Shown: one piece after another, positions 1 to 64,000 of the stretch
How the letters are laid out: each line of letters starts with the position of its first letter
Position numbering within the stretch: position 1 is the first letter of the stretch
Sequence record: OL856099
Length of the DNA: 64,000 nt
Origin: Shigella phage CWP003
Reading direction: 5' to 3' (one strand)
Translations under genes and position numbers: made by a program
Notes under the pieces: generated by a model
Database searches by the model: none
The model's input: only the letters and a program-made list of their open reading frames with translations
What the model was told of the DNA's origin: nothing

Positions 1-1295
1 ACCAGTTTGACATCAACTTGTCAGACTTCGACAGCATCATCATGAACCAGTACCAGCTTGTGGCCGCAATCGCAAAAGTTCCGTCGACCAAACTGCTTGG
101 GACTTCGCCAAAAGGCTTTAACGCCACTGGTGAATTCGAGATGGTCAGCTATCACGAAGAGTTGGAAACGTGCCAGCAGCATGACCTGACAAAAATTCTC
201 GACCGCCATTACAAAATCCTTCTCAAATCAGAAGGGGTGAATGTCGATGTTAAGGTTGCATGGGAACCAGTTGGCTCACTTACTGCTACTCAACTTGCAG
301 AAATCAATGATAAGCGAGCCAACACTGGCAAAACTCTTATTGATGCTGGCGTCATTTCTCCTGATGAAGAGCGCGACCGCATCAAAGACGACAAAAACAG
401 CGGCTACAACCGTCTGCCGGAAGACGCAGCAGAAGAAACCCCAGGGATGTCTCCAGAGAATATGGCATTGCTTGGCAAGTCTGCTGGTGAAGTCCTGCAA
501 GGTAAGGCCGATATTGAACAGGCGAAAGCTGATGTCGTTAAGATGGGCGGCCAGTTCTATAGCGAAACAGGTATTATGCCAGAGGGTGCCGCGCGTGGTG
601 AGTTGGCGGAAAACCCTGACAAAGCGCCTGTCGAAATCAACATGGACGATACCGATGATGAATCAAGCCATCAGGTTGATGTCCTAACGCAGTTGAAAGA
701 AGGGCTGGAGGGTATTGCGGATTACTACCTGAAAGAAGGTCAGGATGTGGATTTTGACCCTCAAAAAGATTCACGGTCGGTGCAACCGTCTACCCTTCCA
801 AGCGTTAAAGGACACGTCGTCAACTTACGCCACAACGTGGGTAAAATGGACGCAGCATCATTACCTAAGATGAAGTTGCACGGAATGATTCTTGGCATTG
901 AGAATCCGCGAAACAGCATTCGTAGAGGAAACAGCCTTGACGGTGAATGGGCCGTGAAGATGCCGCACCACTACGGATTCATCAAGGGCACCAAGGGCGC
1001 AGACGGTGATGAAGTCGACTGTTTTGTGGGTCCAAATCTTAAGTCGCCGAAAGTCTTTATCGTGAACCAAAACGATAACTACTCTGGCGAGTTTGATGAA
1101 CACAAGTGTATGCTTGGATTCGATTCAGCAGAAGAAGCGAAAGAAGCTTATCAAGCATCATTTGGTAACGGTTGGAACGGATTCGACTCAATCCACGAAT
1201 TAGATGTGAACTCATTCAAGGAGTGGTTGAAGGGTGATTGCTCTCAAGCATACGGAGCACTCAATAATCCTACTAATTCACCGAAGCAAGGTTGA
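1..1295 (+). CDS. portal-like head protein, 5' end outside window, with C-terminal inorganic-pyrophosphatase-like region
   Basis: Frame is open from window edge (no stop upstream of nt 18) to TGA 1293-1295; sits directly upstream of MuF-like gene; C-terminal part contains YGFIKGTKGADGDEVDCFVG, matching the family I pyrophosphatase D-x-D-x-x-D signature. Confidence 0.45.
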   Translation, partial: QFDINLSDFDSIIMNQYQLVAAIAKVPSTKLLGTSPKGFNATGEFEMVSYHEELETCQQHDLTKILDRHYKILLKSEGVNVDVKVAWEPVGSLTATQLAEINDKRANTGKTLIDAGVISPDEERDRIKDDKNSGYNRLPEDAAEETPGMSPENMALLGKSAGEVLQGKADIEQAKADVVKMGGQFYSETGIMPEGAARGELAENPDKAPVEINMDDTDDESSHQVDVLTQLKEGLEGIADYYLKEGQDVDFDPQKDSRSVQPSTLPSVKGHVVNLRHNVGKMDAASLPKMKLHGMILGIENPRNSIRRGNSLDGEWAVKMPHHYGFIKGTKGADGDEVDCFVGPNLKSPKVFIVNQNDNYSGEFDEHKCMLGFDSAEEAKEAYQASFGNGWNGFDSIHELDVNSFKEWLKGDCSQAYGALNNPTNSPKQG

Positions 1296-1296
1296 T

Positions 1297-2148
1297 ATGG
1301 CTTTTAAAGCTTCGAAAAAACGTGAACGCCGCGCACCCGATAGAGTCGGGCGCGGCAGTCCGATAATCCCATCAAACGCTATTGCGATGGCCTACCGTCG
1401 TGAGATGAAAGGTCTTTGCTATGCGATGATTGATGACTATCAGGCAGGAATTTCAGAGTGGCTTGAAAAGAAGCAGGTGCAGAAGTTCTTTGCGCAAGAC
1501 TCTGCTGATTCAACATTCCAAACTCTTATGAAACGTCTGCAGCTGAAATGGGCAAAGGCGTTTGCTCGTGTTGGGTCGAAGATTGCCGCTGATTTTATCA
1601 AGTCGGTTGAAAAGGGGGCTACTTCTGCTACATTCGCCAGCCTTAAGTCCGCAGGCATAGAAGCGCCAAAGGCCACATATAACAAATTCGTTGAGAACAC
1701 TCTTAGAACAAGCGAGACGTTTAACACGACTCTAGTGACTAAGGTCGGCGAGGATATTCACAACAGAGTGTACGAAGCAGTCATGCTTTCGCTGACTTCG
1801 CCCGACCCAGCCCAGCAAGGCACGTCAGGCATTCAGGCGGCGCTGCGAAACGTAAAACACTTCTCTGCAAAGAGAGTCGACTTAATCGCTAAAGACCAGA
1901 CAAGCAAATTGTATTGCGTTCTAAGCGATGAAAGGATGCGCCAGAATGGAGTTGAAGAATTTGAATGGGCGCACTCAGGAGCAGGAAAGGAGCCGCGAAT
2001 CTCTCATGAACATGTCGACGGAATGAGATTCAAACTTGATGACAAGCGTCTATGGGAAGTGGGCGGAGAGTTGAAGTTCAAAAAGGGTGACATCGGTCCT
2101 CCTGGATGGGCGATACACTGCAAGTGCAGAAAAATACCAATCATTTGA
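1297..2148 (+). CDS. phage head morphogenesis protein (Mu F-like / SPP1 gp7-like minor head protein)
   Basis: ATG 4 nt after upstream stop; C-terminal HVDGMRFKLDD...GPPGWAIHCKCR resembles the MuF domain; position after portal-like gene. Confidence 0.6.
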   Translation: MAFKASKKRERRAPDRVGRGSPIIPSNAIAMAYRREMKGLCYAMIDDYQAGISEWLEKKQVQKFFAQDSADSTFQTLMKRLQLKWAKAFARVGSKIAADFIKSVEKGATSATFASLKSAGIEAPKATYNKFVENTLRTSETFNTTLVTKVGEDIHNRVYEAVMLSLTSPDPAQQGTSGIQAALRNVKHFSAKRVDLIAKDQTSKLYCVLSDERMRQNGVEEFEWAHSGAGKEPRISHEHVDGMRFKLDDKRLWEVGGELKFKKGDIGPPGWAIHCKCRKIPII

Positions 2149-2155
2149 GGTCATT

Positions 2156-3076
2156 ATGACGATACCAATCAGCACGTTTCCTCTATCTGGACAAACGCCA
2201 GTATTGCCTGCTGTATATGCTAACGGTTTGGCGATTGTTTCGGAATTCACATCCGATAAAAACCTGATTGTTCCATTGAGTCCGCCATTGGCGTCTGGAT
2301 ACAATTCAGTTGGCCAGTTCTTTATGATCGGTAATGATGGCGATTCTACCAGCAAGCCGAATCTGACACTTTCAGTTCCCAAAATGAACATAACAGACGT
2401 GCAGACTGGTTTAACTGCATCTACGATCACCATCGCTTTTGGAGAAGCAGTGATTATAGGCATGGAGTCTGGAGGGTCCAAGAATGCTGTCGCCGTTAAG
2501 GTAGTCAAATCCAGCAGCAACCAATACACACTACCAGCGGCAACGGCTTCTGTTCTTGGCGGCGTCAAAATAGGAAGTGGCATAAGCGTTGCAGGTGACG
2601 GTACAATTAGTGTGACTCAATACTCATTACCGATTGCATCAGCATCAACCTTGGGTGGCATAAAGGTAGGAACGACACTATCAATTGATGGTTCTGGCGT
2701 CCTTAATGCTGCTGCAAGCACTGTGCAGAACGCAAGCAACAGCGTAAGCAATCCTCCGACAACTCTGGTGAATCTGGCAACCTTAAACCTGCCTGCAGGG
2801 AAATGGCTTGTGACAGCAAGTCAGTTGACTGTCGCGACAGCAGGAGTTCAAGCGAATACCGGAATTACAGTCAAGCTGTCAACAAGTAATTCAGATATTA
2901 CGGATGATGCATTTACAATGTCAGCTGGCATTCGGGCTGCAGGTCGTTTCGGCGGCAATATCCCAACAAAGATAATTACTCTTGCCGCGCCTGGCAACGT
3001 GTATCTAAACTATCAATGCACAGACGCATTGACATCTACCGTTTACGGACAGATCACCGCAATTAAGTTGAACTAA
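2156..3076 (+). CDS. structural protein with internal tandem repeats (fibre-like)
   Basis: ATG at 2156 after GAGG; repeated segment YTLPAATASVLGGVKIGSGISVAGDGTISV / YSLPIASASTLGGIKVGTTLSIDGSGV. Confidence 0.45.
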   Translation: MTIPISTFPLSGQTPVLPAVYANGLAIVSEFTSDKNLIVPLSPPLASGYNSVGQFFMIGNDGDSTSKPNLTLSVPKMNITDVQTGLTASTITIAFGEAVIIGMESGGSKNAVAVKVVKSSSNQYTLPAATASVLGGVKIGSGISVAGDGTISVTQYSLPIASASTLGGIKVGTTLSIDGSGVLNAAASTVQNASNSVSNPPTTLVNLATLNLPAGKWLVTASQLTVATAGVQANTGITVKLSTSNSDITDDAFTMSAGIRAAGRFGGNIPTKIITLAAPGNVYLNYQCTDALTSTVYGQITAIKLN

Positions 3077-3086
3077 AGAGGAAGTT

Positions 3087-3224
3087 ATGCAAAAGATTAT
3101 TCAGTCACGTTACGTTAAAGTGCGAAATATTAATTGCAACTCTTTGCTTTCTTGGAAATGGGCTGTTTACGACTCGATGCTGATTGGCGTTTTAGTTGCT
3201 GGAGTGCTTTTTAATATTCACTGA
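3087..3224 (+). CDS. small membrane protein (45 aa)
   Basis: ATG preceded by AGAGGAAG; hydrophobic C-terminal segment MLIGVLVAGVLF; below the ORF-table size cutoff. Confidence 0.25.
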   Translation: MQKIIQSRYVKVRNINCNSLLSWKWAVYDSMLIGVLVAGVLFNIH

Positions 3225-3270
3225 ATCGCCTGGCAATGGATTGCCGCAGGATTTTACGCGTATAATGACG

Positions 3271-3531
3271 TATCATCCGTATCAAGTAAGTAGTTGTTTT
3301 CAAAAGAATCTTACGGATGATACGGATGATACGCGTTGCCGCGATACTTTATAGGAATTCAAATAAATTAATTTAAAATTATATATCTAATTTAATTTTA
3401 TTTTTTTATAAACTCTTATATATGAAAAGTATCCGTATCATCCGTATCATCCGTAGCACACCAGTGATAGCGCGGCTTATACACTGATACGGATAAAAAT
3501 ACGCCTCATTTTATCCGTATCATCCGTATCA
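3271..3531. repeat. iteron-like array of 9-bp unit ATCCGTATC (both orientations) flanking an AT-rich core at 3355-3425
   Basis: GTATCATCCGTATC 3271-3284; inverted copies 3314-3334; three tandem units 3432-3458; further copies 3488-3496 and 3514-3531. Confidence 0.6.
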
Positions 3532-3588
3532 CACTAATTAAGGCGCGGCTATATCGGTTGTTATACATATTCAAACCATAATTATTGT

Positions 3589-3617
3589 TTGCCTAAGTTT
3601 TTTTCATTAGATATAAT
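3589..3617 (+). promoter_or_regulatory. sigma70-type promoter upstream of scaffold/capsid genes
   Basis: TTGCCT, 17-nt spacer, TATAAT, about 30 nt upstream of start at 3647. Confidence 0.45.
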
Positions 3618-3646
3618 ACACAATACTTATTTGAGGGTGGATGCGA

Positions 3647-5059
3647 ATGCAAACGGCACGCGAAATTGACAAAAATGGATTCTTGACGATTGTGGGTTGT
3701 CCCATTTCGTCATTTGGCATTTTTGATTATTCTGCAGGTCAGGTTGGACTTGATGGTGATCCGAATCGCATCGTAAAAGTTTATCGCCCAGAGTCAGCGG
3801 TGAAAGACCCCGAAGCGATAGATTCATTCAAAAATATCCCTTTCATCGACAATCACGAAATGCTTTCTGGATTCGAAGGTGATGAGGATAACACAGCACC
3901 CGAAGAGTATGGCGTTGATGGCGTTCTAACTGGCAATGTTTATTATGACAAGCCATGGATGCGCGGCGACCTTAAAGTTTTTAGCCGTCGTCTGAAGAAA
4001 GCCATCGATTCTGGAAAGGTTGACTTGTCTTTGGGCTATGACTGTGAATTCATCATACAGTCTGGAGAGTTTGACGGGCAGCCGTATGAAGTGGTACAGA
4101 CAACTCTTCGCGGCAACCACATTGCTCTCGTGGACGTTGGTCGAGTACCAGGTGCACGGGTGCTGGATGGTCGTTGCTTTGACCATCTTTGTTTGACGAC
4201 TGTAACACCATCCAACGAGGATTTAGACATGCCAAAACCGTTAAAAGGTAAAGCGCGTGATAATGCTGTTGAACAGCTGAAATCACTGATCCCTGCGCTC
4301 GAACAATTTCTGAATGAAGAGAGCACCGAAGCTGCTCATCAGGACGAAGTTGAAGTGAAAGCAGAAGAGAAGGATTCAACCGAAGAACGTGAAGAAGTGA
4401 TGGTTGATCCAGAAGTTAAAGCAGAAGCTGAAGAGACTCCAGAAGGTGAAGAGAAGTTTGAAGTTGAATCTGAATCTCACGCTGGCGGCGAGCTTCCGCA
4501 ACTGATCAGCCAAATCGAAGCACTTATTGCAAAACTGAAAGGTGGCGCGGTAGGTGATGAAGAAGAAGTTGAAGCCGAAGTCAAAGACGAAGAAGTTGAA
4601 GTCAAGGCTGAAGATGTATCACCTTGCGACAAAGCTGAAGATGTGGTTAGCGGCCTGCAAAACAGCAACGTAAAGGGGGCTTCGGTCGAAAAAGATGACA
4701 AACCGACAAAAGCGGCGAAAGCGTCGCCAGGTCCAGCAAAAGGGGAACACTCAATGGCATCTGATTCAGCAGTTGCTGCTTTCTACGCTGATTCTGCTCG
4801 TAAGAATAGCCTCTACCAGCGCCTGTCTAAAGTTGTTGGTGCCTTTGATCATGCAACTATGGACTCCAAGTCCGTAGCGAAATATGGCGCTAAAAAGTTA
4901 GGCTTGAAGTGCGTTGATGGTGCTGAGTTTGACGTGGTGGATAATTATCTGCGCGGCGTTGAACACGGTCAAAAACAGCGTGTAGTCGCAAAACAAAAGG
5001 CCGCTGCGGATTCTGCAGCAACTGACGAAGCATTTGAAGCTTGGTTGAAAGGGGAATAA
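3647..5059 (+). CDS. scaffolding / prohead protease-like protein with acidic E/V/K-rich repeat region
   Basis: GAGGGTGG RBS 6 nt before ATG 3647 (alternative ATG 3641); long acidic low-complexity stretch typical of scaffolds; position before capsid gene. Confidence 0.5.
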   Translation: MQTAREIDKNGFLTIVGCPISSFGIFDYSAGQVGLDGDPNRIVKVYRPESAVKDPEAIDSFKNIPFIDNHEMLSGFEGDEDNTAPEEYGVDGVLTGNVYYDKPWMRGDLKVFSRRLKKAIDSGKVDLSLGYDCEFIIQSGEFDGQPYEVVQTTLRGNHIALVDVGRVPGARVLDGRCFDHLCLTTVTPSNEDLDMPKPLKGKARDNAVEQLKSLIPALEQFLNEESTEAAHQDEVEVKAEEKDSTEEREEVMVDPEVKAEAEETPEGEEKFEVESESHAGGELPQLISQIEALIAKLKGGAVGDEEEVEAEVKDEEVEVKAEDVSPCDKAEDVVSGLQNSNVKGASVEKDDKPTKAAKASPGPAKGEHSMASDSAVAAFYADSARKNSLYQRLSKVVGAFDHATMDSKSVAKYGAKKLGLKCVDGAEFDVVDNYLRGVEHGQKQRVVAKQKAAADSAATDEAFEAWLKGE

Positions 5060-5061
5060 AT

Positions 5062-5679
5062 ATGACTTTCCAAACTAGTGTAGGCCGTCAATATACAACT
5101 GGCTTTCCTGGCGACATCGTTCGCGACGGCCCACAGCGTGGGAAGCCAGGTCGAATCGTTAGCGCCAACGACGGTGCAAACGTAAACGCCATCAGCCGTG
5201 TGTTTGGTTTTAAAGCTGACGTATCTTTAATGGGTACTGGCCAAACCAAAACTTTGGGCGCGCAGGACTTTGAAGTTGAGCTGGGCGGCACCAACTACTA
5301 CGGCATCCTCGGCAATAGCAAGCGTTATGCGCTGTATGGCAACTCTACTGGTCCTTTGGGCGCCAGCATGGTTCTGCCTCAATATAGCGAAGGCGAGTTC
5401 TACGATATGTGCACGGGCCTCGTAGTTGAAGTATTCAACCCTGGCACCAGTCCGCAGACGCTGAACTACGGCGACCTGCTCGCTTATGTACCTAAAGGCA
5501 TCTCAAGCGTGAACAACCCGAACAACTTGCCTATCGGTGCAATTATCGCCTATACTGGCTCACTGCCAACTGGCATGGTTGCCATTCCAGGCGGTATCGT
5601 GATTGACCCGACTGCTATTGCCCTTTCCGGCCCAAGCGTCCAGTCTTCCACTTATACCATTGTACAATTGACTCGTTAA
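5062..5679 (+). CDS. capsid-associated hypothetical protein
   Basis: AAGGGG RBS; lies between scaffold and major capsid genes. Confidence 0.4.
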   Translation: MTFQTSVGRQYTTGFPGDIVRDGPQRGKPGRIVSANDGANVNAISRVFGFKADVSLMGTGQTKTLGAQDFEVELGGTNYYGILGNSKRYALYGNSTGPLGASMVLPQYSEGEFYDMCTGLVVEVFNPGTSPQTLNYGDLLAYVPKGISSVNNPNNLPIGAIIAYTGSLPTGMVAIPGGIVIDPTAIALSGPSVQSSTYTIVQLTR

Positions 5680-5693
5680 TAGGCAGGTGAATA

Positions 5694-6833
5694 ATGACTC
5701 GCATTAGCCAAACACACTCTCGCCTCCCAGCGAGCAAGGTGCGCCCTTTTGATATGCAATCCGTTACCGACGCGGCTGTTTCCCAGCTTGCTCGTATCGG
5801 TATTGTGTTTGATTCCGCGATTGTGCGTGATCAGATTGAGCACTTAAACCGTGCAGGCGCTTTCCGCGTAGGTGACGCCGCGTTTACCGCGCCGCAGACC
5901 ACGCCATCAATCCCGACCCCGCTGCAGTTCCTGCAACAGTGGCTGCCTGGCTTCGTCAAAATCATGACCGCTGCCCGTAAAATTGACGAGCTGGTTGGTA
6001 TTGACACCGTTGGTCAGTGGGAAGATGCAGAAATCGTTCAGGGCATCGTTGAACCAGCTGGCACCGCAGTTGAATATGGTGATTTCACCTCTATTCCTCT
6101 GGCAAGTTGGAACGTGAACTTTGAACGTCGTTCCATCGTTCGCGGTGAAATGGGCATGGCAGTCGGCATGCTGGAAGAAGGCCGCGCGTCTGCGATGCGT
6201 CTGAACTCCGCAGAGACCAAGCGCCAGCAGGCTGCTGTATCTCTGGAAATCATGCGTAACGCAATCGGCTTCTATGGTTGGTACAACGGGAACAACCGCA
6301 CGTTCGGCTTCCTGAATGATCCAAACCTGCCAGCGGCGATGACTTCAAACACCACTTCCGGCTGGGCTACTGCGACCTTCCAACAGGTGACTGCAGACAT
6401 CCGTTTGATGGTCCGTCAAATTCGTGTAAACTCTCAGGATCAGATTGATCCAGAGAAGGTTGACATGACTCTGGCGTTGCCGACCAACTCTATTGATTGG
6501 CTGTCAAACACCACCGACTTCGGTATTTCTGTACGTGACTGGATCACCCAGACTTATCCGAAGATGAAGATCAAATCTGCACCGGAACTCAACGGCGCAC
6601 TTGGCAGTGACCCGACTTTCCTGAACGTGGCATATCTGTATGCTGATCACATCGATTCCTCGATTGATGGCTCAAGCGATGATGGTTCCGTATTCAGTCA
6701 GCTGGTCCAGACTAAGTTCATGACTCTGGGCGTTGAGAAACGTGCTAAGAGCTACGTTGAAGACTACGCAAACGCAACAGCAGGCGTTCTGCTCAAGCGT
6801 CCTTTCGCAGTCGTCCGTATGACTGGTATCTAA
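5694..6833 (+). CDS. putative major capsid protein
   Basis: AGGTGA RBS; 379 aa; position after scaffold; stable hairpin directly downstream. Confidence 0.5.
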
Positions 6834-6858
6834 TTGCTGTGATTACACAGTAAAACAC

Positions 6859-6888
6859 ATGGGGCGTGGTCGAAAGGCTTCGCCCCAT
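6859..6888 (+). terminator. GC-rich hairpin after capsid gene (terminator or transcript-stabilising element)
   Basis: ATGGGGCG...CGCCCCAT stem; no clear U-tract. Confidence 0.3.
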
Positions 6889-6948
6889 ATCAATAGACCT
6901 CAAGGGCTGTAGGGGCTTATCTGAGGCTTATATAAATAGGACTACAAA

Positions 6949-7413
6949 ATGCCAAAATACATCGTTTCAACTATGTCTATGTCAGTCAACTACACTTTCT
7001 ATACGGAAGTGAAAGAAAACCCGAACGCAAAAGCTGGTTCAGGCGCGCTTCCAAATATTCGCAAACAGATTCTGATTAAGGGCGGCGCTGGTCTTACTTC
7101 GGCAACTTCCGGCTTTGGTGAAATGGCAAAAGGCGCTGATGGGGCACCTTTGTGGACTCCTGAAGGAATCGTCACCGTTGTAAGCGATGCTGATTTTGAA
7201 CATCTAAAAGATCATCACGTATTCAAGCAGCACCTTGAAAAAGGTCTGGTTAAAGTGGTTAACCACGACATCGTTGGCAATCACAAAGCTGTTGCTAAAG
7301 AAGTGCGCAGCATGTCAGATGACCCGTTCGCACCTATGACGCGTGAAACTGCTGACAAGCGCATCAAGGTTAAATTGAGCGGCGAACAAGAAAATGATTT
7401 GTTCCGCGTTTAA
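6949..7413 (+). CDS. hypothetical head protein
   Basis: ORF in structural operon. Confidence 0.45.
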   Translation: MPKYIVSTMSMSVNYTFYTEVKENPNAKAGSGALPNIRKQILIKGGAGLTSATSGFGEMAKGADGAPLWTPEGIVTVVSDADFEHLKDHHVFKQHLEKGLVKVVNHDIVGNHKAVAKEVRSMSDDPFAPMTRETADKRIKVKLSGEQENDLFRV

Positions 7414-7427
7414 ATAAGGTGAATGCC

Positions 7428-7883
7428 ATGTCATTAGATTACGAAAAGTTCAGAATAAAATTTCCACAGTTTGCTGATCAGGTAAAATTCCCTGACACAA
7501 CGCTTCAAGTATTCTATGACATGGCATGTGAATTTATTGAATCACAAGACAGTCCTTGTCGTGTTTTAAATGGCAGTAAATTGGAGCTGGCATTGGAATA
7601 TATGACGGCTCATCTTTTATGCATAGCCACAGACCAACAGGTGTCTGTGTCTTCTGGTGACGGAGTTGAACAAGGCGGCTTCGTGACTGGTGCAACAATC
7701 GGTGACATCACCGTGAATAAGGTAGCGCCGCCAGCAAGTGATGGTTGGGAATACTGGCTTTCAAGCACTCCTTATGGCATGGCGCTTTGGGCGTTTCTGC
7801 AAGCACTGGCTGTCGGCGGCTTGTCGTTTGGCGGTCTTCCAGAGCGCGAAGGATTTCGTAAAATTGGTGGGGTATTCTGGTGA
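7428..7883 (+). CDS. hypothetical head-tail joining protein
   Basis: AAGGTGA RBS before ATG 7428 (table ORF starts at GTG 7419). Confidence 0.45.
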   Translation: MSLDYEKFRIKFPQFADQVKFPDTTLQVFYDMACEFIESQDSPCRVLNGSKLELALEYMTAHLLCIATDQQVSVSSGDGVEQGGFVTGATIGDITVNKVAPPASDGWEYWLSSTPYGMALWAFLQALAVGGLSFGGLPEREGFRKIGGVFW

Positions 7884-8266
7884 GGATTCCTGGCGTAAAC
7901 TTATATCGAGTTGCGACAAAGGTCATCGGTCGCCAACCGATTCAATATTACATGTACAAGGGGCGCACTCTTGATAAAATGCGCAACTACGTTACAACTT
8001 ATGAAGAACCAATCACGCTACTTGCTTCGGTGCAGGCTGTTCTTCGAAATCAATACGTCGAGCTTGGATTAGAGCTTCAAAAGAACTATGTCAAAATCTG
8101 GGTAGACAAAGACATTGTTGACCTTGACCGCGATGCTTCCGGCGACTATTTTGTGTTTGGTGGGAAAACGTATAAAATGGAAGATGAAACGACATGGTTT
8201 GACCAAGATGGTTGGACGTCTTGCCTTGCCGTGGAAGTAAAACAAAGCTTTCCAGTGTCTACTTGA
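7880..8266 (+). CDS. hypothetical head-tail joining protein
   Basis: GTG start overlapping upstream stop; GGTGGGG RBS. Confidence 0.45.
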   Translation: MRIPGVNLYRVATKVIGRQPIQYYMYKGRTLDKMRNYVTTYEEPITLLASVQAVLRNQYVELGLELQKNYVKIWVDKDIVDLDRDASGDYFVFGGKTYKMEDETTWFDQDGWTSCLAVEVKQSFPVST

Positions 8267-8267
8267 G

Positions 8268-8849
8268 GTGCATATGACAGATGTCGACCTGATTGACATG
8301 CTGGCAACGAGAATTGAAGAAGGTCTGGCGGCGTATAGTCGTGCAGACCTTTCTGCTGTTCCGGTCCAGAAAAAGTATCAACCGACTCAACAGGGCATTC
8401 CGACTGGTGATCAAATTTGGTTTAACCTTTTATTCTCAGTTCCTTTTGGATGGTCCATGAGGAAAAGTGAATTTGTCAATGATGAGTCTCAATTCGTAAA
8501 CGGCAAATTTAAAGATATTGAAGATCAGATATACGCAACACGTTTTCAAATCAGCGGCTTATTTCCAGAAGTTCCTGGCAATCCAGAAAAGCCTACTGCT
8601 AATGACGTGTTGACTTATTTGGCAAGATTCATAACTCATAAAGCTAATCTGAGAGATTGGTTCAAAAAGCATCAGGCATCAGTATATCGAATCGACATGA
8701 ATAATAATGAAAAGTTTTATGATGACATGTCACAATTCGAATCATTCCCTTCTTTTGATTTAGTAATACTTCACAGAAACGCAATTTCAATTGATACTCC
8801 TGCAGTGGCAAGAGCTGTTAATAATGATTTGGGTGACGTTCCGGTGTAA
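8268..8849 (+). CDS. hypothetical structural protein
   Basis: ORF tightly packed in structural operon. Confidence 0.45.
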   Translation: MHMTDVDLIDMLATRIEEGLAAYSRADLSAVPVQKKYQPTQQGIPTGDQIWFNLLFSVPFGWSMRKSEFVNDESQFVNGKFKDIEDQIYATRFQISGLFPEVPGNPEKPTANDVLTYLARFITHKANLRDWFKKHQASVYRIDMNNNEKFYDDMSQFESFPSFDLVILHRNAISIDTPAVARAVNNDLGDVPV

Positions 8850-8850
8850 T

Positions 8851-9336
8851 ATGACAAAATCAAAAATGATAGAAAAACAGATTAAGGCACTTCAATCTAT
8901 GAAGGGTCTTACTGTTGAGGCAGGATGGTTTGATTCTACCAGATACCCTTCAGAAACTGGTGGAGAAGGCATGCTGGTGTCAGAAGTCGCGCGGCTTAAC
9001 GAGTTTGGTCACATAGCCGTTTTGAACTTTGGACAAGGCCCAGTCAGGGTAGAAGTGCCACCCAGACCATTCATGAGATATGCCTATGAATTATTCGTTA
9101 GTGAGCGCAGTGAAATAGAGAATAAAATTGCTAAAAAGATTTTTTCCGGTAAAATAGACGCTAGACAGGCATTGGGTCAAATTGGGCTTGCGATGGAAGC
9201 AAAGATTGTCGAATCAATTAAAAACGGACCGTGGCAACCAAACGCCAGATATACTGTACGTGTGAAGGGATTCGACAAGCCTTTGATTCACACTAGCCTC
9301 ATGTGGCAATCTGTCAGCAGCCAAGTCATTAAATAA
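8851..9336 (+). CDS. hypothetical structural protein
   Basis: ATG 2 nt after upstream stop; table ORF 8791 starts inside upstream gene. Confidence 0.45.
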   Translation: MTKSKMIEKQIKALQSMKGLTVEAGWFDSTRYPSETGGEGMLVSEVARLNEFGHIAVLNFGQGPVRVEVPPRPFMRYAYELFVSERSEIENKIAKKIFSGKIDARQALGQIGLAMEAKIVESIKNGPWQPNARYTVRVKGFDKPLIHTSLMWQSVSSQVIK

Positions 9337-9348
9337 GAGGACACCGAC

Positions 9349-10887
9349 GTGATCAGTCAATCTCGTTATATTAAAATTGTATCAGGGGTCGGAGCAGGCG
9401 CGGCTGTTGCAGTTCGCAAACTGTCGCTTCGCGTCATGACTTCTAATACAGTTCTGCCGCCAGGCATTGTAGCAGAATTTTCAACGGCTGATGCTGTTGG
9501 ATCATATTTCGGTTATTCTTCCGAAGAATATAAGCGCGCAGCATTATATTTTGGATTCATCAGCAAGCAAATTAACTCGCCTGATTCAATCAGCTTCTCG
9601 CGTATTGTTTCAACTGCGATTCCAGCAATGGTCATCGGTGATACTGAGCCTAAAGTGCTTGCTACGTTCCAAGCATTCACTGGCGCTATTTTAAGCATCA
9701 CTTATGATGGCACAGACTACCTGACTGACGCAATTAACCTTTCAGCAGCAACAAGTCTGGCGAATGTGGCTGAACTTCTGGAAACGGCAATCAATACTAA
9801 ATTTGCAGCAGAAGGGGGCACGTCGGTGCCTGCACTTGCTGATGCAGAAGTGTATTGGAACGCTAATACTCAGCAGTTCACGCTGGAAGCAGCGCCGTCG
9901 ACCGCTGGCGCAGGCAATCTGTCTATCAACGTCACAGGCCAACCGACCGACCCGTCTCAAGCATTAGGTTGGACCACCACTGGCACCGTAACCGTTGCAG
10001 GCCAGGGCGTTTCAAGTCCGGTAGAAGCCATCGCGGCATCTGTGGAAATCTCCAACAACTTTGGCTCATTCCTTTTTGCTGGGGCTGACCGAACTCTGGA
10101 AGAAATTACCGCTGTGGCAGCGTGGACTCATTCGCAGAATAATATGTACATGTATTTATTCTCGACTTCGTTCGCTAATATCGGGTCATACTACACCGCT
10201 CTGAAAGGGTACTCAGGCGTTGGCATGATGATTCGCGCAACTAACCTTGCAAACGATTACATCGACCAAGCACCTGCTGAAATCCTCGCGGCGACAAACT
10301 ATAATACTGTGAATGCGACTCAAAACTACATGTATTATCAGTTTGATACTCGCAACGTGACTGTTTCAACTGACTCTCGTGCAGACACTGCTGATCAAAA
10401 CCGTGCTAACTACATCGGTGCAACTCAGCAGGCCGGACAAACCTTGGCATTCTTCCAGCGCGGCGTATTGATGGGCGGGTCTACCGCAGCAGTTGACATG
10501 AATACTTATGCCAACGAGATGTGGCTTAAATCTGCTATCACTTCTCAGCTGTTCAGCATGTTCTTGAATCTTGGTCGCGTGCCTGCAAACGAAGAAGGTA
10601 AAGCGACTGTACAAGCAATGATTCAAGTTGCTGTTGACAATGCGAAGGTTAACGGCACCATCTCTGTTGGCAAGGCGCTGACTGAGATTCAGAAACAATA
10701 CATCACGCAAACTTCCGGTGACAGCACTGCTTGGCGGCAGGTTGAAACTATCGGTTACTGGCTGACTGTAGATTTTGATACTGAAACCACTTCCGATGGG
10801 CGCACCGAATACTATGCAACATACACGCTAATCTACTCTAAAGATGATGCTGTGCGTCGCGTTGAAGGTCGTGACGTCCTTATCTAA
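9349..10887 (+). CDS. tail sheath protein
   Basis: GTG start after AAGAGGA; 512 aa; followed by tube gene; resemblance to sheath family recalled from memory, not searched. Confidence 0.55.
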   Translation: MISQSRYIKIVSGVGAGAAVAVRKLSLRVMTSNTVLPPGIVAEFSTADAVGSYFGYSSEEYKRAALYFGFISKQINSPDSISFSRIVSTAIPAMVIGDTEPKVLATFQAFTGAILSITYDGTDYLTDAINLSAATSLANVAELLETAINTKFAAEGGTSVPALADAEVYWNANTQQFTLEAAPSTAGAGNLSINVTGQPTDPSQALGWTTTGTVTVAGQGVSSPVEAIAASVEISNNFGSFLFAGADRTLEEITAVAAWTHSQNNMYMYLFSTSFANIGSYYTALKGYSGVGMMIRATNLANDYIDQAPAEILAATNYNTVNATQNYMYYQFDTRNVTVSTDSRADTADQNRANYIGATQQAGQTLAFFQRGVLMGGSTAAVDMNTYANEMWLKSAITSQLFSMFLNLGRVPANEEGKATVQAMIQVAVDNAKVNGTISVGKALTEIQKQYITQTSGDSTAWRQVETIGYWLTVDFDTETTSDGRTEYYATYTLIYSKDDAVRRVEGRDVLI

Positions 10888-10934
10888 ATAATTGCCGCCG
10901 TAACTGGCGGCCATCTCTCTGAGAGGAATCTGTA

Positions 10935-11402
10935 ATGATTAACGTTTCCGGTTTTGGCGCTTCGATTCGTTTAGTGGCATCAAACACTTTTCCAAATGGT
11001 GTAACTCTTTCTGATTTCGCAGATGATGCTGATCCGATTGACGCGCCTGATCTTCAAATCTCTGAAGCGGCAATGGGATTGAACGGTGACTTGGTAGTCT
11101 GGAACCGTGCCAACCCTCTTGAAGTAGGCGTCAACATCATCCCTACTTCTGAAAGCGATGTAAACTTAGATGTTCTGGCAGCGGCTAACCGTGTAGGCAA
11201 GCGCAAGAACTCTGCGAAAGACGTGATCACCCTTATTCTGACCTACCCTTCTGGCATGGTCATCACACTGAACAAGGGAACTTTGACTACTGGTTCAGTG
11301 ATTCCTGGCATCCAGTCTCAGGGTCGTGTAAAAACACGTCAATATCGCTTTAAGTTTGAGAACGTAGTCAAAACTGGCGTGAGCAACCAAGAGATTTTAT
11401 AA
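10935..11402 (+). CDS. tail tube protein
   Basis: GAGAGGAA RBS; about 155 aa directly after sheath; paralog at 12353. Confidence 0.5.
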   Translation: MINVSGFGASIRLVASNTFPNGVTLSDFADDADPIDAPDLQISEAAMGLNGDLVVWNRANPLEVGVNIIPTSESDVNLDVLAAANRVGKRKNSAKDVITLILTYPSGMVITLNKGTLTTGSVIPGIQSQGRVKTRQYRFKFENVVKTGVSNQEIL

Positions 11403-11731
11403 TGTATCAAATACCACTTGACAGCGTACCTAACCAGAATATCAGCTTTAACGTTGACGGTGCTTATTGGCAGCTGCACATATTCGCCGCAATTGAGCAC
11501 ATGTGCGCAGATGTTTACCGCAATGGCGAATTGTTGATTCAGGGGGTACGTTGTTTTGGTGGTATACCAATGGTGCCTTATAAATATCTCATGATTGGGT
11601 ACGGCAACTTTATTTTTGACAGCGTACCCGATTATGAGCATTTTAACTCTGGCGGCTGTAATTTATATTACATGTCAGAATCTGAGTTGGCTGAATTCCA
11701 GAAAACTGCTGAAGCGGAGTTTGCAATTTGA
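11402..11731 (+). CDS. hypothetical tail protein
   Basis: ATG overlapping upstream stop. Confidence 0.4.
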   Translation: MYQIPLDSVPNQNISFNVDGAYWQLHIFAAIEHMCADVYRNGELLIQGVRCFGGIPMVPYKYLMIGYGNFIFDSVPDYEHFNSGGCNLYYMSESELAEFQKTAEAEFAI

Positions 11732-12084
11732 CAACTCTAACGATTGAAGTTAATGATAACAATGACCTTTTTCTGCCTGATGGAAGAAATTTGAATATTC
11801 TGTCAGGAGAAAAGGCCATGGTACAAGTTATCAAGGCGGCGCATCAAATGCGACTTGGTGAAGACTTGTACGATGTTGAAAACGGAGTCGATTATTTAGG
11901 CACTGTTTTCAAATCGCCCGTTGATGAAGACGGTGCGAGAAAGTCGATTGCAGATGCTATTCTGAAGAAAGCAGACGTTGCCGGAATCGACTCATTGACT
12001 GTCACCATCCAAAACGGTATTCTTGGATTCACCGCTGAAGTGGTGACTATTTATGGCGAACGTATAAAGGTGAGTAATCAATAA
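11728..12084 (+). CDS. hypothetical tail protein
   Basis: start overlaps upstream stop. Confidence 0.4.
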   Translation: MTTLTIEVNDNNDLFLPDGRNLNILSGEKAMVQVIKAAHQMRLGEDLYDVENGVDYLGTVFKSPVDEDGARKSIADAILKKADVAGIDSLTVTIQNGILGFTAEVVTIYGERIKVSNQ

Positions 12085-12350
12085 TGGCACAAGTAATTCA
12101 TTTTGCTAATGGCGTCATGAAATTTGGCGAAAAATTTGAAGACGCATCGGAATTATTCAAAAAGACTTCAAACCCTGTTGCGGAGAAGAAAGAACAGGTT
12201 GAAGAGAAGGCAGTAGAATCGAAAGTTGATTTCGATTCAATGAGCGTCTCTGAATTGAAGGCTTATGCAAAGGAACATGAGATTGACATTAAAGGTCTTT
12301 CTTATAAGGATGAAATTCTTGCAGCAGTTAAATCTGCATCTGCGGAGTAA
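12084..12350 (+). CDS. small protein with C-terminal HeH/SAP-like (Rho-N-like) motif
   Basis: C-terminal MSVSELKAYAKEHEIDIKGLSYKDEILAAVKSA resembles helix-extension-helix nucleic-acid-binding motifs. Confidence 0.4.
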   Translation: MAQVIHFANGVMKFGEKFEDASELFKKTSNPVAEKKEQVEEKAVESKVDFDSMSVSELKAYAKEHEIDIKGLSYKDEILAAVKSASAE

Positions 12351-12352
12351 AC

Positions 12353-12850
12353 ATGGTCAATATTAGTGGATTTGGCACAAGCATTAGAATTGTCGCTCTC
12401 CAATCTTTTCCTGTTGGGCTGAATATCAGTTCTTTGTCTGATGACCAGGATTCGCTAATTATTGAGGAAGTTGAATCAGTAGGCTATCAACTTACTTATG
12501 ACGGCGGCATTTGTATTTATGACAAGGCCGCCGTCGTTCGCGTATCCATTGCAGTGATCCCAAACACTGAAGACGACATAAACCTAAAGCTTTTGCTTTC
12601 CGCTCGTAAAGGCGGATTCAAGTGGCTTCCTATACAGGATGTCACATCAATGCTTATTACATATCCTGATGGCGGCAGAGTAGCATTTTCGAACGGGACC
12701 ATCATCAGCGGTCCGCTTGGCGACTCCATTGAGCAATCAGGTCGTCGCAAGACAAACAGATACACATTCGTGTTTGCCAGCTACGGCGGCGCACAGAGTA
12801 CATCGCAAATTGCAAAAGGCGTGGTGCAGAGCATATTGGGGTCAATTTAA
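12353..12850 (+). CDS. tail tube protein paralog
   Basis: N-terminus MVNISGFGTSIRIVA aligns with MINVSGFGASIRLVA of 10935 gene; shared ITYP(D/S)G and NRY/RQY segments. Confidence 0.5.
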   Translation: MVNISGFGTSIRIVALQSFPVGLNISSLSDDQDSLIIEEVESVGYQLTYDGGICIYDKAAVVRVSIAVIPNTEDDINLKLLLSARKGGFKWLPIQDVTSMLITYPDGGRVAFSNGTIISGPLGDSIEQSGRRKTNRYTFVFASYGGAQSTSQIAKGVVQSILGSI

Positions 12851-13383
12851 TGGCTATCGATTTATTGTCATATAGTCTTTCAAACAGAAGCTTCAAAATA
12901 AGAAGCTTCAACCTTGGGGAAGTGTCAACGCTTGGTTGGGCTATTGTTAACGTAAAAATAAGACTCCAAGCAAAGATATTCAAAAACCAAAGGGAAGACG
13001 GAAGCTATATCGTCGATGGCAGAGTCAAAATGCCTAGAATATTGACTGTGACTGTAATAGCACAGACAAAAAGCGCGTCCGACGCAATCACAAAGATGTT
13101 GCAGAACAGGTCCACGATATACACAATAAATTCTCGTGGGCTAATATTTGAACGTATGGTGCTGCAAAATAACAATTTCAGCCAAGATGCTGACAATATA
13201 ACTTCACAACCCATACAACTGGTATTCCACGAAATATTAACACAGCAGGATGTGTCTATTCAAACAGCGCAAGCAGCCGACTCAACTGTCATCGAGCGCG
13301 GCATAGCTTATATAAAAGAAACCACTGCCAGCGTCACTGGCGTTGCAACAAAGGTGATGAATGGCATCAAGGGGATGTTCTGA
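12850..13383 (+). CDS. hypothetical tail protein
   Basis: ATG overlaps upstream stop. Confidence 0.4.
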   Translation: MAIDLLSYSLSNRSFKIRSFNLGEVSTLGWAIVNVKIRLQAKIFKNQREDGSYIVDGRVKMPRILTVTVIAQTKSASDAITKMLQNRSTIYTINSRGLIFERMVLQNNNFSQDADNITSQPIQLVFHEILTQQDVSIQTAQAADSTVIERGIAYIKETTASVTGVATKVMNGIKGMF

Positions 13384-13943
13384 TGGACTTTGTTTCGATT
13401 CTGCTCTCTGGTCAATCTTTGACCATAACGAATGAGTCAACAGGGATTTCTGTATGGACAAAGCTTTCTCCAGTATCTGCAGAAATAACATCACCAGCAG
13501 AAACCACTCAATTTCCACTTGCTGGAACGGCAATGCAGGTGGTGGAAGTATCAAGCACATCCTCAGTAAGCAATCTACAGGCGGCAAAAGTAATAATGCC
13601 AGCGCACATGGCGCTAAACGTAATTTGCAACGACCAATCGACTATTGAAAACATAATTAATACATTCGACAATGATGAAGTTACATTTTCAATAACTTCT
13701 CGAAGCATAATTGCAAGCAAAATGTCGATGTCTGATGTTGAAATAACTCAGTCAGAAGAAAACCTGAATGGAGTCTCAATTGTAATAACATTTGAACAGA
13801 CGTCATTTAGTATTCAAGGAAGCTTTGACCCTAAACAGTCCGCAGATGAATCGTCAAATGGCGTTGCCATTAAAGAGCCAGTCAGTTTGACTACAACTGT
13901 GAGTTCGTTATATAATAAAATAAAATCAACAGTAGGAATATAA
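13383..13943 (+). CDS. hypothetical tail protein
   Basis: ATG overlaps upstream stop. Confidence 0.4.
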   Translation: MDFVSILLSGQSLTITNESTGISVWTKLSPVSAEITSPAETTQFPLAGTAMQVVEVSSTSSVSNLQAAKVIMPAHMALNVICNDQSTIENIINTFDNDEVTFSITSRSIIASKMSMSDVEITQSEENLNGVSIVITFEQTSFSIQGSFDPKQSADESSNGVAIKEPVSLTTTVSSLYNKIKSTVGI

Positions 13944-13944
13944 A

Positions 13945-14361
13945 ATGAAGATCACCAATAAACAAACTGGTCGTAAAGTAGAAATTAAAATCAGCAAAAT
14001 GACTGCGATGGAAGGTTGGAACATACAGCGCCGATTCATCGAATTTGCAATGTCAAAAGACCCTGCATTTCGTTCAGAATACACAATGGAAGTATTAAGC
14101 TTTGCAAAGGTTGAACTTGATGTAGGGCAAGAAATTCCTCTGAGCACTGGCGCACTTATTGACAACCATCTTGGCGACTGGGAAAACTTGAAATTGGTTT
14201 TCGAAGCGGTGTTGATGGAAAACGGAATAAACCCAGAGACTCATGCTGAACGTGAAGGATACTGGGAACAAGCTGGCGGCGAAATGGCTGCAGCATTCAT
14301 TGGCGAATCGATGCGATTAATCGCGCCATTCCTCAGCGGCGAGACTCCAAACAAGGGGTAA
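13945..14361 (+). CDS. possible tail assembly chaperone
   Basis: position immediately upstream of tape measure gene; no frameshift site identified. Confidence 0.35.
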   Translation: MKITNKQTGRKVEIKISKMTAMEGWNIQRRFIEFAMSKDPAFRSEYTMEVLSFAKVELDVGQEIPLSTGALIDNHLGDWENLKLVFEAVLMENGINPETHAEREGYWEQAGGEMAAAFIGESMRLIAPFLSGETPNKG

Positions 14362-14364
14362 ACT

Positions 14365-16545
14365 GTGTCTGACTCATTAGAAAAATTTGTTCTTCAATAT
14401 ACGGTGGACTTGAAAGAGTCCATCAATCGTCTTGAGCAATTGCAAGATAAGGTTGATCAGACAAATAAAAAGGCAAAGTCCGCTGGCAAAGACTTCACCG
14501 GAGCATTCAAAGATGTGTTCGGTGAGCTGAAGCCTCTCACAGCTGAACTGGGGTCTATTGACGGAATCCTTGCGCGGCTTACTTATCGCTTTGCCGCGCT
14601 CGTCCCTGTTGTCGCAGGATTGGCTGTCGTAGTCAAATCTATCGTTGATGTTCGAAAAGAATACGAAGCGCAAAGGAAGCTTGGATTTGAAGCAGGTCTT
14701 TCACCAATTGGCGTAGAGCAATTACAGCGGCAATTGAATGAAAGTTCAGGCGGAGTTCTTGGTGCGCAAGGGTCAAGGGATTTAATCAGCAAGGCTTCTA
14801 ATCTCGCATTCAATGCATACACCAACCCCGATGTGATGAACAAGGATAACTTGCTGCTGAACAAGATGGGGACCAGTCCTTTCAACAGTAACGGCGGCAT
14901 CAAAGACACAAACCAGCTGCTTGATGAAATTGGCACAAAGCTGAGAAGTGTGAATGAGCAAACCGCTCGTGCTATTGGTGCTCTGGCAGGTTTTACCGCC
15001 GATGAAGTCCGTGCGCTTCGTGAGCGAAATCAATCAGTCAAAGAAAGCACCCGTATAAGCGACGAAGAAACGGCGAAGCTGCAAAGACAGCAGGCTGCGC
15101 TTGAAACGATACGAAACAGCATGGGCCAAATTCAAGAAGACTGGCGACGCATTGAACTGGTAATCGGCGAGAACGTGATGCCAGCATTCTCGACGCTTGT
15201 CAGCAAGACTGCCGATACAGTCGAAGGATTCCAGATGATGTTCCAAAGAATGTCTGATGGATGGTCTGAATTTGTCGACAATTTCATCGCTGACTTGAAG
15301 CACCCGTTTGATAAACAGGCGGCTGTCAACGAGCGCCACGAGCGTGCCGTTGACAGATGGATCACACAGATGGCAGACGGCGATGTGAAACGTCAGAGGA
15401 ACCAGGAGCAAAACGCGGCTGAACAACGCTCTGCGCAAGCACTTTTCACTCGCGACATCAACCTGTTTTCAAGCGCCGTTTCAACCTTTGCTGGTGTTAT
15501 TGATGAGCGACAAGCGTGGGCTGCATGGGCTGGTGAGATAGGACGAAGCGCAGGCCAATCCGCAATGCCTGGAACGCCAGCACTAAGCACTGGTGCGACC
15601 GTAGGTAACAACTTGGGGTCAGGCAATCCGACTGCATATGACTCAATCTATGAGGAAGCATCCAAGCGTTATGGAATCCCTGTTGCGATGATGAAGGCCG
15701 TAACAGAAGTCGAATCTGGATTCAACCCAAATGCCGTAAGCGGAGCAGGCGCGACCGGACTGATGCAAATAATGCCTTCCAACTTCAAGGGTCTTGGCAT
15801 CACAGACGGTAACGACCCAAGACAAAACATTATGGGCGGCGCTCAACTTCTCAAGGAATATTTAACTGCTGCCAATGGCGATTGGAATCTTGCTCTGACG
15901 ATGTATCACGGCGGATACGACCGCAGCGGATGGGGAAAGAACACCCGTGCATATCCTGGCAAGGTCATGGCTGCTCTCGAACGACAGGCGAATGGAGAAT
16001 ACGCCACGGGAGCGCCGCAAGGTGCACCAGTTACTCCAGTGCTTAGCGGTAGCGGAGCAGAAGCGCCGAAAGGAAGCTATGCACCAGTACAAGGCCAATC
16101 CCGCCAAACGGTGCAATACAGACAGTTGCAAGAAGCCATTGCAGGATACCTAAACGTGCCAGTTGAGCAGCTGATGCAAGGGCAAGTTAACAAAGGTGAT
16201 ATTGACTTTGCTCAAACTTACCTTAAACTTGGAACGCAAAGGGATTATATTAAAAACATGCAGCTGGCTTCAACTCCAGGTGTAAGACCGAACATTCAGG
16301 CCGAAGCGATGAAGAATGCTCGTCTTGCGGCATTCCAGCTTGAGGCGTTCCAGAAATACGGCGGCGACCTCTCCGCGAATAGTCGACCTGGTGGGCGTGA
16401 TATTACTATGGGTCAGAAAAACGTTGTCATCAACGTCAACGGCGCTCAAGACCCACGAAGCACGGCTATTGAGACTAAGCGCGTGCTTGAACAAGATGAT
16501 ATCAACGACATAAACAACCTTACTGCTACACCTTTGAAGTGGTGA
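14365..16545 (+). CDS. tail tape measure protein with lytic transglycosylase (SLT-like) domain
   Basis: GTG start; helical N-terminal region; segment YGIPVAMMKAVTEVESGFNPNAVSGAGATGLMQIMPSNF typical of lytic transglycosylases. Confidence 0.6.
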   Translation: MSDSLEKFVLQYTVDLKESINRLEQLQDKVDQTNKKAKSAGKDFTGAFKDVFGELKPLTAELGSIDGILARLTYRFAALVPVVAGLAVVVKSIVDVRKEYEAQRKLGFEAGLSPIGVEQLQRQLNESSGGVLGAQGSRDLISKASNLAFNAYTNPDVMNKDNLLLNKMGTSPFNSNGGIKDTNQLLDEIGTKLRSVNEQTARAIGALAGFTADEVRALRERNQSVKESTRISDEETAKLQRQQAALETIRNSMGQIQEDWRRIELVIGENVMPAFSTLVSKTADTVEGFQMMFQRMSDGWSEFVDNFIADLKHPFDKQAAVNERHERAVDRWITQMADGDVKRQRNQEQNAAEQRSAQALFTRDINLFSSAVSTFAGVIDERQAWAAWAGEIGRSAGQSAMPGTPALSTGATVGNNLGSGNPTAYDSIYEEASKRYGIPVAMMKAVTEVESGFNPNAVSGAGATGLMQIMPSNFKGLGITDGNDPRQNIMGGAQLLKEYLTAANGDWNLALTMYHGGYDRSGWGKNTRAYPGKVMAALERQANGEYATGAPQGAPVTPVLSGSGAEAPKGSYAPVQGQSRQTVQYRQLQEAIAGYLNVPVEQLMQGQVNKGDIDFAQTYLKLGTQRDYIKNMQLASTPGVRPNIQAEAMKNARLAAFQLEAFQKYGGDLSANSRPGGRDITMGQKNVVINVNGAQDPRSTAIETKRVLEQDDINDINNLTATPLKW

Positions 16546-16549
16546 TCAT

Positions 16550-17422
16550 TTGAAAAAGAGAATCCTTAAAGTCACCTTATCCATGCCGGATGGCACAAGC
16601 CAAGTTCTTGATGAAGGATTGATGCTCAGATGCCGAATCAAAAAGGCAGCACTTTCCGTTCAGAATAAGGCCACGATTGAAGTCGCAGGATTGACAGGGT
16701 ACTTGAGAGAGTACCTGCTTTCCAACTTCACGGCATTCAACAAACGTCTGCGTGATCAAGGTCAGTTGGCGGCGAACTATGTTAACGTGACTATTGAAGC
16801 TGGATACAGAGAGGGGAGCGTAATCAGCAGCAACTTGGTATACAAGGGACAGGTGACGACGGTGGAGATAACAGCGCCGCCGCCGAATATCGTCATCAGA
16901 ATCACGTGTTACACAAACCAAATAAACAGAACGAAGTTCATAACTCAAGCCGCGCCATCCAACCCGACTTTCAAAGAGTTTGTGGAATGGTCTGCAAAAC
17001 AAATGGACATCGATACTGTTATTTGTGATACGTCGATTAACAATCAGCGACTTGTGAATCCAGGAAGGACGACATATGTTGCTGCTGCGCTGCTGCTTGA
17101 GATCCAGAACTATCAACGCAACTCCATCGCGGCATACATTGATGACGATACGTTAATTGTTAAGGATAAAGACAAAATTCTAAATCCAGACCAGATTACA
17201 GTCATTGAGGAATTTGTCGGAATACCGATGTGGAACGAGTGGGGTGCAGACTTCACTTGTATGTATAACGCAGATTTGAAGCTTGCACAAGGTGTTAAAT
17301 TCAAATCAGTCTTAAACCCAAGCTTGAACGACACCACATTTGTCATCATGCAACTTGAATATGATTTAGCAAGTCGTGATGATATATTTACGGTGACGGG
17401 CGGCGTTGCACCATCGGCATAA
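16550..17422 (+). CDS. tail / baseplate hub-region protein
   Basis: apparent TTG start after GGTGA; follows tape measure. Confidence 0.4.
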   Translation: MKKRILKVTLSMPDGTSQVLDEGLMLRCRIKKAALSVQNKATIEVAGLTGYLREYLLSNFTAFNKRLRDQGQLAANYVNVTIEAGYREGSVISSNLVYKGQVTTVEITAPPPNIVIRITCYTNQINRTKFITQAAPSNPTFKEFVEWSAKQMDIDTVICDTSINNQRLVNPGRTTYVAAALLLEIQNYQRNSIAAYIDDDTLIVKDKDKILNPDQITVIEEFVGIPMWNEWGADFTCMYNADLKLAQGVKFKSVLNPSLNDTTFVIMQLEYDLASRDDIFTVTGGVAPSA

Positions 17423-17424
17423 AT

Positions 17425-17946
17425 ATGAGAAAGAATAAAGTAATTGACTTGTTTGGCGTTACTTATGAAATTCATCAATTCAGCGCAATAGATGCATTCG
17501 AAATGGTGGACGACATAAGCATATTAACTCCACTTGAATTATTGAGTGAATGTTATGTCATCAAATATGACGGGTCCAAAGTAAGGCTTAATTCTGAAAA
17601 AGTAATTAGTGAGGAAGTGAAAAGCATACCTAATCACTTGCCGCCTAATCTTGTGTTGAAAGTATTAATGGAAGCCGTTAAAAAGCACAACTTTGGATTC
17701 CTTAGCGATTGGAAAGGCACCAAGATTCCAAATAGATTCTTGGCGGATGCACCGACAGTAGAGCCTAATTATCTTGAGCCAATGGTTGCAAGTCTAATAA
17801 ATAACGGCCTTGCCTCTTTAAAGGAGTTGGAAGAATACTATTCATTGCGTGATGCATTTGCCATGTTTGATGGTTTAATAGCAAAATCACTTAATGAAGC
17901 CTACTCAAACGAAGCTGCCATTAAAGAATCAAAGTCAAATCGCTAA
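17425..17946 (+). CDS. hypothetical baseplate protein
   Basis: ATG 3 nt after upstream stop. Confidence 0.4.
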   Translation: MRKNKVIDLFGVTYEIHQFSAIDAFEMVDDISILTPLELLSECYVIKYDGSKVRLNSEKVISEEVKSIPNHLPPNLVLKVLMEAVKKHNFGFLSDWKGTKIPNRFLADAPTVEPNYLEPMVASLINNGLASLKELEEYYSLRDAFAMFDGLIAKSLNEAYSNEAAIKESKSNR

Positions 17947-17956
17947 AATATTGCTT

Positions 17957-18005
17957 ATAGACTCCTTATAGATTATAATTTGTTGATCAGATATAAGGAG
18001 TCTAT
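17957..18005 (+). promoter_or_regulatory. 14-bp inverted repeat enclosing the RBS and start codon of the 18004 gene
   Basis: ATAGACTCCTTATA 17957-17970 pairs with TATAAGGAGTCTAT 17992-18005; loop contains TATAAT. Confidence 0.35.
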
Positions 18006-18732
18006 GATGGCAGAAAAGTTAACCCAACTTACAAGCCCCAACCAAACTGACAAATCAAGTATGTTTGCCGCGCTTCAGGGAATGCTGGACCGTGGCAAGT
18101 ATACCACTGATGGTATGATTCCTGCGCAAGTAATATCTTATGACCGCAAGAAAAATTTAGCAGTCATAAAACCTGTTATTCATTTCGTAAGTCTTGATGA
18201 TAAGCCAGTGGAGCGTCAACCTTTGGTGTCAATTCCGGTACTGGCAATCGGCGGCGGCGGATTCGTGATCAACTTCCCTTTGAAGGAAGGGGACTTGGGC
18301 TGGATATTCGCTGGCGACCGCGAGTTGTCGACATTCCTTGAAGAATTGAAGCCGACTGCGCCTACCAATGGCCGTGTAAAAACTTTCGCTGATGGACTGT
18401 TCATACCGGATGTATTCCGAAAATACACCATAAGCGGAGAGGATGCAGGGTCAATGGTAATTCAATCCCTCAGCGGCGCTGTGAGAATTGCACTAAGCGA
18501 TGACTCAATAAACATAACTGCGTCTGCTGGAGTAAACGTCAAGACCCCGATAACCACTATCGATCAACAATTGATAGTAAATGGAAAGGCAACATTCAAT
18601 GGTGGGATAGAAGGCAAAGAAGGAACGACGGCAACGCTTCCGACTGGTACAACGGTCGGCGGCATTGATGTATCCACTCACGGGCATATCGGTAACGGGC
18701 CTGGAAACAGAACTGGGAATATGATAGAATGA
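18004..18732 (+). CDS. baseplate spike / gpV-like protein
   Basis: AAGGAG RBS before ATGATG; Gly-rich GGGGF segment; position before J-like gene. Confidence 0.4.
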   Translation: MMAEKLTQLTSPNQTDKSSMFAALQGMLDRGKYTTDGMIPAQVISYDRKKNLAVIKPVIHFVSLDDKPVERQPLVSIPVLAIGGGGFVINFPLKEGDLGWIFAGDRELSTFLEELKPTAPTNGRVKTFADGLFIPDVFRKYTISGEDAGSMVIQSLSGAVRIALSDDSINITASAGVNVKTPITTIDQQLIVNGKATFNGGIEGKEGTTATLPTGTTVGGIDVSTHGHIGNGPGNRTGNMIE

Positions 18733-20000
18733 GTGCACAATATTCTTACATAGTAAGCACTGGTGTGATCACCATTGACACGGCAGATTTATTGGCTGAT
18801 GTTCAAGGTGAATGGATTGAGTCTTTAGGGGTCGGGCTTGATGTTGATGCTTCGACGCCGCAAGGCACGCTAATCGCAACAGAAACGTTGGCAAGAACTT
18901 CAGTGATGAAGAACAATGCCGAATTGGGAAGTCTCATCAACCCTAACTACTCATATGGAGTATATCTTGATGCAATCGCGGCGCTTCTTGGTATCGAGCG
19001 CACAAAGAACGTAAGCACGATGTTGAAAGGTGTGACTGCAGAGGGAACGCCGCTGCTGGAAATTCCTGCTGGAAGTCTTCTTACTGATTCAAATGGTACA
19101 TACTGGTATGTTCTGGAAGACGTTCAAATCACTTCGACTGGCAAGACAAGCAATATGACTCTTGCGTCAAAAGATTATGGATCATTCACTGTTACGCCTG
19201 ATGAAGAGTTTACAGTGGTGCAAGGTTATGATGTCATCGGATGGTCAAGAACTTATTCAACGTCGGCAACAACGACCGTGCCAGGAACACAATACATGAG
19301 CGACGGAGCATTAAAGGCCGCTCGTGTTAAGCGTCTTTACCAGCAGGGCATTGCATCGCTTGGTGCCATTCGCGCTCGCGCCATGTCGGTCGACGGTGTA
19401 GAATCTGTGATGGTCGTTGAGAACGACACAGGAGCGCCTGGAACGGTGCGCGGCATCACCTTCTCAACGCCTAACGGTGTTTGGGTGTGCGCAAGCGGAA
19501 CATTTGACAAGCAAGTGTTTGCGGAGACGATATTCAAGGCGAAGATGGGCGGTCAACCTTGGGACTTTGGCGCTGCTAATCAAGGTGATCCGGTAAACTC
19601 GCCTGATGGAATCGAAGTGGTCGATGCAGAATCACAACTGTCTTATTTCGTCAAATTCAACACTGCAGTGATATATGATTTGTATGTTGATATAACCGTT
19701 TCAAGAGGAACGGCTACCGCTGATGCTGAGTCTATTATTGCCGCTGTACTGAATTACGGCAATGGCAATTTTAACGGTGAGCAGGGGTATACAGTAGGGC
19801 AATCTCAATCTTCTTTTGAAATTGCTTCAGCAGTATCCTGCGAATATCCAGGACTTTACATCAAAGATTGCAAAATTGCAGCAGTCAAAAGCGGACAGGC
19901 AGCGCCAACTTATCCTTCCGATTATGGCAGCGAGTGGATTGCCAATCCATGGGATAAGGCCAATACCATGCGCGGCTTCATCAACGTTAAATTTGTGTGA
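18729..20000 (+). CDS. baseplate J-like protein
   Basis: start overlaps upstream stop; size and position. Confidence 0.4.
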   Translation: MSAQYSYIVSTGVITIDTADLLADVQGEWIESLGVGLDVDASTPQGTLIATETLARTSVMKNNAELGSLINPNYSYGVYLDAIAALLGIERTKNVSTMLKGVTAEGTPLLEIPAGSLLTDSNGTYWYVLEDVQITSTGKTSNMTLASKDYGSFTVTPDEEFTVVQGYDVIGWSRTYSTSATTTVPGTQYMSDGALKAARVKRLYQQGIASLGAIRARAMSVDGVESVMVVENDTGAPGTVRGITFSTPNGVWVCASGTFDKQVFAETIFKAKMGGQPWDFGAANQGDPVNSPDGIEVVDAESQLSYFVKFNTAVIYDLYVDITVSRGTATADAESIIAAVLNYGNGNFNGEQGYTVGQSQSSFEIASAVSCEYPGLYIKDCKIAAVKSGQAAPTYPSDYGSEWIANPWDKANTMRGFINVKFV

Positions 20001-20006
20001 GGAACT

Positions 20007-22745
20007 ATGCAAAAGTTTGACACAAACCTGTTGCAAAACCTTAAGTGGATGCAGAACAACGCGCCAAACATCACATCTTTGGTTCAGAAGAAGAGTGACT
20101 GGTATGAGCGATATCAAGATCAGTTTTGGATTGACTGGTACAAGAACATATTCAACATTGATACTTGTGATGCAATGGGCATCTATATTTGGTGTGACAT
20201 CCTATGCATACCAAGGGATTTTGTTGACTTAAGCAACTATGAGCACAACTGGGCGTTTGGACCCACACGCGACAACTTCGAAGGGCCGGACAATATCGGC
20301 GGCAACTTCTTTGGTGCTGGCGGAAAGGTTGTGAAAAACATCGAAGAAGCCCGCATCCTTCTGAAGCTTCGTTATCTGACGCTTACAAGTGATGGCCGCA
20401 TAGAAAGCATCAACCGTATGCTTAAGTGGATTTTCAACCGTGGAGAAGATTGGGATTACTCTTCATCGCGCTACGCATATGTGACAGATAATACTCAAGG
20501 CGCGGTGTCTTCTTCTGAAGCAACAAACGGCTCATTCCTTCTGTACGACTGGCAGGGGTCAACTGAGATTCAGCACGATTATAAACAAGTTCTTTTGAGC
20601 CACGGCAACAACGCAGGACTTACCATAAGTGGGGTGGCAGGGACCGTTTCGCGAATGGCACACCCAGACTGGTATTCATGGGGCAATGGTTCCGGCGCTG
20701 GTATTGTCGGCGGCGATACACGACAATATGGCGGCCCTGACTATTACGGCCAACTGTGCGGTGACTACCCAGGAGAGGCCATAGAGAATTTCGCCAACGC
20801 AGTACGGGTCATCAAGACCGCTTCCAGCGGCGAGCCTGTGTATTCTTTGGCCAATAATCCAAGCGCCCAATCTATTGCGCTTCCTTCTCAGGCTGGTGTC
20901 AACGTTTGCTATAGCTTCTACATAAAAGTGCTTTCTGAAAACGTGGCTTCTGTTTCCGTAACAGAGAACAGTGATGCATCGAGTAATGGAAAACTTTTCG
21001 ACCCAGTGACTGGGCAGTTCAATCTTGACTCTTCTTTGAGTTATTTCATCACAGGCAAGTTCGACGGTGTGAGAAGGGAATCAAACCGTGGTGGCATCAA
21101 GGCAATCGGCGGCGATTGGTACAGAATCTGGATTGTAGAGCAAACTGCAAACGCTACGGCTGGGGTGAAAACAAGCTTTTCAATTGAGTTGAAAGCAACT
21201 GCCGCTGGATCAACCCAGACTCGCGAATTGCCTGAAGGGTCTGATGCGCTTCTTTTTGGATACTCCATTTGTGTTTGCGACCCTGTTCAAAATCCTAATG
21301 GGCCTGAGCCTTATTTCTATGGGACTCAAAATCCTCCTGCAGATGGAACGGCAATCCTGTCTGTTACGGCAGGAACGCTCAACAACATATCTTGCGCAAA
21401 CGGTCCGTTGACCACAAGGGATGGCGTGGTAGGTGAATCATTCATGCAGCCTGGTTCATCGCTTGCATACTCTGGTTCAATCGGCGGCTACCCGTACCCA
21501 GGAAACGCAACATTGATTGCAGAGACAGATGGAATCAGACGCTCATGGAACGTTAGCCGACTGGACGGCGTACCGCCGCCGCCGACCGCTGACTATTACA
21601 TGGAATATGTCATCGGGCCTTATTTCGCCAACAACTTATCCGACAACTTTAAGACGCTAGTTGGCGACAGGAATGAAGGATTCTTGCCAGCAAATGCCGG
21701 AATACGTTGGCAGCTTTACCAAGAAGTCGCAGACTTATCTGATATTGATTTGACCGTCAGCAACATAACAGACACGCGAGTAGGATTCGAAACGGAAGGT
21801 GTCGCATGGATTAACACTGACGGCATCATCAGAGTTGGCGGCATAAACGAGTGGCCGTTGAACAACTTCAAAGGTGTTATACGACAGCTTGAATCTTTGA
21901 AAGGTGTGAACCAAGTTATCGACGGCGCACTTGTCAACGACTATTCAATCTCAAAAGCATCAAGAGATGACTTTGGTCGTGAAATCCCACGTGCTGCGAT
22001 CACAAACTACTGGCGATACACACAGCCCAATGACGGCACATCTTTTGGAAATATCGTCAAGGACGGAGATAACACGGTAACGGCGACGCCAATCAGCGGT
22101 GTGCCCAACCAGTTCCCATCATTCAAGCTTTCCGCTACAATAGGGACTGTGCCAGCGTCCGGCTATGCACGTGCTGTACTTGCTACTAAATACACTGGCA
22201 ACCTGACTGGTCCTTTGTCATTTATCGCAATAGTTAAAAACAACACGGTAAACGGTCAAAAACTTTTCGTAACCGTACCGGATGGTATGGGCGGCTATAT
22301 CCCTAAATTCTACAGCATAGGCGCAGGTGATTTGCAACGCATCGAAATTGACCTTGCCGCTGAGATTGTTGCAGGAACGACTTGGGATGGTTCGACAGGT
22401 GGAATCAGCATTGGTTTGATATCAGGGAAAGACTTGCCGACCGAAGTCGGTACGACTCTTGAACTTGATATTTTAAGCTTGATGCTTGTTTCTGGTAATA
22501 CGATGAATGCGCTTGCGATTTCAACAAGCGAAGACTTTGCAAAGAAAACTGCAACTTCTATATACATCAAAAACCCAGGGTCACTGGCGACTGGAGTTCA
22601 ATTGATAGCTTCGAATGGGGATGTTGTAGCGACAGTAAACTTTCCAAGAAGTGCTGCTGGCGGTTATGTTTCAAGCATGAATATAACTGACTCAACTGGT
22701 GATTGGGCATCAACCCTTTTATCAAAAATTAAATACATCGTGTAG
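20007..22745 (+). CDS. large tail fibre / baseplate wedge protein
   Basis: GAGGAA RBS; 912 aa; position. Confidence 0.45.
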   Translation: MQKFDTNLLQNLKWMQNNAPNITSLVQKKSDWYERYQDQFWIDWYKNIFNIDTCDAMGIYIWCDILCIPRDFVDLSNYEHNWAFGPTRDNFEGPDNIGGNFFGAGGKVVKNIEEARILLKLRYLTLTSDGRIESINRMLKWIFNRGEDWDYSSSRYAYVTDNTQGAVSSSEATNGSFLLYDWQGSTEIQHDYKQVLLSHGNNAGLTISGVAGTVSRMAHPDWYSWGNGSGAGIVGGDTRQYGGPDYYGQLCGDYPGEAIENFANAVRVIKTASSGEPVYSLANNPSAQSIALPSQAGVNVCYSFYIKVLSENVASVSVTENSDASSNGKLFDPVTGQFNLDSSLSYFITGKFDGVRRESNRGGIKAIGGDWYRIWIVEQTANATAGVKTSFSIELKATAAGSTQTRELPEGSDALLFGYSICVCDPVQNPNGPEPYFYGTQNPPADGTAILSVTAGTLNNISCANGPLTTRDGVVGESFMQPGSSLAYSGSIGGYPYPGNATLIAETDGIRRSWNVSRLDGVPPPPTADYYMEYVIGPYFANNLSDNFKTLVGDRNEGFLPANAGIRWQLYQEVADLSDIDLTVSNITDTRVGFETEGVAWINTDGIIRVGGINEWPLNNFKGVIRQLESLKGVNQVIDGALVNDYSISKASRDDFGREIPRAAITNYWRYTQPNDGTSFGNIVKDGDNTVTATPISGVPNQFPSFKLSATIGTVPASGYARAVLATKYTGNLTGPLSFIAIVKNNTVNGQKLFVTVPDGMGGYIPKFYSIGAGDLQRIEIDLAAEIVAGTTWDGSTGGISIGLISGKDLPTEVGTTLELDILSLMLVSGNTMNALAISTSEDFAKKTATSIYIKNPGSLATGVQLIASNGDVVATVNFPRSAAGGYVSSMNITDSTGDWASTLLSKIKYIV

Positions 22746-22755
22746 AGGAACGGCA

Positions 22756-24540
22756 ATGCCAACACTTATTAACAGACCTTTCGCGCAAAGCGGTGATGTA
22801 TCCGTGGTGCCGGATGCAAGCCCAAGCGGTTACGTGAACTTCCAGCGCGGCTACACACCTGACTATGCGCTTGCCCTGGAGGCTGGAAACGTCGCCGCGA
22901 AAGCTGTTGAGCGCGAATCCATGAACTGGTTGCTGAATTTGATTACAGACAACCTTATGTTTATTCAAGATCATGGCGCTCAACAATATTTCTCTTCTGA
23001 CTTGAAGCCGGATGGATACCCGAAAAACGCCATCGTAGTAAGCAACTCTGGAACGCCTTCAGCGCCTGAGTGGCGCATCTTTCAAAGCGTGGTCGACGGC
23101 AACACAAGCGCCGTACCAGCCAACGGAGAAACGGAATCTTGGCAGGAATTAACGCTGCCCAGCGAAGCGCGAAAATACATTCCGATGCCTGCTGGCGGCG
23201 ATGCGCAAAACCCGTACTTTGTTCGTGGATTGATTTCAAGTTTTGTGGACTTCGATAATATCACGACTTCCACAACTATCGTGATTCAATCCGATTCCGT
23301 CGCCGCTCTGTGCTCTAACATCCCGAATGCGGTTGGCGCAACGAAGGTTGCAGGTCGGCTGCAGGTCTGCGCTTGGCAGGTCGATGCGCAGACCTTTGCC
23401 TTGCAGCAATATACATCAATGAATGGCTATTTGTTTACTCGCTCTTATGCTTCTGGTGCTTGGAGTGCTTGGATTCAAAATGCCACTGTTCAAGACGTGC
23501 AAATTGGAACGCCGAATCTTGCATCAGGTAAAGGAGCGCAAGACATAATCCTTACCGTCCCAGCAGGTTATTCATGGCCTCCGTCAGCAGGTAGTCGCCT
23601 GACAATCGTCAATGATGTAACGACTACCGGACCTGTCACAGTGACCATTGGTGTAAACAAAGTTGCCGTTCTTGGATTCGACGGCAGCGAGTTGCCAGCT
23701 GGCGCTATCGTAGGCCTGTTGCCATTCACCATCATCTATGACGGCACTGTTTGGCGTCTTCTTCAGGCATTCGGCGCGGCGCAAATCGGCGTTGATGCTA
23801 CGGAGCCGCAGCAGTTTGTTACCAAAAGGCAACTTGACGCGCTTGCCGCGAAGTTGATTACCATGGGCGACGTATTCGAAGTTGGTGAGACTCGATTCCT
23901 TACCAACGGTACTAACCCAAACACTAAACTGGGCGCTTACGGTCAGGTATGGACAAGGTTGCCTGATAACATGGTGATTCGCACGTCTGGCACGGCGCGA
24001 AACGGTCTTGATACAGGCGGTGCAGACTCTGTTACTCTTACCGCTGCAATGCTTCCACTCCACAATCACAGTGTGAACATTACCACGCGACAAAGTGGTC
24101 CATGGTCAAATACCACTGGAGACGCAGGCAACCATAACCATATAGGTGATACAAGCCAAAACGGTGCTCACTCTCACGGTATGGATGCGGCTGGCAACCA
24201 CCATCACGACAGTGGATGGGGCGAGGCGTTTGCCGACCAAGCTCGATACGGAGTTTATGATGGAACAAACAACAACATTGGAAGCAGAAAGACGGATTAT
24301 GATAACTACAAGTTCAACACTTCAACTAACGGCAACCATGTCCACAATATTCAATCTTCTGGTTCACACACCCATGGCTTGAATATTCAATTTTCCGGCA
24401 ATCACAGCCACAGCTATACACTTCCCGCTCACACTCACGATGTGGTCGGTAACACTGGCGATGCAGGACAGTCCGTGCCGACGGCTGTTGCTACTTTGCC
24501 GCGATACGTTGTTTTGAATGGCTGGTACAGAAGCGCATAA
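22756..24540 (+). CDS. tail fibre protein with C-terminal HxH repeats
   Basis: GAGGAA RBS before ATG 22756; C-terminus carries repeated H-x-H motifs (NHNHIG, HSHG, NHHHD, HVHN, HTHG, HSHS, HTHD) as in metal-binding fibre tips. Confidence 0.55.
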   Translation: MPTLINRPFAQSGDVSVVPDASPSGYVNFQRGYTPDYALALEAGNVAAKAVERESMNWLLNLITDNLMFIQDHGAQQYFSSDLKPDGYPKNAIVVSNSGTPSAPEWRIFQSVVDGNTSAVPANGETESWQELTLPSEARKYIPMPAGGDAQNPYFVRGLISSFVDFDNITTSTTIVIQSDSVAALCSNIPNAVGATKVAGRLQVCAWQVDAQTFALQQYTSMNGYLFTRSYASGAWSAWIQNATVQDVQIGTPNLASGKGAQDIILTVPAGYSWPPSAGSRLTIVNDVTTTGPVTVTIGVNKVAVLGFDGSELPAGAIVGLLPFTIIYDGTVWRLLQAFGAAQIGVDATEPQQFVTKRQLDALAAKLITMGDVFEVGETRFLTNGTNPNTKLGAYGQVWTRLPDNMVIRTSGTARNGLDTGGADSVTLTAAMLPLHNHSVNITTRQSGPWSNTTGDAGNHNHIGDTSQNGAHSHGMDAAGNHHHDSGWGEAFADQARYGVYDGTNNNIGSRKTDYDNYKFNTSTNGNHVHNIQSSGSHTHGLNIQFSGNHSHSYTLPAHTHDVVGNTGDAGQSVPTAVATLPRYVVLNGWYRSA

Positions 24541-24548
24541 GGTGATTT

Positions 24549-25193
24549 ATGATTAATGCAAACGTAATATCTAAAGGGACCGGATGCAGCATGGATGTTG
24601 CAGAGAAATGGGTGGACCATTTCAAGCAGGCTTGTGAGCACTACGGAATCAAAAGCAAGAATGCCATCGCGGCATTCCTTGCAAACGTAGGAGTAGAGAC
24701 GGGCAGCTTGAAGACCTTTGTGGAAAATCTCAACTACTCTGCTCAAGGTCTTGCCAATACATGGCCTAGTCGTTACAGCGTCAACGGTCGCTCTGGAAGT
24801 GCCCCGAACTCATTGGCCCTGTCGATTGCCCGTAAACCTGTGGAAATCGCCAATAATACATATGCAAACCGCATGGGCAACGGTTCAGTAGCATCTGGCG
24901 ACGGTTGGAAGTACCGTGGCCGTGGTGCCATTCAGCTGACTGGAAAGGCCAACTATGCGGAATATACGCGTCAATCAGGCTATGATGCATTGAACAATCC
25001 TGATATTCTGACTGAACCAAAATACATTGCTGACAGCGCGGCATGGTTCTTTAAGAATAGCGGCTGTATTCCTCTTGCGGATGCAGGAAATTTTGATTCA
25101 ACCGTTAAGCGGATTAACGGGGCCGCGCCGAACGCAGCAAACCACGGCGAGTTGCGAAGAAAGCGTTACAAGGATGCATTAGCAGTTATGTAA
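24549..25193 (+). CDS. endolysin, glycoside hydrolase family 19-like
   Basis: AAGGTGA RBS; motifs NVGVETGSL and YRGRGAIQLTGKANY characteristic of GH19 muramidases; no signal peptide. Confidence 0.7.
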   Translation: MINANVISKGTGCSMDVAEKWVDHFKQACEHYGIKSKNAIAAFLANVGVETGSLKTFVENLNYSAQGLANTWPSRYSVNGRSGSAPNSLALSIARKPVEIANNTYANRMGNGSVASGDGWKYRGRGAIQLTGKANYAEYTRQSGYDALNNPDILTEPKYIADSAAWFFKNSGCIPLADAGNFDSTVKRINGAAPNAANHGELRRKRYKDALAVM

Positions 25194-25196
25194 GAA

Positions 25197-25218
25197 AAAG
25201 GCCCATATGGGCCTTTGT
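25197..25218. terminator. bidirectional rho-independent terminator between convergent genes
   Basis: AAAAAGGCCCATATGGGCCTTTGTTT hairpin with flanking A/T runs. Confidence 0.5.
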
Positions 25219-25449
25219 TTATTTTACGGCTTCAACTTGGACGGGCGGAGCGGAACTTGTATCAATGTCTGGCAAGTCGAAGTAATACCCCGCCATACCA
25301 ATTGCACCCACAATCGCGGCCCGTGCCACCTTGTTGCTAATTGACTCCCCAATAAGCTTTACCAACAGGGATAAGATTTGAGACGTCAAAGCCTTTTTCA
25401 GCCTTTTGTTTTCTTCCAAATCTTTCTGCATAACTACCACCCATGTCAA
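25219..25449 (-). CDS. small membrane protein (holin or moron product candidate)
   Basis: one hydrophobic segment AAIVGAIGMAGYYF; start overlaps upstream stop. Confidence 0.4.
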   Translation of the reverse strand: MTWVVVMQKDLEENKRLKKALTSQILSLLVKLIGESISNKVARAAIVGAIGMAGYYFDLPDIDTSSAPPVQVEAVK

Positions 25450-25988
25450 CGCACTTCCTGTGTCTTAACATTACCTGAAGCATCTCTCAAGGGCAGTGGA
25501 TAGTAGGCCATTTGGTAGTCTGATACGCCTTCAATGTGATAAAACACGATTACGTCTTTGCTGTTGATGAGCATGTTAACGACATCTGATTTATCTTCTG
25601 GAGTGAGTATTAGTGCGCCGCCTGTCCTGCTGTCTACTGCAACAGGGTATGTCTTGTCGACAAGGCCGCTGTCCAATGTATTATACCTGACAACGATTTC
25701 AGGGGCATCAACTTTTGCCATTGACATTCCGAACACAAACGACACGACCTGCCGACCGCGATCATTCATTACGCACATCTTTTCTTTGTCAAATCTTTCT
25801 TTTATTACGTCGTATTTATTCCAGCAAAACTCAAATGACTGCCCATTGTTAAAATATCTTGTCAAAACTTTTGCACTTCCATTCGGCGGCGTAAACATAT
25901 TTTCAGCCGATGCAGTCTTGGTGAAGAATATAACTGTCAGCATAGCCATGATGATGATCAAAACAATCTTTAATTTGTTCGCTTTCAT
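25446..25988 (-). CDS. secreted / periplasmic protein with signal peptide
   Basis: AAAGGTGA RBS; N-terminus MKANKLKIVLIIIMAMLTVIFFTKTASA-EN is a typical Sec signal; own promoter (TTTACT-16-TATACT) upstream. Confidence 0.5.
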   Translation of the reverse strand: MKANKLKIVLIIIMAMLTVIFFTKTASAENMFTPPNGSAKVLTRYFNNGQSFEFCWNKYDVIKERFDKEKMCVMNDRGRQVVSFVFGMSMAKVDAPEIVVRYNTLDSGLVDKTYPVAVDSRTGGALILTPEDKSDVVNMLINSKDVIVFYHIEGVSDYQMAYYPLPLRDASGNVKTQEVR

Positions 25989-26070
25989 TATAATTCACCT
26001 TTTGATTATGAATATTAATAGTATAGGCTTAAGGTTTTGAAAGTAAATACGCCGAAAGTAAATAAAAGAA

Positions 26071-26092
26071 AAGCCGGAAATTTCCGGCTTTA
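26071..26092 (-). terminator. rho-independent terminator after ligase operon
   Basis: AAAGCCGGAAATTTCCGGCTTT hairpin followed on the minus strand by a T-run. Confidence 0.45.
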
Positions 26093-26163
26093 TGTATACA
26101 CTGTATATTAAATTCTAGAAAACGGCGCGATAGATTATACGCAACAATTATTTATCCAGTGTG

Positions 26164-27138
26164 TTAAAAATACTCCATATCGGTAATATCACGGAAGCAC
26201 TTATACAAGGCAGAGCGCGGCACGTCAACTATGCCAAAGTTAAAGAATTTATATGTCAAATACTTGTTTCGATAATTCTCGCGATTCTCCCAAAGCATTT
26301 TTCTCTCTGCCATAGGCATTGAACCAGCGGAGACGCGGAAGGGAATCATTTCACCTTTCTCATCAACATATTTTGGATTGACAACCACAAATGATCCAAG
26401 GTATCCTTTTGCAACTAAGCCTTCAGCCTCTTTCGAACGCTTAGTGCGACCCAACTCATCAATGAATGCTTCGTTGTTATTCTCCATCATCTCAACGAAG
26501 TCTATGATCAGTCCTTCTTCATCGGTCCACGGCTTGTCCTTCCACACATCACGTGACTTTGGCGTCGCGCGGCCATGCTTGTATTTGCCCGTCCAAGACT
26601 TGCCATACAAGCCTTCATAGCCAAGCTGGTCTGCTTCGATTTGCATCGCCGCGTACTGTTCCATATTTTCGATGTTTCGATATTCGAGAGCGCGAAGGAA
26701 TGGGCGTCGACCATGGTTGATGAGGTGCTGATTGACTTCAGCAACTCTAGCGCGATAGTTTGCATAACGCTTTTCAAAAGGCAAATCAGGGTCGCTGAAG
26801 TCATCAAACACCCACCATGTAAAGTTAGTGATTGCATCAGTGTTCATGCATGCAGTATAGGCCTGTTGCATGACGTTCTTGTCATTCGGATTACCGTCAA
26901 TTAGCTCTCCATCAAGTCCGTGAATCAATTCACCCAAGAATAGGAACTCTTTTTTGATTTGAATGTTGCGCAGTGCCATGCCGGATGTGCCCATTGGCAA
27001 GTTGTCATACGCCATCGCGCGTATTCCATCGACCTTGAAGGATAATCCGCAAGGCAGCGGCACATCTTCGCCGCGCTCGATGATTTGTTTACGCTGGCAA
27101 CCTTTCATTGGTTTTAATGCTTTGATTTCTCCTGCCAT
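26164..27138 (-). CDS. ATP-dependent DNA ligase
   Basis: AAGGAG RBS before second ATG; nucleotidyltransferase motif I SFKVDGIRAM; DGELI and EGLVAK motifs. Confidence 0.6.
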   Translation of the reverse strand: MAGEIKALKPMKGCQRKQIIERGEDVPLPCGLSFKVDGIRAMAYDNLPMGTSGMALRNIQIKKEFLFLGELIHGLDGELIDGNPNDKNVMQQAYTACMNTDAITNFTWWVFDDFSDPDLPFEKRYANYRARVAEVNQHLINHGRRPFLRALEYRNIENMEQYAAMQIEADQLGYEGLYGKSWTGKYKHGRATPKSRDVWKDKPWTDEEGLIIDFVEMMENNNEAFIDELGRTKRSKEAEGLVAKGYLGSFVVVNPKYVDEKGEMIPFRVSAGSMPMAERKMLWENRENYRNKYLTYKFFNFGIVDVPRSALYKCFRDITDMEYF

Positions 27139-27731
27139 CACTCAAACTCCTTATTCATCACTTGTTCCAGCGCATAGGCATAAGCCTGATCAGTCGATTT
27201 AATAAACGTTCCGTTGTACATCACACCTTTACGGTCCTTGATGTCTTCATAGGCGGCTTGAGCGCAATCAGACAGTCGAAGTCCATAATCATGCGCTACG
27301 CCGGAAAGATAATCGACTGCGGCCATGATAGTGACATCAATATCCATGCTTTGATTTTTAGCAATGGCGTCACCAAGCCGTCCGAGAGTCTTCGCCAAGC
27401 GAAGGATAAAGGAATGAGGGTGAGCGCCTTTGTCAGCGCAACCGCCTCCGTTGATGTCTTCGATTTTTGCACCATTTTGCGCGGCAAGAATAGTTAACAC
27501 AACAAGGCAATCACCGATGTCGTCCTTGATTGCGGCTTGCAAATCACAAATGGCCTGCTCTGTATATCCGATTTCAGGGTCAAAGAACACAAGGTCATGG
27601 AGTTGATCCACGTGGTCGGTCAACTCCCCAAACTCGCTAATAAGCTTCGGGTATTGGTCTTTAAGGCCGCAACCTTTGATGATGTTACGGTCAGAAGCCC
27701 ATTGGCGAATGTTTGCATAAATCTGGTTCAT
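27138..27731 (-). CDS. MazG-like nucleoside triphosphate pyrophosphohydrolase
   Basis: KLISEFGEL and IGDCLVVL segments fit the MazG EExxE-type helical fold. Confidence 0.5.
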   Translation of the reverse strand: MNQIYANIRQWASDRNIIKGCGLKDQYPKLISEFGELTDHVDQLHDLVFFDPEIGYTEQAICDLQAAIKDDIGDCLVVLTILAAQNGAKIEDINGGGCADKGAHPHSFILRLAKTLGRLGDAIAKNQSMDIDVTIMAAVDYLSGVAHDYGLRLSDCAQAAYEDIKDRKGVMYNGTFIKSTDQAYAYALEQVMNKEFE

Positions 27732-28246
27732 TTATTTTCCTTTGATGCGTTGAATTGGTCGATTTTAATTTTAGCCTGATTATAAGTATCAATCAAGCTA
27801 TTAACTTTCTCTTTTAATCGGTTCGTTTCTGCGGCGAACTGAACAAGAAATCGGACATCCTCTTCTGATAGTCCACAGTTTCCTTCTGGGATAGAGAGGC
27901 GTCCAGTGGTCGCAGAGTAGGGCACACTCCTGAGTAATTCACGGGAACAGCTGAGTTGCTCGCGCAGCTTGATATTCCCAGACTTGTAACGAGCAATAGT
28001 GTCATCAGCAACCAGTTGCGCTTCCTGGCGACCCTTCTCATATGCCGATGCCGATTCAACCTGTAAAGATGCAATTTGCTCTTCGAGTGCATTTATCTTG
28101 TCCTTACGCTCATTAAGCGATGTCAGATATTGATTGTCCTTGGCCAGTGATGCGTTGGTTTGCTGAAGGTCTTCAACGTATGATCCAGCGGCGAACGCGC
28201 CAACAAGGGCCAGAATCTTCAGTAGCGGTACAATTCTTTCTATCAT
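27728..28246 (-). CDS. Rz: i-spanin (Rz-like)
   Basis: N-terminal transmembrane segment, coiled-coil periplasmic region, conserved Cys residues; lipoprotein ORF embedded in +1 frame. Confidence 0.55.
   Translation of the reverse strand: MIERIVPLLKILALVGAFAAGSYVEDLQQTNASLAKDNQYLTSLNERKDKINALEEQIASLQVESASAYEKGRQEAQLVADDTIARYKSGNIKLREQLSCSRELLRSVPYSATTGRLSIPEGNCGLSEEDVRFLVQFAAETNRLKEKVNSLIDTYNQAKIKIDQFNASKENK
27814..28041 (-). CDS. Rz1: o-spanin (Rz1-like lipoprotein) embedded within the Rz frame
   Basis: MRRVARKRNWLLMTLLLVTSLGISS-C lipoprotein signal with lipobox; wholly inside 27728-28246 in a different frame. Confidence 0.5.
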   Translation of the reverse strand: MRRVARKRNWLLMTLLLVTSLGISSCASNSAVPVNYSGVCPTLRPLDASLSQKETVDYQKRMSDFLFSSPQKRTD

Positions 28247-28264
28247 GATGCACCAGATAAATAA

Positions 28265-28286
28265 AAGGCCGCCAATCGGCAGCCTT
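28265..28286 (-). terminator. hairpin terminator after SSB-like gene
   Basis: AAGGCCGCC-AATC-GGCAGCCTT stem-loop with T-run on the minus strand. Confidence 0.35.
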
Positions 28287-28303
28287 GTTGATTTGATTGT
28301 CGA

Positions 28304-29164
28304 TTAAAACTCTTCTGCGTCGGTCGGAGTTTCATTGACAGGACCAGCGGCACCACTTGCTTCTTCCTGCTTGCTGCGGTCAATGTTAACGTTGCCGCCA
28401 ACCACGTCGTTGTGGAATGCTTTGGCGACTTCGTACAGGCCTTTGTCCTGCACCAGACCTTCCAGCTCAAACTTCAGGACGGACCAGGTGTTGCCGTCTT
28501 TGGACTGAGACGCAGTACCCATGCGAACGATGTTCATGAAGGTCGGCGGCGTTTTCAGGCCCTGCGGAGTCTGAACTTTCTTCTGCTGCAGAGCGGTCAT
28601 CAGCATGCGAGACGGCTTGATCATGGAAGAAGTCAGAGACAGCATTGCACTACCAAATTCACCAGTTTCTTCGTTCAACAGAATCACGAAGTGGTTACGT
28701 GTATCTGCGTAGTAAGGTGATTTCTTCTCGTGCACCTTGCCGTTTTCGTCTGGCACAAACACCTTACCGTTGATCTCAACAGCGCGGCCTGCCGCGACTT
28801 CTGCATCAACGTGCTCTTTGGTGAATTCACCTTTAAAGCCTTTATCGTCGGACTCGCGACCGCCCCAAAGGATGAAGGTGCGTTTGAATGCGCAAGGGAT
28901 GATCTGCACGCCCTTCTTGCCGTCATACAATTCACCAGTAACGGTGTTGTACAGCATACCAGCTTTTGCGCCAGGAACGTGTTTTGGATCATCTTCGTCG
29001 ACCATCGGAGACATCTTTTGCAGTACGACGATAAAAGGAATGGCATAAGCGTCGGCATCGGCACCTTCAAAACCAGCGCCAAAATCGGTCATATCGACAA
29101 AATCAGCCATAGCGGACATCTGGGTGTTTTTTGCTGCAACTTCGGTAGTTTCTTTCTTAGACAT
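28304..29164 (-). CDS. single-stranded DNA-binding protein-like
   Basis: acidic C-terminal tail ending TDAEEF (acidic tail with terminal Phe as in E. coli SSB and T7 gp2.5); in replication operon. Confidence 0.45.
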   Translation of the reverse strand: MSKKETTEVAAKNTQMSAMADFVDMTDFGAGFEGADADAYAIPFIVVLQKMSPMVDEDDPKHVPGAKAGMLYNTVTGELYDGKKGVQIIPCAFKRTFILWGGRESDDKGFKGEFTKEHVDAEVAAGRAVEINGKVFVPDENGKVHEKKSPYYADTRNHFVILLNEETGEFGSAMLSLTSSMIKPSRMLMTALQQKKVQTPQGLKTPPTFMNIVRMGTASQSKDGNTWSVLKFELEGLVQDKGLYEVAKAFHNDVVGGNVNIDRSKQEEASGAAGPVNETPTDAEEF

Positions 29165-29223
29165 TTGGTGTTTTCCTATAGTATCAAGTTTCGTGGCAAC
29201 CTGATTTCAAGATAAAGGTTAAA

Positions 29224-29781
29224 TTACTTTTTGCTTTTAGGCAAGGTTATTTTAGCTTCTTTATACTCAAAAACGCTAATATCTTCACTAACTGGATTAC
29301 CCGCTTCCAGCTGTTCTTTAACAAATGACTTCAGTGTAGCAGAATGAACGCCTTGTTTCAACGTGGCTTCAACACCGTCTTCACGCAGCGCGGCAACAAT
29401 CTCTTGCGCTTGCTCGATTTCTTCGCGACCGAACTCAGCCGTGACGCTGGACTTGATCAAGCCGCCGTAACCGTTGTTGACGAGCCAATCGAATACCTTC
29501 AATTCATTTTCTTTCTTGATTGAAGCATTTACTTTTGACTCGACCTTGATTTTGGTCTTGTCTTCAAGCTTGATTTCGGACACGCCAAGCTCATCCATGA
29601 CGCCAGGAAGCAGAACAGTTTTGATTTCACTGATGCGCTGCTTTTGCATATCAGCTTCATCTTCAAGCTCTGTCAAAGCTTCTTGGCGTTCTGCCAATTC
29701 CGATACTAAGCGCGCAAGGCGCTCTTGAATGCTCTCAGGAGCGACCTGCGGCAAATCATCTTCCCAATTAATATTGCTCAT
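29224..29781 (-). CDS. hypothetical protein (replication module)
   Basis: AGAAGGTAA RBS; coiled-coil-like N-terminus. Confidence 0.45.
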   Translation of the reverse strand: MSNINWEDDLPQVAPESIQERLARLVSELAERQEALTELEDEADMQKQRISEIKTVLLPGVMDELGVSEIKLEDKTKIKVESKVNASIKKENELKVFDWLVNNGYGGLIKSSVTAEFGREEIEQAQEIVAALREDGVEATLKQGVHSATLKSFVKEQLEAGNPVSEDISVFEYKEAKITLPKSKK

Positions 29782-30041
29782 ATTTTACCTTCTTGCATTA
29801 GCCCTTCAACACGGGTCATTTGATAACGTTCAGGTTTCCAAGCCGCCAAAGCCTTCTCAGCGCCTTTTAAAGTCTTATATGCCTTGATGCCAGGCATAAT
29901 TACGGTATTCACCCCAGCACCGTTGCCATAATCAAACTCTTTTACAACGCGGAACATGCCGTCAATTTCTTTGACCAAAAGACGTTTGAACGCGATTGCG
30001 CCAGTAGCTTCATTTTTGTAACGTTCAAGGATGCGTACCAT
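29778..30041 (-). CDS. hypothetical protein
   Basis: AGAGGA RBS; start overlaps downstream gene. Confidence 0.4.
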   Translation of the reverse strand: MVRILERYKNEATGAIAFKRLLVKEIDGMFRVVKEFDYGNGAGVNTVIMPGIKAYKTLKGAEKALAAWKPERYQMTRVEGLMQEGKI

Positions 30042-30115
30042 TTTGTATTCCTCTATTTCGTTTCGATGAAGTAATTATGACTCATCTTCCGTGACAAGTC
30101 AAATTATTTTTGATA

Positions 30116-31639
30116 TTAATTCATCTTTTTGCCGTCGAGGATGTGATCAGCAAGCATTGACTTCATACTGAGTGAACGCTGAATTTCTTCGTCGATGGTA
30201 TCAACACCAATAAAATCAACATACAACACGCTTGATTTGGTGCCGATGCGGTGATTTCGGTCTTCGGATTGTTTGCGCAGCTCGTTGTCGTAGTTGCAAG
30301 AATAATAAATTGCCAAGTCAGCGGCGGTAAGCGTGATGCCGATGCCTGCCGCTGCAGCGTGGCAAACCAATACCTGTGTTCCACCATTCGCGACTGTGTT
30401 CTTCTGGAAGTCATCAATTAAGAACTCGCGCTGCTCTTTGGACGTTTCACCGTTGTATACACCAGTGACCACGCCTTCAGACTCAAGCCAGTCCTTAATC
30501 TGGTTCATCTCTTCCTTAAAGATGGCCCAAACGATGAATTTGCGCTCTGGGTCGTCTTCCAGCACCCCTTCCACATAATCCTTAAAGGCCGTGAATCGTG
30601 GGTTGTCTTCCATGTAGACCATCTCATCATACACCTTAACAAAACCGGATGTCACCTGCTTCATCTTAGTGCGCGACGCGATCATCTCAAACTTGACGTT
30701 TTCTTCTTCGCCCTTGTATTCCATCAAATAGTTGTACTCATTCTTGAGTTCATCGTAAACATCGCGTTGTTTAGGCGACAACTCGAAGTCAATAAACTTG
30801 TACACCTTCTCTGGAAGGTCAGGCAAGTATTCTGCTTTTGTTGCACGAAAATAGTGCGGTTCCATCAGCCGGATAAGCTTGTCAAGGTTCTTGTACATCG
30901 GTCGGCCAAACTGGTCTTTGCGCGGCACTTGCGGAATCCCATAGCCATTGCCGCCGATTTTCTTGAGGATGGCTTGCATCTCTGGGTCGTGCGCTTCAAG
31001 CAGCACAGTGAATTCAGAGTTAAAGGCACGGAATGATTTGGTGCCGAGCAATCCTGCTTCAAGGAAGTGGTATTGCATGTAAATATCCGCAGGCGAGCGC
31101 GGCAACGGCGTGCCAGAAAGGATTCGACGGGCCTTTGCCAGCCGTCCCAATTCCACAACCTTGATGGAGCGTTTGGCTGTGTTATTCTTGATGCGCGTTG
31201 ATTCGTCGATGATCATCAGGCAGCGGTACTTCTTCAAGACCGACTCGATGTGTTGATAACCGACTGGTGTGTTGACAGTATCGATGTTGAATGAGAAGAT
31301 GCGCGCAGGCACTTCGCCTTCGGGGTAGTGATCAGCAAACATCTTCTCCCAAAGCGCCTTGCCCTTTTTAGTTTTCATCTTGTCGTTGCCGCGCCAGTAG
31401 TGCCCAATCCACTTGATGGAAAGGTGCTCTGGCGCTTCACGACGAATCCAGTTTGAGTGGACACCGTTTGGAGCGATGACTACCATGGCATCGAACGCGC
31501 CAGCGGTGAAGTGCTTTTCAAACTCTGCCAAAGCGGTCCAAGTTTTACCAAGACCCTGTTCCATGAAATAGGCAAAGTATTTTCTGCGGCCTGCTTTATC
31601 AAGCGCCAGAAGCTGGTGGCGCATCCCTTGTGTTTTCAT
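30116..31639 (-). CDS. SNF2-family helicase
   Basis: helicase motifs including GLGKT-like P-loop and MIIDESTRIKN (DExx box); C-terminal helicase domain. Confidence 0.6.
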   Translation of the reverse strand: MKTQGMRHQLLALDKAGRRKYFAYFMEQGLGKTWTALAEFEKHFTAGAFDAMVVIAPNGVHSNWIRREAPEHLSIKWIGHYWRGNDKMKTKKGKALWEKMFADHYPEGEVPARIFSFNIDTVNTPVGYQHIESVLKKYRCLMIIDESTRIKNNTAKRSIKVVELGRLAKARRILSGTPLPRSPADIYMQYHFLEAGLLGTKSFRAFNSEFTVLLEAHDPEMQAILKKIGGNGYGIPQVPRKDQFGRPMYKNLDKLIRLMEPHYFRATKAEYLPDLPEKVYKFIDFELSPKQRDVYDELKNEYNYLMEYKGEEENVKFEMIASRTKMKQVTSGFVKVYDEMVYMEDNPRFTAFKDYVEGVLEDDPERKFIVWAIFKEEMNQIKDWLESEGVVTGVYNGETSKEQREFLIDDFQKNTVANGGTQVLVCHAAAAGIGITLTAADLAIYYSCNYDNELRKQSEDRNHRIGTKSSVLYVDFIGVDTIDEEIQRSLSMKSMLADHILDGKKMN

Positions 31640-32058
31640 GACAATTCCTCTAAATACTTGATGATGTGATGAATAGTGCCCTTCACGATTATCTCACGTT
31701 GAACGTCTGCAATATTATAACGCTTTAATTCAATCGAAGGGTGGACTAAATAAAACATCTTCTCAGAATCGACTTTAAGCAAAACAAATGATGGGTATTT
31801 CCAATCATTCCACGAAGAAAGAAAGCTGCACTGACCTTTCTCAAATGCATTTCTGAAAGGTGCAGTGGTGGCCCTTGCAGGCCACGATTCAAAGAACTTC
31901 ATTTCAAGCCAAAAGCCGCGCCCTTTCCGGTTGGTGCCGATTACGTCCGGCACACCATCACCCGTCATTGATTCGATTCTTTGAAGCTTCAAGATTGATT
32001 CTGAATGCTTCTTCAAAGGCACGAATATGTATTTCTGTTCACGGTTATTTGTTGCCAT
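31636..32058 (-). CDS. VRR-NUC-like PD-(D/E)xK nuclease
   Basis: PDVIGTNRKGRGFWLEMK fits the PD...E.K nuclease motif; adjacent to SNF2 helicase. Confidence 0.5.
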   Translation of the reverse strand: MATNNREQKYIFVPLKKHSESILKLQRIESMTGDGVPDVIGTNRKGRGFWLEMKFFESWPARATTAPFRNAFEKGQCSFLSSWNDWKYPSFVLLKVDSEKMFYLVHPSIELKRYNIADVQREIIVKGTIHHIIKYLEELS

Positions 32059-34942
32059 CTGGATACACCTGTTTGATCACGTCGACGATAAACATGTCAA
32101 TACCTTCAAGCTTGCGGCCTTTCATCAGAAAGAATGCGCCGTTCCCGACGTTCTCTGCAATGTACTTACCGTATTTCTGGAACTTCTCTGGGCGAATCCT
32201 GAAGCGCATTGGCGAGTCGGTCGAATCGTCCTTGCACATAAGGTCAATGAACTGAGTCTCAAGCTTGTTTCCATACTGGTCAAACTCTGCGTAGCGGCCA
32301 TCAGCTTGAAGACCCTTTTTAAGTTTGCCGTGCTTTGTATAAATGCCGCGCTCAAGACGTTTACGGATGCGTGTCGCTTCGTTCTCGTCAGCCAGCACTT
32401 TCTTGGTCAACTTGCCGATTACTATTGCACGCTCGTCATCGCCGACTTCCTTCATCTGGCGTATTGAAGCACCGGAAGTAACGCCAATCAGATAGGGGTC
32501 ATTATACGCCCAGCCAAACTTGGTGTGCATCTCTGTAAGGTCGCCGTATTTGACTTCAGCATTGGCCAATGCATCCTTTTGTTTTTGCGTTAAGGTTCCG
32601 GCTTCACGCGCTTCGATGTACTTCATCGCCTTCACCATTCCGTACCCTTTGGCATTCATTATGCCGCCGATTAGCTTTCCGTTAGCGATGGTCCAGTTCA
32701 TTGAAGAGTGATCAGGGTCGATTGGCACATAATCCACGCCTTCCTTTGCAAGTTCACGTAATATCGCAATCGTCTGGTCTTCGTCCTTAGCAGCGCGTAA
32801 GCAAGCAGCGGCAAATTCCAACGGGTAGTGTCGTTTAAGCCACAAGGTCCAGTAAGTCACGACCGCGTATGACACGGAGTGTGACTTGTTAAAGCCCCAT
32901 GACCCGAACGTCGCCATCGCCTGCCAAAGCTTTCTTGCATCCGCTTCCGGTACGCCGTTATTTATTGCGCCTGCAACGAAGTCTTCGCCAAGCTTGTTAA
33001 AGTATTCCTCACCCTTACGACCTGACATCGCCTTACGCACAGCTGACGTTTTCGCCCAGTCGAATGAACCAATCTCTTTAACCACGGCCATGATTTGCTC
33101 TTGGTAAAGAAACACGCCATAAGTCTCTTTTAAGTACGGCTCAAGCTGCGGCACGTCGTACTCAATCGGCGCACGTCCTGCCGCGCGTTCAATGTATTTC
33201 TGGGCCATACCGGACGACAACGGGCCAGGTCGGCCAAGTGCTGTCAGGTTATCGATTTTGTTAAAGTTATCAACGTGCACAAAGTTGGTCACTGAGCGTA
33301 CAGCGTCGCCTTCAAACTGGAAGATGCCTGACATCTTGTTTTCGTTAAGGATGTCAAGGACGCTTTGGTCATCAAGCTTGATTCCGTACAGCGTTTCAGC
33401 ATCTATCACGCCAGTATCAGAAATGATTCCGAGGGTGCGAAGACCCAATGCATCAAGCTTCAAAAGGTTAAGGTATTCGCTGTCAGGCTTATCAATTTGT
33501 GCAATCCCTTCCGCCGTTACCGTACAGTAATCAGAGATTGGGTCATTACAAACGATGATTCCCGCTGCGTGAACGCCAGTGTGGGAAGGGTGAATCTCAA
33601 GGTCACCCATGCATCGCGCGGCATCGGGATATTTAGCCACAAACTCTTGGCCCGTGGTCGTTGTTGCAAAGGTGTCCTCCAGGCCGTGGCCATAACGGGC
33701 GTCACCGGATGAGTATTCAAGCAATGCGTTTTTAATGTTGGCCGTTTCGTGATATCCAATGTTGAATTTCTTACCAACCTGAGCCATTACTGAGTTGGCC
33801 TTAAGCGTGTTGATGTTGCCAAGTTTTGCAACGTTCATTTCGCCGTATTTTTCTTTAAGGTAATCAAACACCATATAGCGTTTGGTATCCTCAAAGTCAA
33901 TATCAATATCAGGAAGGTCTGCGCGGCTTACGTCAATGAATCGGGCAAACAGTAGCTTATACGGGATTGGGTCGACCTCCGTGATGCCGAGGCAATAACA
34001 AACCAGTGAACCAGCCGATGAGCCGCGAGCGGGTCCGACGAGCATTTTTGTTTTTGCGAATCGTACAAGGTCCGCTACCACCAGAAAGTATGAGTCGAAA
34101 TCTTTCAGCTGAATCTGGTGAATCTCTTCGTTGAATCGGTCCTCATATTCCTGAGTCCATTCTTTGATGTGACCTGCCTTAAGGCGGTACTCCATCCCCT
34201 CACGAGCAAGCTTTACCATGTCACCAGCAAGGTGGATAATCGGTGCCTTGCGCAGCTTCAGGTCAAGCCCAACGATTCCATTTGCAATATCAACCGCATT
34301 GGCCGTTGCTTGATTCAACTCGTCTTCGGTCAGGATTCCTTTAAGCTGTTTGCGCAAGTCTTCCGCGTCAACGATGCAGTGCGGCTTAACCGTGTCTCGA
34401 ACTTCCCATGCATAAGCAAAGTCAACGTGCTCAGGTGAAGGCATGTGGTTGTATCCGGTTAAAACCAGCGGCCTTCCGTTGCTGCGGTGAGCCAATACCT
34501 GGCGCTTGGCCAAAAGGAACGATGATGGGTTGACGTCTATATAATCATAGTCCTCTGGCCGCAGCAGCTCCACGGCCCCGCCACAGAATTTAACGACGCC
34601 ATCGAGCGCCCCGAACTCTGCACGGGTCAGTCCGCCGCGCTGTGTTGCAAGCGTGGTCGCGTTGTAAAAGGATTTCAGGTCAAGCGCCAATATCCAAGCC
34701 TTCGGTTTGAATCCCTTTTTCGGGTCCGCATCAGGGTCAATGATTGGAATCTCCATACCGAACATAGGCTTGATATCATTCTTCTGACATTCCTTTTCCC
34801 ATCGAACGTGACCCCATGTATTGTTATCAACTAATGCCGCGACTTCGCAGCCCAACTCTTTGAGCCGTGCTATAATTTCAGGATGCCGTCCATATACTTC
34901 TTTGAACGTGTAACCGCTGCGAACTCTCAATTGTGGAAACAT
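32045..34942 (-). CDS. dnaE: DNA polymerase III alpha subunit-like replicase
   Basis: 965 aa; N-terminal PHP-like QLRVRSGYT; large polymerase-sized ORF beside a proofreading exonuclease. Confidence 0.75.
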   Translation of the reverse strand: MFPQLRVRSGYTFKEVYGRHPEIIARLKELGCEVAALVDNNTWGHVRWEKECQKNDIKPMFGMEIPIIDPDADPKKGFKPKAWILALDLKSFYNATTLATQRGGLTRAEFGALDGVVKFCGGAVELLRPEDYDYIDVNPSSFLLAKRQVLAHRSNGRPLVLTGYNHMPSPEHVDFAYAWEVRDTVKPHCIVDAEDLRKQLKGILTEDELNQATANAVDIANGIVGLDLKLRKAPIIHLAGDMVKLAREGMEYRLKAGHIKEWTQEYEDRFNEEIHQIQLKDFDSYFLVVADLVRFAKTKMLVGPARGSSAGSLVCYCLGITEVDPIPYKLLFARFIDVSRADLPDIDIDFEDTKRYMVFDYLKEKYGEMNVAKLGNINTLKANSVMAQVGKKFNIGYHETANIKNALLEYSSGDARYGHGLEDTFATTTTGQEFVAKYPDAARCMGDLEIHPSHTGVHAAGIIVCNDPISDYCTVTAEGIAQIDKPDSEYLNLLKLDALGLRTLGIISDTGVIDAETLYGIKLDDQSVLDILNENKMSGIFQFEGDAVRSVTNFVHVDNFNKIDNLTALGRPGPLSSGMAQKYIERAAGRAPIEYDVPQLEPYLKETYGVFLYQEQIMAVVKEIGSFDWAKTSAVRKAMSGRKGEEYFNKLGEDFVAGAINNGVPEADARKLWQAMATFGSWGFNKSHSVSYAVVTYWTLWLKRHYPLEFAAACLRAAKDEDQTIAILRELAKEGVDYVPIDPDHSSMNWTIANGKLIGGIMNAKGYGMVKAMKYIEAREAGTLTQKQKDALANAEVKYGDLTEMHTKFGWAYNDPYLIGVTSGASIRQMKEVGDDERAIVIGKLTKKVLADENEATRIRKRLERGIYTKHGKLKKGLQADGRYAEFDQYGNKLETQFIDLMCKDDSTDSPMRFRIRPEKFQKYGKYIAENVGNGAFFLMKGRKLEGIDMFIVDVIKQVYPDGNK

Positions 34943-35484
34943 TATTTACTCCAGATGTCATATACGCCAATTTGTTGGCAGACTTTGTGCAGTAATATTA
35001 CGTCGTCTAATGCACGGTGTTTCTGTTCATATTTTCCGAAATATAATTCATACAGCTCTTGAAGCTTAACTCTTCGGCCAAAAATAGGCAAGGTTTGCTC
35101 GACTGTACAAATGTTTATTTCTGGAAAATTAACATCACCAAGTGTAAGACCTTCGCGCTGTAGTGCATAATCAAGAATGTTCTTATCGAACGCATGGTTG
35201 TGCGCGATAGTTGCATCAGTCTTCTTGAAGATTTCTTTTAGCTGCGGAACGAAATGGATGAATGGTGGATTGCACTCAAGGTCTTCATTTGTTAATCCGG
35301 TAATCTTTGTGATGATTTCTTCAATCACAATTTCAGGATTAATTATGAACTCGAAAGTTTCAAGAATCTCTTTTCCATCCGTCAACAGGCCTGCAAATTC
35401 AATAGGGCGCGGCTGCATCCCAAGCGGCGCTTTCGGGTGCACGGTTAATCCGGTTGTTTCGAAGTCATAAGGGAGAAATAACAC
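34942..35484 (-). CDS. DnaQ-like 3'-5' exonuclease (DEDDh)
   Basis: GTG start after GGAGG; Exo I motif LPYDFETTGL, Exo III-like HNHAFD. Confidence 0.65.
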   Translation of the reverse strand: MLFLPYDFETTGLTVHPKAPLGMQPRPIEFAGLLTDGKEILETFEFIINPEIVIEEIITKITGLTNEDLECNPPFIHFVPQLKEIFKKTDATIAHNHAFDKNILDYALQREGLTLGDVNFPEINICTVEQTLPIFGRRVKLQELYELYFGKYEQKHRALDDVILLHKVCQQIGVYDIWSK

Positions 35485-35538
35485 ATTAGCCTCCTACAAA
35501 AAGGCCGCCCATTAGGACGGCCACAGATTCACGATTCG

Positions 35539-36090
35539 TTATACAGTGTACGGAGTACCGTCTTGATTCAACCGCACGATGAACTTAAGGTCGACACCAA
35601 TGATTTCACGCGTATCAAAGATCACATAGTTGTAACGACGCTGACCAGCAATGTTTGGGTTGGTGTGAGAGTCGGTCACAACTTCCTGCGCAACCTGAAT
35701 GCCTTCTTCTTTAAAGAACTTGCGCCATTCAGCAAGTTCAGCGGCAGTCACGTGCATACCAAGATGGCTAACCTGATTGTCGTGCGCATCGATGTATTCG
35801 ATGTTTTCGTGAATCCAGTTGCAACCTTTTGTATAGTCAAGAATTTCAAGCTCAAGAGGCTTACCAGCTCCGCCATCGGTGCCGTTGCCAGCCTGATAGT
35901 TGAAGCGCAAGTCAGCTTCGTTGGTGCAATCGCCGCGCTGACCCTTAAAGACATCAGCTTCAAATACGCGACCAGTAGCAACAACGTGATCATGGAACCA
36001 TTCTGTCAGGCCGATTTTAGCCAGGAAATTCTGTGCGCGCTGAGCACCTGGAATTGACAGGGCGATTTGTTCAATTTTAAAATGTGGCAT
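35539..36090 (-). CDS. hypothetical protein, possibly VOC/glyoxalase-like
   Basis: AAGGAAA RBS; weak resemblance only. Confidence 0.3.
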   Translation of the reverse strand: MPHFKIEQIALSIPGAQRAQNFLAKIGLTEWFHDHVVATGRVFEADVFKGQRGDCTNEADLRFNYQAGNGTDGGAGKPLELEILDYTKGCNWIHENIEYIDAHDNQVSHLGMHVTAAELAEWRKFFKEEGIQVAQEVVTDSHTNPNIAGQRRYNYVIFDTREIIGVDLKFIVRLNQDGTPYTV

Positions 36091-36180
36091 TTTGTTTCCT
36101 TAATTAAATATTATTGATTAATTACTGTGTTGTCTTCGTCCTGTTTTTCAGGAGCAGCGACAACTTCAAATGTTCTTGAT

Positions 36181-36864
36181 TTATTTACCAAATGGAATAT
36201 CAGTACCAGACATAAAGCGCCATGCGCCCGTAATTAAGATATGGCGAATGAAGTCAGCAATTACTTGCGGCTCAGTCTCCAATCCATTCATCAGCGCCTT
36301 TTTCTGGTATTCAGCAGCATACTCAGGAGTCCAGCCGCGAGTCGCGCAAACAGCATCTTCAATCTGTTTGGACATGCCAGTACCACGTAGCTTGTTAGGA
36401 CTAATAGAGAATACCGTGATCCCGTATTTAGGCGTAAGCTCGTGAGCCATCTGCTTGCTAATCATGAGCGCAGCAGCCTTGGAAGCATTATAACACAAGC
36501 TGGACGTCATAGGAATATGCGCAGCGTTGGAAACGATGTTGATCACAAAACCTTTGTTGTCAATAAGACTTTTCAGCGCGGCCTGAGTCGTGTTGACGAA
36601 AGAGAAGGCGTTGGTGTGCATAACGCGATTGAACTCTTCGTAGTTAACATCTTCGAACCAGTTGTTGGAGTTGACGCCAGCGCAGTTGATCAAGCCTTCT
36701 ACGTCGTATTGAGAGAGAAGCTCTTTCATCTGTTTCGCGTTACGGATGTCATAGCCGTTCTCCAAATCAATACCGACAACTTCATGACCGTAAGCGCCAA
36801 GGGTGTCAAAAATGGATTTACCAAGACCGGAATTGCAGCCAGTTACAACAATTACTTTTTTCAT
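36181..36864 (-). CDS. short-chain dehydrogenase/reductase (SDR)
   Basis: N-terminal VVTGCNSGLGKS (TGxxxGxG) and catalytic YNASKAA (YxxxK). Confidence 0.7.
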   Translation of the reverse strand: MKKVIVVTGCNSGLGKSIFDTLGAYGHEVVGIDLENGYDIRNAKQMKELLSQYDVEGLINCAGVNSNNWFEDVNYEEFNRVMHTNAFSFVNTTQAALKSLIDNKGFVINIVSNAAHIPMTSSLCYNASKAAALMISKQMAHELTPKYGITVFSISPNKLRGTGMSKQIEDAVCATRGWTPEYAAEYQKKALMNGLETEPQVIADFIRHILITGAWRFMSGTDIPFGK

Positions 36865-36929
36865 TTATTTATCCTTTTTGGACTTCGTTTCGATGAGATA
36901 AATATAACTCATCGAAACGCACAAGTAAA

Positions 36930-37802
36930 CTATTTATTGAAATTAATATTATGGGTGTTGACAAGACGTTCACACATGGCGCTGTAAACACCATCATCGT
37001 GTATTGAGTCTTCGTGCTTCAGGCCGCTGATTGCGAAGCGTGTAAGCTTGACAATCTTAAGCTCGAACAGATGCCACATGTGGTAGTCTTCCGGCGTTTT
37101 CAACGTCACGCCATTAGGGAAAAGCACCTGCATAACCTGACCTACCATCACAGCGTTATCGCCATAGACCGCGTTGCGCTCACGGAAGGTTGCTGCCATC
37201 GCATCAAGAATATCGGCGGCAGTTGCCGGAGATTGTTCAACTTCCACAGCCTTAGTCTCTTCTTGCCCTGTTGCACTTGGATCAATTGCTAATTGTTGCA
37301 CCACTTCACCTGCCTTGCAAAGATTAAATGTAAAAGCGATTTTATTTTGAGCAACGGAATTATAATACAATGCTTCATCTTGCATCCGCGCGAGTACGTC
37401 TTGTCGGTCGTCGAATACATTGATGATTCGATAATCGCCGTGCCGCAATGCGTGCGACAGCCATGCAGATTTCATAATAGTTGATGGACGTTTGTCGCCA
37501 TAGTCTCTCATCTTGATTGTAAATTCATCAAAAGGGAAAACATTGTCCAGACGTTCAAAAGTCACTTGTCTGTATTTTTCTGGCCTTGCAGTCCAATATT
37601 CAACCGCCTCACCGCGAAGAGAGGCCGACTCTACTGCTGATGCAATGTGAGGATAGAACTGATCATAACCAATACCGCTGTGATAATCATCATAGTCTGA
37701 CAACGGACCTGCCACCTTGATGCGGTCTAAGCGCCAACGGTCATCAAACAGCGTTCCGTCAAGGTCGAATACGTTTAAGATTTCGCTGTTTTTAATGCTC
37801 AT
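36930..37802 (-). CDS. HAD-superfamily phosphatase-domain protein
   Basis: HAD motif I VFDLDGTLFDD near N-terminus; C-terminal half unassigned. Confidence 0.55.
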   Translation of the reverse strand: MSIKNSEILNVFDLDGTLFDDRWRLDRIKVAGPLSDYDDYHSGIGYDQFYPHIASAVESASLRGEAVEYWTARPEKYRQVTFERLDNVFPFDEFTIKMRDYGDKRPSTIMKSAWLSHALRHGDYRIINVFDDRQDVLARMQDEALYYNSVAQNKIAFTFNLCKAGEVVQQLAIDPSATGQEETKAVEVEQSPATAADILDAMAATFRERNAVYGDNAVMVGQVMQVLFPNGVTLKTPEDYHMWHLFELKIVKLTRFAISGLKHEDSIHDDGVYSAMCERLVNTHNINFNK

Positions 37803-38602
37803 CCTTTTGATACTCCATCTTTAGCAACTGGATTGTTGGTGATTGGCATCGCACTCCAAAACTGGATGCGCAACTCTTCTTGCTGTGCCGTGGTATCCAT
37901 CCAATCACGATACCAAGGGCAATGGGCTTTACCGTGACGAGGAAATGCGCACTTACCCATACCAATGCATTGCGGCTGCAGTAATGGATTCGCCCAAGGG
38001 TGCACCTTGAGGACTTCCGCAACCATTGCGCGGAATACTTCTTGATACTCTCCTTGCGTGCGCGTGCACAAGCGGTTTGACGCCATCTGCTGCAGCGTGC
38101 GCAAGTTGAACTTTGCCATGATATGCGTTTGCATATTAGAAGGCAACACGGCACGTGCATCTTGAATCTCTGCGCCAGCCGCGCGAAGCTCTTGATACAA
38201 AGCGTCGATAGTCGCCATCGCATCATCCCACTTCTCTGCCAGTTCAGCTGCCTTCTCGTCATGGCGAGTCCATCCCTTTGGATCATCCTCTGGGTAAGTG
38301 AATTTAGCAGGACGAATCGCATCAAATGCAGACGACTCCTGAGCGCGGCTGGTGCGTTCTTGATATGCGCCTGTGCGTGTGCGTACCATCTGATGGGTCA
38401 TGTTCTTTGATACAGCTGTGATATCAAAGATATAGTCCACAAAGTCAAAAGGCGACTTGATTGTATCAAGCATGTAGCGCCAATGCTCTTGCTTCTCTGA
38501 TTCCGTCATCTCAGAGACAGGCTTACCAGTCATGCGCGTGTTCTTTGTTTCCAGCAAAAGGTCAAGTGCATCTTGGGTGTATCGAATTAATTCAACTTTC
38601 AT
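37799..38602 (-). CDS. thyX: ThyX-like (flavin-dependent thymidylate synthase family) protein with variant motif
   Basis: SPFDFVDYIFDI...HQMVRTRTGAYQERTSR parallels the ThyX SPFEH...HQLVRHR...S.RY region, with Thr in place of the motif His. Confidence 0.5.
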   Translation of the reverse strand: MKVELIRYTQDALDLLLETKNTRMTGKPVSEMTESEKQEHWRYMLDTIKSPFDFVDYIFDITAVSKNMTHQMVRTRTGAYQERTSRAQESSAFDAIRPAKFTYPEDDPKGWTRHDEKAAELAEKWDDAMATIDALYQELRAAGAEIQDARAVLPSNMQTHIMAKFNLRTLQQMASNRLCTRTQGEYQEVFRAMVAEVLKVHPWANPLLQPQCIGMGKCAFPRHGKAHCPWYRDWMDTTAQQEELRIQFWSAMPITNNPVAKDGVSKG

Positions 38603-38615
38603 TTTAATTGTCCTA

Positions 38616-39062
38616 TTAACGGTAATTCACTAGTTGCTGATCACCAGAGAAGGTGCAATGATAAACGAATTGTGCGTTATAAAGCAACTGAAAACTTTTC
38701 TTTGGTTCATTATTAGAACTCATTGATGTAAAGATTTCTGCACCAGAACGGTTTTCACCAATCAGATTGATAAAGCCGCCAGTTGAACGAGGTTGAACGA
38801 AAGTGAAACGTTGCATCCACGGAGTCCGGTTGACACCTTTTCCGGTGAATCCTTGAATCTGAATATTCAGACCTTCTTGCTCATTCACACCGATGTAAGT
38901 GGTAATCTTCGCACCAGTCGTTGCTGCGGTCTTACCGTCCATCGCTTCGCAATCGTAAACAGCGATTGAATCGGAAGTACGGATGGCGGCTTCAGTCGCT
39001 TCCATATACATGGTGCCGAGAATAGCAGTTGCGGCAAGCGCGATTCCAGTGATTCGTTTCAT
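38616..39062 (-). CDS. secreted small protein with signal peptide
   Basis: AGAGGA RBS; MKRITGIALAATAILGTMYMEATEA signal-like N-terminus; two Cys. Confidence 0.5.
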   Translation of the reverse strand: MKRITGIALAATAILGTMYMEATEAAIRTSDSIAVYDCEAMDGKTAATTGAKITTYIGVNEQEGLNIQIQGFTGKGVNRTPWMQRFTFVQPRSTGGFINLIGENRSGAEIFTSMSSNNEPKKSFQLLYNAQFVYHCTFSGDQQLVNYR

Positions 39063-39127
39063 TTTCGTTTCCTCTATGAGTTCTGCTTCAATGATTAAAG
39101 TATACGCCCATTGAAGCAGAAAGCAAA

Positions 39128-40123
39128 TTATTTATTAGCAATATAAGCAAATTTTTGATAGTTATTTGCTTTGATGAGTTTTTCGACTTCAACAAGGTCA
39201 TGAGCGACGTCATCAAGCAAGATATTGCGCCAGGTCGCGAATCGACCGACACTAAACACGTTTAAATCCATAGTCAGCTGCAGGAGTAGGGCGTGTCGCA
39301 AGTCTTTCGGAATGTCGACAATCTTGCCATATTTCTGGTCGACCTTTTCAACTTCTTCAAGAGCAATGTCACTCCATGAAAGGCCAAAGGCCGTCAACAC
39401 TTCGTCGACTTCTGCGCGCAGCTTCATGTCACGGTAACGAGTGATGCCGCCTGCGGCTTCAACTGCAGCTTCACTCACGCTGACCAAAGGAATTGTTTCA
39501 ATGATAAGCGTGTCACCAGTAATTGATGCGCGGTAAGTTCTGACGGAGTAGTCAGGGAAGTAAATTGTCTGATACAAATCACACTTACGTTTAATCTTAA
39601 AGCGGTAAACGCGAATGTTTGCTTTATCAAATGAGAAATCAAGCTTTTGATCAATTCCAGCAAGCTTCATCATGACTGGCAGCGGCGACGTGTTGATGAT
39701 TGGCGTCTCGCTATAGCCGCAAAGAGTATCAACCGGAGTATTAAAGAATATGCGGTCACCCAGTTTGTCGACAAGCTGATCATAAAAGTCATCAGGCGCA
39801 ATATAACGCGTTGCAGTCTTAAGCTTCATGATTGAACGGCTGCCAAATTGATTGGTGACCTTCATGGAATACATATTGGCAAGGTTGATTGGGCAATGGT
39901 CGTGATAGTAGTTGCCGCGAAAATACACAGCCTTGTCAACTGTCACGGCCTTAAAAGGGATTCCGGTAATACGGCTTACTTCTTCGCCGCGAAAGCGTAG
40001 CAGCGCCTTGTGCTGTTGCGCTCGTTCCCCTGCTTCGTACACAATAGAGTTCGGGAAGTGACACGCGGTGATAAGTCCTGCCAATCCGCCGCCGATAATC
40101 ATTACAGGTTGTTTCATGTTCAT
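39128..40123 (-). CDS. FAD/NAD(P)-binding oxidoreductase
   Basis: N-terminal Rossmann motif VMIIGGGLAGL; AAAGGA RBS. Confidence 0.6.
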   Translation of the reverse strand: MNMKQPVMIIGGGLAGLITACHFPNSIVYEAGERAQQHKALLRFRGEEVSRITGIPFKAVTVDKAVYFRGNYYHDHCPINLANMYSMKVTNQFGSRSIMKLKTATRYIAPDDFYDQLVDKLGDRIFFNTPVDTLCGYSETPIINTSPLPVMMKLAGIDQKLDFSFDKANIRVYRFKIKRKCDLYQTIYFPDYSVRTYRASITGDTLIIETIPLVSVSEAAVEAAGGITRYRDMKLRAEVDEVLTAFGLSWSDIALEEVEKVDQKYGKIVDIPKDLRHALLLQLTMDLNVFSVGRFATWRNILLDDVAHDLVEVEKLIKANNYQKFAYIANK

Positions 40124-40255
40124 TTGTCCTTTGTGGGTGATATGAGAAGTATAATAGCTAAATTATTTTACAGCAACAAGTCATTTTATTTAGTACAGAT
40201 GAAAAAAGACCCACAACAAGTGTGGGTCAATTACCGCTGCATAACCGTCCTAAGG

Positions 40256-41095
40256 TTATTCCGCTTGATCACCGTCTTCGGCATCTTCGTTGGGTTCAAC
40301 ATCGACAAACTCGATGTGGCCCATCTCTTCCAGCTTGCTCAGGTAGGAGCGAACGGAAGCGCCAAACAGTTGATCTTTAACTTTTTCGCCCAGCTCATCG
40401 ATAGACTGCGCCACGCCAACTTCGCCTTCTTTGATCGCCGCCAGAACGCGTCCACGGGTGGAATGCTCTTGCGGCTGGCTCAGGCCATTGCCAGTGTAGA
40501 TGAAGTGAGTAGCTTTTGCACGACGTTGACCGTTTGCCTTTTTAGCGGCCTTACGTTCTGCGATGGCTTTGCGACGTTCTTCAGCTTCTTTCTTACGCTG
40601 TTCTTTCTGTTGTTCTGCAGCTTCTTTCGCCGCAATCTTAGCAGCTTCACGCTCTGCCTTGCGTTTCGCTTTAGCTTCTTCTTTGGCCTTCTCTTTTTCG
40701 GCCTTCGCTGCAGCACGGGCTTGATCACGCTCTGCTTTCTTAGCAGCAGCTTGTTCAGCTTTCAGGCGCTTGGCTTCTTCTTTAGCCTTTGCCTTTTCGA
40801 TTTCTTTTGCTGCTTTAGCGGCTTCACGCTCTGCTTTCTTAGCAGCAGCCTTTTCTGCACGCTCTTTAGCTTTCTTAGCTGCTTCTTCAGCACGCTTCTG
40901 AGCCTTCTCATCAGCAGCCTGCTTGCGTTTCAGGGCAGCTTCTTCACGCTTGGCTTGTTTTTCCTGCTCACGCTTCTGGCGTTTTTCTTCGGCTTCTTTC
41001 TTTTTAGCCAGACGTTTTTCTTCAGCCACGCGACGGCGTTCTGCTGCAGCTGCTTGCTTTTCTTCTTTAGATAATACTTTGATTGCTTCGGCCAT
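40256..41095 (-). CDS. K/A/E-rich low-complexity helical protein with small C-terminal globular domain
   Basis: about 200 aa of AKKAEREAAKAAKE-type repeats; RBS TAAGGAC before ATG at 41095 (table ORF starts at GTG 41101). Confidence 0.5.
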   Translation of the reverse strand: MAEAIKVLSKEEKQAAAAERRRVAEEKRLAKKKEAEEKRQKREQEKQAKREEAALKRKQAADEKAQKRAEEAAKKAKERAEKAAAKKAEREAAKAAKEIEKAKAKEEAKRLKAEQAAAKKAERDQARAAAKAEKEKAKEEAKAKRKAEREAAKIAAKEAAEQQKEQRKKEAEERRKAIAERKAAKKANGQRRAKATHFIYTGNGLSQPQEHSTRGRVLAAIKEGEVGVAQSIDELGEKVKDQLFGASVRSYLSKLEEMGHIEFVDVEPNEDAEDGDQAE

Positions 41096-41254
41096 ATTCA
41101 CAGTCCTTAAATAAATTAGTTTATTTTATATTCCCCGTTTGGGATAACTTAATTATGCCTTCAGTCGCCGCCAGTAGCAACTAAAAACTCTGGCGGCAAT
41201 GCCACTTTAATTAAACTGATTTTCAGTTTTATTTTTCGTAAATTTACGTCAACA

Positions 41255-42439
41255 TTAACGCGCTTTCAAATCACGGTACACGGTCAGATTCTTCTTAGCG
41301 CGGGTGATGGCTGTGTACATCATCTTGGCATACGGAACGCCGCGCAAGATTTCTTCTAGCACGCACACATTGTCCCACTCGCTGCCTTGCGATTTGTGCA
41401 CCGTTATGACATAGCCATAGTCCATGCCTCCAACAGCGCGTTGAGCCTCTTTGCGCACTTCCTGATCAGTAGAGAAGGAAAGAGGATTTATCTTCACCTT
41501 TATATCTTTGCCATCGGTAAGCGAGCGCAAATTGACATACATGATTTCATTAGACTCGTCTTCATCCCTTTCAAAGTCCGGTACTGGCTCATAACTAATA
41601 ACAATCCCTTGCTCGCCATTACAGAATCCTGGACCGTGTTGATTGAATGTGCAAATAACTTTCTCGCCGATTCCTGGCATTGGCGTTATACGTCCGCTCA
41701 CTTGGCGCAATAATGAATTCCATTTATCTTTGGTGCTATTATAAGAGCAAATAATTTGATCATCTTCGCCCATGAATTTCTTCAGTGCGGTAACGCGCGG
41801 CGATTCAGCCAACACCTTTACGTCATCGTATTCACGCGGAGGAAGTCGGTTGCCCTGTCGCACGAAGAAGGAAGCGCGGATTATGTTTGACTCTTTCCCC
41901 TGCCGCATGATTTCGGTTAACAGTACGTCAACGGCATCTTCAGTGAAGTAGGCGGCGGCTTTTACCGGAGGGACTTGTCCAATGTCGCCTAATGCCAGGA
42001 CAGGGATGCGGTGATCAAGAAGGCGCTCTGTGTCCCACTCACCGACCATTGAAGCTTCATCAAGGACGACAAGGTGCGGCCTTTCATCAAGCGTTGACTT
42101 TCTTGCGAAGATTGGTTCATTGTCATCGTTAACGCCGCGCACGTTATAGATGAACTGGTGAAGGGTCTTAGCGCCACGACAACCTTTTTGCTTTAATCGG
42201 CTGGCGGCCTTTCCGGTCGGCGCAATATAAATGGCACCGTACTCACCGACACAACGGCGCACAATCTCACGCGCAATAGAGGTTTTACCTGTTCCTGCAT
42301 AGCCAGCGATGAAAAACACGCGCTTCGTCGTTTTACCGTCCTGCAATCGCTTGTACCATGCAACGGCCTTTTCGATGGCATCAATCTGTTGCGCGTTGAA
42401 CTGAATCACTGGCTCATTATTAAATTCTGGAATGTTCAT
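41255..42439 (-). CDS. Dda/RecD-like SF1 DNA helicase
   Basis: Walker A GYAGTGKTS, Walker B VVLDEASMV, C-terminal VITVHKSQGSEWD motif. Confidence 0.7.
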   Translation of the reverse strand: MNIPEFNNEPVIQFNAQQIDAIEKAVAWYKRLQDGKTTKRVFFIAGYAGTGKTSIAREIVRRCVGEYGAIYIAPTGKAASRLKQKGCRGAKTLHQFIYNVRGVNDDNEPIFARKSTLDERPHLVVLDEASMVGEWDTERLLDHRIPVLALGDIGQVPPVKAAAYFTEDAVDVLLTEIMRQGKESNIIRASFFVRQGNRLPPREYDDVKVLAESPRVTALKKFMGEDDQIICSYNSTKDKWNSLLRQVSGRITPMPGIGEKVICTFNQHGPGFCNGEQGIVISYEPVPDFERDEDESNEIMYVNLRSLTDGKDIKVKINPLSFSTDQEVRKEAQRAVGGMDYGYVITVHKSQGSEWDNVCVLEEILRGVPYAKMMYTAITRAKKNLTVYRDLKAR

Positions 42440-42765
42440 TATAACTCCACTACGCTTTCAAGGTCCAGATATACTGGAATAAAATGGCAATCTTCTTTTC
42501 GTTCAAACATCTCACCGTCAACGTGACTGAAGAAAACAGTCGTGTTTGGTATCTTCCACCCTTTCTCGTCGCGCACCAGGTACGCCATGGATTCAACAGG
42601 GATGTAAAGCGATACCGGATTTGCGGCAAAGATGAATTTGATTCTGTCTGGTTGACCCAGGAATCGCATAATTGTAAGACTTGAATTCAGTCTTGTATTA
42701 AGGAAGGACTCAACGATTCCGACGTGTGTCGCACGTTCGCGTTGCTTCGTATCTTTTTCGTTCAT
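42439..42765 (-). CDS. hypothetical protein
   Basis: first gene of minus-strand operon. Confidence 0.4.
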   Translation of the reverse strand: MNEKDTKQRERATHVGIVESFLNTRLNSSLTIMRFLGQPDRIKFIFAANPVSLYIPVESMAYLVRDEKGWKIPNTTVFFSHVDGEMFERKEDCHFIPVYLDLESVVEL

Positions 42766-42868
42766 TTCAGGCGACCTTTGTTAGTGCGGAAATATTTTCT
42801 GATAGTATAATTGCAGATATAGTATAAAGCAAAGTAAATCGAAATTGTGAACTAAATGGTAAATATTG

Positions 42869-42896
42869 TTGACTTTGTATCACTCAATATTATACT
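42869..42896 (+). promoter_or_regulatory. sigma70-type promoter for early plus-strand operon
   Basis: TTGACT, 16-nt spacer, TATACT in the divergent intergenic region. Confidence 0.45.
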
Positions 42897-42925
42897 GCAG
42901 GTATTGATCACCGAAGGAAAGAAAG

Positions 42926-44008
42926 ATGGCTAGTTTAAGAGAAGAAGCAAAAATAATCGAAGAGTTTTTGACGGAACTCCAAAGAGGCATTCCAGAAGAT
43001 GAACGCGTCATGACCGTGTTTGCTCCTGAAGCAACAGTGCAGACTGACGAGCGCGGCAAAAAGATTAACAGCAGCTTCTGGCCTAAGCCTTGGAAGCTTG
43101 GCAAGCCGCTGATGCAACATCAGAACGGTTACGCCTGCATAAGTTCAATGCGTAAGTCTCCCAACCCAAAGACAGGCGAGATGCGATACTGGCGCACGGA
43201 ATCGGCTTTCGGTCATGGCATGGCGATGATGGTCGACGACATCGGACACGGTAAAGGGTCCAAAGGCGATTTGGATTTGGAGTTCTTTTTCGAGCGCCTA
43301 AAACCAACCGTCATTGTCGAGACTTCGCCGAACAACCACCAGCTGTGGTACTTCTTTAAAGACCCGATTGACCATCTTATCCAGTTCAAGGCATTTCTTG
43401 GGTCTTTCGTAAACATGGTACTCAAGAAGGGCGGCGACAACACGATTAAAGATGTGACGCGCGTTGGCCGTGTTCCTGGGTGTATCAACAACAAACGTGT
43501 GACTCACGACGGACCTTACAAATATGTCGATGAGAACGGCGACCCGTTCCGCTGCCGACTTGTTCATGCAGACTACTCTTTGCGCTACACAATCGAAGAG
43601 ATTTGCCAAGCCTTCGGTTTCCACGTCGTTATGCCGCAAAAGCGTGAAATTCAAATCGACGTTGACGAATACAAATATGACGCTGTTTGGTATAAGATAG
43701 CCCAGCAAATCCTTGCGCGCAATAAGATGGGCGAAGGGTCCGATGGCGATGTGGTTGAAAACATGTCAGGTAAATGCCGCATCATCTGTCCTTGGGGTGA
43801 AGAGCACACCAACGGCGACCCATACGGCGCTTATTTTCGCGGCCCAATCCCTGGCGCTGAACATGAATTCGTTTTCGGTTGCGCTCACGACTGCCACCGG
43901 AAAGGGGAAGGCAAGAAAGGATGGACCGCTTTTGTTGAAGCAGTAGTTATGCCTTATATTGAGAATCAACTTGATATGATAAATCGTCGCGCAGGTGGCA
44001 TAAAATAG
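42926..44008 (+). CDS. putative DNA primase (primase-polymerase-like) with C-terminal Cys/His cluster
   Basis: AAGGAAAG RBS; acidic MMVDDIGHG segment; CPWGEEH...GCAHDCH cluster; upstream of P-loop helicase-like gene. Confidence 0.4.
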   Translation: MASLREEAKIIEEFLTELQRGIPEDERVMTVFAPEATVQTDERGKKINSSFWPKPWKLGKPLMQHQNGYACISSMRKSPNPKTGEMRYWRTESAFGHGMAMMVDDIGHGKGSKGDLDLEFFFERLKPTVIVETSPNNHQLWYFFKDPIDHLIQFKAFLGSFVNMVLKKGGDNTIKDVTRVGRVPGCINNKRVTHDGPYKYVDENGDPFRCRLVHADYSLRYTIEEICQAFGFHVVMPQKREIQIDVDEYKYDAVWYKIAQQILARNKMGEGSDGDVVENMSGKCRIICPWGEEHTNGDPYGAYFRGPIPGAEHEFVFGCAHDCHRKGEGKKGWTAFVEAVVMPYIENQLDMINRRAGGIK

Positions 44009-44066
44009 TTTGCTTTTATTTTTCTAGCAACTATAATCATTTTATGAACTGAAGCAGAGGTGATTT

Positions 44067-44213
44067 ATGCAAAGCGAAGAATTGAACATCGAGCTTGAAG
44101 GTCTGTTAAATTCGTTAGAACCTAAGCACGTAGAGCTTCCCACCCTTGAAGGTGTCATGGCTCACCACCAATCGGCTGCGGCCAAACACTACTCTGAATT
44201 TGTTAAGGAATAA
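44067..44213 (+). CDS. small hypothetical protein (48 aa)
   Basis: GAGGTGA RBS; below ORF-table cutoff. Confidence 0.3.
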   Translation: MQSEELNIELEGLLNSLEPKHVELPTLEGVMAHHQSAAAKHYSEFVKE

Positions 44214-44215
44214 AA

Positions 44216-44506
44216 ATGAACGAACCAAAAATGATGACCACTGAAGAAGCACAAAAACTTCGCGTGGAGAACGAGCTGAAGCTTGTCAATGAAATTCTTC
44301 CTCTGTTTAAAGGCTATGCGGTTGAAGAAGTCGTTGGCGCAATCCTTAATGTGTCGACTCACGTGGCGATGAATCTGAATGCAGAGCGTTTCAATACTTT
44401 GCTGACGATCAACAACTTTACTGTCAGTGCGACATTTACCGTTGAGCCAGTCAATTTTGAAGAGGCTGCAGCCGCGATTCAACAACAGAGAAATCAAGAG
44501 GTGTAG
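44216..44506 (+). CDS. hypothetical early protein
   Basis: ATG 3 nt after upstream stop. Confidence 0.45.
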   Translation: MNEPKMMTTEEAQKLRVENELKLVNEILPLFKGYAVEEVVGAILNVSTHVAMNLNAERFNTLLTINNFTVSATFTVEPVNFEEAAAAIQQQRNQEV

Positions 44507-44507
44507 C

Positions 44508-44771
44508 ATGGGCGCTTTCCGCAACGAGTTCATTTGGAACGTTACAAGCAGTCTTTCGACTTGTCCTAACTGTACGAGCGATGTTATCAAGGTGCGGCAG
44601 CATCGCAATGCAGAGGAAGGTGCCTGGGAGGACGGCGACCTTGTAGAGTGCCAGTGCTGCTCTCACGAAGGCGTGGTGGAGCTTTACGCCGGAGAAGGTT
44701 GCCCACCAGCAGACCGTTCAGCACGCGTTGAATGGGATGCGACAGACTCCATCGGTGATACTCAACAGTAA
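44508..44771 (+). CDS. small Cys-rich (zinc-ribbon-like) protein
   Basis: CPNC...CQCC cysteine pairs; ATG 2 nt after upstream stop. Confidence 0.4.
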   Translation: MGAFRNEFIWNVTSSLSTCPNCTSDVIKVRQHRNAEEGAWEDGDLVECQCCSHEGVVELYAGEGCPPADRSARVEWDATDSIGDTQQ

Positions 44772-44789
44772 ATTTAGGTATAGATACAT

Positions 44790-44894
44790 ATGAAAGCCGT
44801 AAAGAAATACACATTAATCATTTCCCTTGTAATCATCCTGGGGCTATTATATGTATTGGATATGGCATATTATTTGGCAGGGGTGAGTAAATGA
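44790..44894 (+). CDS. small hydrophobic membrane peptide (34 aa)
   Basis: MKAVKKYTLIISLVIILGLLYVLDMAYYLAGVSK; stop overlaps next start (ATGA); not in ORF table. Confidence 0.3.
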   Translation: MKAVKKYTLIISLVIILGLLYVLDMAYYLAGVSK

Positions 44895-45181
44895 ATATTG
44901 TAATTCTTTATGGTGAGAATATCAGCGATGACGACATCGAAGTTGCCGTTGATGTTTACGGTATCGATGAGGTGAAACGTGTTGAAGAAATTAATGGCTC
45001 AAATCTTAATGAGATTGCCAAAGAAGCTGGTTGCCCTTCTGAAGAGATTCTGGTGGTTACTAACGATGACCTGTCTTCTATGGATTGTTTGCGTCGCATC
45101 TTCACCGATTGCCAATACCTTCATTCTGTTCAGTCAGTAAACAAATTGAGAAAGGCATACGCTGACCAATTTCCTTGCTGA
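44891..45181 (+). CDS. hypothetical acidic early protein
   Basis: ORF followed by terminator hairpin. Confidence 0.45.
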   Translation: MNIVILYGENISDDDIEVAVDVYGIDEVKRVEEINGSNLNEIAKEAGCPSEEILVVTNDDLSSMDCLRRIFTDCQYLHSVQSVNKLRKAYADQFPC

Positions 45182-45235
45182 TAGTTCACCAGTTATATTG
45201 CTTTAAACTGAGTTTTACTATATTAATATACAACG

Positions 45236-45262
45236 CCAGATTTCTGGCGTTTATTTACCGCA
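45236..45262 (+). terminator. rho-independent terminator
   Basis: CGCCAGA-TTTC-TGGCG hairpin followed by TTTATTT. Confidence 0.4.
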
Positions 45263-45317
45263 CCCTGAAAGGATATATCCATGCAACAATATAACAAAGC
45301 CGTATCAGGAGGATTAA

Positions 45318-46988
45318 ATGTCAATTGAACATGACAATCTTCCAGAGGATACAGGTGATGAATTTGGTGCAATCTTTGACGAAATTCAAGACGCTGGTGT
45401 TTCAGAAGAAATGCAAGCGGCAGAGCAGCAAGGCACCAGAGCTAAAATCAGCCTACAGCACAAGGCTGTTGAGAAAGATGCAGAGCGCATGGAATGCTAC
45501 GGTGAAGAAGACTTGGTTGAAAGAGCACGTTTGCTCGCCTCACTTCAGGTAATCAAGTTCCCTCATTATAAACCGACGAAAGATGATTTTGTTCTTCAGG
45601 CGGACCGGACGAGTGACATGAACCGTTATGCGGTTTTCGACGCGTTGTTTGATAAGGGAAGCGGCATCGTCCCATTCCCTCACAAAGATACTTTTCGTGG
45701 ACGCTTAGTCGACCATCGCGGCGAAACATTCACCGACCGGACGTTGGAAGTCACAGAGATAGTTGCCGCTGTCGATGCAGCAGGCCTGTCCAACCCAAAC
45801 TCACGTCAGGTCGCTCAATCCTATAAGGAATGGGCCATGCGTTATCAGCGCGACGACCTGATGGACTTCTTCTACAAGAAGCTTCCTGAATGGGACGGTA
45901 CTGCGCGCATTGAGAAATACCTTATCGAGCTATTCCGACCGTTCGATACAGAGTTAAACCGACAAATCGGTGTGTATTTTTGGCTATCGCTCTATAACCG
46001 CCTGACCAACCCTGGCTGTCAAGCGCCAATCTCCATCGCGCTCATCGGCGGCCAGAACGCAGGGAAGAGTTATTTTAGTAAGCTGCTTTGCGAAGCTATT
46101 ATGAACGACCGCCACGCAACACCGATTCCGTTGAACTTGGCCGCGCAGAACTTCAACCCGTTCTTGCGAGCTATTACGGGTCGCTCAATTATCGCGAACG
46201 TTGGCGAGATGACGGGCTTTAAAAAGGCCGACATCGAAAACATGAAGGCATTCCTGACTAAGACGGAAGATGACCTGGACTTCAAATTTGAAGACACGCA
46301 GGTCAAACCACGCCAGTGGATTGCTATCATGGACGGCAACGAATACGCAGGCATGCAGCGTGACGATACGGGCAACCGTCGTGTGTATCCTATCTTTGTT
46401 GGCCAACTCGCCGACAAGGACGGGCAACCGAACTGGTCAAAAGACTTCCAAGCTGACCTTTCCACTTTGAAAGAAGACGTTTGGCAACTGATGGCTGAGT
46501 GTGCTGCGTGGATGGAGAAGCACGGCGAAGCAGGTTACAACGCGTTTGTCGGTGAAACGTCTCGCATGCTTACTGAGTTCAGTAAGAACGAAATGGAACG
46601 CGCTCGCGGCGTTATCCGTGATGAGATGGTCGACAACGACCTTGTTGAAGTCGTCATTACCGCGCCTTATGACCGACATCACAGCGGACGCTGGCACATC
46701 ACCAGTGGTGCAATCGCTATGGGATTCAGAGCTAAGTGCGGCAAGTCGCCTTTCTCACGTACCCTTGCGCCGCACATGTCGAAGCTTGGATTTGAGCCTG
46801 CAACCTATCGCAACCAGCGCGGCTACTTTACGCCGCTGATTAAGAATGAAGCAGGGGAATACATTTCTGACTTGATGACTATCTTAGCGTATCTTATTCG
46901 CGACGAGTCTGACCCTGAAGATATTGAATTCTTGAAGAAGGTTATTGAACGCAAACGTTCTTTAGGAAGAGATAAGGATGAATTCTGA
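45318..46988 (+). CDS. P-loop NTPase, primase-associated helicase-like
   Basis: CAGGAGGA RBS; Walker A IALIGGQNAGKSY; 556 aa; follows primase-like gene. Confidence 0.5.
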   Translation: MSIEHDNLPEDTGDEFGAIFDEIQDAGVSEEMQAAEQQGTRAKISLQHKAVEKDAERMECYGEEDLVERARLLASLQVIKFPHYKPTKDDFVLQADRTSDMNRYAVFDALFDKGSGIVPFPHKDTFRGRLVDHRGETFTDRTLEVTEIVAAVDAAGLSNPNSRQVAQSYKEWAMRYQRDDLMDFFYKKLPEWDGTARIEKYLIELFRPFDTELNRQIGVYFWLSLYNRLTNPGCQAPISIALIGGQNAGKSYFSKLLCEAIMNDRHATPIPLNLAAQNFNPFLRAITGRSIIANVGEMTGFKKADIENMKAFLTKTEDDLDFKFEDTQVKPRQWIAIMDGNEYAGMQRDDTGNRRVYPIFVGQLADKDGQPNWSKDFQADLSTLKEDVWQLMAECAAWMEKHGEAGYNAFVGETSRMLTEFSKNEMERARGVIRDEMVDNDLVEVVITAPYDRHHSGRWHITSGAIAMGFRAKCGKSPFSRTLAPHMSKLGFEPATYRNQRGYFTPLIKNEAGEYISDLMTILAYLIRDESDPEDIEFLKKVIERKRSLGRDKDEF

Positions 46989-47635
46989 TGAATAAAGCAA
47001 TCAACATCGCTAAATTCTTTCAACATCTCGGTGAACTGAACAAAGAGAGTGACGTTCACGGAGAAGAAATGAACCGGATGATTTCAACCGTGTTGCGTGG
47101 TTTTGGTTACGATAAGGACTCAATCACCTGTAAGCGCACGAAGCTTGTCGATGAGACATACCTTTACTACGTTGAATTGCGCGTAGGCAAAGATTTGATG
47201 ATCATCGACCCTAAATTGGAAGGGGCGCACTGTTTTGGCGCTCACCCTCGTGCGAGTGAATTCAAGGGTCGCGGTCGCAACCGACTCCAGAAGCTTGATG
47301 ATGCAGGCGACCTGAACATCTCGATGTTCCTCAAAGAGTTCCTTGCTCTGCCGAAGGTTGCATCTTCAACGGGCCGTGATGACCTGTGCAAGATTGGATT
47401 CAGAACTAAAGATTTGCGCAATGCGCTACGCAAGAAGGGATTTGTGCCTTCTTATGATAACGTCGCCGCGCTGATGGCTTCCATGGAGGAAGCTGAAGCA
47501 ATGGACAAGGTGCGCGGCTATTTCCTGAATACAGGCTACACAATGTATGAGTGGCACACCAAAGGATTGACGGTCGCCGACTTCATCTATTCATTAGAGC
47601 AGAAGTATGTACGCAATATGCAGGCCACAGGATAA
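46988..47635 (+). CDS. hypothetical protein
   Basis: ATG overlapping upstream stop (ATGA). Confidence 0.45.
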   Translation: MNKAINIAKFFQHLGELNKESDVHGEEMNRMISTVLRGFGYDKDSITCKRTKLVDETYLYYVELRVGKDLMIIDPKLEGAHCFGAHPRASEFKGRGRNRLQKLDDAGDLNISMFLKEFLALPKVASSTGRDDLCKIGFRTKDLRNALRKKGFVPSYDNVAALMASMEEAEAMDKVRGYFLNTGYTMYEWHTKGLTVADFIYSLEQKYVRNMQATG

Positions 47636-47674
47636 TTATCATCAAAATATTTGCTTTTCTGACGAGGTGATATT

Positions 47675-47899
47675 ATGATTAATTTAGACAGGATTGAGTT
47701 AGCACTTAGTACCTTAATCAAATATTACCAGTTTGCTTTTAAGGCTAGTTTATTTGGCTTGTTCAATCCTCATCAAGCAGCAAAGGCGCGAAGCAATGCC
47801 AACCGCCTGCGCTGCACTGGTATAGTCATCCACGACCGGATATTGACAGAGGGTAGATTCAGCCATGAATACACAAGGGAGAATAACAAAGCAACGTAG
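47675..47899 (+). CDS. hypothetical small protein
   Basis: GAGGTGA RBS. Confidence 0.35.
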   Translation: MINLDRIELALSTLIKYYQFAFKASLFGLFNPHQAAKARSNANRLRCTGIVIHDRILTEGRFSHEYTRENNKAT

Positions 47900-48074
47900 A
47901 GCTTTACAAGTCCTCATCCACTACCTGACACGCCTTTATCCAACGGCGCACGAGCAGAATCCATCAACTGGTCACCTGTTTAAGCGCCGTAACCTTTCGT
48001 TGAAAACATTCGCTTTAATCCAATACGACCGCTACCTGGACGGGCGCTACTGTGGCCCGAAGGACTCACTATGA
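47865..48074 (+). CDS. hypothetical small protein
   Basis: GAGGGTAG RBS; overlaps upstream ORF by 35 nt. Confidence 0.35.
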   Translation: MNTQGRITKQRRALQVLIHYLTRLYPTAHEQNPSTGHLFKRRNLSLKTFALIQYDRYLDGRYCGPKDSL

Positions 48075-48349
48075 TTACTACATACAAAGTGTTCTTTGTC
48101 AAGTGCACATCATCGATTGATGACCAGTTTACTGCTGGAAAGAATTATCCCGTGATTTCTGAGTCAAGACTAGATATAATCTTGAACGATCATGAAATCT
48201 ATGAGCCGATGCCAGCAACTGCGTTTGATGTTATCGGTCACGTTCGGATTAAGACGAATATTGAAACGATGCATGACCCGTTGTTCAAGAAGCAGATTAA
48301 GAATGCCATGCAAGACTTTTGCGCAGCAATGTTTAAATACTATAAGTGA
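48071..48349 (+). CDS. hypothetical small protein
   Basis: ATGA start/stop overlap. Confidence 0.4.
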   Translation: MITTYKVFFVKCTSSIDDQFTAGKNYPVISESRLDIILNDHEIYEPMPATAFDVIGHVRIKTNIETMHDPLFKKQIKNAMQDFCAAMFKYYK

Positions 48350-48356
48350 GTTGAAG

Positions 48357-48578
48357 ATGAGAAAGAAAACTCTTAAGGCTGGGGACCGCATCCGTTGGAT
48401 GTCAGGACAGAATATGCGCGCAGGCACCATCCTTGAGCTGGATCAATACCTTACTGATTCGCGTGGTCGCAATCACTATCGCGTTCGAATCGATACGGTA
48501 AAAGAAGATGACAAGTCACTGGTTGGTGAAGTGGTCATCGTTACTCCACGTCAAATTAAGGCGGCTTGCGAAGCATGA
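48357..48578 (+). CDS. hypothetical small protein
   Basis: ATG at 48357 within table ORF 48192-48578. Confidence 0.4.
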   Translation: MRKKTLKAGDRIRWMSGQNMRAGTILELDQYLTDSRGRNHYRVRIDTVKEDDKSLVGEVVIVTPRQIKAACEA

Positions 48579-48732
48579 ATAAATTTCAGTTCAAAGATAA
48601 CAAGATCAGTAAAGCAGACGCAATCAAGCAGCTTCGCCGCGTACTTGAAGCCAGCGGCCATACAAAAGAGCGTGCACGCGTCTTAGCCAAAGAACATTAT
48701 AAACGTTTTGTGTCACAAATCAGAGGTTGACC

Positions 48733-49080
48733 ATGGCTCATGTTAAAGATGAAACGCTGTATGGCGCAGAGATTAAGAAGCGCGTGCGTGAGATGGCTGA
48801 AGGCGGTACGTTGATACCGTCGCGAGTCCGCTGCGACCACGTGATTGGCGTGTCCGGTACGAAGGAGATGGGCGTGTTGGTAAAAGACATTCGCGTTGGC
48901 GATGTCATGGTCATCGACCGACAAGCGCGAGTTGTTATCCAGGTGCAACCGAACGATGATGAAGGATGTGTCCTATTGAAGCTGAAGAAGCTTTCATCCA
49001 GCCCAGCAAAGGCCGTCATCAAGAAGGTCTGGCCCGAAGGATTACGCAAACTCATTCGTCGACCAGTGGAGAATGCATAA
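48733..49080 (+). CDS. hypothetical small protein
   Basis: ATG at 48733 after GAGG. Confidence 0.4.
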   Translation: MAHVKDETLYGAEIKKRVREMAEGGTLIPSRVRCDHVIGVSGTKEMGVLVKDIRVGDVMVIDRQARVVIQVQPNDDEGCVLLKLKKLSSSPAKAVIKKVWPEGLRKLIRRPVENA

Positions 49081-49358
49081 TGAATAAAGATACCTTCAAC
49101 GAAAGATTGGCGAAATTTGAAAAAGAGCAAGGTGAAAGGCCGTTAAAAGTACGTTTGAATGTTGATAGAAATTACGGTTTGGACATTCAGACTTATAGCT
49201 TGTGGCTGGTAGGTCGTTCGAGCTTTGACGATGCATTAATAATGGGAGTTGACACGCTTTTCTTAGAAAGATTTAAAAGCAATAAAAAGGCTATCGATTG
49301 CTTATCACGATATGAAAAATGGCTTGTTAAGTATTATAAAGAACGGGAGAATGTATAA
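49080..49358 (+). CDS. hypothetical small protein
   Basis: ATG overlapping upstream stop. Confidence 0.4.
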   Translation: MNKDTFNERLAKFEKEQGERPLKVRLNVDRNYGLDIQTYSLWLVGRSSFDDALIMGVDTLFLERFKSNKKAIDCLSRYEKWLVKYYKERENV

Positions 49359-49594
49359 TGGAAGATTATATTAATTCTATGTACATGGCATTCTATGTCG
49401 TGCAACTTCCCAATGGCGCGGTATTTTATGGCGAGTATACCTTTGACGTTCAATATGACGTCTCAGAGCGTACAGTGTTAACAAGGGAGTTGATTGCGGA
49501 CCTTAAGGACGACATCAAGCGCGTCGCGCGGCAGCAGTTCAATTTGGATGACACCGTCATCGTTCGAATTACCGGAATAACAGAGGTGCAGTGA
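49358..49594 (+). CDS. hypothetical small protein
   Basis: start overlaps upstream stop; GGGAGAA RBS. Confidence 0.4.
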   Translation: MEDYINSMYMAFYVVQLPNGAVFYGEYTFDVQYDVSERTVLTRELIADLKDDIKRVARQQFNLDDTVIVRITGITEVQ

Positions 49595-49923
49595 TGACCC
49601 GTGATCAGATACTCGCCGCGCATGAGCGTGGGTTGATAAAGGAAGTGTGGAAGAAGGCCAATGCCTTTGCTGATTCTTATTACTTCTTAAAGAAGTGCAT
49701 CAAGCAAAACGCAAAGATGGATAACACTGTATTGACATTCAACCTTTTGTCTAACGGAGCGAAGCTTGATGCAATATGCGGTTGCAGAATTGCCAGTGTG
49801 ATGTTTGAACGAGGTGCTCACAAAGACTCTTTCTTCTATCAATTCTCTCACCGGACGGGTGATACAAAGATAACAAGGACGCGTGAAGAGCTGGAGATTG
49901 ACCTACTCCACTATGTAAAATGA
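49591..49923 (+). CDS. hypothetical small protein
   Basis: ATGA overlap. Confidence 0.4.
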   Translation: MMTRDQILAAHERGLIKEVWKKANAFADSYYFLKKCIKQNAKMDNTVLTFNLLSNGAKLDAICGCRIASVMFERGAHKDSFFYQFSHRTGDTKITRTREELEIDLLHYVK

Positions 49924-49928
49924 ATATC

Positions 49929-49976
49929 AAAAAGGTGAGCTAAATGCTTGCCTTTTCTTTTATCAATACTTATACT
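49929..49976 (+). promoter_or_regulatory. conserved promoter box, copy 1
   Basis: CAAAAAGGTGAGCTAAATGCTTGCCTTTT, then TTGCCT-17-TATACT; near-identical copy at 51441. Confidence 0.4.
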
Positions 49977-50008
49977 CTTTTCATCAAGACTAACAAGCGA
50001 GGTGAATT

Positions 50009-50257
50009 ATGGAACGTTATATAGATGCAGAGTGCTTGATAAGTGCAGGTTTGAATGAGGCTGTAGAAGGAAGTAAATATGCCATCTGTCAATCTGATTA
50101 TCCGTACAAAGATACTTTTTGGATTGAATTTGGATCAAAAGGGAGTAAGCACCACGTCACTTATGACGTTTGGAAAGCACCAAGCGGACTTTTTTACATT
50201 TTAAAACGTCATTGCCAGCCAGAGTCAGGCGCATTGGCCATATTCAAGGAGGTGTGA
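50009..50257 (+). CDS. hypothetical small protein
   Basis: GAGGTGA RBS. Confidence 0.4.
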   Translation: MERYIDAECLISAGLNEAVEGSKYAICQSDYPYKDTFWIEFGSKGSKHHVTYDVWKAPSGLFYILKRHCQPESGALAIFKEV

Positions 50258-50259
50258 TT

Positions 50260-50577
50260 ATGATTTACTTAGGCATCGACAAGGAACAAGACGAGCGGTT
50301 AGGAAGCGTATTAAACGTGGACTTAAACACATCTGTACACATCAAGCCTTGGCCAGAGGCGCACCCCGACGTAGTTGTACCCGTTGCGCCTTGGGCGCGT
50401 TACGTTGCCATTGACAATGATGGACTTGTCCATTGTTACTCAGAAAAGCCGACATACTTCGAAAAGTATCACCAATGGCTTATGACTGGATGGGCATTGG
50501 TGCGCTGTTGCGGCGAAGTCGGTCTGGAAGGCTGGAGCTTCGAGGCCAGTGAATCGTGTGTCGAGGTGCAATTATGA
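50260..50577 (+). CDS. hypothetical small protein
   Basis: AAGGAGG RBS before ATG 50260. Confidence 0.4.
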   Translation: MIYLGIDKEQDERLGSVLNVDLNTSVHIKPWPEAHPDVVVPVAPWARYVAIDNDGLVHCYSEKPTYFEKYHQWLMTGWALVRCCGEVGLEGWSFEASESCVEVQL

Positions 50578-50792
50578 ATGCCGCGCTGGGTAAGTTGTCT
50601 TTTAACAAGCGCAATGAGCTGCGCATGGTATCGCGCTTTCAACAAACGCATTTATCACTAATCAAGATTGCAAACAAGGCCTACTCTCTAAATTGTCCTG
50701 AAGAAGAATGGAAAGAATTGAATGAGCGTCGTAAACAATTACAAAAGGCTGCATTCAAGCTGCAGCAATATGCTATGGAGTATGCAAAATGA
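50574..50792 (+). CDS. hypothetical small protein
   Basis: ATGA overlap. Confidence 0.4.
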   Translation: MNAALGKLSFNKRNELRMVSRFQQTHLSLIKIANKAYSLNCPEEEWKELNERRKQLQKAAFKLQQYAMEYAK

Positions 50793-51181
50793 GAATGAAA
50801 CGTTGCCCGTATTGCCACGATGTGATGCGTCTATCACACGAAGGATTTGTTAATCACATGAATGGCTGTGATAAGAATCCTAGAAATGAAAGCAACCTTG
50901 AAGAAAGAATGTTTCTGGTGTCATTCAAGTATTCAGCTTATGACGCGCAACTGGCTTACGGTGCGAGCGGTGCACCAAGTGCTATTAACTGCCCAACGAC
51001 ATTGAGAAGTGACATCGACTCAATCCAACTTGCGGCTTGGATTAACGTTAAGGAAGGAATCACGCCGCACTTTATCGCGCGCATCCAATCCCAGATTCTA
51101 CAAATCAAGCGCGAATACAACCGTGACATCACTGAAGTGAAGGTGCTTTCCATTACGCCGATGAATAAGGAGTTGCCGTGA
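50789..51181 (+). CDS. hypothetical protein with N-terminal Cys/His zinc-binding-like motif
   Basis: CPYCH...H...C near N-terminus; ATGA overlap. Confidence 0.4.
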   Translation: MRMKRCPYCHDVMRLSHEGFVNHMNGCDKNPRNESNLEERMFLVSFKYSAYDAQLAYGASGAPSAINCPTTLRSDIDSIQLAAWINVKEGITPHFIARIQSQILQIKREYNRDITEVKVLSITPMNKELP

Positions 51182-51438
51182 ACAAGGGTCCGATGACTAA
51201 GTTAGCCGTTGCCGCGCGGAAGCTTCGACAAGCCGTTAATGGGTCGCGGCCCGTGGTGTTAACACTCGACGATGCAAAGGCACTGGTAGAGCTACTCGAC
51301 GAGCACAACCGACGCAAGAATCTGGAGAACACATTACGCTGGCGCGTCACTCCAGCCGGGCGGGAGAGCGAGAAGAAAGCTTACTTGCGACGCAAACTAA
51401 GGTCAGTCGGCCTCCACGAAGAGGCGAAGAAGATTTGA
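51178..51438 (+). CDS. hypothetical small basic protein
   Basis: GTGA overlap; Lys/Arg-rich. Confidence 0.4.
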   Translation: MNKGPMTKLAVAARKLRQAVNGSRPVVLTLDDAKALVELLDEHNRRKNLENTLRWRVTPAGRESEKKAYLRRKLRSVGLHEEAKKI

Positions 51439-51440
51439 TT

Positions 51441-51488
51441 CAAAAAGGTGAGCTAAATGCTTGCCTTTTTATTTACCTGTATTATACT
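51441..51488 (+). promoter_or_regulatory. conserved promoter box, copy 2
   Basis: same box as 49929; TTGCCT-16-TATACT. Confidence 0.4.
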
Positions 51489-51516
51489 TATTTCATCAAG
51501 CAAAGGAGAATTGATT

Positions 51517-51822
51517 ATGAGTTATGACGAAAGGTTTGGCAGAAGCGGATTATTTCATGACGCTGTACACAAAGACAGCCAAGATGTTGTCTGCGTAGCA
51601 TTTAATGAATCTTATTACGGCGTGTTCAAGCCGTTTAAGGTCGGTGAGACATACGAATTGTTTCACGGCTGGTTGACGCGTCGCAACAACTTGCCTGATA
51701 TGGAAGTATGGTGGATAGAATACAAGGGTCAGGCTCATCGGTGCAAAGTTGTAGAGATGCACGGCGTCAAATACTATCAATCTATTATCAGCGGCTTTGT
51801 TTTTAAAGAGGGTGAGCTATGA
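51517..51822 (+). CDS. hypothetical small protein
   Basis: AAGGAG RBS before ATG 51517. Confidence 0.4.
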   Translation: MSYDERFGRSGLFHDAVHKDSQDVVCVAFNESYYGVFKPFKVGETYELFHGWLTRRNNLPDMEVWWIEYKGQAHRCKVVEMHGVKYYQSIISGFVFKEGEL

Positions 51823-52124
51823 GTACAGAAGCAATGAAGAAAAAGGTTTTGAACGCTTTGCAAGAAGCCGTGAACTGTGGTGCCATTAAAACGTTCACAG
51901 AAAGGAACGTCGGTGAAGTGACGGTGCACGGATTTAACAATAACAAAAATGGAATTGCAGCCATCATGCTTTTAAAGAATAGCGATGACACATTCATCCT
52001 TTACGTTGGCGGATATGAGCTTATCGTTGATGATTTGTTTATCACTTGCGCTGACGGCCTTAACCCGATGTTAACGTTCGAGCGTCGCGGCATCCGTGTT
52101 GCAACATTTGGAGGGAAGTTATGA
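51819..52124 (+). CDS. hypothetical small protein
   Basis: ATGA overlap. Confidence 0.4.
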   Translation: MSTEAMKKKVLNALQEAVNCGAIKTFTERNVGEVTVHGFNNNKNGIAAIMLLKNSDDTFILYVGGYELIVDDLFITCADGLNPMLTFERRGIRVATFGGKL

Positions 52125-52306
52125 GTACCGAAGTCCACAACGCATCAGCCTTGGTAAGCTTTTACCGTAACAAAGGCGTGTCGCTCGTTAAAACGCCGCA
52201 AGGGATGTTGTTCTTTGGCACGCGATTCCTGAAAGCATCGGAGCGTGAAACGCTGTCCAAGTTCGACCAGAAAACATTACACGCAGTTTGGAGAAGACAA
52301 CAATGA
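52121..52306 (+). CDS. hypothetical small protein
   Basis: ATGA overlap. Confidence 0.35.
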   Translation: MSTEVHNASALVSFYRNKGVSLVKTPQGMLFFGTRFLKASERETLSKFDQKTLHAVWRRQQ

Positions 52307-52596
52307 GACTAAGCCTAGCGCAAATTCAAACATTGTACCGAATGGAAGATGGAACGCCATACATGCTGCGCGGCGACCGCAAGAAGGCTTATGAAAAGCG
52401 GCCATCACTGTTCCACGACATCAATGCGCCGTCAATCCCTGTCTTATTCCGGTTGGGCCTTGTTGATTGGGCAGCGCCAGGAGAGAAAGACCCGACGCGC
52501 TATTCATCCGTGGTGATGACAAAAGCAGGTCGCGCGGCATTAAAAGAAATTAAAGAGAGTATGGCTGGAGGTAAATATTATGGCATCAAATCTTAA
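52303..52596 (+). CDS. hypothetical small protein
   Basis: ATGA overlap at 52303. Confidence 0.4.
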   Translation: MRLSLAQIQTLYRMEDGTPYMLRGDRKKAYEKRPSLFHDINAPSIPVLFRLGLVDWAAPGEKDPTRYSSVVMTKAGRAALKEIKESMAGGKYYGIKS

Positions 52597-52816
52597 AGCC
52601 CGTTTATTATTCATCAAGCCGCATGTGCCGTATAAGATTAGCAAACGCACCTGGCTTAATATTTACAACCGCAGCGGCGACCGTTGCTTGTACAAGGCGA
52701 AGCGACGCAAGAAGGTATATTTAAAAGCGGTGATGTCGAAGCCCGTCGATGCATTCACCATCGGCGAAAATGAATTGTCAATCGGCTATCAAATTGAACT
52801 CGGAGTAAAGAAATGA
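52580..52816 (+). CDS. hypothetical small basic protein
   Basis: GGAGG RBS; overlaps upstream by 17 nt. Confidence 0.35.
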   Translation: MASNLKARLLFIKPHVPYKISKRTWLNIYNRSGDRCLYKAKRRKKVYLKAVMSKPVDAFTIGENELSIGYQIELGVKK

Positions 52817-53322
52817 AAATCGAACAACTCGAAGCAGTATTGGAAATGGCCGTAAAGGCAGGCGCAATCAAAAGCTATCGTCGCGAGAAGTCAGATAGCG
52901 ACAGGGTGTTTTGTCGCAACTTCTATATCGTCGGCAACCTTAACGACCACTACGCCATCGAGTGGTATATTAACATAATGACCCTTAAGTCGCGCACAAT
53001 GGAGCTTTGGTGCGATGACATCTGTCTTTCGAATACTCACCCAAGCTATGATGTCGCCCTGGCATTCTATCACGGAAGCCGTCAACCTGTCGCCCACATC
53101 GGTGAGAAGCATGAGCATCTTAAGGCGCAACCAGAGGAATCAATGGAAGGCTGGATTGAATGGGCTGGCGGCGAGAATCCGGTGCCTGGTAAGAAGGTCA
53201 AGTATAAGTTGCGCGACGGCGATGAATCAAGAAAGCCTGTTCTTTCAGATGATTTGAGATGGGAGATGGTTGACGATTCTTATGCAGCTGACATCATCGC
53301 TTATCGCGTCGTGGAGGAATGA
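52813..53322 (+). CDS. hypothetical protein with C-terminal GGENPVPG domain (paralog of 54206)
   Basis: C-terminus WAGGENPVPGKKVKYKLRDG...DIIAYRVVEE shared with 54206-54781. Confidence 0.45.
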   Translation: MKIEQLEAVLEMAVKAGAIKSYRREKSDSDRVFCRNFYIVGNLNDHYAIEWYINIMTLKSRTMELWCDDICLSNTHPSYDVALAFYHGSRQPVAHIGEKHEHLKAQPEESMEGWIEWAGGENPVPGKKVKYKLRDGDESRKPVLSDDLRWEMVDDSYAADIIAYRVVEE

Positions 53323-53663
53323 TGGAAGAGCAAGAAGGCCGTGAACTAACGTTCGACGAGCAAATGAAAGAGCTTCAGCGCACATCGCCTCTGCGCGGTA
53401 AGGTTGTTGACATTGAGGCGAGCGAATCCAATCTCACCAAGTGGCGGCTCAAGTGCACCAGCACAAGCAAGGATATGTTAAGCTTCAAAGTCGGTCAGAC
53501 TTATTTGCTTTATGAGGCAAAAGGACTTATTATTGATGGAAGGCAAATTGTCTTCACGGTCGTCAACGGGATGCGTTGGTTCGTGAAGCGTGATGTCGAG
53601 GGTCGTGACATGTTTGTCGCAGGCTTTCCAGAAGCAAGATTCCAATTGGAGAAGATTAAATGA
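53319..53663 (+). CDS. hypothetical small protein
   Basis: ATGA overlap. Confidence 0.4.
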   Translation: MMEEQEGRELTFDEQMKELQRTSPLRGKVVDIEASESNLTKWRLKCTSTSKDMLSFKVGQTYLLYEAKGLIIDGRQIVFTVVNGMRWFVKRDVEGRDMFVAGFPEARFQLEKIK

Positions 53664-53992
53664 AATTGAAATGGTATGTGGACCCTGAGCCAACAGGCCA
53701 ATACAGGTCATTCCAACGTCGCGGCTGGCCGACTTGTTACAACGGTAATCCCGATAAAGAAGATTGCGAGCTGCTTGCCGCCATCGTAAGCCTCGACCAT
53801 CACGGCTATGAAGGCCACTACGCGAGAGCAACCAACCTTCGGCTCAAGGTGCGCATCCATTTCAAGGTCGCAGGCGAGGACCGCACCGGACTCTCCAAGG
53901 AAGAGTTCAGCAGCATCGCTGAAGCAAAGGCATGGCTCAAGGCATTCTATAAGAACAACCCTAAATTCTATCCAACTAAGGATGCGTCATGA
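53660..53992 (+). CDS. hypothetical small protein
   Basis: ATGA overlap. Confidence 0.4.
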   Translation: MKLKWYVDPEPTGQYRSFQRRGWPTCYNGNPDKEDCELLAAIVSLDHHGYEGHYARATNLRLKVRIHFKVAGEDRTGLSKEEFSSIAEAKAWLKAFYKNNPKFYPTKDAS

Positions 53993-54222
53993 CCGATAAA
54001 CAATACGCAGTCGGGCAGCGTGACATCGAGCAACTCGACGAGGGCGGCTATTATACGCGCCACATCTATGCCATGACGCATGAAGGACTTTACAGCAAGT
54101 CTGACATCGCTGCTGAACTGGCCCATCGTGACTTGCAAATTGACATGTTGCGTCTTGCTCTTGAGAAGCAAACACAAATCGCCATCGAAATTTTGGAGAA
54201 GTTAAATGATACAACGTTATGA
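53989..54222 (+). CDS. hypothetical small protein
   Basis: ATGA overlap. Confidence 0.4.
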   Translation: MTDKQYAVGQRDIEQLDEGGYYTRHIYAMTHEGLYSKSDIAAELAHRDLQIDMLRLALEKQTQIAIEILEKLNDTTL

Positions 54223-54781
54223 TGTTGATTATTGCACGCAGCACGCTTGCACATGCGAAGTTGTAAAGGATGATGAAGGCGGCTATGTTGAATATGAGGA
54301 CTATGCCGCGTTGGAAGCGAAATACAGTGAAGTAAAAAGTCGCGTCGAGCTGGAAGCGAAACATAGTGAAGTTAAAACGTATGCAGTAAACTGCAACGAC
54401 GCGTGGCTTAATACAAAGGGTGATGACACCTCTGGTTCATATGTCAAGTTTTCTGATTATGCCGCGCTGGAAGCGAAATATAGTGAAGCGCAACGCGAGT
54501 TGGTTGCATTACGCTCACAGGTCCGTGATGCATCGGCGCTCGTTAAGCAGTTGCACGATGTTGTTGCTACTATAGTCGTGGATGTTGATGCGCCGAAGGA
54601 AGAAGCGTGGACCGTGTGGCACGGTGGAGAGAATCCGGTGCCTGGGGAAATGGTTGAATACAAGCTGCGCAATGGAGAAGATAAAGTGCTGTCAAGACTC
54701 TCTGACCATCTTCACTGGGGTCATATAGGCGCGTTAAAGGGCAGCGACATCATCGCTTATCGGGTCGTTAAGGAGGGGTGA
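54206..54781 (+). CDS. hypothetical protein with internal DYAALEAKYSE repeat and C-terminal GGENPVPG domain
   Basis: GGAGAAG RBS; internal duplication at nt and protein level; C-terminal paralogy to 52813 gene. Confidence 0.45.
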   Translation: MIQRYDVDYCTQHACTCEVVKDDEGGYVEYEDYAALEAKYSEVKSRVELEAKHSEVKTYAVNCNDAWLNTKGDDTSGSYVKFSDYAALEAKYSEAQRELVALRSQVRDASALVKQLHDVVATIVVDVDAPKEEAWTVWHGGENPVPGEMVEYKLRNGEDKVLSRLSDHLHWGHIGALKGSDIIAYRVVKEG

Positions 54782-55314
54782 TGGGTAACAATGCAGGATG
54801 GGGCAAGCCGCGATACTCCAAACTTGCCCACTACTTTGACAATGGCGAACAAATCAGCTTGTGCGGCAAATTCAATAAGGGCAATACGGAGTTGACCGAC
54901 TCTCAAGAAATGGAGTCAAGTTTAACAATTGGTGATTGCGCGAAGTGTCGCAAGGCATTATATGAATTATTAACTCTAAAGGGATTGAAAGTTGCAAAAT
55001 CAAGGGATGAATGGGTCATGAACGTCTGTGAAGGGAATACAGAATTAATGGATGAATGGCTAAAGACGGATGCGGTCAATGCCATATTCAAAAGGAATTA
55101 TAAGACCTGTATGCGTTACAAGATGAAAGATGATATTATTTTTATGGTATTATCTTATTCAAGGAACACAACGGACGTCAAAAAGCTTCGACAATATCGC
55201 CACAAGGTCATGTGTGAATTGCGCCGTTTAGGAGTGATTGTTGATAATAATGTCATTAAAACGGAGTTGGAGAAGCGGGATAAAAGGAATGGTGACTGGA
55301 AGGTCAGCGGATAA
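54778..55314 (+). CDS. hypothetical protein (last gene of early operon)
   Basis: GTGA overlap; followed by 850-bp non-coding region. Confidence 0.45.
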   Translation: MMGNNAGWGKPRYSKLAHYFDNGEQISLCGKFNKGNTELTDSQEMESSLTIGDCAKCRKALYELLTLKGLKVAKSRDEWVMNVCEGNTELMDEWLKTDAVNAIFKRNYKTCMRYKMKDDIIFMVLSYSRNTTDVKKLRQYRHKVMCELRRLGVIVDNNVIKTELEKRDKRNGDWKVSG

Positions 55315-55580
55315 AGAACACTGTATTGCGTGTTTTGAATAATGGGATGTGTACAATTGGTCGCTTTACGCGGCCTTTTGTTGTTGTTTGGGTCGTGTTT
55401 CGTGATTGAATAATTATGAGGCGATGTTTTATTTATTAATTGTGCGGAAATATTTAGAAATATATATAGACAGGATTGTTAATATTTTAATAGTGTATGG
55501 CTATCGGTCCGTGGTGTTTGTTAGGAATTATCTATGGATTGAAATTTTAGTGTCGTGAAACGTGGTGTTTGAACATATTT

Positions 55581-55937
55581 GATACGCGTAAAATACGGCT
55601 AAAAATTAAGCGTATCATGGCTGCAGGCCGCGCCGTTCCTGGATTCCTCTTTTCCAAATTGGTACACCCTTACGTCATGATACGTCATGGTTTTTTATCC
55701 GTATCAGTGTACAGCCCTTGCCGCGCCTGGCTTGTACATTAATCTTACGGATGATACGGATAAAACTGGGCATCGTTATATATATAATTTGAAAAATTAA
55801 TTAACTCCATTTTGAATTAATTTAAATTAATTTTTTTCTACATCCTCATACTTATGTTAATTTATATATAACGTATTATCCGTAAGATATAAGTAAAAAC
55901 AAAGACTTGCGGCAATACGGATGATACGTCATGATAC
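55581..55937. repeat. second iteron-like array (GATACGGAT / ATCCGTATC units, GTCATGATACGTCATG variants) around an AT-rich core at 55770-55870
   Basis: CTTACGGATGATACGGATAAAAC 55744-55766 and TTTATCCGTATCA 55696-55708 closely match segments of the 3271-3531 array; AT-rich core shares ATTAATTTAAA(T)TA. Confidence 0.6.
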
Positions 55938-56103
55938 GCTTCAACCAGCCAGTAGCGGCTAAGTCATTGATTTGCATAACAAGCGGCGAAAGGGATGGAC
56001 TTCTTTTATACGTATCAAACAGTACACCACGCACCACGGTCCGATATTCATTCAGCACTATGATTTATGTACGTTTACAGCCAATTTGAACATCAATCTG
56101 CAC

Positions 56104-56132
56104 TTGAATATAATGTTCAATCATTATATAAT
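56104..56132 (+). promoter_or_regulatory. sigma70-type promoter for gene 56167
   Basis: TTGAAT-17-TATAAT. Confidence 0.45.
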
Positions 56133-56144
56133 TCACACTATTAA

Positions 56145-56168
56145 TTTGCACTATGGGATTTGCACTAT
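56145..56168 (+). promoter_or_regulatory. two tandem TTTGCACTAT motifs between -10 element and start codon (operator-like)
   Basis: copies at 56145-56154 and 56159-56168, the second overlapping ATG 56167. Confidence 0.45.
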
Positions 56169-56640
56169 GAGTCAAGATTATGTAGCAATGCCTGAAGACT
56201 TTGAAGACCCGCGATTTGCAGAGCATAATCAGGCATTATTCGATGAGTTCATCGACCTTGTTATTCAGGGCCATGACATGCGCGCAGCTTTTGCACTAGT
56301 ATTTGGCATGGAGGTTGCGACCGATAACTACACTGGCCAGCGAATCCTGTGCACTCAGCGCAATCCGTACTACAAGATGCGCTACAAAAAGCGTATGGAA
56401 GAGATGCCATTGAAGGAATTGTGGAGCGTAAAGAGTTCCATTCACAATTTAGTGAAGCTTGTGCGTGATCCAGAAGTCGCAGCATCAGCCAAGCTTAATG
56501 CCATTCGTGAACTGAATATCATCTACGGCATTACGATGATTGATGAAAACGGCAATAGTAAAATGGGCCGTTCCATGGATGATTTCTACAAGGATTTTGG
56601 AGAGGCGGCCAAAGAGGGTGAGCAATTCTCCCGCCACTAG
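56167..56640 (+). CDS. hypothetical protein (157 aa)
   Basis: ATG at 56167 within table ORF 55972-56640; GGGA 8 nt upstream; promoter at 56104. Confidence 0.45.
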   Translation: MSQDYVAMPEDFEDPRFAEHNQALFDEFIDLVIQGHDMRAAFALVFGMEVATDNYTGQRILCTQRNPYYKMRYKKRMEEMPLKELWSVKSSIHNLVKLVRDPEVAASAKLNAIRELNIIYGITMIDENGNSKMGRSMDDFYKDFGEAAKEGEQFSRH

Positions 56641-56644
56641 CCAA

Positions 56645-57038
56645 TTTGCACTATAAAACGGCCCTAGAACACATTTTCTCCACTTCTAGGGCCATCGGTA
56701 ATACGACGGGGAAGGCTGCAACCATAAACGCGTTAGAAAGTGTATTATTATAAGTCATCTTTTAGTCACTTTACGTAACAATTTACGACCTTCCGCCGTC
56801 CAGTCGAACGACTCCACCAGCAAATTTGCACTATAACCTAAGACGATGCGCCCTTTCTCGTTATCTACCCGCCAACAAGTCTCAAATAGCATTCGATTTG
56901 CACTATTAACTATCGCCGCAACGCGCGTTGGGTAAGCGCAATTTGCACTATGGTCATAAAGGGATAAGGTGCGACCACTTCCGATGGACAACGTAGCGAT
57001 GAGAATAAGCGTATTCATAAGCCACCAATTTGCACTAT
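56645..57038. repeat. array of five (A)ATTTGCACTAT motifs in about 400 bp
   Basis: copies at 56645, 56825, 56897, 56942, 57029; variants at 57334, 57344, 57613. Confidence 0.6.
56660..56693 (+). terminator. perfect 10-bp stem hairpin after gene 56167 (terminator or RNA element)
   Basis: GGCCCTAGAA, 14-nt loop, TTCTAGGGCC; no U-tract. Confidence 0.35.
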
Positions 57039-57039
57039 G

Positions 57040-57061
57040 AAAAGCGACCCCGAAGGGCCGC
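57040..57061 (-). terminator. rho-independent terminator for minus-strand gene 57069-57695
   Basis: on minus strand GCGGCCC-UUCG-GGGUCGC hairpin followed by UUUU. Confidence 0.5.
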
Positions 57062-57068
57062 CATTCGA

Positions 57069-57695
57069 TTAGATAATCTGGAAGGTGTAGGACTTGTTGC
57101 CGAACTCGAAGTTCAAGCGTCCCGCTTCTTTAAGCTTCATGCGGAAGCGAATGTGCTTGCTATCCGGTAAGCCCAGCGCGGCGAACGCTACGCGGACTGA
57201 TTTGAACTCGCCTACACCCTCGACCATAACGGCGTTACGGGTGAGACGCTTTTGCGCCACTTCCTTGTTATCCCAACTTTTTGCAATACCTTCGCTATTC
57301 GAACGGCGATGGGAAGGAGTTCCATTTTGCACTACGCAACTTGCACTATCGTTTAGGCCGCTTTTAACGAAGGCTTCATACTCTTCGTCGGTCATCGCGT
57401 CGAGTTCTTCCTGGGTCGGCTCGGCCTTTTTGACGACCGCACGCGCCTTATGCGTTTTTACATCGCTGGACACTTCCTCGCGCGGCTTCGCGTCTGGGAT
57501 GGGCGATTCGTTGGACGGCTCATCGAGCGCGTTTAAGGACTCGATTAACGCGATTACGCGAGTCTCGGCGGTCCGGCGGTCCGCAAACTTCTTAATCGGT
57601 TTTGAGCCGGAATTTGCATTATAGAATGCAACGAGGTCGGCGGTCTTAGTTGCGATAACGTCGCCGCTAGTAGAAAAGCGATTTAAGCTAACCAT
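57069..57695 (-). CDS. hypothetical protein (island gene)
   Basis: AGGAG RBS 8 nt before ATG; CpG-rich codon usage distinct from rest of window. Confidence 0.5.
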   Translation of the reverse strand: MVSLNRFSTSGDVIATKTADLVAFYNANSGSKPIKKFADRRTAETRVIALIESLNALDEPSNESPIPDAKPREEVSSDVKTHKARAVVKKAEPTQEELDAMTDEEYEAFVKSGLNDSASCVVQNGTPSHRRSNSEGIAKSWDNKEVAQKRLTRNAVMVEGVGEFKSVRVAFAALGLPDSKHIRFRMKLKEAGRLNFEFGNKSYTFQII

Positions 57696-57775
57696 AATAA
57701 ACTCCTATTTGTTAGGGCGCTAGGCGCGAAAGAATTTTATTAAAGCGCCGCGCACGACGCTCTAAAAATCCTCTC

Positions 57776-58090
57776 TTACTCTTCGTCGTCTTCGATTAAT
57801 TCGAGGGCGAAGGCGTAAGCTTTGCTATCGTAATTAACTAAAACGGCGAGTTCGAACTCGTTAATAAACGCCGTTTTACCGCATAAATTTAATTCCGCAT
57901 CGACTTCGAAGAATCCGTTTTCGTCGCGCTCTAAGCGAGAAGCAGCGAGTTGCTCGATTACCGTCGCGTCGTTAATTTCTTCGCCTAAGCGAACGCCGGA
58001 GAATTTCGCGAGAATTTCGCCGTAAGTAAGCGTAACGCCCTGGACTTCGGCGGTTGCGTTTTCGAGGGTAAAGCGGGTAACGATAGCCAT
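57776..58090 (-). CDS. small acidic protein (island gene)
   Basis: AGGAG RBS; 104 aa, Asp/Glu-rich; own sigma70-type promoter. Confidence 0.5.
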   Translation of the reverse strand: MAIVTRFTLENATAEVQGVTLTYGEILAKFSGVRLGEEINDATVIEQLAASRLERDENGFFEVDAELNLCGKTAFINEFELAVLVNYDSKAYAFALELIEDDEE

Positions 58091-58158
58091 AACAAACTCC
58101 TAGTTGGGAGAGGCGTTAACGACCTATTCGTTAACTCATCCCGTCCCGATATGAGTAC

Positions 58159-58186
58159 ATTATAATATAGTGTAGAAAAAAGTAAA
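58159..58186 (-). promoter_or_regulatory. sigma70-type promoter (minus strand) for 57776 gene
   Basis: reverse complement reads GTGCTTTACT-16-TATAAT. Confidence 0.5.
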
Positions 58187-58230
58187 GCACTTTTTCGATA
58201 AAAATGCGATAAATTATTTTATCTTTTTTC

Positions 58231-58258
58231 TTTACTTCTTCGTACACTCGCGTATACT
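58231..58258 (+). promoter_or_regulatory. sigma70-type promoter for 58315 gene
   Basis: TTTACT-16-TATACT within CTTTACTTCTTCGTACACT box. Confidence 0.5.
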
Positions 58259-58314
58259 TGTTTATATCGAGACGGGCGATGGCCCTTTCTTCTACTAGCA
58301 TCGGGAGCTTTATT

Positions 58315-58617
58315 ATGACTACTTTAATCTCTTCCATCCTTACTTACGACGAAGACCGCTTAACCGTTCGCTCTCTTATCGCCGCCGTTAACGCGGAACT
58401 CGAAACTAGCATTATTAAAGCGCGCGCCGTCGCCTTCGTCGGCCTTTCCTTCGACGATATTAAGTATGCAGAGTATAGCGCCATTCGCGTCGTTACTACC
58501 GACGATAACGCCGTTACCCTTATCGAGACGGTTACGCCTCGCGGCGAAGCGTTAATTATCGTCGAGTATATCGACGTAGAAGGCGATAAAGCTTATAAAT
58601 ATTTTATCGCAGAATAA
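58315..58617 (+). CDS. small acidic protein (island gene)
   Basis: GGGAG RBS 7 nt before ATG 58315; 100 aa. Confidence 0.5.
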   Translation: MTTLISSILTYDEDRLTVRSLIAAVNAELETSIIKARAVAFVGLSFDDIKYAEYSAIRVVTTDDNAVTLIETVTPRGEALIIVEYIDVEGDKAYKYFIAE

Positions 58618-58629
58618 CGAAAAAAGTGC

Positions 58630-58658
58630 TTTACTTCTTCGTACACTAAGACTATAAT
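58630..58658 (+). promoter_or_regulatory. sigma70-type promoter for 58726 gene
   Basis: TTTACT-17-TATAAT in same CTTTACTTCTTCGTACACT box; conserved leader TTTATATCGAGA. Confidence 0.55.
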
Positions 58659-58725
58659 GTTTTATATCGAGAGGGGATGAGGTAGCGAATAGGTCGCTAC
58701 CCTCCCGACTAACTAGGAGAATATT

Positions 58726-59016
58726 ATGATTACTTTAGCCGCTATCCGTTCCGCTCGCGTCGAAACTTCCGAAAACTCTAACGTATTTGGCGAAAAACTT
58801 AAAAACGTTTATCTCTTTAACGTAGATGCGACTATCGAAGAGCTTCATAGTCCTATCGATTTTAGCGAATTTACGGAACTCGAAGAGGAAGATATTACTA
58901 CCTTCCGCGTTACTATCGAAGGTAAGGTTTATTTTGCTACGGAGTTCGGCGGCGAATATCTCGCGGTATCCGAAGGCGAAGGCCGTTACTCTTTCTTTAA
59001 AATCGTCTCCTTATAA
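58726..59016 (+). CDS. small acidic protein (island gene)
   Basis: AGGAG RBS; 96 aa, Glu-rich; terminator downstream. Confidence 0.5.
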   Translation: MITLAAIRSARVETSENSNVFGEKLKNVYLFNVDATIEELHSPIDFSEFTELEEEDITTFRVTIEGKVYFATEFGGEYLAVSEGEGRYSFFKIVSL

Positions 59017-59035
59017 TACCCTTCCGTTACTAATA

Positions 59036-59060
59036 GGCCGCGCTTAGTCGCGGCTTTTCT
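59036..59060 (+). terminator. rho-independent terminator
   Basis: GCCGCG-CTTAGT-CGCGGC hairpin followed by TTTT. Confidence 0.5.
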
Positions 59061-59531
59061 TCGTCCCTATCTCGATGCGCTTCTCCGCGAAAACTCCTTT
59101 ATCCTTCCCTTCTTCGTCGCATAATCTTCGTCGAGATGCGCCTTAGTTCGCATAACAGGTATTACGTTAAATGGAGAACATCGCGTAAGTCCTTGTTTTA
59201 TATAGACACCTATATCGGACCGTTAGGGAGGGTCGCGTAAGTCGTTGTTTTATAAAGGCGCAAAACTTTCCCTTCGTTCCGAACTAAAACGAGAAATATG
59301 CCGACCCTTCGCCCGAAAATAGTACGCGTGCGAAATTACCGACATCTAGAATAATCCCCACCGATATTATCCTGCGCGCAATCATTCGCTTTCGAATCAT
59401 TATGCTTCATATTATTATGCGTCGAATCATTAGCTTTCGAATTGTAACGCTGGAAACTGTAACGGCGATTGATTATTGCGTTCGTGTGGTTTTTAGGGCA
59501 TGGGTCTTTTGGTGCGTTTTGGTACTTGATG

Positions 59532-59644
59532 AAATTTGCAGTACACTAATCAAAATACGACACATTTGGTCCACTAACTTTTCAAAGAAAAAGTCCTAGA
59601 CAGTACCGTACTATTTTGTGCCCACAGTAAATTTGCAGTACACT
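59532..59644. repeat. pair of perfect 16-bp direct repeats AAATTTGCAGTACACT
   Basis: copies at 59532-59547 and 59629-59644; related to the TTTGCACTAT family. Confidence 0.55.
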
Positions 59645-59713
59645 CCTGCGCGGCAGGCAAAAGAAAGGGCCGCCACAGCGACCCACGATTCACGGTTAAA
59701 TCAACAACACCCA

Positions 59714-60094
59714 TTATTCACTCTTATGGGCATCACCAAAGCCATCCGCAATCTGGCTGATCAATGATTCAATGGACACAGTTTTACCAATTGATCGAGC
59801 GGTAATAGCAAGCATATTATCAATCAAACCATGATTAGATGCATATGTTCCAGGTTTTGAATCATCTTCAGAACAGCCAAAAAGCTGATCGCGAAGACTT
59901 TCAAGAGAACGCTCAATATTTTCCAGCTTCTCTTCTAAATCGGATTGGCGACGTAAAACCCATGTTAAGTCGCGGCTGCCGACTTCCAACCCATCAGAAT
60001 CGCAAGCTGGAACGTCAATTTTGATGCTGCCACCAAAGGCCATTCCGCTGCCTTTAGCATATGTATTGTGAATAGAATCATTTTTATTTGACAT
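59714..60094 (-). CDS. hypothetical protein
   Basis: start taken at internal ATG (MSNKNDS) at 60094 of table ORF 59714-60124. Confidence 0.4.
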   Translation of the reverse strand: MSNKNDSIHNTYAKGSGMAFGGSIKIDVPACDSDGLEVGSRDLTWVLRRQSDLEEKLENIERSLESLRDQLFGCSEDDSKPGTYASNHGLIDNMLAITARSIGKTVSIESLISQIADGFGDAHKSE

Positions 60095-60167
60095 ATCATT
60101 ACCTTTCATGAGGGTGATTAACAATAACTATAATAAAGCCGCATATCGCGGCATTCAAATCGGTTTA

Positions 60168-60416
60168 TTAATTGTAACGATTGGATTCATCAATCGATAC
60201 CAACTGTGCTGGGTCGCCGGATACGGTCGAGCCAATGATGCCCATCTGCTGAAAGAACTCTGAATAAACTTCCTTCCAGTACTTACGCGCTGCTTTCTGG
60301 GCTTGTCCTTTTCGCTTGAAGCTTTTACCTTGAAAGATGAAACGGTCGCTTGCCGCTCGATACTCCACCACACCTTCCAGCCATTGTAAGAATGCTACTG
60401 ATTCATTTTGATTCAT
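60168..60416 (-). CDS. hypothetical small protein
   Basis: ORF in minus-strand operon. Confidence 0.4.
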   Translation of the reverse strand: MNQNESVAFLQWLEGVVEYRAASDRFIFQGKSFKRKGQAQKAARKYWKEVYSEFFQQMGIIGSTVSGDPAQLVSIDESNRYN

Positions 60417-60423
60417 GTTAACC

Positions 60424-60819
60424 TCAACATTTTAATAAGAAAGCACCCAACCAACTTTCCTCAACCTCGCGGCCAGTAGCCACACGGTCGGTTTTTGCTA
60501 TGGGTCTGGATTCGCCGCAGGGTAATCCGTCTTGTAGTTGTGTACTATTGCCAATTCTCACCAGAACCTTTCCATCAGGGTCGATATAAGCGCGACAACC
60601 CATGATTTCGAGTCGTTGTAGACACTGGCGAATCGTTTTCAGCCTTTCACCGGACCGGATAGAGCGCGGTCGCGACCGCTGACCATTCTTATTCACTGTC
60701 CGCTTCACAACCGGAATCTCATTGGTGCGCTGCGCTTTCGGTCGGTAGTAGGCTTCTTCGCCAGGAGTCGCACCTGGCGTCAATTCGCGCTTGAGAGCCT
60801 TTTCAATATCGATGATCAT
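60424..60819 (-). CDS. hypothetical basic protein
   Basis: start at ATG 60819 (MIIDIEK) overlapping upstream small ORF stop. Confidence 0.4.
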   Translation of the reverse strand: MIIDIEKALKRELTPGATPGEEAYYRPKAQRTNEIPVVKRTVNKNGQRSRPRSIRSGERLKTIRQCLQRLEIMGCRAYIDPDGKVLVRIGNSTQLQDGLPCGESRPIAKTDRVATGREVEESWLGAFLLKC

Positions 60820-60821
60820 GA

Positions 60822-60920
60822 TTATGCCGCTGCAGCGTAAACAATTGCATAAGCGATACCAAACAGCGCGGCAATACATACCGTGCCCCAAAATGCAAAG
60901 CGCCGTGATTCTTTATCCAT
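60822..60920 (-). CDS. small membrane peptide (32 aa)
   Basis: MDKESRRFAFWGTVCIAALFGIAYAIVYAAAA; GGTGGA RBS; not in ORF table. Confidence 0.3.
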   Translation of the reverse strand: MDKESRRFAFWGTVCIAALFGIAYAIVYAAAA

Positions 60921-61122
60921 TATCCACCGCCCCAATATCCTTCAAGAACTTGTGCAAGTCGCCTTTCTTATTAAGCTTTTGCATAGTTTTGATATCATCA
61001 AGTGATATGCCTTGATCGCTTTGTTGTTTGTCAATGCAGACAATGCCGCCTTTCTTAGCCTTGATTGTCATGCCTTTGGCTTCAATACTTTTTACGAAAT
61101 CGGACAATAATTTAATTTCCAT
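60913..61122 (-). CDS. hypothetical small protein
   Basis: ATG at 61122 overlaps upstream stop (TAATG). Confidence 0.4.
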   Translation of the reverse strand: MEIKLLSDFVKSIEAKGMTIKAKKGGIVCIDKQQSDQGISLDDIKTMQKLNKKGDLHKFLKDIGAVDNG

Positions 61123-61412
61123 TAGAATCTTCTCCCACATCCATAAAAATTAAACACTAATTTTGCCATGTCATCTTGTGAAATCACGTTGTAGTGTTTA
61201 GGCAAATTGCTTTCTGACAATGCCTTCTGGGCTTCTTCTTCTGTCTCAAACAAAGGGATGCACCAATTAACTGCGTCGCCAGAATCATTGCTATCAACTT
61301 GTTTCAAGAAAACCAAGCGGTTGTCTTCAGGATCAATTCCGCAAATCACATATTTAGGCAGCGCCTTTGCTTTTTGGGCCTTATCAATGTCTTCAAATTT
61401 CATTTCATTCAC
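61122..61412 (-). CDS. hypothetical small acidic protein
   Basis: follows tail fibre gene on minus strand. Confidence 0.4.
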   Translation of the reverse strand: MNEMKFEDIDKAQKAKALPKYVICGIDPEDNRLVFLKQVDSNDSGDAVNWCIPLFETEEEAQKALSESNLPKHYNVISQDDMAKLVFNFYGCGRRF

Positions 61413-61486
61413 CTCACTTGTTAACGTATAATGAGTATAACTTAATAGCGCATAAAGTAAAGGCGCTTTTCAGCGCCTTGAGTGAA

Positions 61487-63820
61487 TTATTTCGCTGCTT
61501 TTAGCGCGGCTATCTCTGCCTCTAGTGACTCGACCTTCTTCATCAACTCCTGCACCACGTGCATCGTATCCAAAAGCATAGGTGTTGTGTCAAGTTCTTT
61601 TTGTTCAACAATTTCTCCTGGATTGCTGCCAACATACTTACGCGTCTTAACATATAAAGGCTCAACGACCTCTGCTTGCTGTGCAATAATGCCATGCCGA
61701 ACTCGATTTTGTTCGTCATTGTCATAAATGAACTCTACAAATTCCAGTCCTTTAATATTAGAGTATGATTTATCAACTCCAACAGGGGCGATGCCGTGTT
61801 TTACACGTGAGTCAGAAGTGCCATTTTTTGTATAACTGAAGTTACCGTAATCGGTTGAACCATATATTTGACCATCAATGTCAAAAAAGTAACGGCAAAA
61901 TTTTCCGTTATCTCCACCGACTACCACGCAAGCTATGCCGAATGCATCATTCCCTGGTAAGTACATATGGTATCCAACCTTGGTCGGATAGCCATTAGGC
62001 TTGATTCCTCCGAGAGAATAGCCGCGCACCAGAGTATCTGATCCACTCGCGATGGCCACTCTGTCCATTCCGTTAGTGGTCAGGTTTGCTGCCGAGGCAT
62101 CCGTGATGCCATTCCATGTCCCCAAATTTGTATACATGCGGAATGGGTTGGTCTTCCCTGACTGTCGGAAGTCAACTGTTCCATCCTCATAAAACTTATA
62201 AGAATGTTTTGAAGCCCCTTCTGCCTCTACGACGGCACAACTAGAAGAACCCCATGAAGAACTTGAGTACAGGCGTGCAAACTGTGATGAACTAGGATTG
62301 CTATATTTTGACTCTACTTTCCCGCCGACAACCACAGTGCCTGCCACTGGTGCGCTTGAGTCTGCATTTATTACGCTCCAAGACGTATTCGCGGCAACAA
62401 ATCCACCCGATGCACGAATAACCCAGACTCCTACGAAGTTACGCGGAACAATTTCCGCTGCTGAACGACCATAAACAGGACTGCAGCGAGAGGCGTCAAA
62501 GTTTGTTTGTATGAATCTTGACCCAGAGCCTGCTGCCGCAGGAGAGTCACCCGAAGTTATTGACTGAAAAGCACCATTAGTCGCCACTTGGCTTGGCGCA
62601 GAAGCCAATGTCACCATTGTGTGCGGCGCTGCGTAAGTTATATTTGGAGCGCCTGATTCAGACACAACCCCGTTGGACGATGAATTCCCGCCGTCACCCC
62701 TTCCAAATAAGGCCTGTATGGAACCAGTCTGCACCCCGTTGCGGTCTGGCACACGGAATGTCGTTGTTCCGTTACCCAGAGAATACTTGCCGCGTTTTGC
62801 TGGGTTGGCAAGCCAGTCAGCATCGGCAATAGGTGACAGCATCTGAGCATAAGCCCAAAGTTCAGGCCAATCCGCTCGATTCAATAACTGTCCATCAGAA
62901 ACGACTTCATACGGTTGAATATATGCACGACTGTCGCGTAAGTGGAAGTCACCAACGCCATAGTTCATGACACCGTTCATGCTTGGGCCAACGGTGCCTG
63001 TGTTCACTAAGTTCTCAACCCAACGCTTAGTCGCAGCATCATAATCGTTTACCGGATCACCAGCAAGCGGAGTCGACCCTTGTGGACGGATGTTTAGCCA
63101 AGCCTGAGCGTTGTCTGCTGAGCCAGTACCGCCCATGGAAGTCGGGACAATGTTTTGATCAGCGACTGCGCCAAATCCAAAAGCGGACTTCATACCCTGA
63201 ATGGTAGTTTGCCCTGTCCCACCGTTTTCTACAGGGATTACATCCTTGTCGGTGTATATTTGCACCCAATTAGACCAAGCCGATGATGCAGCGGTGTATC
63301 TTCTTTGGTGCAGCGTGTTATTGGAATAAGTTGTATATCTTTGGATGCAACTTTCTGTGGCAACGCCTGTTTGTAGCACCTCAAGAACTCCCGCTTGTGC
63401 CACAGGGTAGTTAAGGGGTGCCGATGCGCCAGCATTTGCTGATTGGTGATATTGACCAAACCATGAACCAGTCAACGCATTAAGGTTGATGCCTGAGGGA
63501 ATCTCTCCAAAGTTTCGGACAGTACCCGTCAAAGTCGCAGCAGTTGTTCGAATGGAAAGTAAATCACCAGCTGCCCATGCACGCGCTTCAGTTCCTTCCT
63601 GTTCACGCTGCACGGTCAGGACGTTTCCAACCACGGCTGTTACTGTGACTATTTCAAATTGGAGGCCTGTTGCAGCGTCGACGATTGTCGCCACTACACG
63701 CTCGTTTGCGCCCAAGGTCGGAAAGCCTGACCCTGAGCGAATTGTGATTGTGGTGTCTGAAGTCGTCGTTGGTTGAGCCAGCGCGACCTCAAAGTTGTTT
63801 TTGAATATTAGCCTTGGCAT
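61487..63820 (-). CDS. tail fibre / tailspike with C-terminal peptidase-S74-like intramolecular chaperone domain
   Basis: C-terminal SDSRVKHGIAPV...RHGIIAQQAEVVEPLYV...coiled-coil end matches the Ser-Lys autoproteolytic chaperone domain of phage fibres. Confidence 0.6.
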   Translation of the reverse strand: MPRLIFKNNFEVALAQPTTTSDTTITIRSGSGFPTLGANERVVATIVDAATGLQFEIVTVTAVVGNVLTVQREQEGTEARAWAAGDLLSIRTTAATLTGTVRNFGEIPSGINLNALTGSWFGQYHQSANAGASAPLNYPVAQAGVLEVLQTGVATESCIQRYTTYSNNTLHQRRYTAASSAWSNWVQIYTDKDVIPVENGGTGQTTIQGMKSAFGFGAVADQNIVPTSMGGTGSADNAQAWLNIRPQGSTPLAGDPVNDYDAATKRWVENLVNTGTVGPSMNGVMNYGVGDFHLRDSRAYIQPYEVVSDGQLLNRADWPELWAYAQMLSPIADADWLANPAKRGKYSLGNGTTTFRVPDRNGVQTGSIQALFGRGDGGNSSSNGVVSESGAPNITYAAPHTMVTLASAPSQVATNGAFQSITSGDSPAAAGSGSRFIQTNFDASRCSPVYGRSAAEIVPRNFVGVWVIRASGGFVAANTSWSVINADSSAPVAGTVVVGGKVESKYSNPSSSQFARLYSSSSWGSSSCAVVEAEGASKHSYKFYEDGTVDFRQSGKTNPFRMYTNLGTWNGITDASAANLTTNGMDRVAIASGSDTLVRGYSLGGIKPNGYPTKVGYHMYLPGNDAFGIACVVVGGDNGKFCRYFFDIDGQIYGSTDYGNFSYTKNGTSDSRVKHGIAPVGVDKSYSNIKGLEFVEFIYDNDEQNRVRHGIIAQQAEVVEPLYVKTRKYVGSNPGEIVEQKELDTTPMLLDTMHVVQELMKKVESLEAEIAALKAAK

Positions 63821-64000
63821 TTTACGGTCCTCGTTTTGTCGACAACCGTATTATAGCCTTAATTTCTTTTGAGAGGAATATGACGGTTGCTGTCATTATT
63901 TGGTTTAATAATGAGCATAAAAACGATTAGAAAGATGATGGCTGATATACTTAATTCAATCAGCGCGGCCTGAGATATGGATTGATCTTCATGATACTGC

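Follow-up and report, generated by a model that had tools for sequence, protein, structure and literature searches.

The closest described counterparts of the fibre reported here are the tail fibres of Wifcevirus, myophages of E. coli. Humolli et al. (2025) described Bas99 Gp114 as a "T-shaped" fibre whose N-terminus is a baseplate anchor and whose C-terminus is a chaperone, with a Gp12-like RBD1 and a T5-like RBD2 in between. Fibres of this kind (Bas99 Gp114, vB_Eco4M-7 gp27, ECML-117 gp24 and WFH/WFC gp013) are 763-785 aa long and are encoded at the same locus, which lies between the left terminal repeat and terL. Thus, a dual-RBD fibre with a chaperone is already known. In the literature, the O16 O-antigen is the receptor of Bas98-101 and O157 is the receptor of vB_Eco4M-7. 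A related arrangement is found in LtfA of the T5-like phage DT57C (PDB 8HQZ chain d), a 1076-aa protein of a siphovirus tail whose T5-type N-terminus inserts in the collar formed by LtfC. On hosts making O-antigen, DT57C requires its LTFs.

We analysed 64,000 nucleotides of Shigella phage CWP003 (OL856099), referred to below as the window. Near its far end, the minus strand encodes a fibre precursor of 777 aa and 82.7 kDa (61487..63820), with a GAGGA RBS 5' of its ATG; all features of this locus described below are on the same strand. The window is 100% identical to OZ035737.1 (Wifcevirus WFH), and WFH, Bas99 and other relatives show 86-94% nucleotide identity with at least 75% of the region covered. 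Bas99 (ManiWeber) Gp114 (91.8% amino acid identity), vB_Eco4M-7 gp27 and ECML-117 gp24 are orthologues of the fibre; orthology and synteny of the locus extend over 12 relatives, and the protein matches the tail fibre family PHROG 6921 (E=7.7e-209). The window fibre shares the N-terminal anchor, dual RBDs and S74 chaperone of the Wifcevirus T-shaped fibres and differs from them only in its combination of alleles. We are confident that this T-shaped tail fibre is the variable, receptor-binding one of a myophage belonging to the Wifcevirus species WFH, and we consider the account given here as a whole to be highly probable. The initial annotation had predicted a second receptor-binding protein at a separate locus. 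This is supported, the fibre being encoded apart from the tail module, and the ORF was found exactly as it had been given. The region it had called plus-strand fibres (20007-24540) was partly renamed: 22699-24540 matches tail-fibre families, but 20007-22745 encodes a DUF2612 baseplate-type structural protein.

The first 102 residues (63515..63820) are conserved across the genus, with 87-98% column identity. Residues 4-97 resemble the N-terminus of PDB 8jov_1, a 'putative tail fiber protein', and several tail-fibre PHROGs match residues 4-107; the AF2 model is poor over this domain. Following PMC11990801, this segment is presumably the anchor that attaches the fibre to the baseplate. It is followed by a pyocin-knob-like shaft domain (aa 103-200, 63221..63514), which is the first variable module and which matches R2 pyocin fibres. 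Knobs are known from R-type pyocins (PA0620; PDB 6CL6, 6CT8) and from Pbunavirus Pa193 gp47 (9B45), whereas the window fibre has a single knob within a longer mosaic fibre, and bears no relation to the R-type pyocin foot in its distal binding domains.

The second variable module is the RBD1 region (aa 201-483, 62372..63220). Here aa 201-380 and 461-480 form a conserved scaffold, which holds a variable insert (aa 381-460, nt 62441-62680), and the invariant columns of the fibre cluster in aa 240-376. The 'Gp12-like' label of RBD1 comes from PMC11990801 and from the Mansfield record, where the region is annotated as SSF88874; the monomer AF2 model, which is poor (mean pLDDT 51.7), did not confirm a Gp12-like fold. 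RBD1 aligns residue for residue with DT57C LtfA, at near-identity over about aa 233-400. The third variable module is RBD2, the hypervariable distal tip (aa 484-668, 61817..62371). The order of RBD1, RBD2 and chaperone is the same in the window fibre and LtfA, and the block matches over aa 233-775 (E=3e-132). However, the tips differ (about 45% overall), and the window fibre has another anchor, one for a myovirus baseplate. Only the N-terminus of LtfA was modelled in PDB 8HQZ, so that the homologous part lies outside the solved structure.

The C-terminal 109 residues (aa 669-777, 12.2 kDa, 61490..61816) are a Peptidase_S74-type intramolecular chaperone according to profile, dyad and fold. PF13884 matches aa 669-721 with E=1.1e-7 and 32.4 bits (gathering score 22). 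The SDSRVK motif begins at S669, GIIAQ occupies aa 710-714 and a coiled coil covers aa 745-776. The catalytic Ser669 (codon 61814-61816) and Lys674 (codon 61799-61801) are invariant in 50 homologues, and fold and profile searches matched the MyRF ICA, endosialidase, GA-1 and S16 chaperones. An S74 annotation is already present in relatives' records. Thus, the chaperone proposed in the initial annotation was upheld. Its description of the fibre as endosialidase-type applies to this domain only, as no sialidase or other enzyme domain was found in the protein. K1F endoNF, the GA-1 neck appendage and MyRF ICA share the profile, the Ser-Lys dyad, the fold and the terminal coiled coil with the window chaperone, whereas its passenger is a fibre that has binding domains in place of a sialidase beta-propeller or triple beta-helix enzyme. 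Endosialidases are the proteins on which S74 chaperones were first described, and the SP13 record carries the name 'endo-N-acetylneuraminidase', which could be read as pointing to an enzymatic tailspike or endosialidase. Yet searches of Pfam, NCBIfam and PHROGs found no sialidase, pectate-lyase or other hydrolase domain and returned fibre modules throughout, the fold matches are to fibre knobs and chaperones, and the SP13 name is best explained by transfer from the chaperone domain. We give an enzymatic function almost no credence. The L-shaped fibre T5 pb1, which also carries an intramolecular chaperone (PDB 4UW8), differs in that its tip has no detectable sequence similarity to the window fibre, the structural match is weak and includes the chaperone, and it lacks a lateral Gp12-like RBD1.

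Published mass spectrometry of CsCl-purified phage identifies orthologues of the fibre as abundant virion proteins. The orthologue is the top-scoring protein, with 34 peptides and 80% coverage for vB_Eco4M-7 gp27, and 18 peptides were found for ECML-117 gp24. In vB_Eco4M-7, peptides from the chaperone (aa 682-776) were abundant as well, for example IEVLEAEIAALK with 223 PSMs, which means that some of the chaperone polypeptide, at least, is purified together with virions. These peptides, like those of the g1 orthologue discussed below, are a modest new point. Autocleavage at T668/S669 and release of the chaperone are what the dyad would predict, and in endosialidases and T5 pb1 the chaperone leaves after cleavage. 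It might instead remain on the mature fibre and contribute to the structure of the distal tip, whether it is never cleaved or is held non-covalently after cleavage, for there were six chaperone peptides whose PSM counts were as high as any from the mature part. We consider retention doubtful. It would depart from the precedent of the family, and the invariance of the Ser-Lys dyad in the 50 homologues argues that catalysis has been kept. In addition, the vB_Eco4M-7 preparation also held helicase, endolysin and maturation protease, so soluble contaminants were present. Phage with HiBiT at the C-terminus of gp27 gave no luminescence with non-host strains at 1e7 PFU/ml, which suggests that the tag is off the virions, although this assay is limited by sensitivity and is a weak point.

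The three variable modules assort independently, and the flanks on both sides of the ORF are conserved. The window fibre combines the knob of WFH, the RBD1 insert of Bas98-101 and FEC19, and the tip of WFH, WFC and Bas99. Its knob is 96% identical to the WFH type and 47% identical to the Bas99 type. Conversely, its RBD1 insert shows only 36% identity to the WFH type and 97.5-100% identity to Bas98, Bas99, Bas100, Bas101 and FEC19. The four BASEL isolates that depend on O16 all share this insert. The apparent associations of the RBD1 insert with O16 dependence and of one RBD2 family with O157 hosts are modest new points that draw on 8 phages, with three of the four O157 phages assigned by isolation host only. 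Which RBD binds which glycan is inferred. The tip and chaperone of Seuratvirus VogelGryff are 90% identical at the nucleotide level, and fibre modules also occur in T5-like and phiEco32-like phages, indicating transfer across morphotypes.

Downstream of the fibre, the minus strand carries six small ORFs, one of them for a 32-aa membrane peptide, just as the initial annotation had listed them. We chose their starts from RBS positions and relatives' annotation and refer to them as g1 to g6. The first, g1 (61122..61403), encodes an acidic 93-aa ORFan (pI 4.9). Among 5.8 billion proteins, almost all of its homologues are on ~68-kb Wifcevirus-like contigs, and it occurs as two alleles (88-97% versus 62-64% identity). 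Its orthologue in CsCl-purified phage, vB_Eco4M-7_26 (gp26), was detected by 5 peptides with 89 PSMs and 65% coverage. As g1 directly follows the fibre and gp26 scored as high (254) as baseplate proteins do, g1 could be a virion-associated partner of the fibre, such as an adaptor, cap or assembly factor, and not an unrelated small gene; Bas98, Bas101 and vB_Eco4M-7 carry the divergent allele. We regard this as unlikely. The g1 allele tracks no single fibre module, for Mansfield, SP13 and FEC19 have unrelated tips but the more common allele, and ECML-117 has no g1. The sample that held the orthologue also held non-structural proteins, and searches with g1 (AF2 pLDDT 65) gave no fold or family match.

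The remaining genes are likewise small. The basic 69-aa product of g2 (60913..61122) is 99-100% identical where present but absent at 5 of 10 loci; it matches PHROG 5649, of unknown function (E=2.6e-8), and two peptides of its orthologue PI34_gp23 were found by mass spectrometry. The single-pass hydrophobic membrane peptide of 32 aa is encoded by g3 (60822..60920; maximum Kyte-Doolittle 2.23), which is present in all 10 relatives, with its N-terminal 21-32 aa conserved. The basic 131-aa product of g4 (60424..60819; pI 9.8) is a genus-restricted ORFan: it is 95-100% identical in 26 of 28 Wifcevirus records and 93% and 66% identical in the other two, it was not found outside these 28 records among 50,697 phage records, and only 6 clusters, four on ~68-kb contigs, were found among 5.8 billion proteins. 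The 82-aa basic product of g5 (60168..60416) has a variable C-terminus and weak matches to PHROGs of unknown function. Finally, g6 (59714..60094) encodes an acidic, genus-restricted ORFan of 126 aa with a central helical, coiled-coil-like segment. It is 82-100% identical in 27 of 28 Wifcevirus records and 58% identical in ECO71P1, and was found nowhere else among the 50,697 phage records; an exhaustive HMMER search added a single homologue of 102 aa on a 530-bp contig. Matches of g6 to TPR proteins were repeat artefacts.

The fibre and the small genes are adjacent, co-oriented, apart from the tail module and beside a compositionally odd region; moreover, g1 comes in two alleles and g2 in only some relatives. 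The initial annotation had suggested a modular host-range cassette, in which fibre and small genes would be mobile and exchanged together. This is very unlikely and already largely refuted. How similar the small genes are (85-100% identity) does not follow how similar the fibres are (56-92%), and the small genes are 85-100% identical even beside fibres of 56-70%; in Mansfield the fibre is 57% identical, but g4 is 97% and g5 99% identical. Whereas g1, g4 and g6 are confined to Wifcevirus, the fibre modules are common to many other phage groups. The fibre and g1 are also set apart by a near-invariant spacer of 83 nt, in which a hairpin and a promoter-like site are found. Lastly, the adjoining 'atypical island' is actually a 3.7-kb direct terminal repeat. 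What stands is the modularity inside the fibre: judged by sequence comparison, the exchangeable units are segments within the fibre ORF.

We propose a model that combines the ORF, domains, dyad, mosaicism and synteny observed here with what has been published on orthologues, namely their presence in virions and the dependence on O-antigen. Three fibre chains would form a trimer that is anchored on the baseplate by the conserved aa 1-102, followed by the pyocin-knob-like shaft (aa 103-200). RBD1 would be a lateral Gp12-like domain that contacts O-antigen through its variable insert, and RBD2 (aa 484-668) would be the distal tip. The S74-type chaperone may nucleate folding of the tip trimer, after which the Ser669/Lys674 dyad would cut it off between T668 and S669, leaving a mature fibre of 668 aa and 70.4 kDa. 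Host range would evolve by recombination, with the knob, the RBD1 insert and the RBD2 plus chaperone swapped independently between near-invariant flanks, and these swaps may extend to unrelated sipho- and podophages. The six downstream genes would be conserved, genus-specific small proteins outside the exchangeable unit, and their own promoter may drive transcription at least partly.

The transcription of the cluster is a prediction: promoters and terminators were called as consensus matches, whose count in the region is not above shuffled expectation. The genes had been described as a separate minus-strand operon. They are on the minus strand, but the cluster starts upstream of the fibre and is interrupted by hairpins and promoter-like sites, so one simple operon should not be assumed. 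A gene for a 113-aa membrane protein (orthologues Bas99_0110 and Mansfield_015) ends 38 nt upstream of the fibre; the window edge cuts it, leaving just the 3' end (63859..64000). Four further small genes were read upstream of this gene in the record, up to five are annotated in relatives, and the cluster reaches the region divergent from terL. The 38-nt spacer (63821..63858) contains a TATAAT hexamer (63850-63855) and the GAGGA RBS, is essentially unchanged across 12 relatives apart from one C/T position, and may be a promoter without a -35 element. Enrichment of the motif GCTATAATAC in the window is only marginal, its count being reached in 4 of 100 shuffles, and its other five matches each have a mismatch.

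Hairpins with promoter-like signals are conserved at two places, one following the fibre and the other following g5. In the first, immediately past the fibre stop (feature 61434..61479), the hairpin AAGGCGCTGAAAAGCGCCTT (61460-61479, -13.6 kcal/mol) overlaps a sigma-70-like TTTACT-N16-TATACT site (61434-61461); 10 relatives have almost the same sequence over this 83-nt spacer, and WFH differs in the loop only. Between g5 and g6, the hairpin GCCGCGATATGCGGC followed by TTTATTATAG (60138..60152; -11.7 kcal/mol in context) overlaps a promoter-like site at 60130-60158. The cluster ends with a terminator-like hairpin, GGGTCGCTGTGGCGGCCC followed by a T-run (59667..59684). Its stem is conserved while its loop varies in relatives, and the WFH and WFC records list it as a terminator. 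The terminal repeat has its inner boundary about 160 nt away, at about 59509.

We found that the minus-strand open reading frame at 61487-63820 encodes a tail fibre of 777 amino acids with a C-terminal S74-type chaperone, exactly as the initial annotation had proposed; a GAGGA ribosome-binding site lies ahead of its start. In megablast, the region 59500-64000 showed a full-length 100% match to Wifcevirus WFH (OZ035737.1, 68,319 bp; window coordinates equal record coordinates minus 3081). Relatives covering at least 75% of the region were 86-94% identical at the nucleotide level and included vB_EcoM_WFH, ManiWeber (Bas99), WFC, FEC19, Bas98, Bas100, Bas101 and Ro157lw. The genus Wifcevirus comprises Escherichia coli myophages with genomes of 66-72 kb and direct terminal repeats of about 3.7 kb. 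The profile of PHROG 6921 (tail fibre) matched residues 23-777 (E=7.7e-209), and the best PDB-sequence match was chain d of 8hqz (residues 233-775, E=3e-132), which tblastn identified as LtfA of the T5-like phage DT57C. As the 8HQZ model covers only the N-terminus of LtfA, this match gives homology, but no solved structure, for the receptor-binding part of the fibre. The N-terminus of 8jov_1, a 439-residue tail fibre that likewise ends in an S74 domain, is similar to residues 4-97. The fibre shares 91.8% identity with its Bas99 counterpart and lies, as in its relatives, between terL and the terminal repeat; synteny extends to 12 relatives and the N-terminal anchor is conserved. It is an orthologue of the T-shaped Wifcevirus tail fibre with two receptor-binding domains (RBDs).

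Much of this is already published. According to Humolli et al. (2025; PMC11990801), a Wifcevirus phage has a conserved fibre, encoded in the tail locus, and a variable, ‘T-shaped’ fibre, Gp114 in Bas99. The latter is reported to have a domain for attachment at its N-terminus, two RBDs, of which RBD1 is Gp12-like and RBD2 T5-like, and an intramolecular chaperone at its C-terminus; the authors further report that horizontal transfer has distributed both RBDs over phage groups. An S74 annotation is also found in Table S1 of the vB_Eco4M-7 paper and, for WFC, in the sequence record. Since the architecture, the chaperone and the horizontal mobility are known, the feature adds no new kind of system, and the value of our analysis lies in the module map rather than in discovery. 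Host range in this genus, which is used against E. coli O157 and noted for very fast replication, depends mainly on the fibre locus. The claim of a second receptor-binding fibre at a separate locus agrees with this literature, and the initial annotation was partly correct in placing plus-strand fibres at 20007-24540. The conserved fibre is encoded at 22699-24540 (+) and is followed by a chitinase-like endolysin (24549-25193, +). The 912-residue protein encoded at 20007-22745 (+) has matches to DUF2612 and to a PHROG without assigned function, and looks like a baseplate structural protein.

The chaperone was identified by profile, motif and fold. Pfam Peptidase_S74 (PF13884) scored 32.4 bits at residues 669-721, above its gathering threshold of 22 (E=1.1e-7), and there were further profile matches to 7dc3, 6f45 and 3gud. 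The domain starts with a Ser-Lys dyad of the form S-x4-K (S669-D-S-R-V-K674), at the SDSRVK motif pointed out from the sequence alone. Both dyad residues, together with G710 and A713, are invariant in an alignment of 50 homologues (out of 887 matches, mostly on contigs of about 68 kb). The domain has a chaperone fold with a C-terminal trimerising helix, and a Foldseek search of the PDB with the AlphaFold2 (AF2) model of the fibre matched it to the MyRF ICA domain (E=6e-5, TM 0.6) and to the endosialidase chaperone 3gw6 (E=3e-3), in line with the suggestion of an endosialidase-type chaperone.

In the S74 family, which includes endoNF and T5 pb1, the chaperone templates the folding of the trimer and then cleaves itself off at the serine of the Ser-Lys dyad. 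By analogy, we infer that the fibre undergoes self-cleavage. A cut between T668 and S669 would produce a mature fibre of 668 residues (70.4 kDa) and a fragment of 109 residues (12.2 kDa).

By the initial annotation, absence of the protein from virions would have refuted its reading. The orthologues are present in them: in published mass spectrometry of CsCl-purified phage, no vB_Eco4M-7 protein scored higher than gp27, with 34 peptides covering 80% of it, and 18 peptides came from gp24 of ECML-117. When we mapped the published vB_Eco4M-7 peptides onto the 779-residue gp27, six fell inside the chaperone (residues 682-776), two of them with 187 and 223 peptide-spectrum matches (PSMs); the cleavage-junction peptide is too short to appear in these data. 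Thus, at least some chaperone polypeptide co-purifies with virions. It could be uncleaved, or cleaved but retained, or it could be a contaminant, and the same sample did contain helicase and endolysin. With non-host strains, no signal was obtained from phage whose gp27 was tagged C-terminally with HiBiT, which points, though only indirectly, against chaperone on virions. A possible reading is that the chaperone fragment remains virion-associated. In a later study, the best site for a HiBiT reporter was the C-terminus of gp27, which belongs to the fragment that cleavage is predicted to remove; for engineering, this is a warning that C-terminal tags are placed on the part predicted to be lost.

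A conservation profile computed among full-length homologues divides the fibre into segments. The anchor (residues 1-120) is conserved at 87-98%, the knob (121-200) at 42-67%, the RBD1 scaffold at 86-99% in its first part (201-380) and at 94% in its second (461-480), the RBD1 insert between them (381-460) at 32-64%, and RBD2 (501-668) at only 21-37%. The chaperone (669-777) shows intermediate conservation with a conserved terminal coiled coil. In the alignment of 50 homologues, invariant columns form a dense block at residues 240-376. The AF2 monomer was poor overall (mean pLDDT 51.7), being usable at residues 103-190, 484-550 and 595-777 and falling below pLDDT 50 over residues 191-483, which hold RBD1. 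For a Gp12-like RBD1 the support is indirect, coming from the SUPERFAMILY SSF88874 note in the Mansfield record, from a near-identical alignment with that region of DT57C LtfA and from the analysis by Humolli et al.; a Pfam search of the fibre gave no Collar match. The T5-like fold of RBD2 is likewise their assignment. In the Foldseek search, the modelled knob matched R2 pyocin fibres (E=2e-3), and, at the sequence level, the alignment profile picked out MyRF ICA and the pyocin knob, besides 3gud and the chaperone of S16 gp37. Chaperone and knob are therefore confirmed by three routes.

We also considered an enzymatic tailspike, either an endosialidase or another depolymerase. Searches of Pfam, NCBIfam and PHROGs found no glycosidase or lyase domain in the fibre, and the fold matches were to fibre knobs and chaperones, so this reading was rejected. 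The orthologous fibre of phage SP13 (4265-6574 of its locus, L011) is named ‘endo-N-acetylneuraminidase’, a name that probably derives from the S74 chaperone domain.

We compared the fibre segment by segment between the window allele and 12 relatives. The knob was 96% identical in WFH and 47% in Bas99. The RBD1 insert was 96-99% identical in Bas98, Bas99, Bas100, Bas101 and FEC19 and 28-36% in all others. RBD2, with which the chaperone co-varies, was 89-93% identical in Bas99, WFH and WFC and 8-18% in all others. The knob, the RBD1 insert and RBD2 therefore assort independently. The flanks of the gene, 38 nt upstream (a TATAAT hexamer and the ribosome-binding site) and 83 nt downstream, are almost invariant in all relatives, which favours exchange by homologous recombination. 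Modules also occur outside the genus. The tip and chaperone share 90% nucleotide identity with a gene of the Seuratvirus VogelGryff. Identity of the RBD1 insert is 94% in the T5-like phage fp01 and 69% in Bas32; phiEco32-like podophages, Bas87 and Bas91 among them, have it at about 75%. For engineering, the resulting map offers conserved flanks and three swap points. The AV128 fibre (665 residues; 4488-6485 of its locus, L012) aligns with the others over the first ~214 residues only; its entire distal part has been swapped for unrelated sequence, and the six small genes are conserved.

The distribution of the modules can be set beside serotype, a correlation that is not spelled out in the literature that we read. 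Four BASEL Wifcevirus isolates are O16-dependent, and all four carry the RBD1 insert of the window allele (97.5-100% identity), but two unrelated types of RBD2. Conversely, all four phages isolated on O157 (FEC19, ECML-117, vB_Eco4M-7 and Ro157lw) carry RBD2 domains of one family (59-80% pairwise identity) and four different RBD1 inserts; dependence on the O157 antigen has been demonstrated for vB_Eco4M-7 only, and O157 is the isolation host of the other three. From this small sample, which in part gives the isolation host only, we tentatively put forward the hypothesis that RBD1 and RBD2 are separate, freely reassorting determinants of serotype, a reading that we consider possible rather than probable. 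If so, the RBD1 insert of the window allele would bind an O16-type O-antigen and the RBD2 family of the O157-isolated phages would bind O157. This assignment is testable: FEC19 is predicted to be a dual O16/O157 phage, and the window phage to bind O16 through RBD1 together with a second glycan.

The fibre gene is followed on the minus strand by six small genes, the third of which encodes the 32-residue hydrophobic peptide already remarked on in the initial annotation. With starts placed to agree with ribosome-binding sites and with how relatives are annotated, the genes are g1 (61122-61403, 93 residues), g2 (60913-61122, 69 residues), g3 (60822-60920), g4 (60424-60819, 131 residues, pI 9.8), g5 (60168-60416, 82 residues) and g6 (59714-60094, 126 residues, pI 4.8). 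Bas98 and Bas99 (in Bas99, 4605-4794 of L001) carry an additional annotated ORF of 31 residues between g5 and g6. A 46-residue ORF at 59574-59714 was rejected as a gene, as it spans a terminator hairpin.

It had been proposed that the fibre and these genes form a modular host-range cassette. While the observation is confirmed and its interpretation as an S74 fibre supported, the cassette interpretation is not. Accessory genes of a cassette should co-vary or be transferred with the receptor-binding module, and this is not what we found: beside fibres with 56-92% identity the small genes keep 85-100%, and they do so in relatives with fibre identity of only 56-70%. The gene g2 is missing at 5 of 10 loci and g1 in ECML-117. 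Moreover, g1, g4 and g6 are missing outside Wifcevirus, while the fibre modules are widespread. A tblastn search of 50,697 phage records found g4 and g6 in each of the 28 Wifcevirus records and outside them in none, and among 5.8 billion proteins homologues of g1 and g4 occurred almost solely on Wifcevirus-like contigs. An exhaustive HMMER search with g6 returned one genuine homologue, of 102 residues, on a 530-bp contig without context; matches to TPR-repeat proteins were discarded as artefacts of repeat and helix composition, with six or seven stretches per protein matching the same 50 residues. The six proteins had nothing above threshold in Pfam, PHROGs or NCBIfam, and weak matches to RRM, ROF, SWT1, Nsp1 and RNA ligase lay far below curated cut-offs. 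The AF2 model of g1 (pLDDT 65) gave no PDB match with E <2 in Foldseek, and Rfam had no matches over 55000-64000. The genes g1-g6 are uncharacterised genus-specific ORFans rather than cassette cargo. The g1 orthologue gp26 was detected at 65% coverage in published mass spectrometry of purified vB_Eco4M-7 virions, and the g1 protein may stay associated with virions.

The minus-strand cluster starts well upstream of the fibre. A gene for a 113-residue membrane protein ends at 63859. Further upstream, this record has four more small genes, where relatives annotate up to five, reaching to the region divergent from terL; except for the 3' end of the 113-residue gene, these lie outside the window. 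The first gene of the cluster (76 residues; 9923-10320 of L003, beyond the window) adjoins terL and crosses the end of the OZ035737.1 record. Its orthologues are vB_Eco4M-7_32 and PI34_gp30, with a very high score in mass spectrometry of purified virions (390 PSMs), and its product may be virion-associated. Hairpins with T-rich tracts follow the fibre (61460-61479, overlapping a TTTACT-N16-TATACT site), g5 (60138-60152) and g6 (59667-59684), all on the minus strand; those after the fibre and g6 are conserved in relatives, differing in the loop alone. As these promoter and hairpin signals are consensus matches, not above the number expected from shuffled sequence, the transcription units are inferred. 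Two candidate promoter motifs were rejected: GCTATAATAC as a recurrent late promoter, its enrichment being marginal and due to one-mismatch matches, and AATTTGCAGTACACT as a dispersed promoter, having two local copies only. In Mansfield (~3840-3914 of L002), GTGGGTC is expanded in tandem in the terminator region downstream of g6.

The ‘atypical island’ beside the fibre proved to be the direct terminal repeat of about 3.7 kb, at 55809-59509. Both the direct terminal repeat predicted by PhageTerm for Mansfield (1-3673) and position 1 of WFH map there; thus, the ‘island’ is the genome end, with the fibre cluster as the first unique sequence inward of it. Within the repeat, an 11-mer, ATTTGCACTAT, occurs in seven exact and two one-mismatch copies on the same strand within 1.5 kb (56144-57622, +), over minus-strand ORFs. 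There is one further one-mismatch copy in the 64 kb, and none of 100 shuffles reached this count. The array looks like a set of iterons or binding sites, perhaps for packaging or an origin. Between the genes of the repeat and the cluster terminator, the non-coding stretch 59181-59644 is locally repetitive, with two copies of TCGCGTAAGTC(C/G)TTGTTTTATA at a distance of 52 nt and a 43-nt unit repeated at 45-nt spacing (59364-59451). The two copies of AATTTGCAGTACACT (59533 and 59630) flank the predicted inner boundary of the terminal repeat. Lastly, at 58088-58728 within the terminal repeat, a divergent gene pair is enclosed by long imperfect inverted repeats, of 65 nt with 77% complementarity and of 52 nt with 79%.
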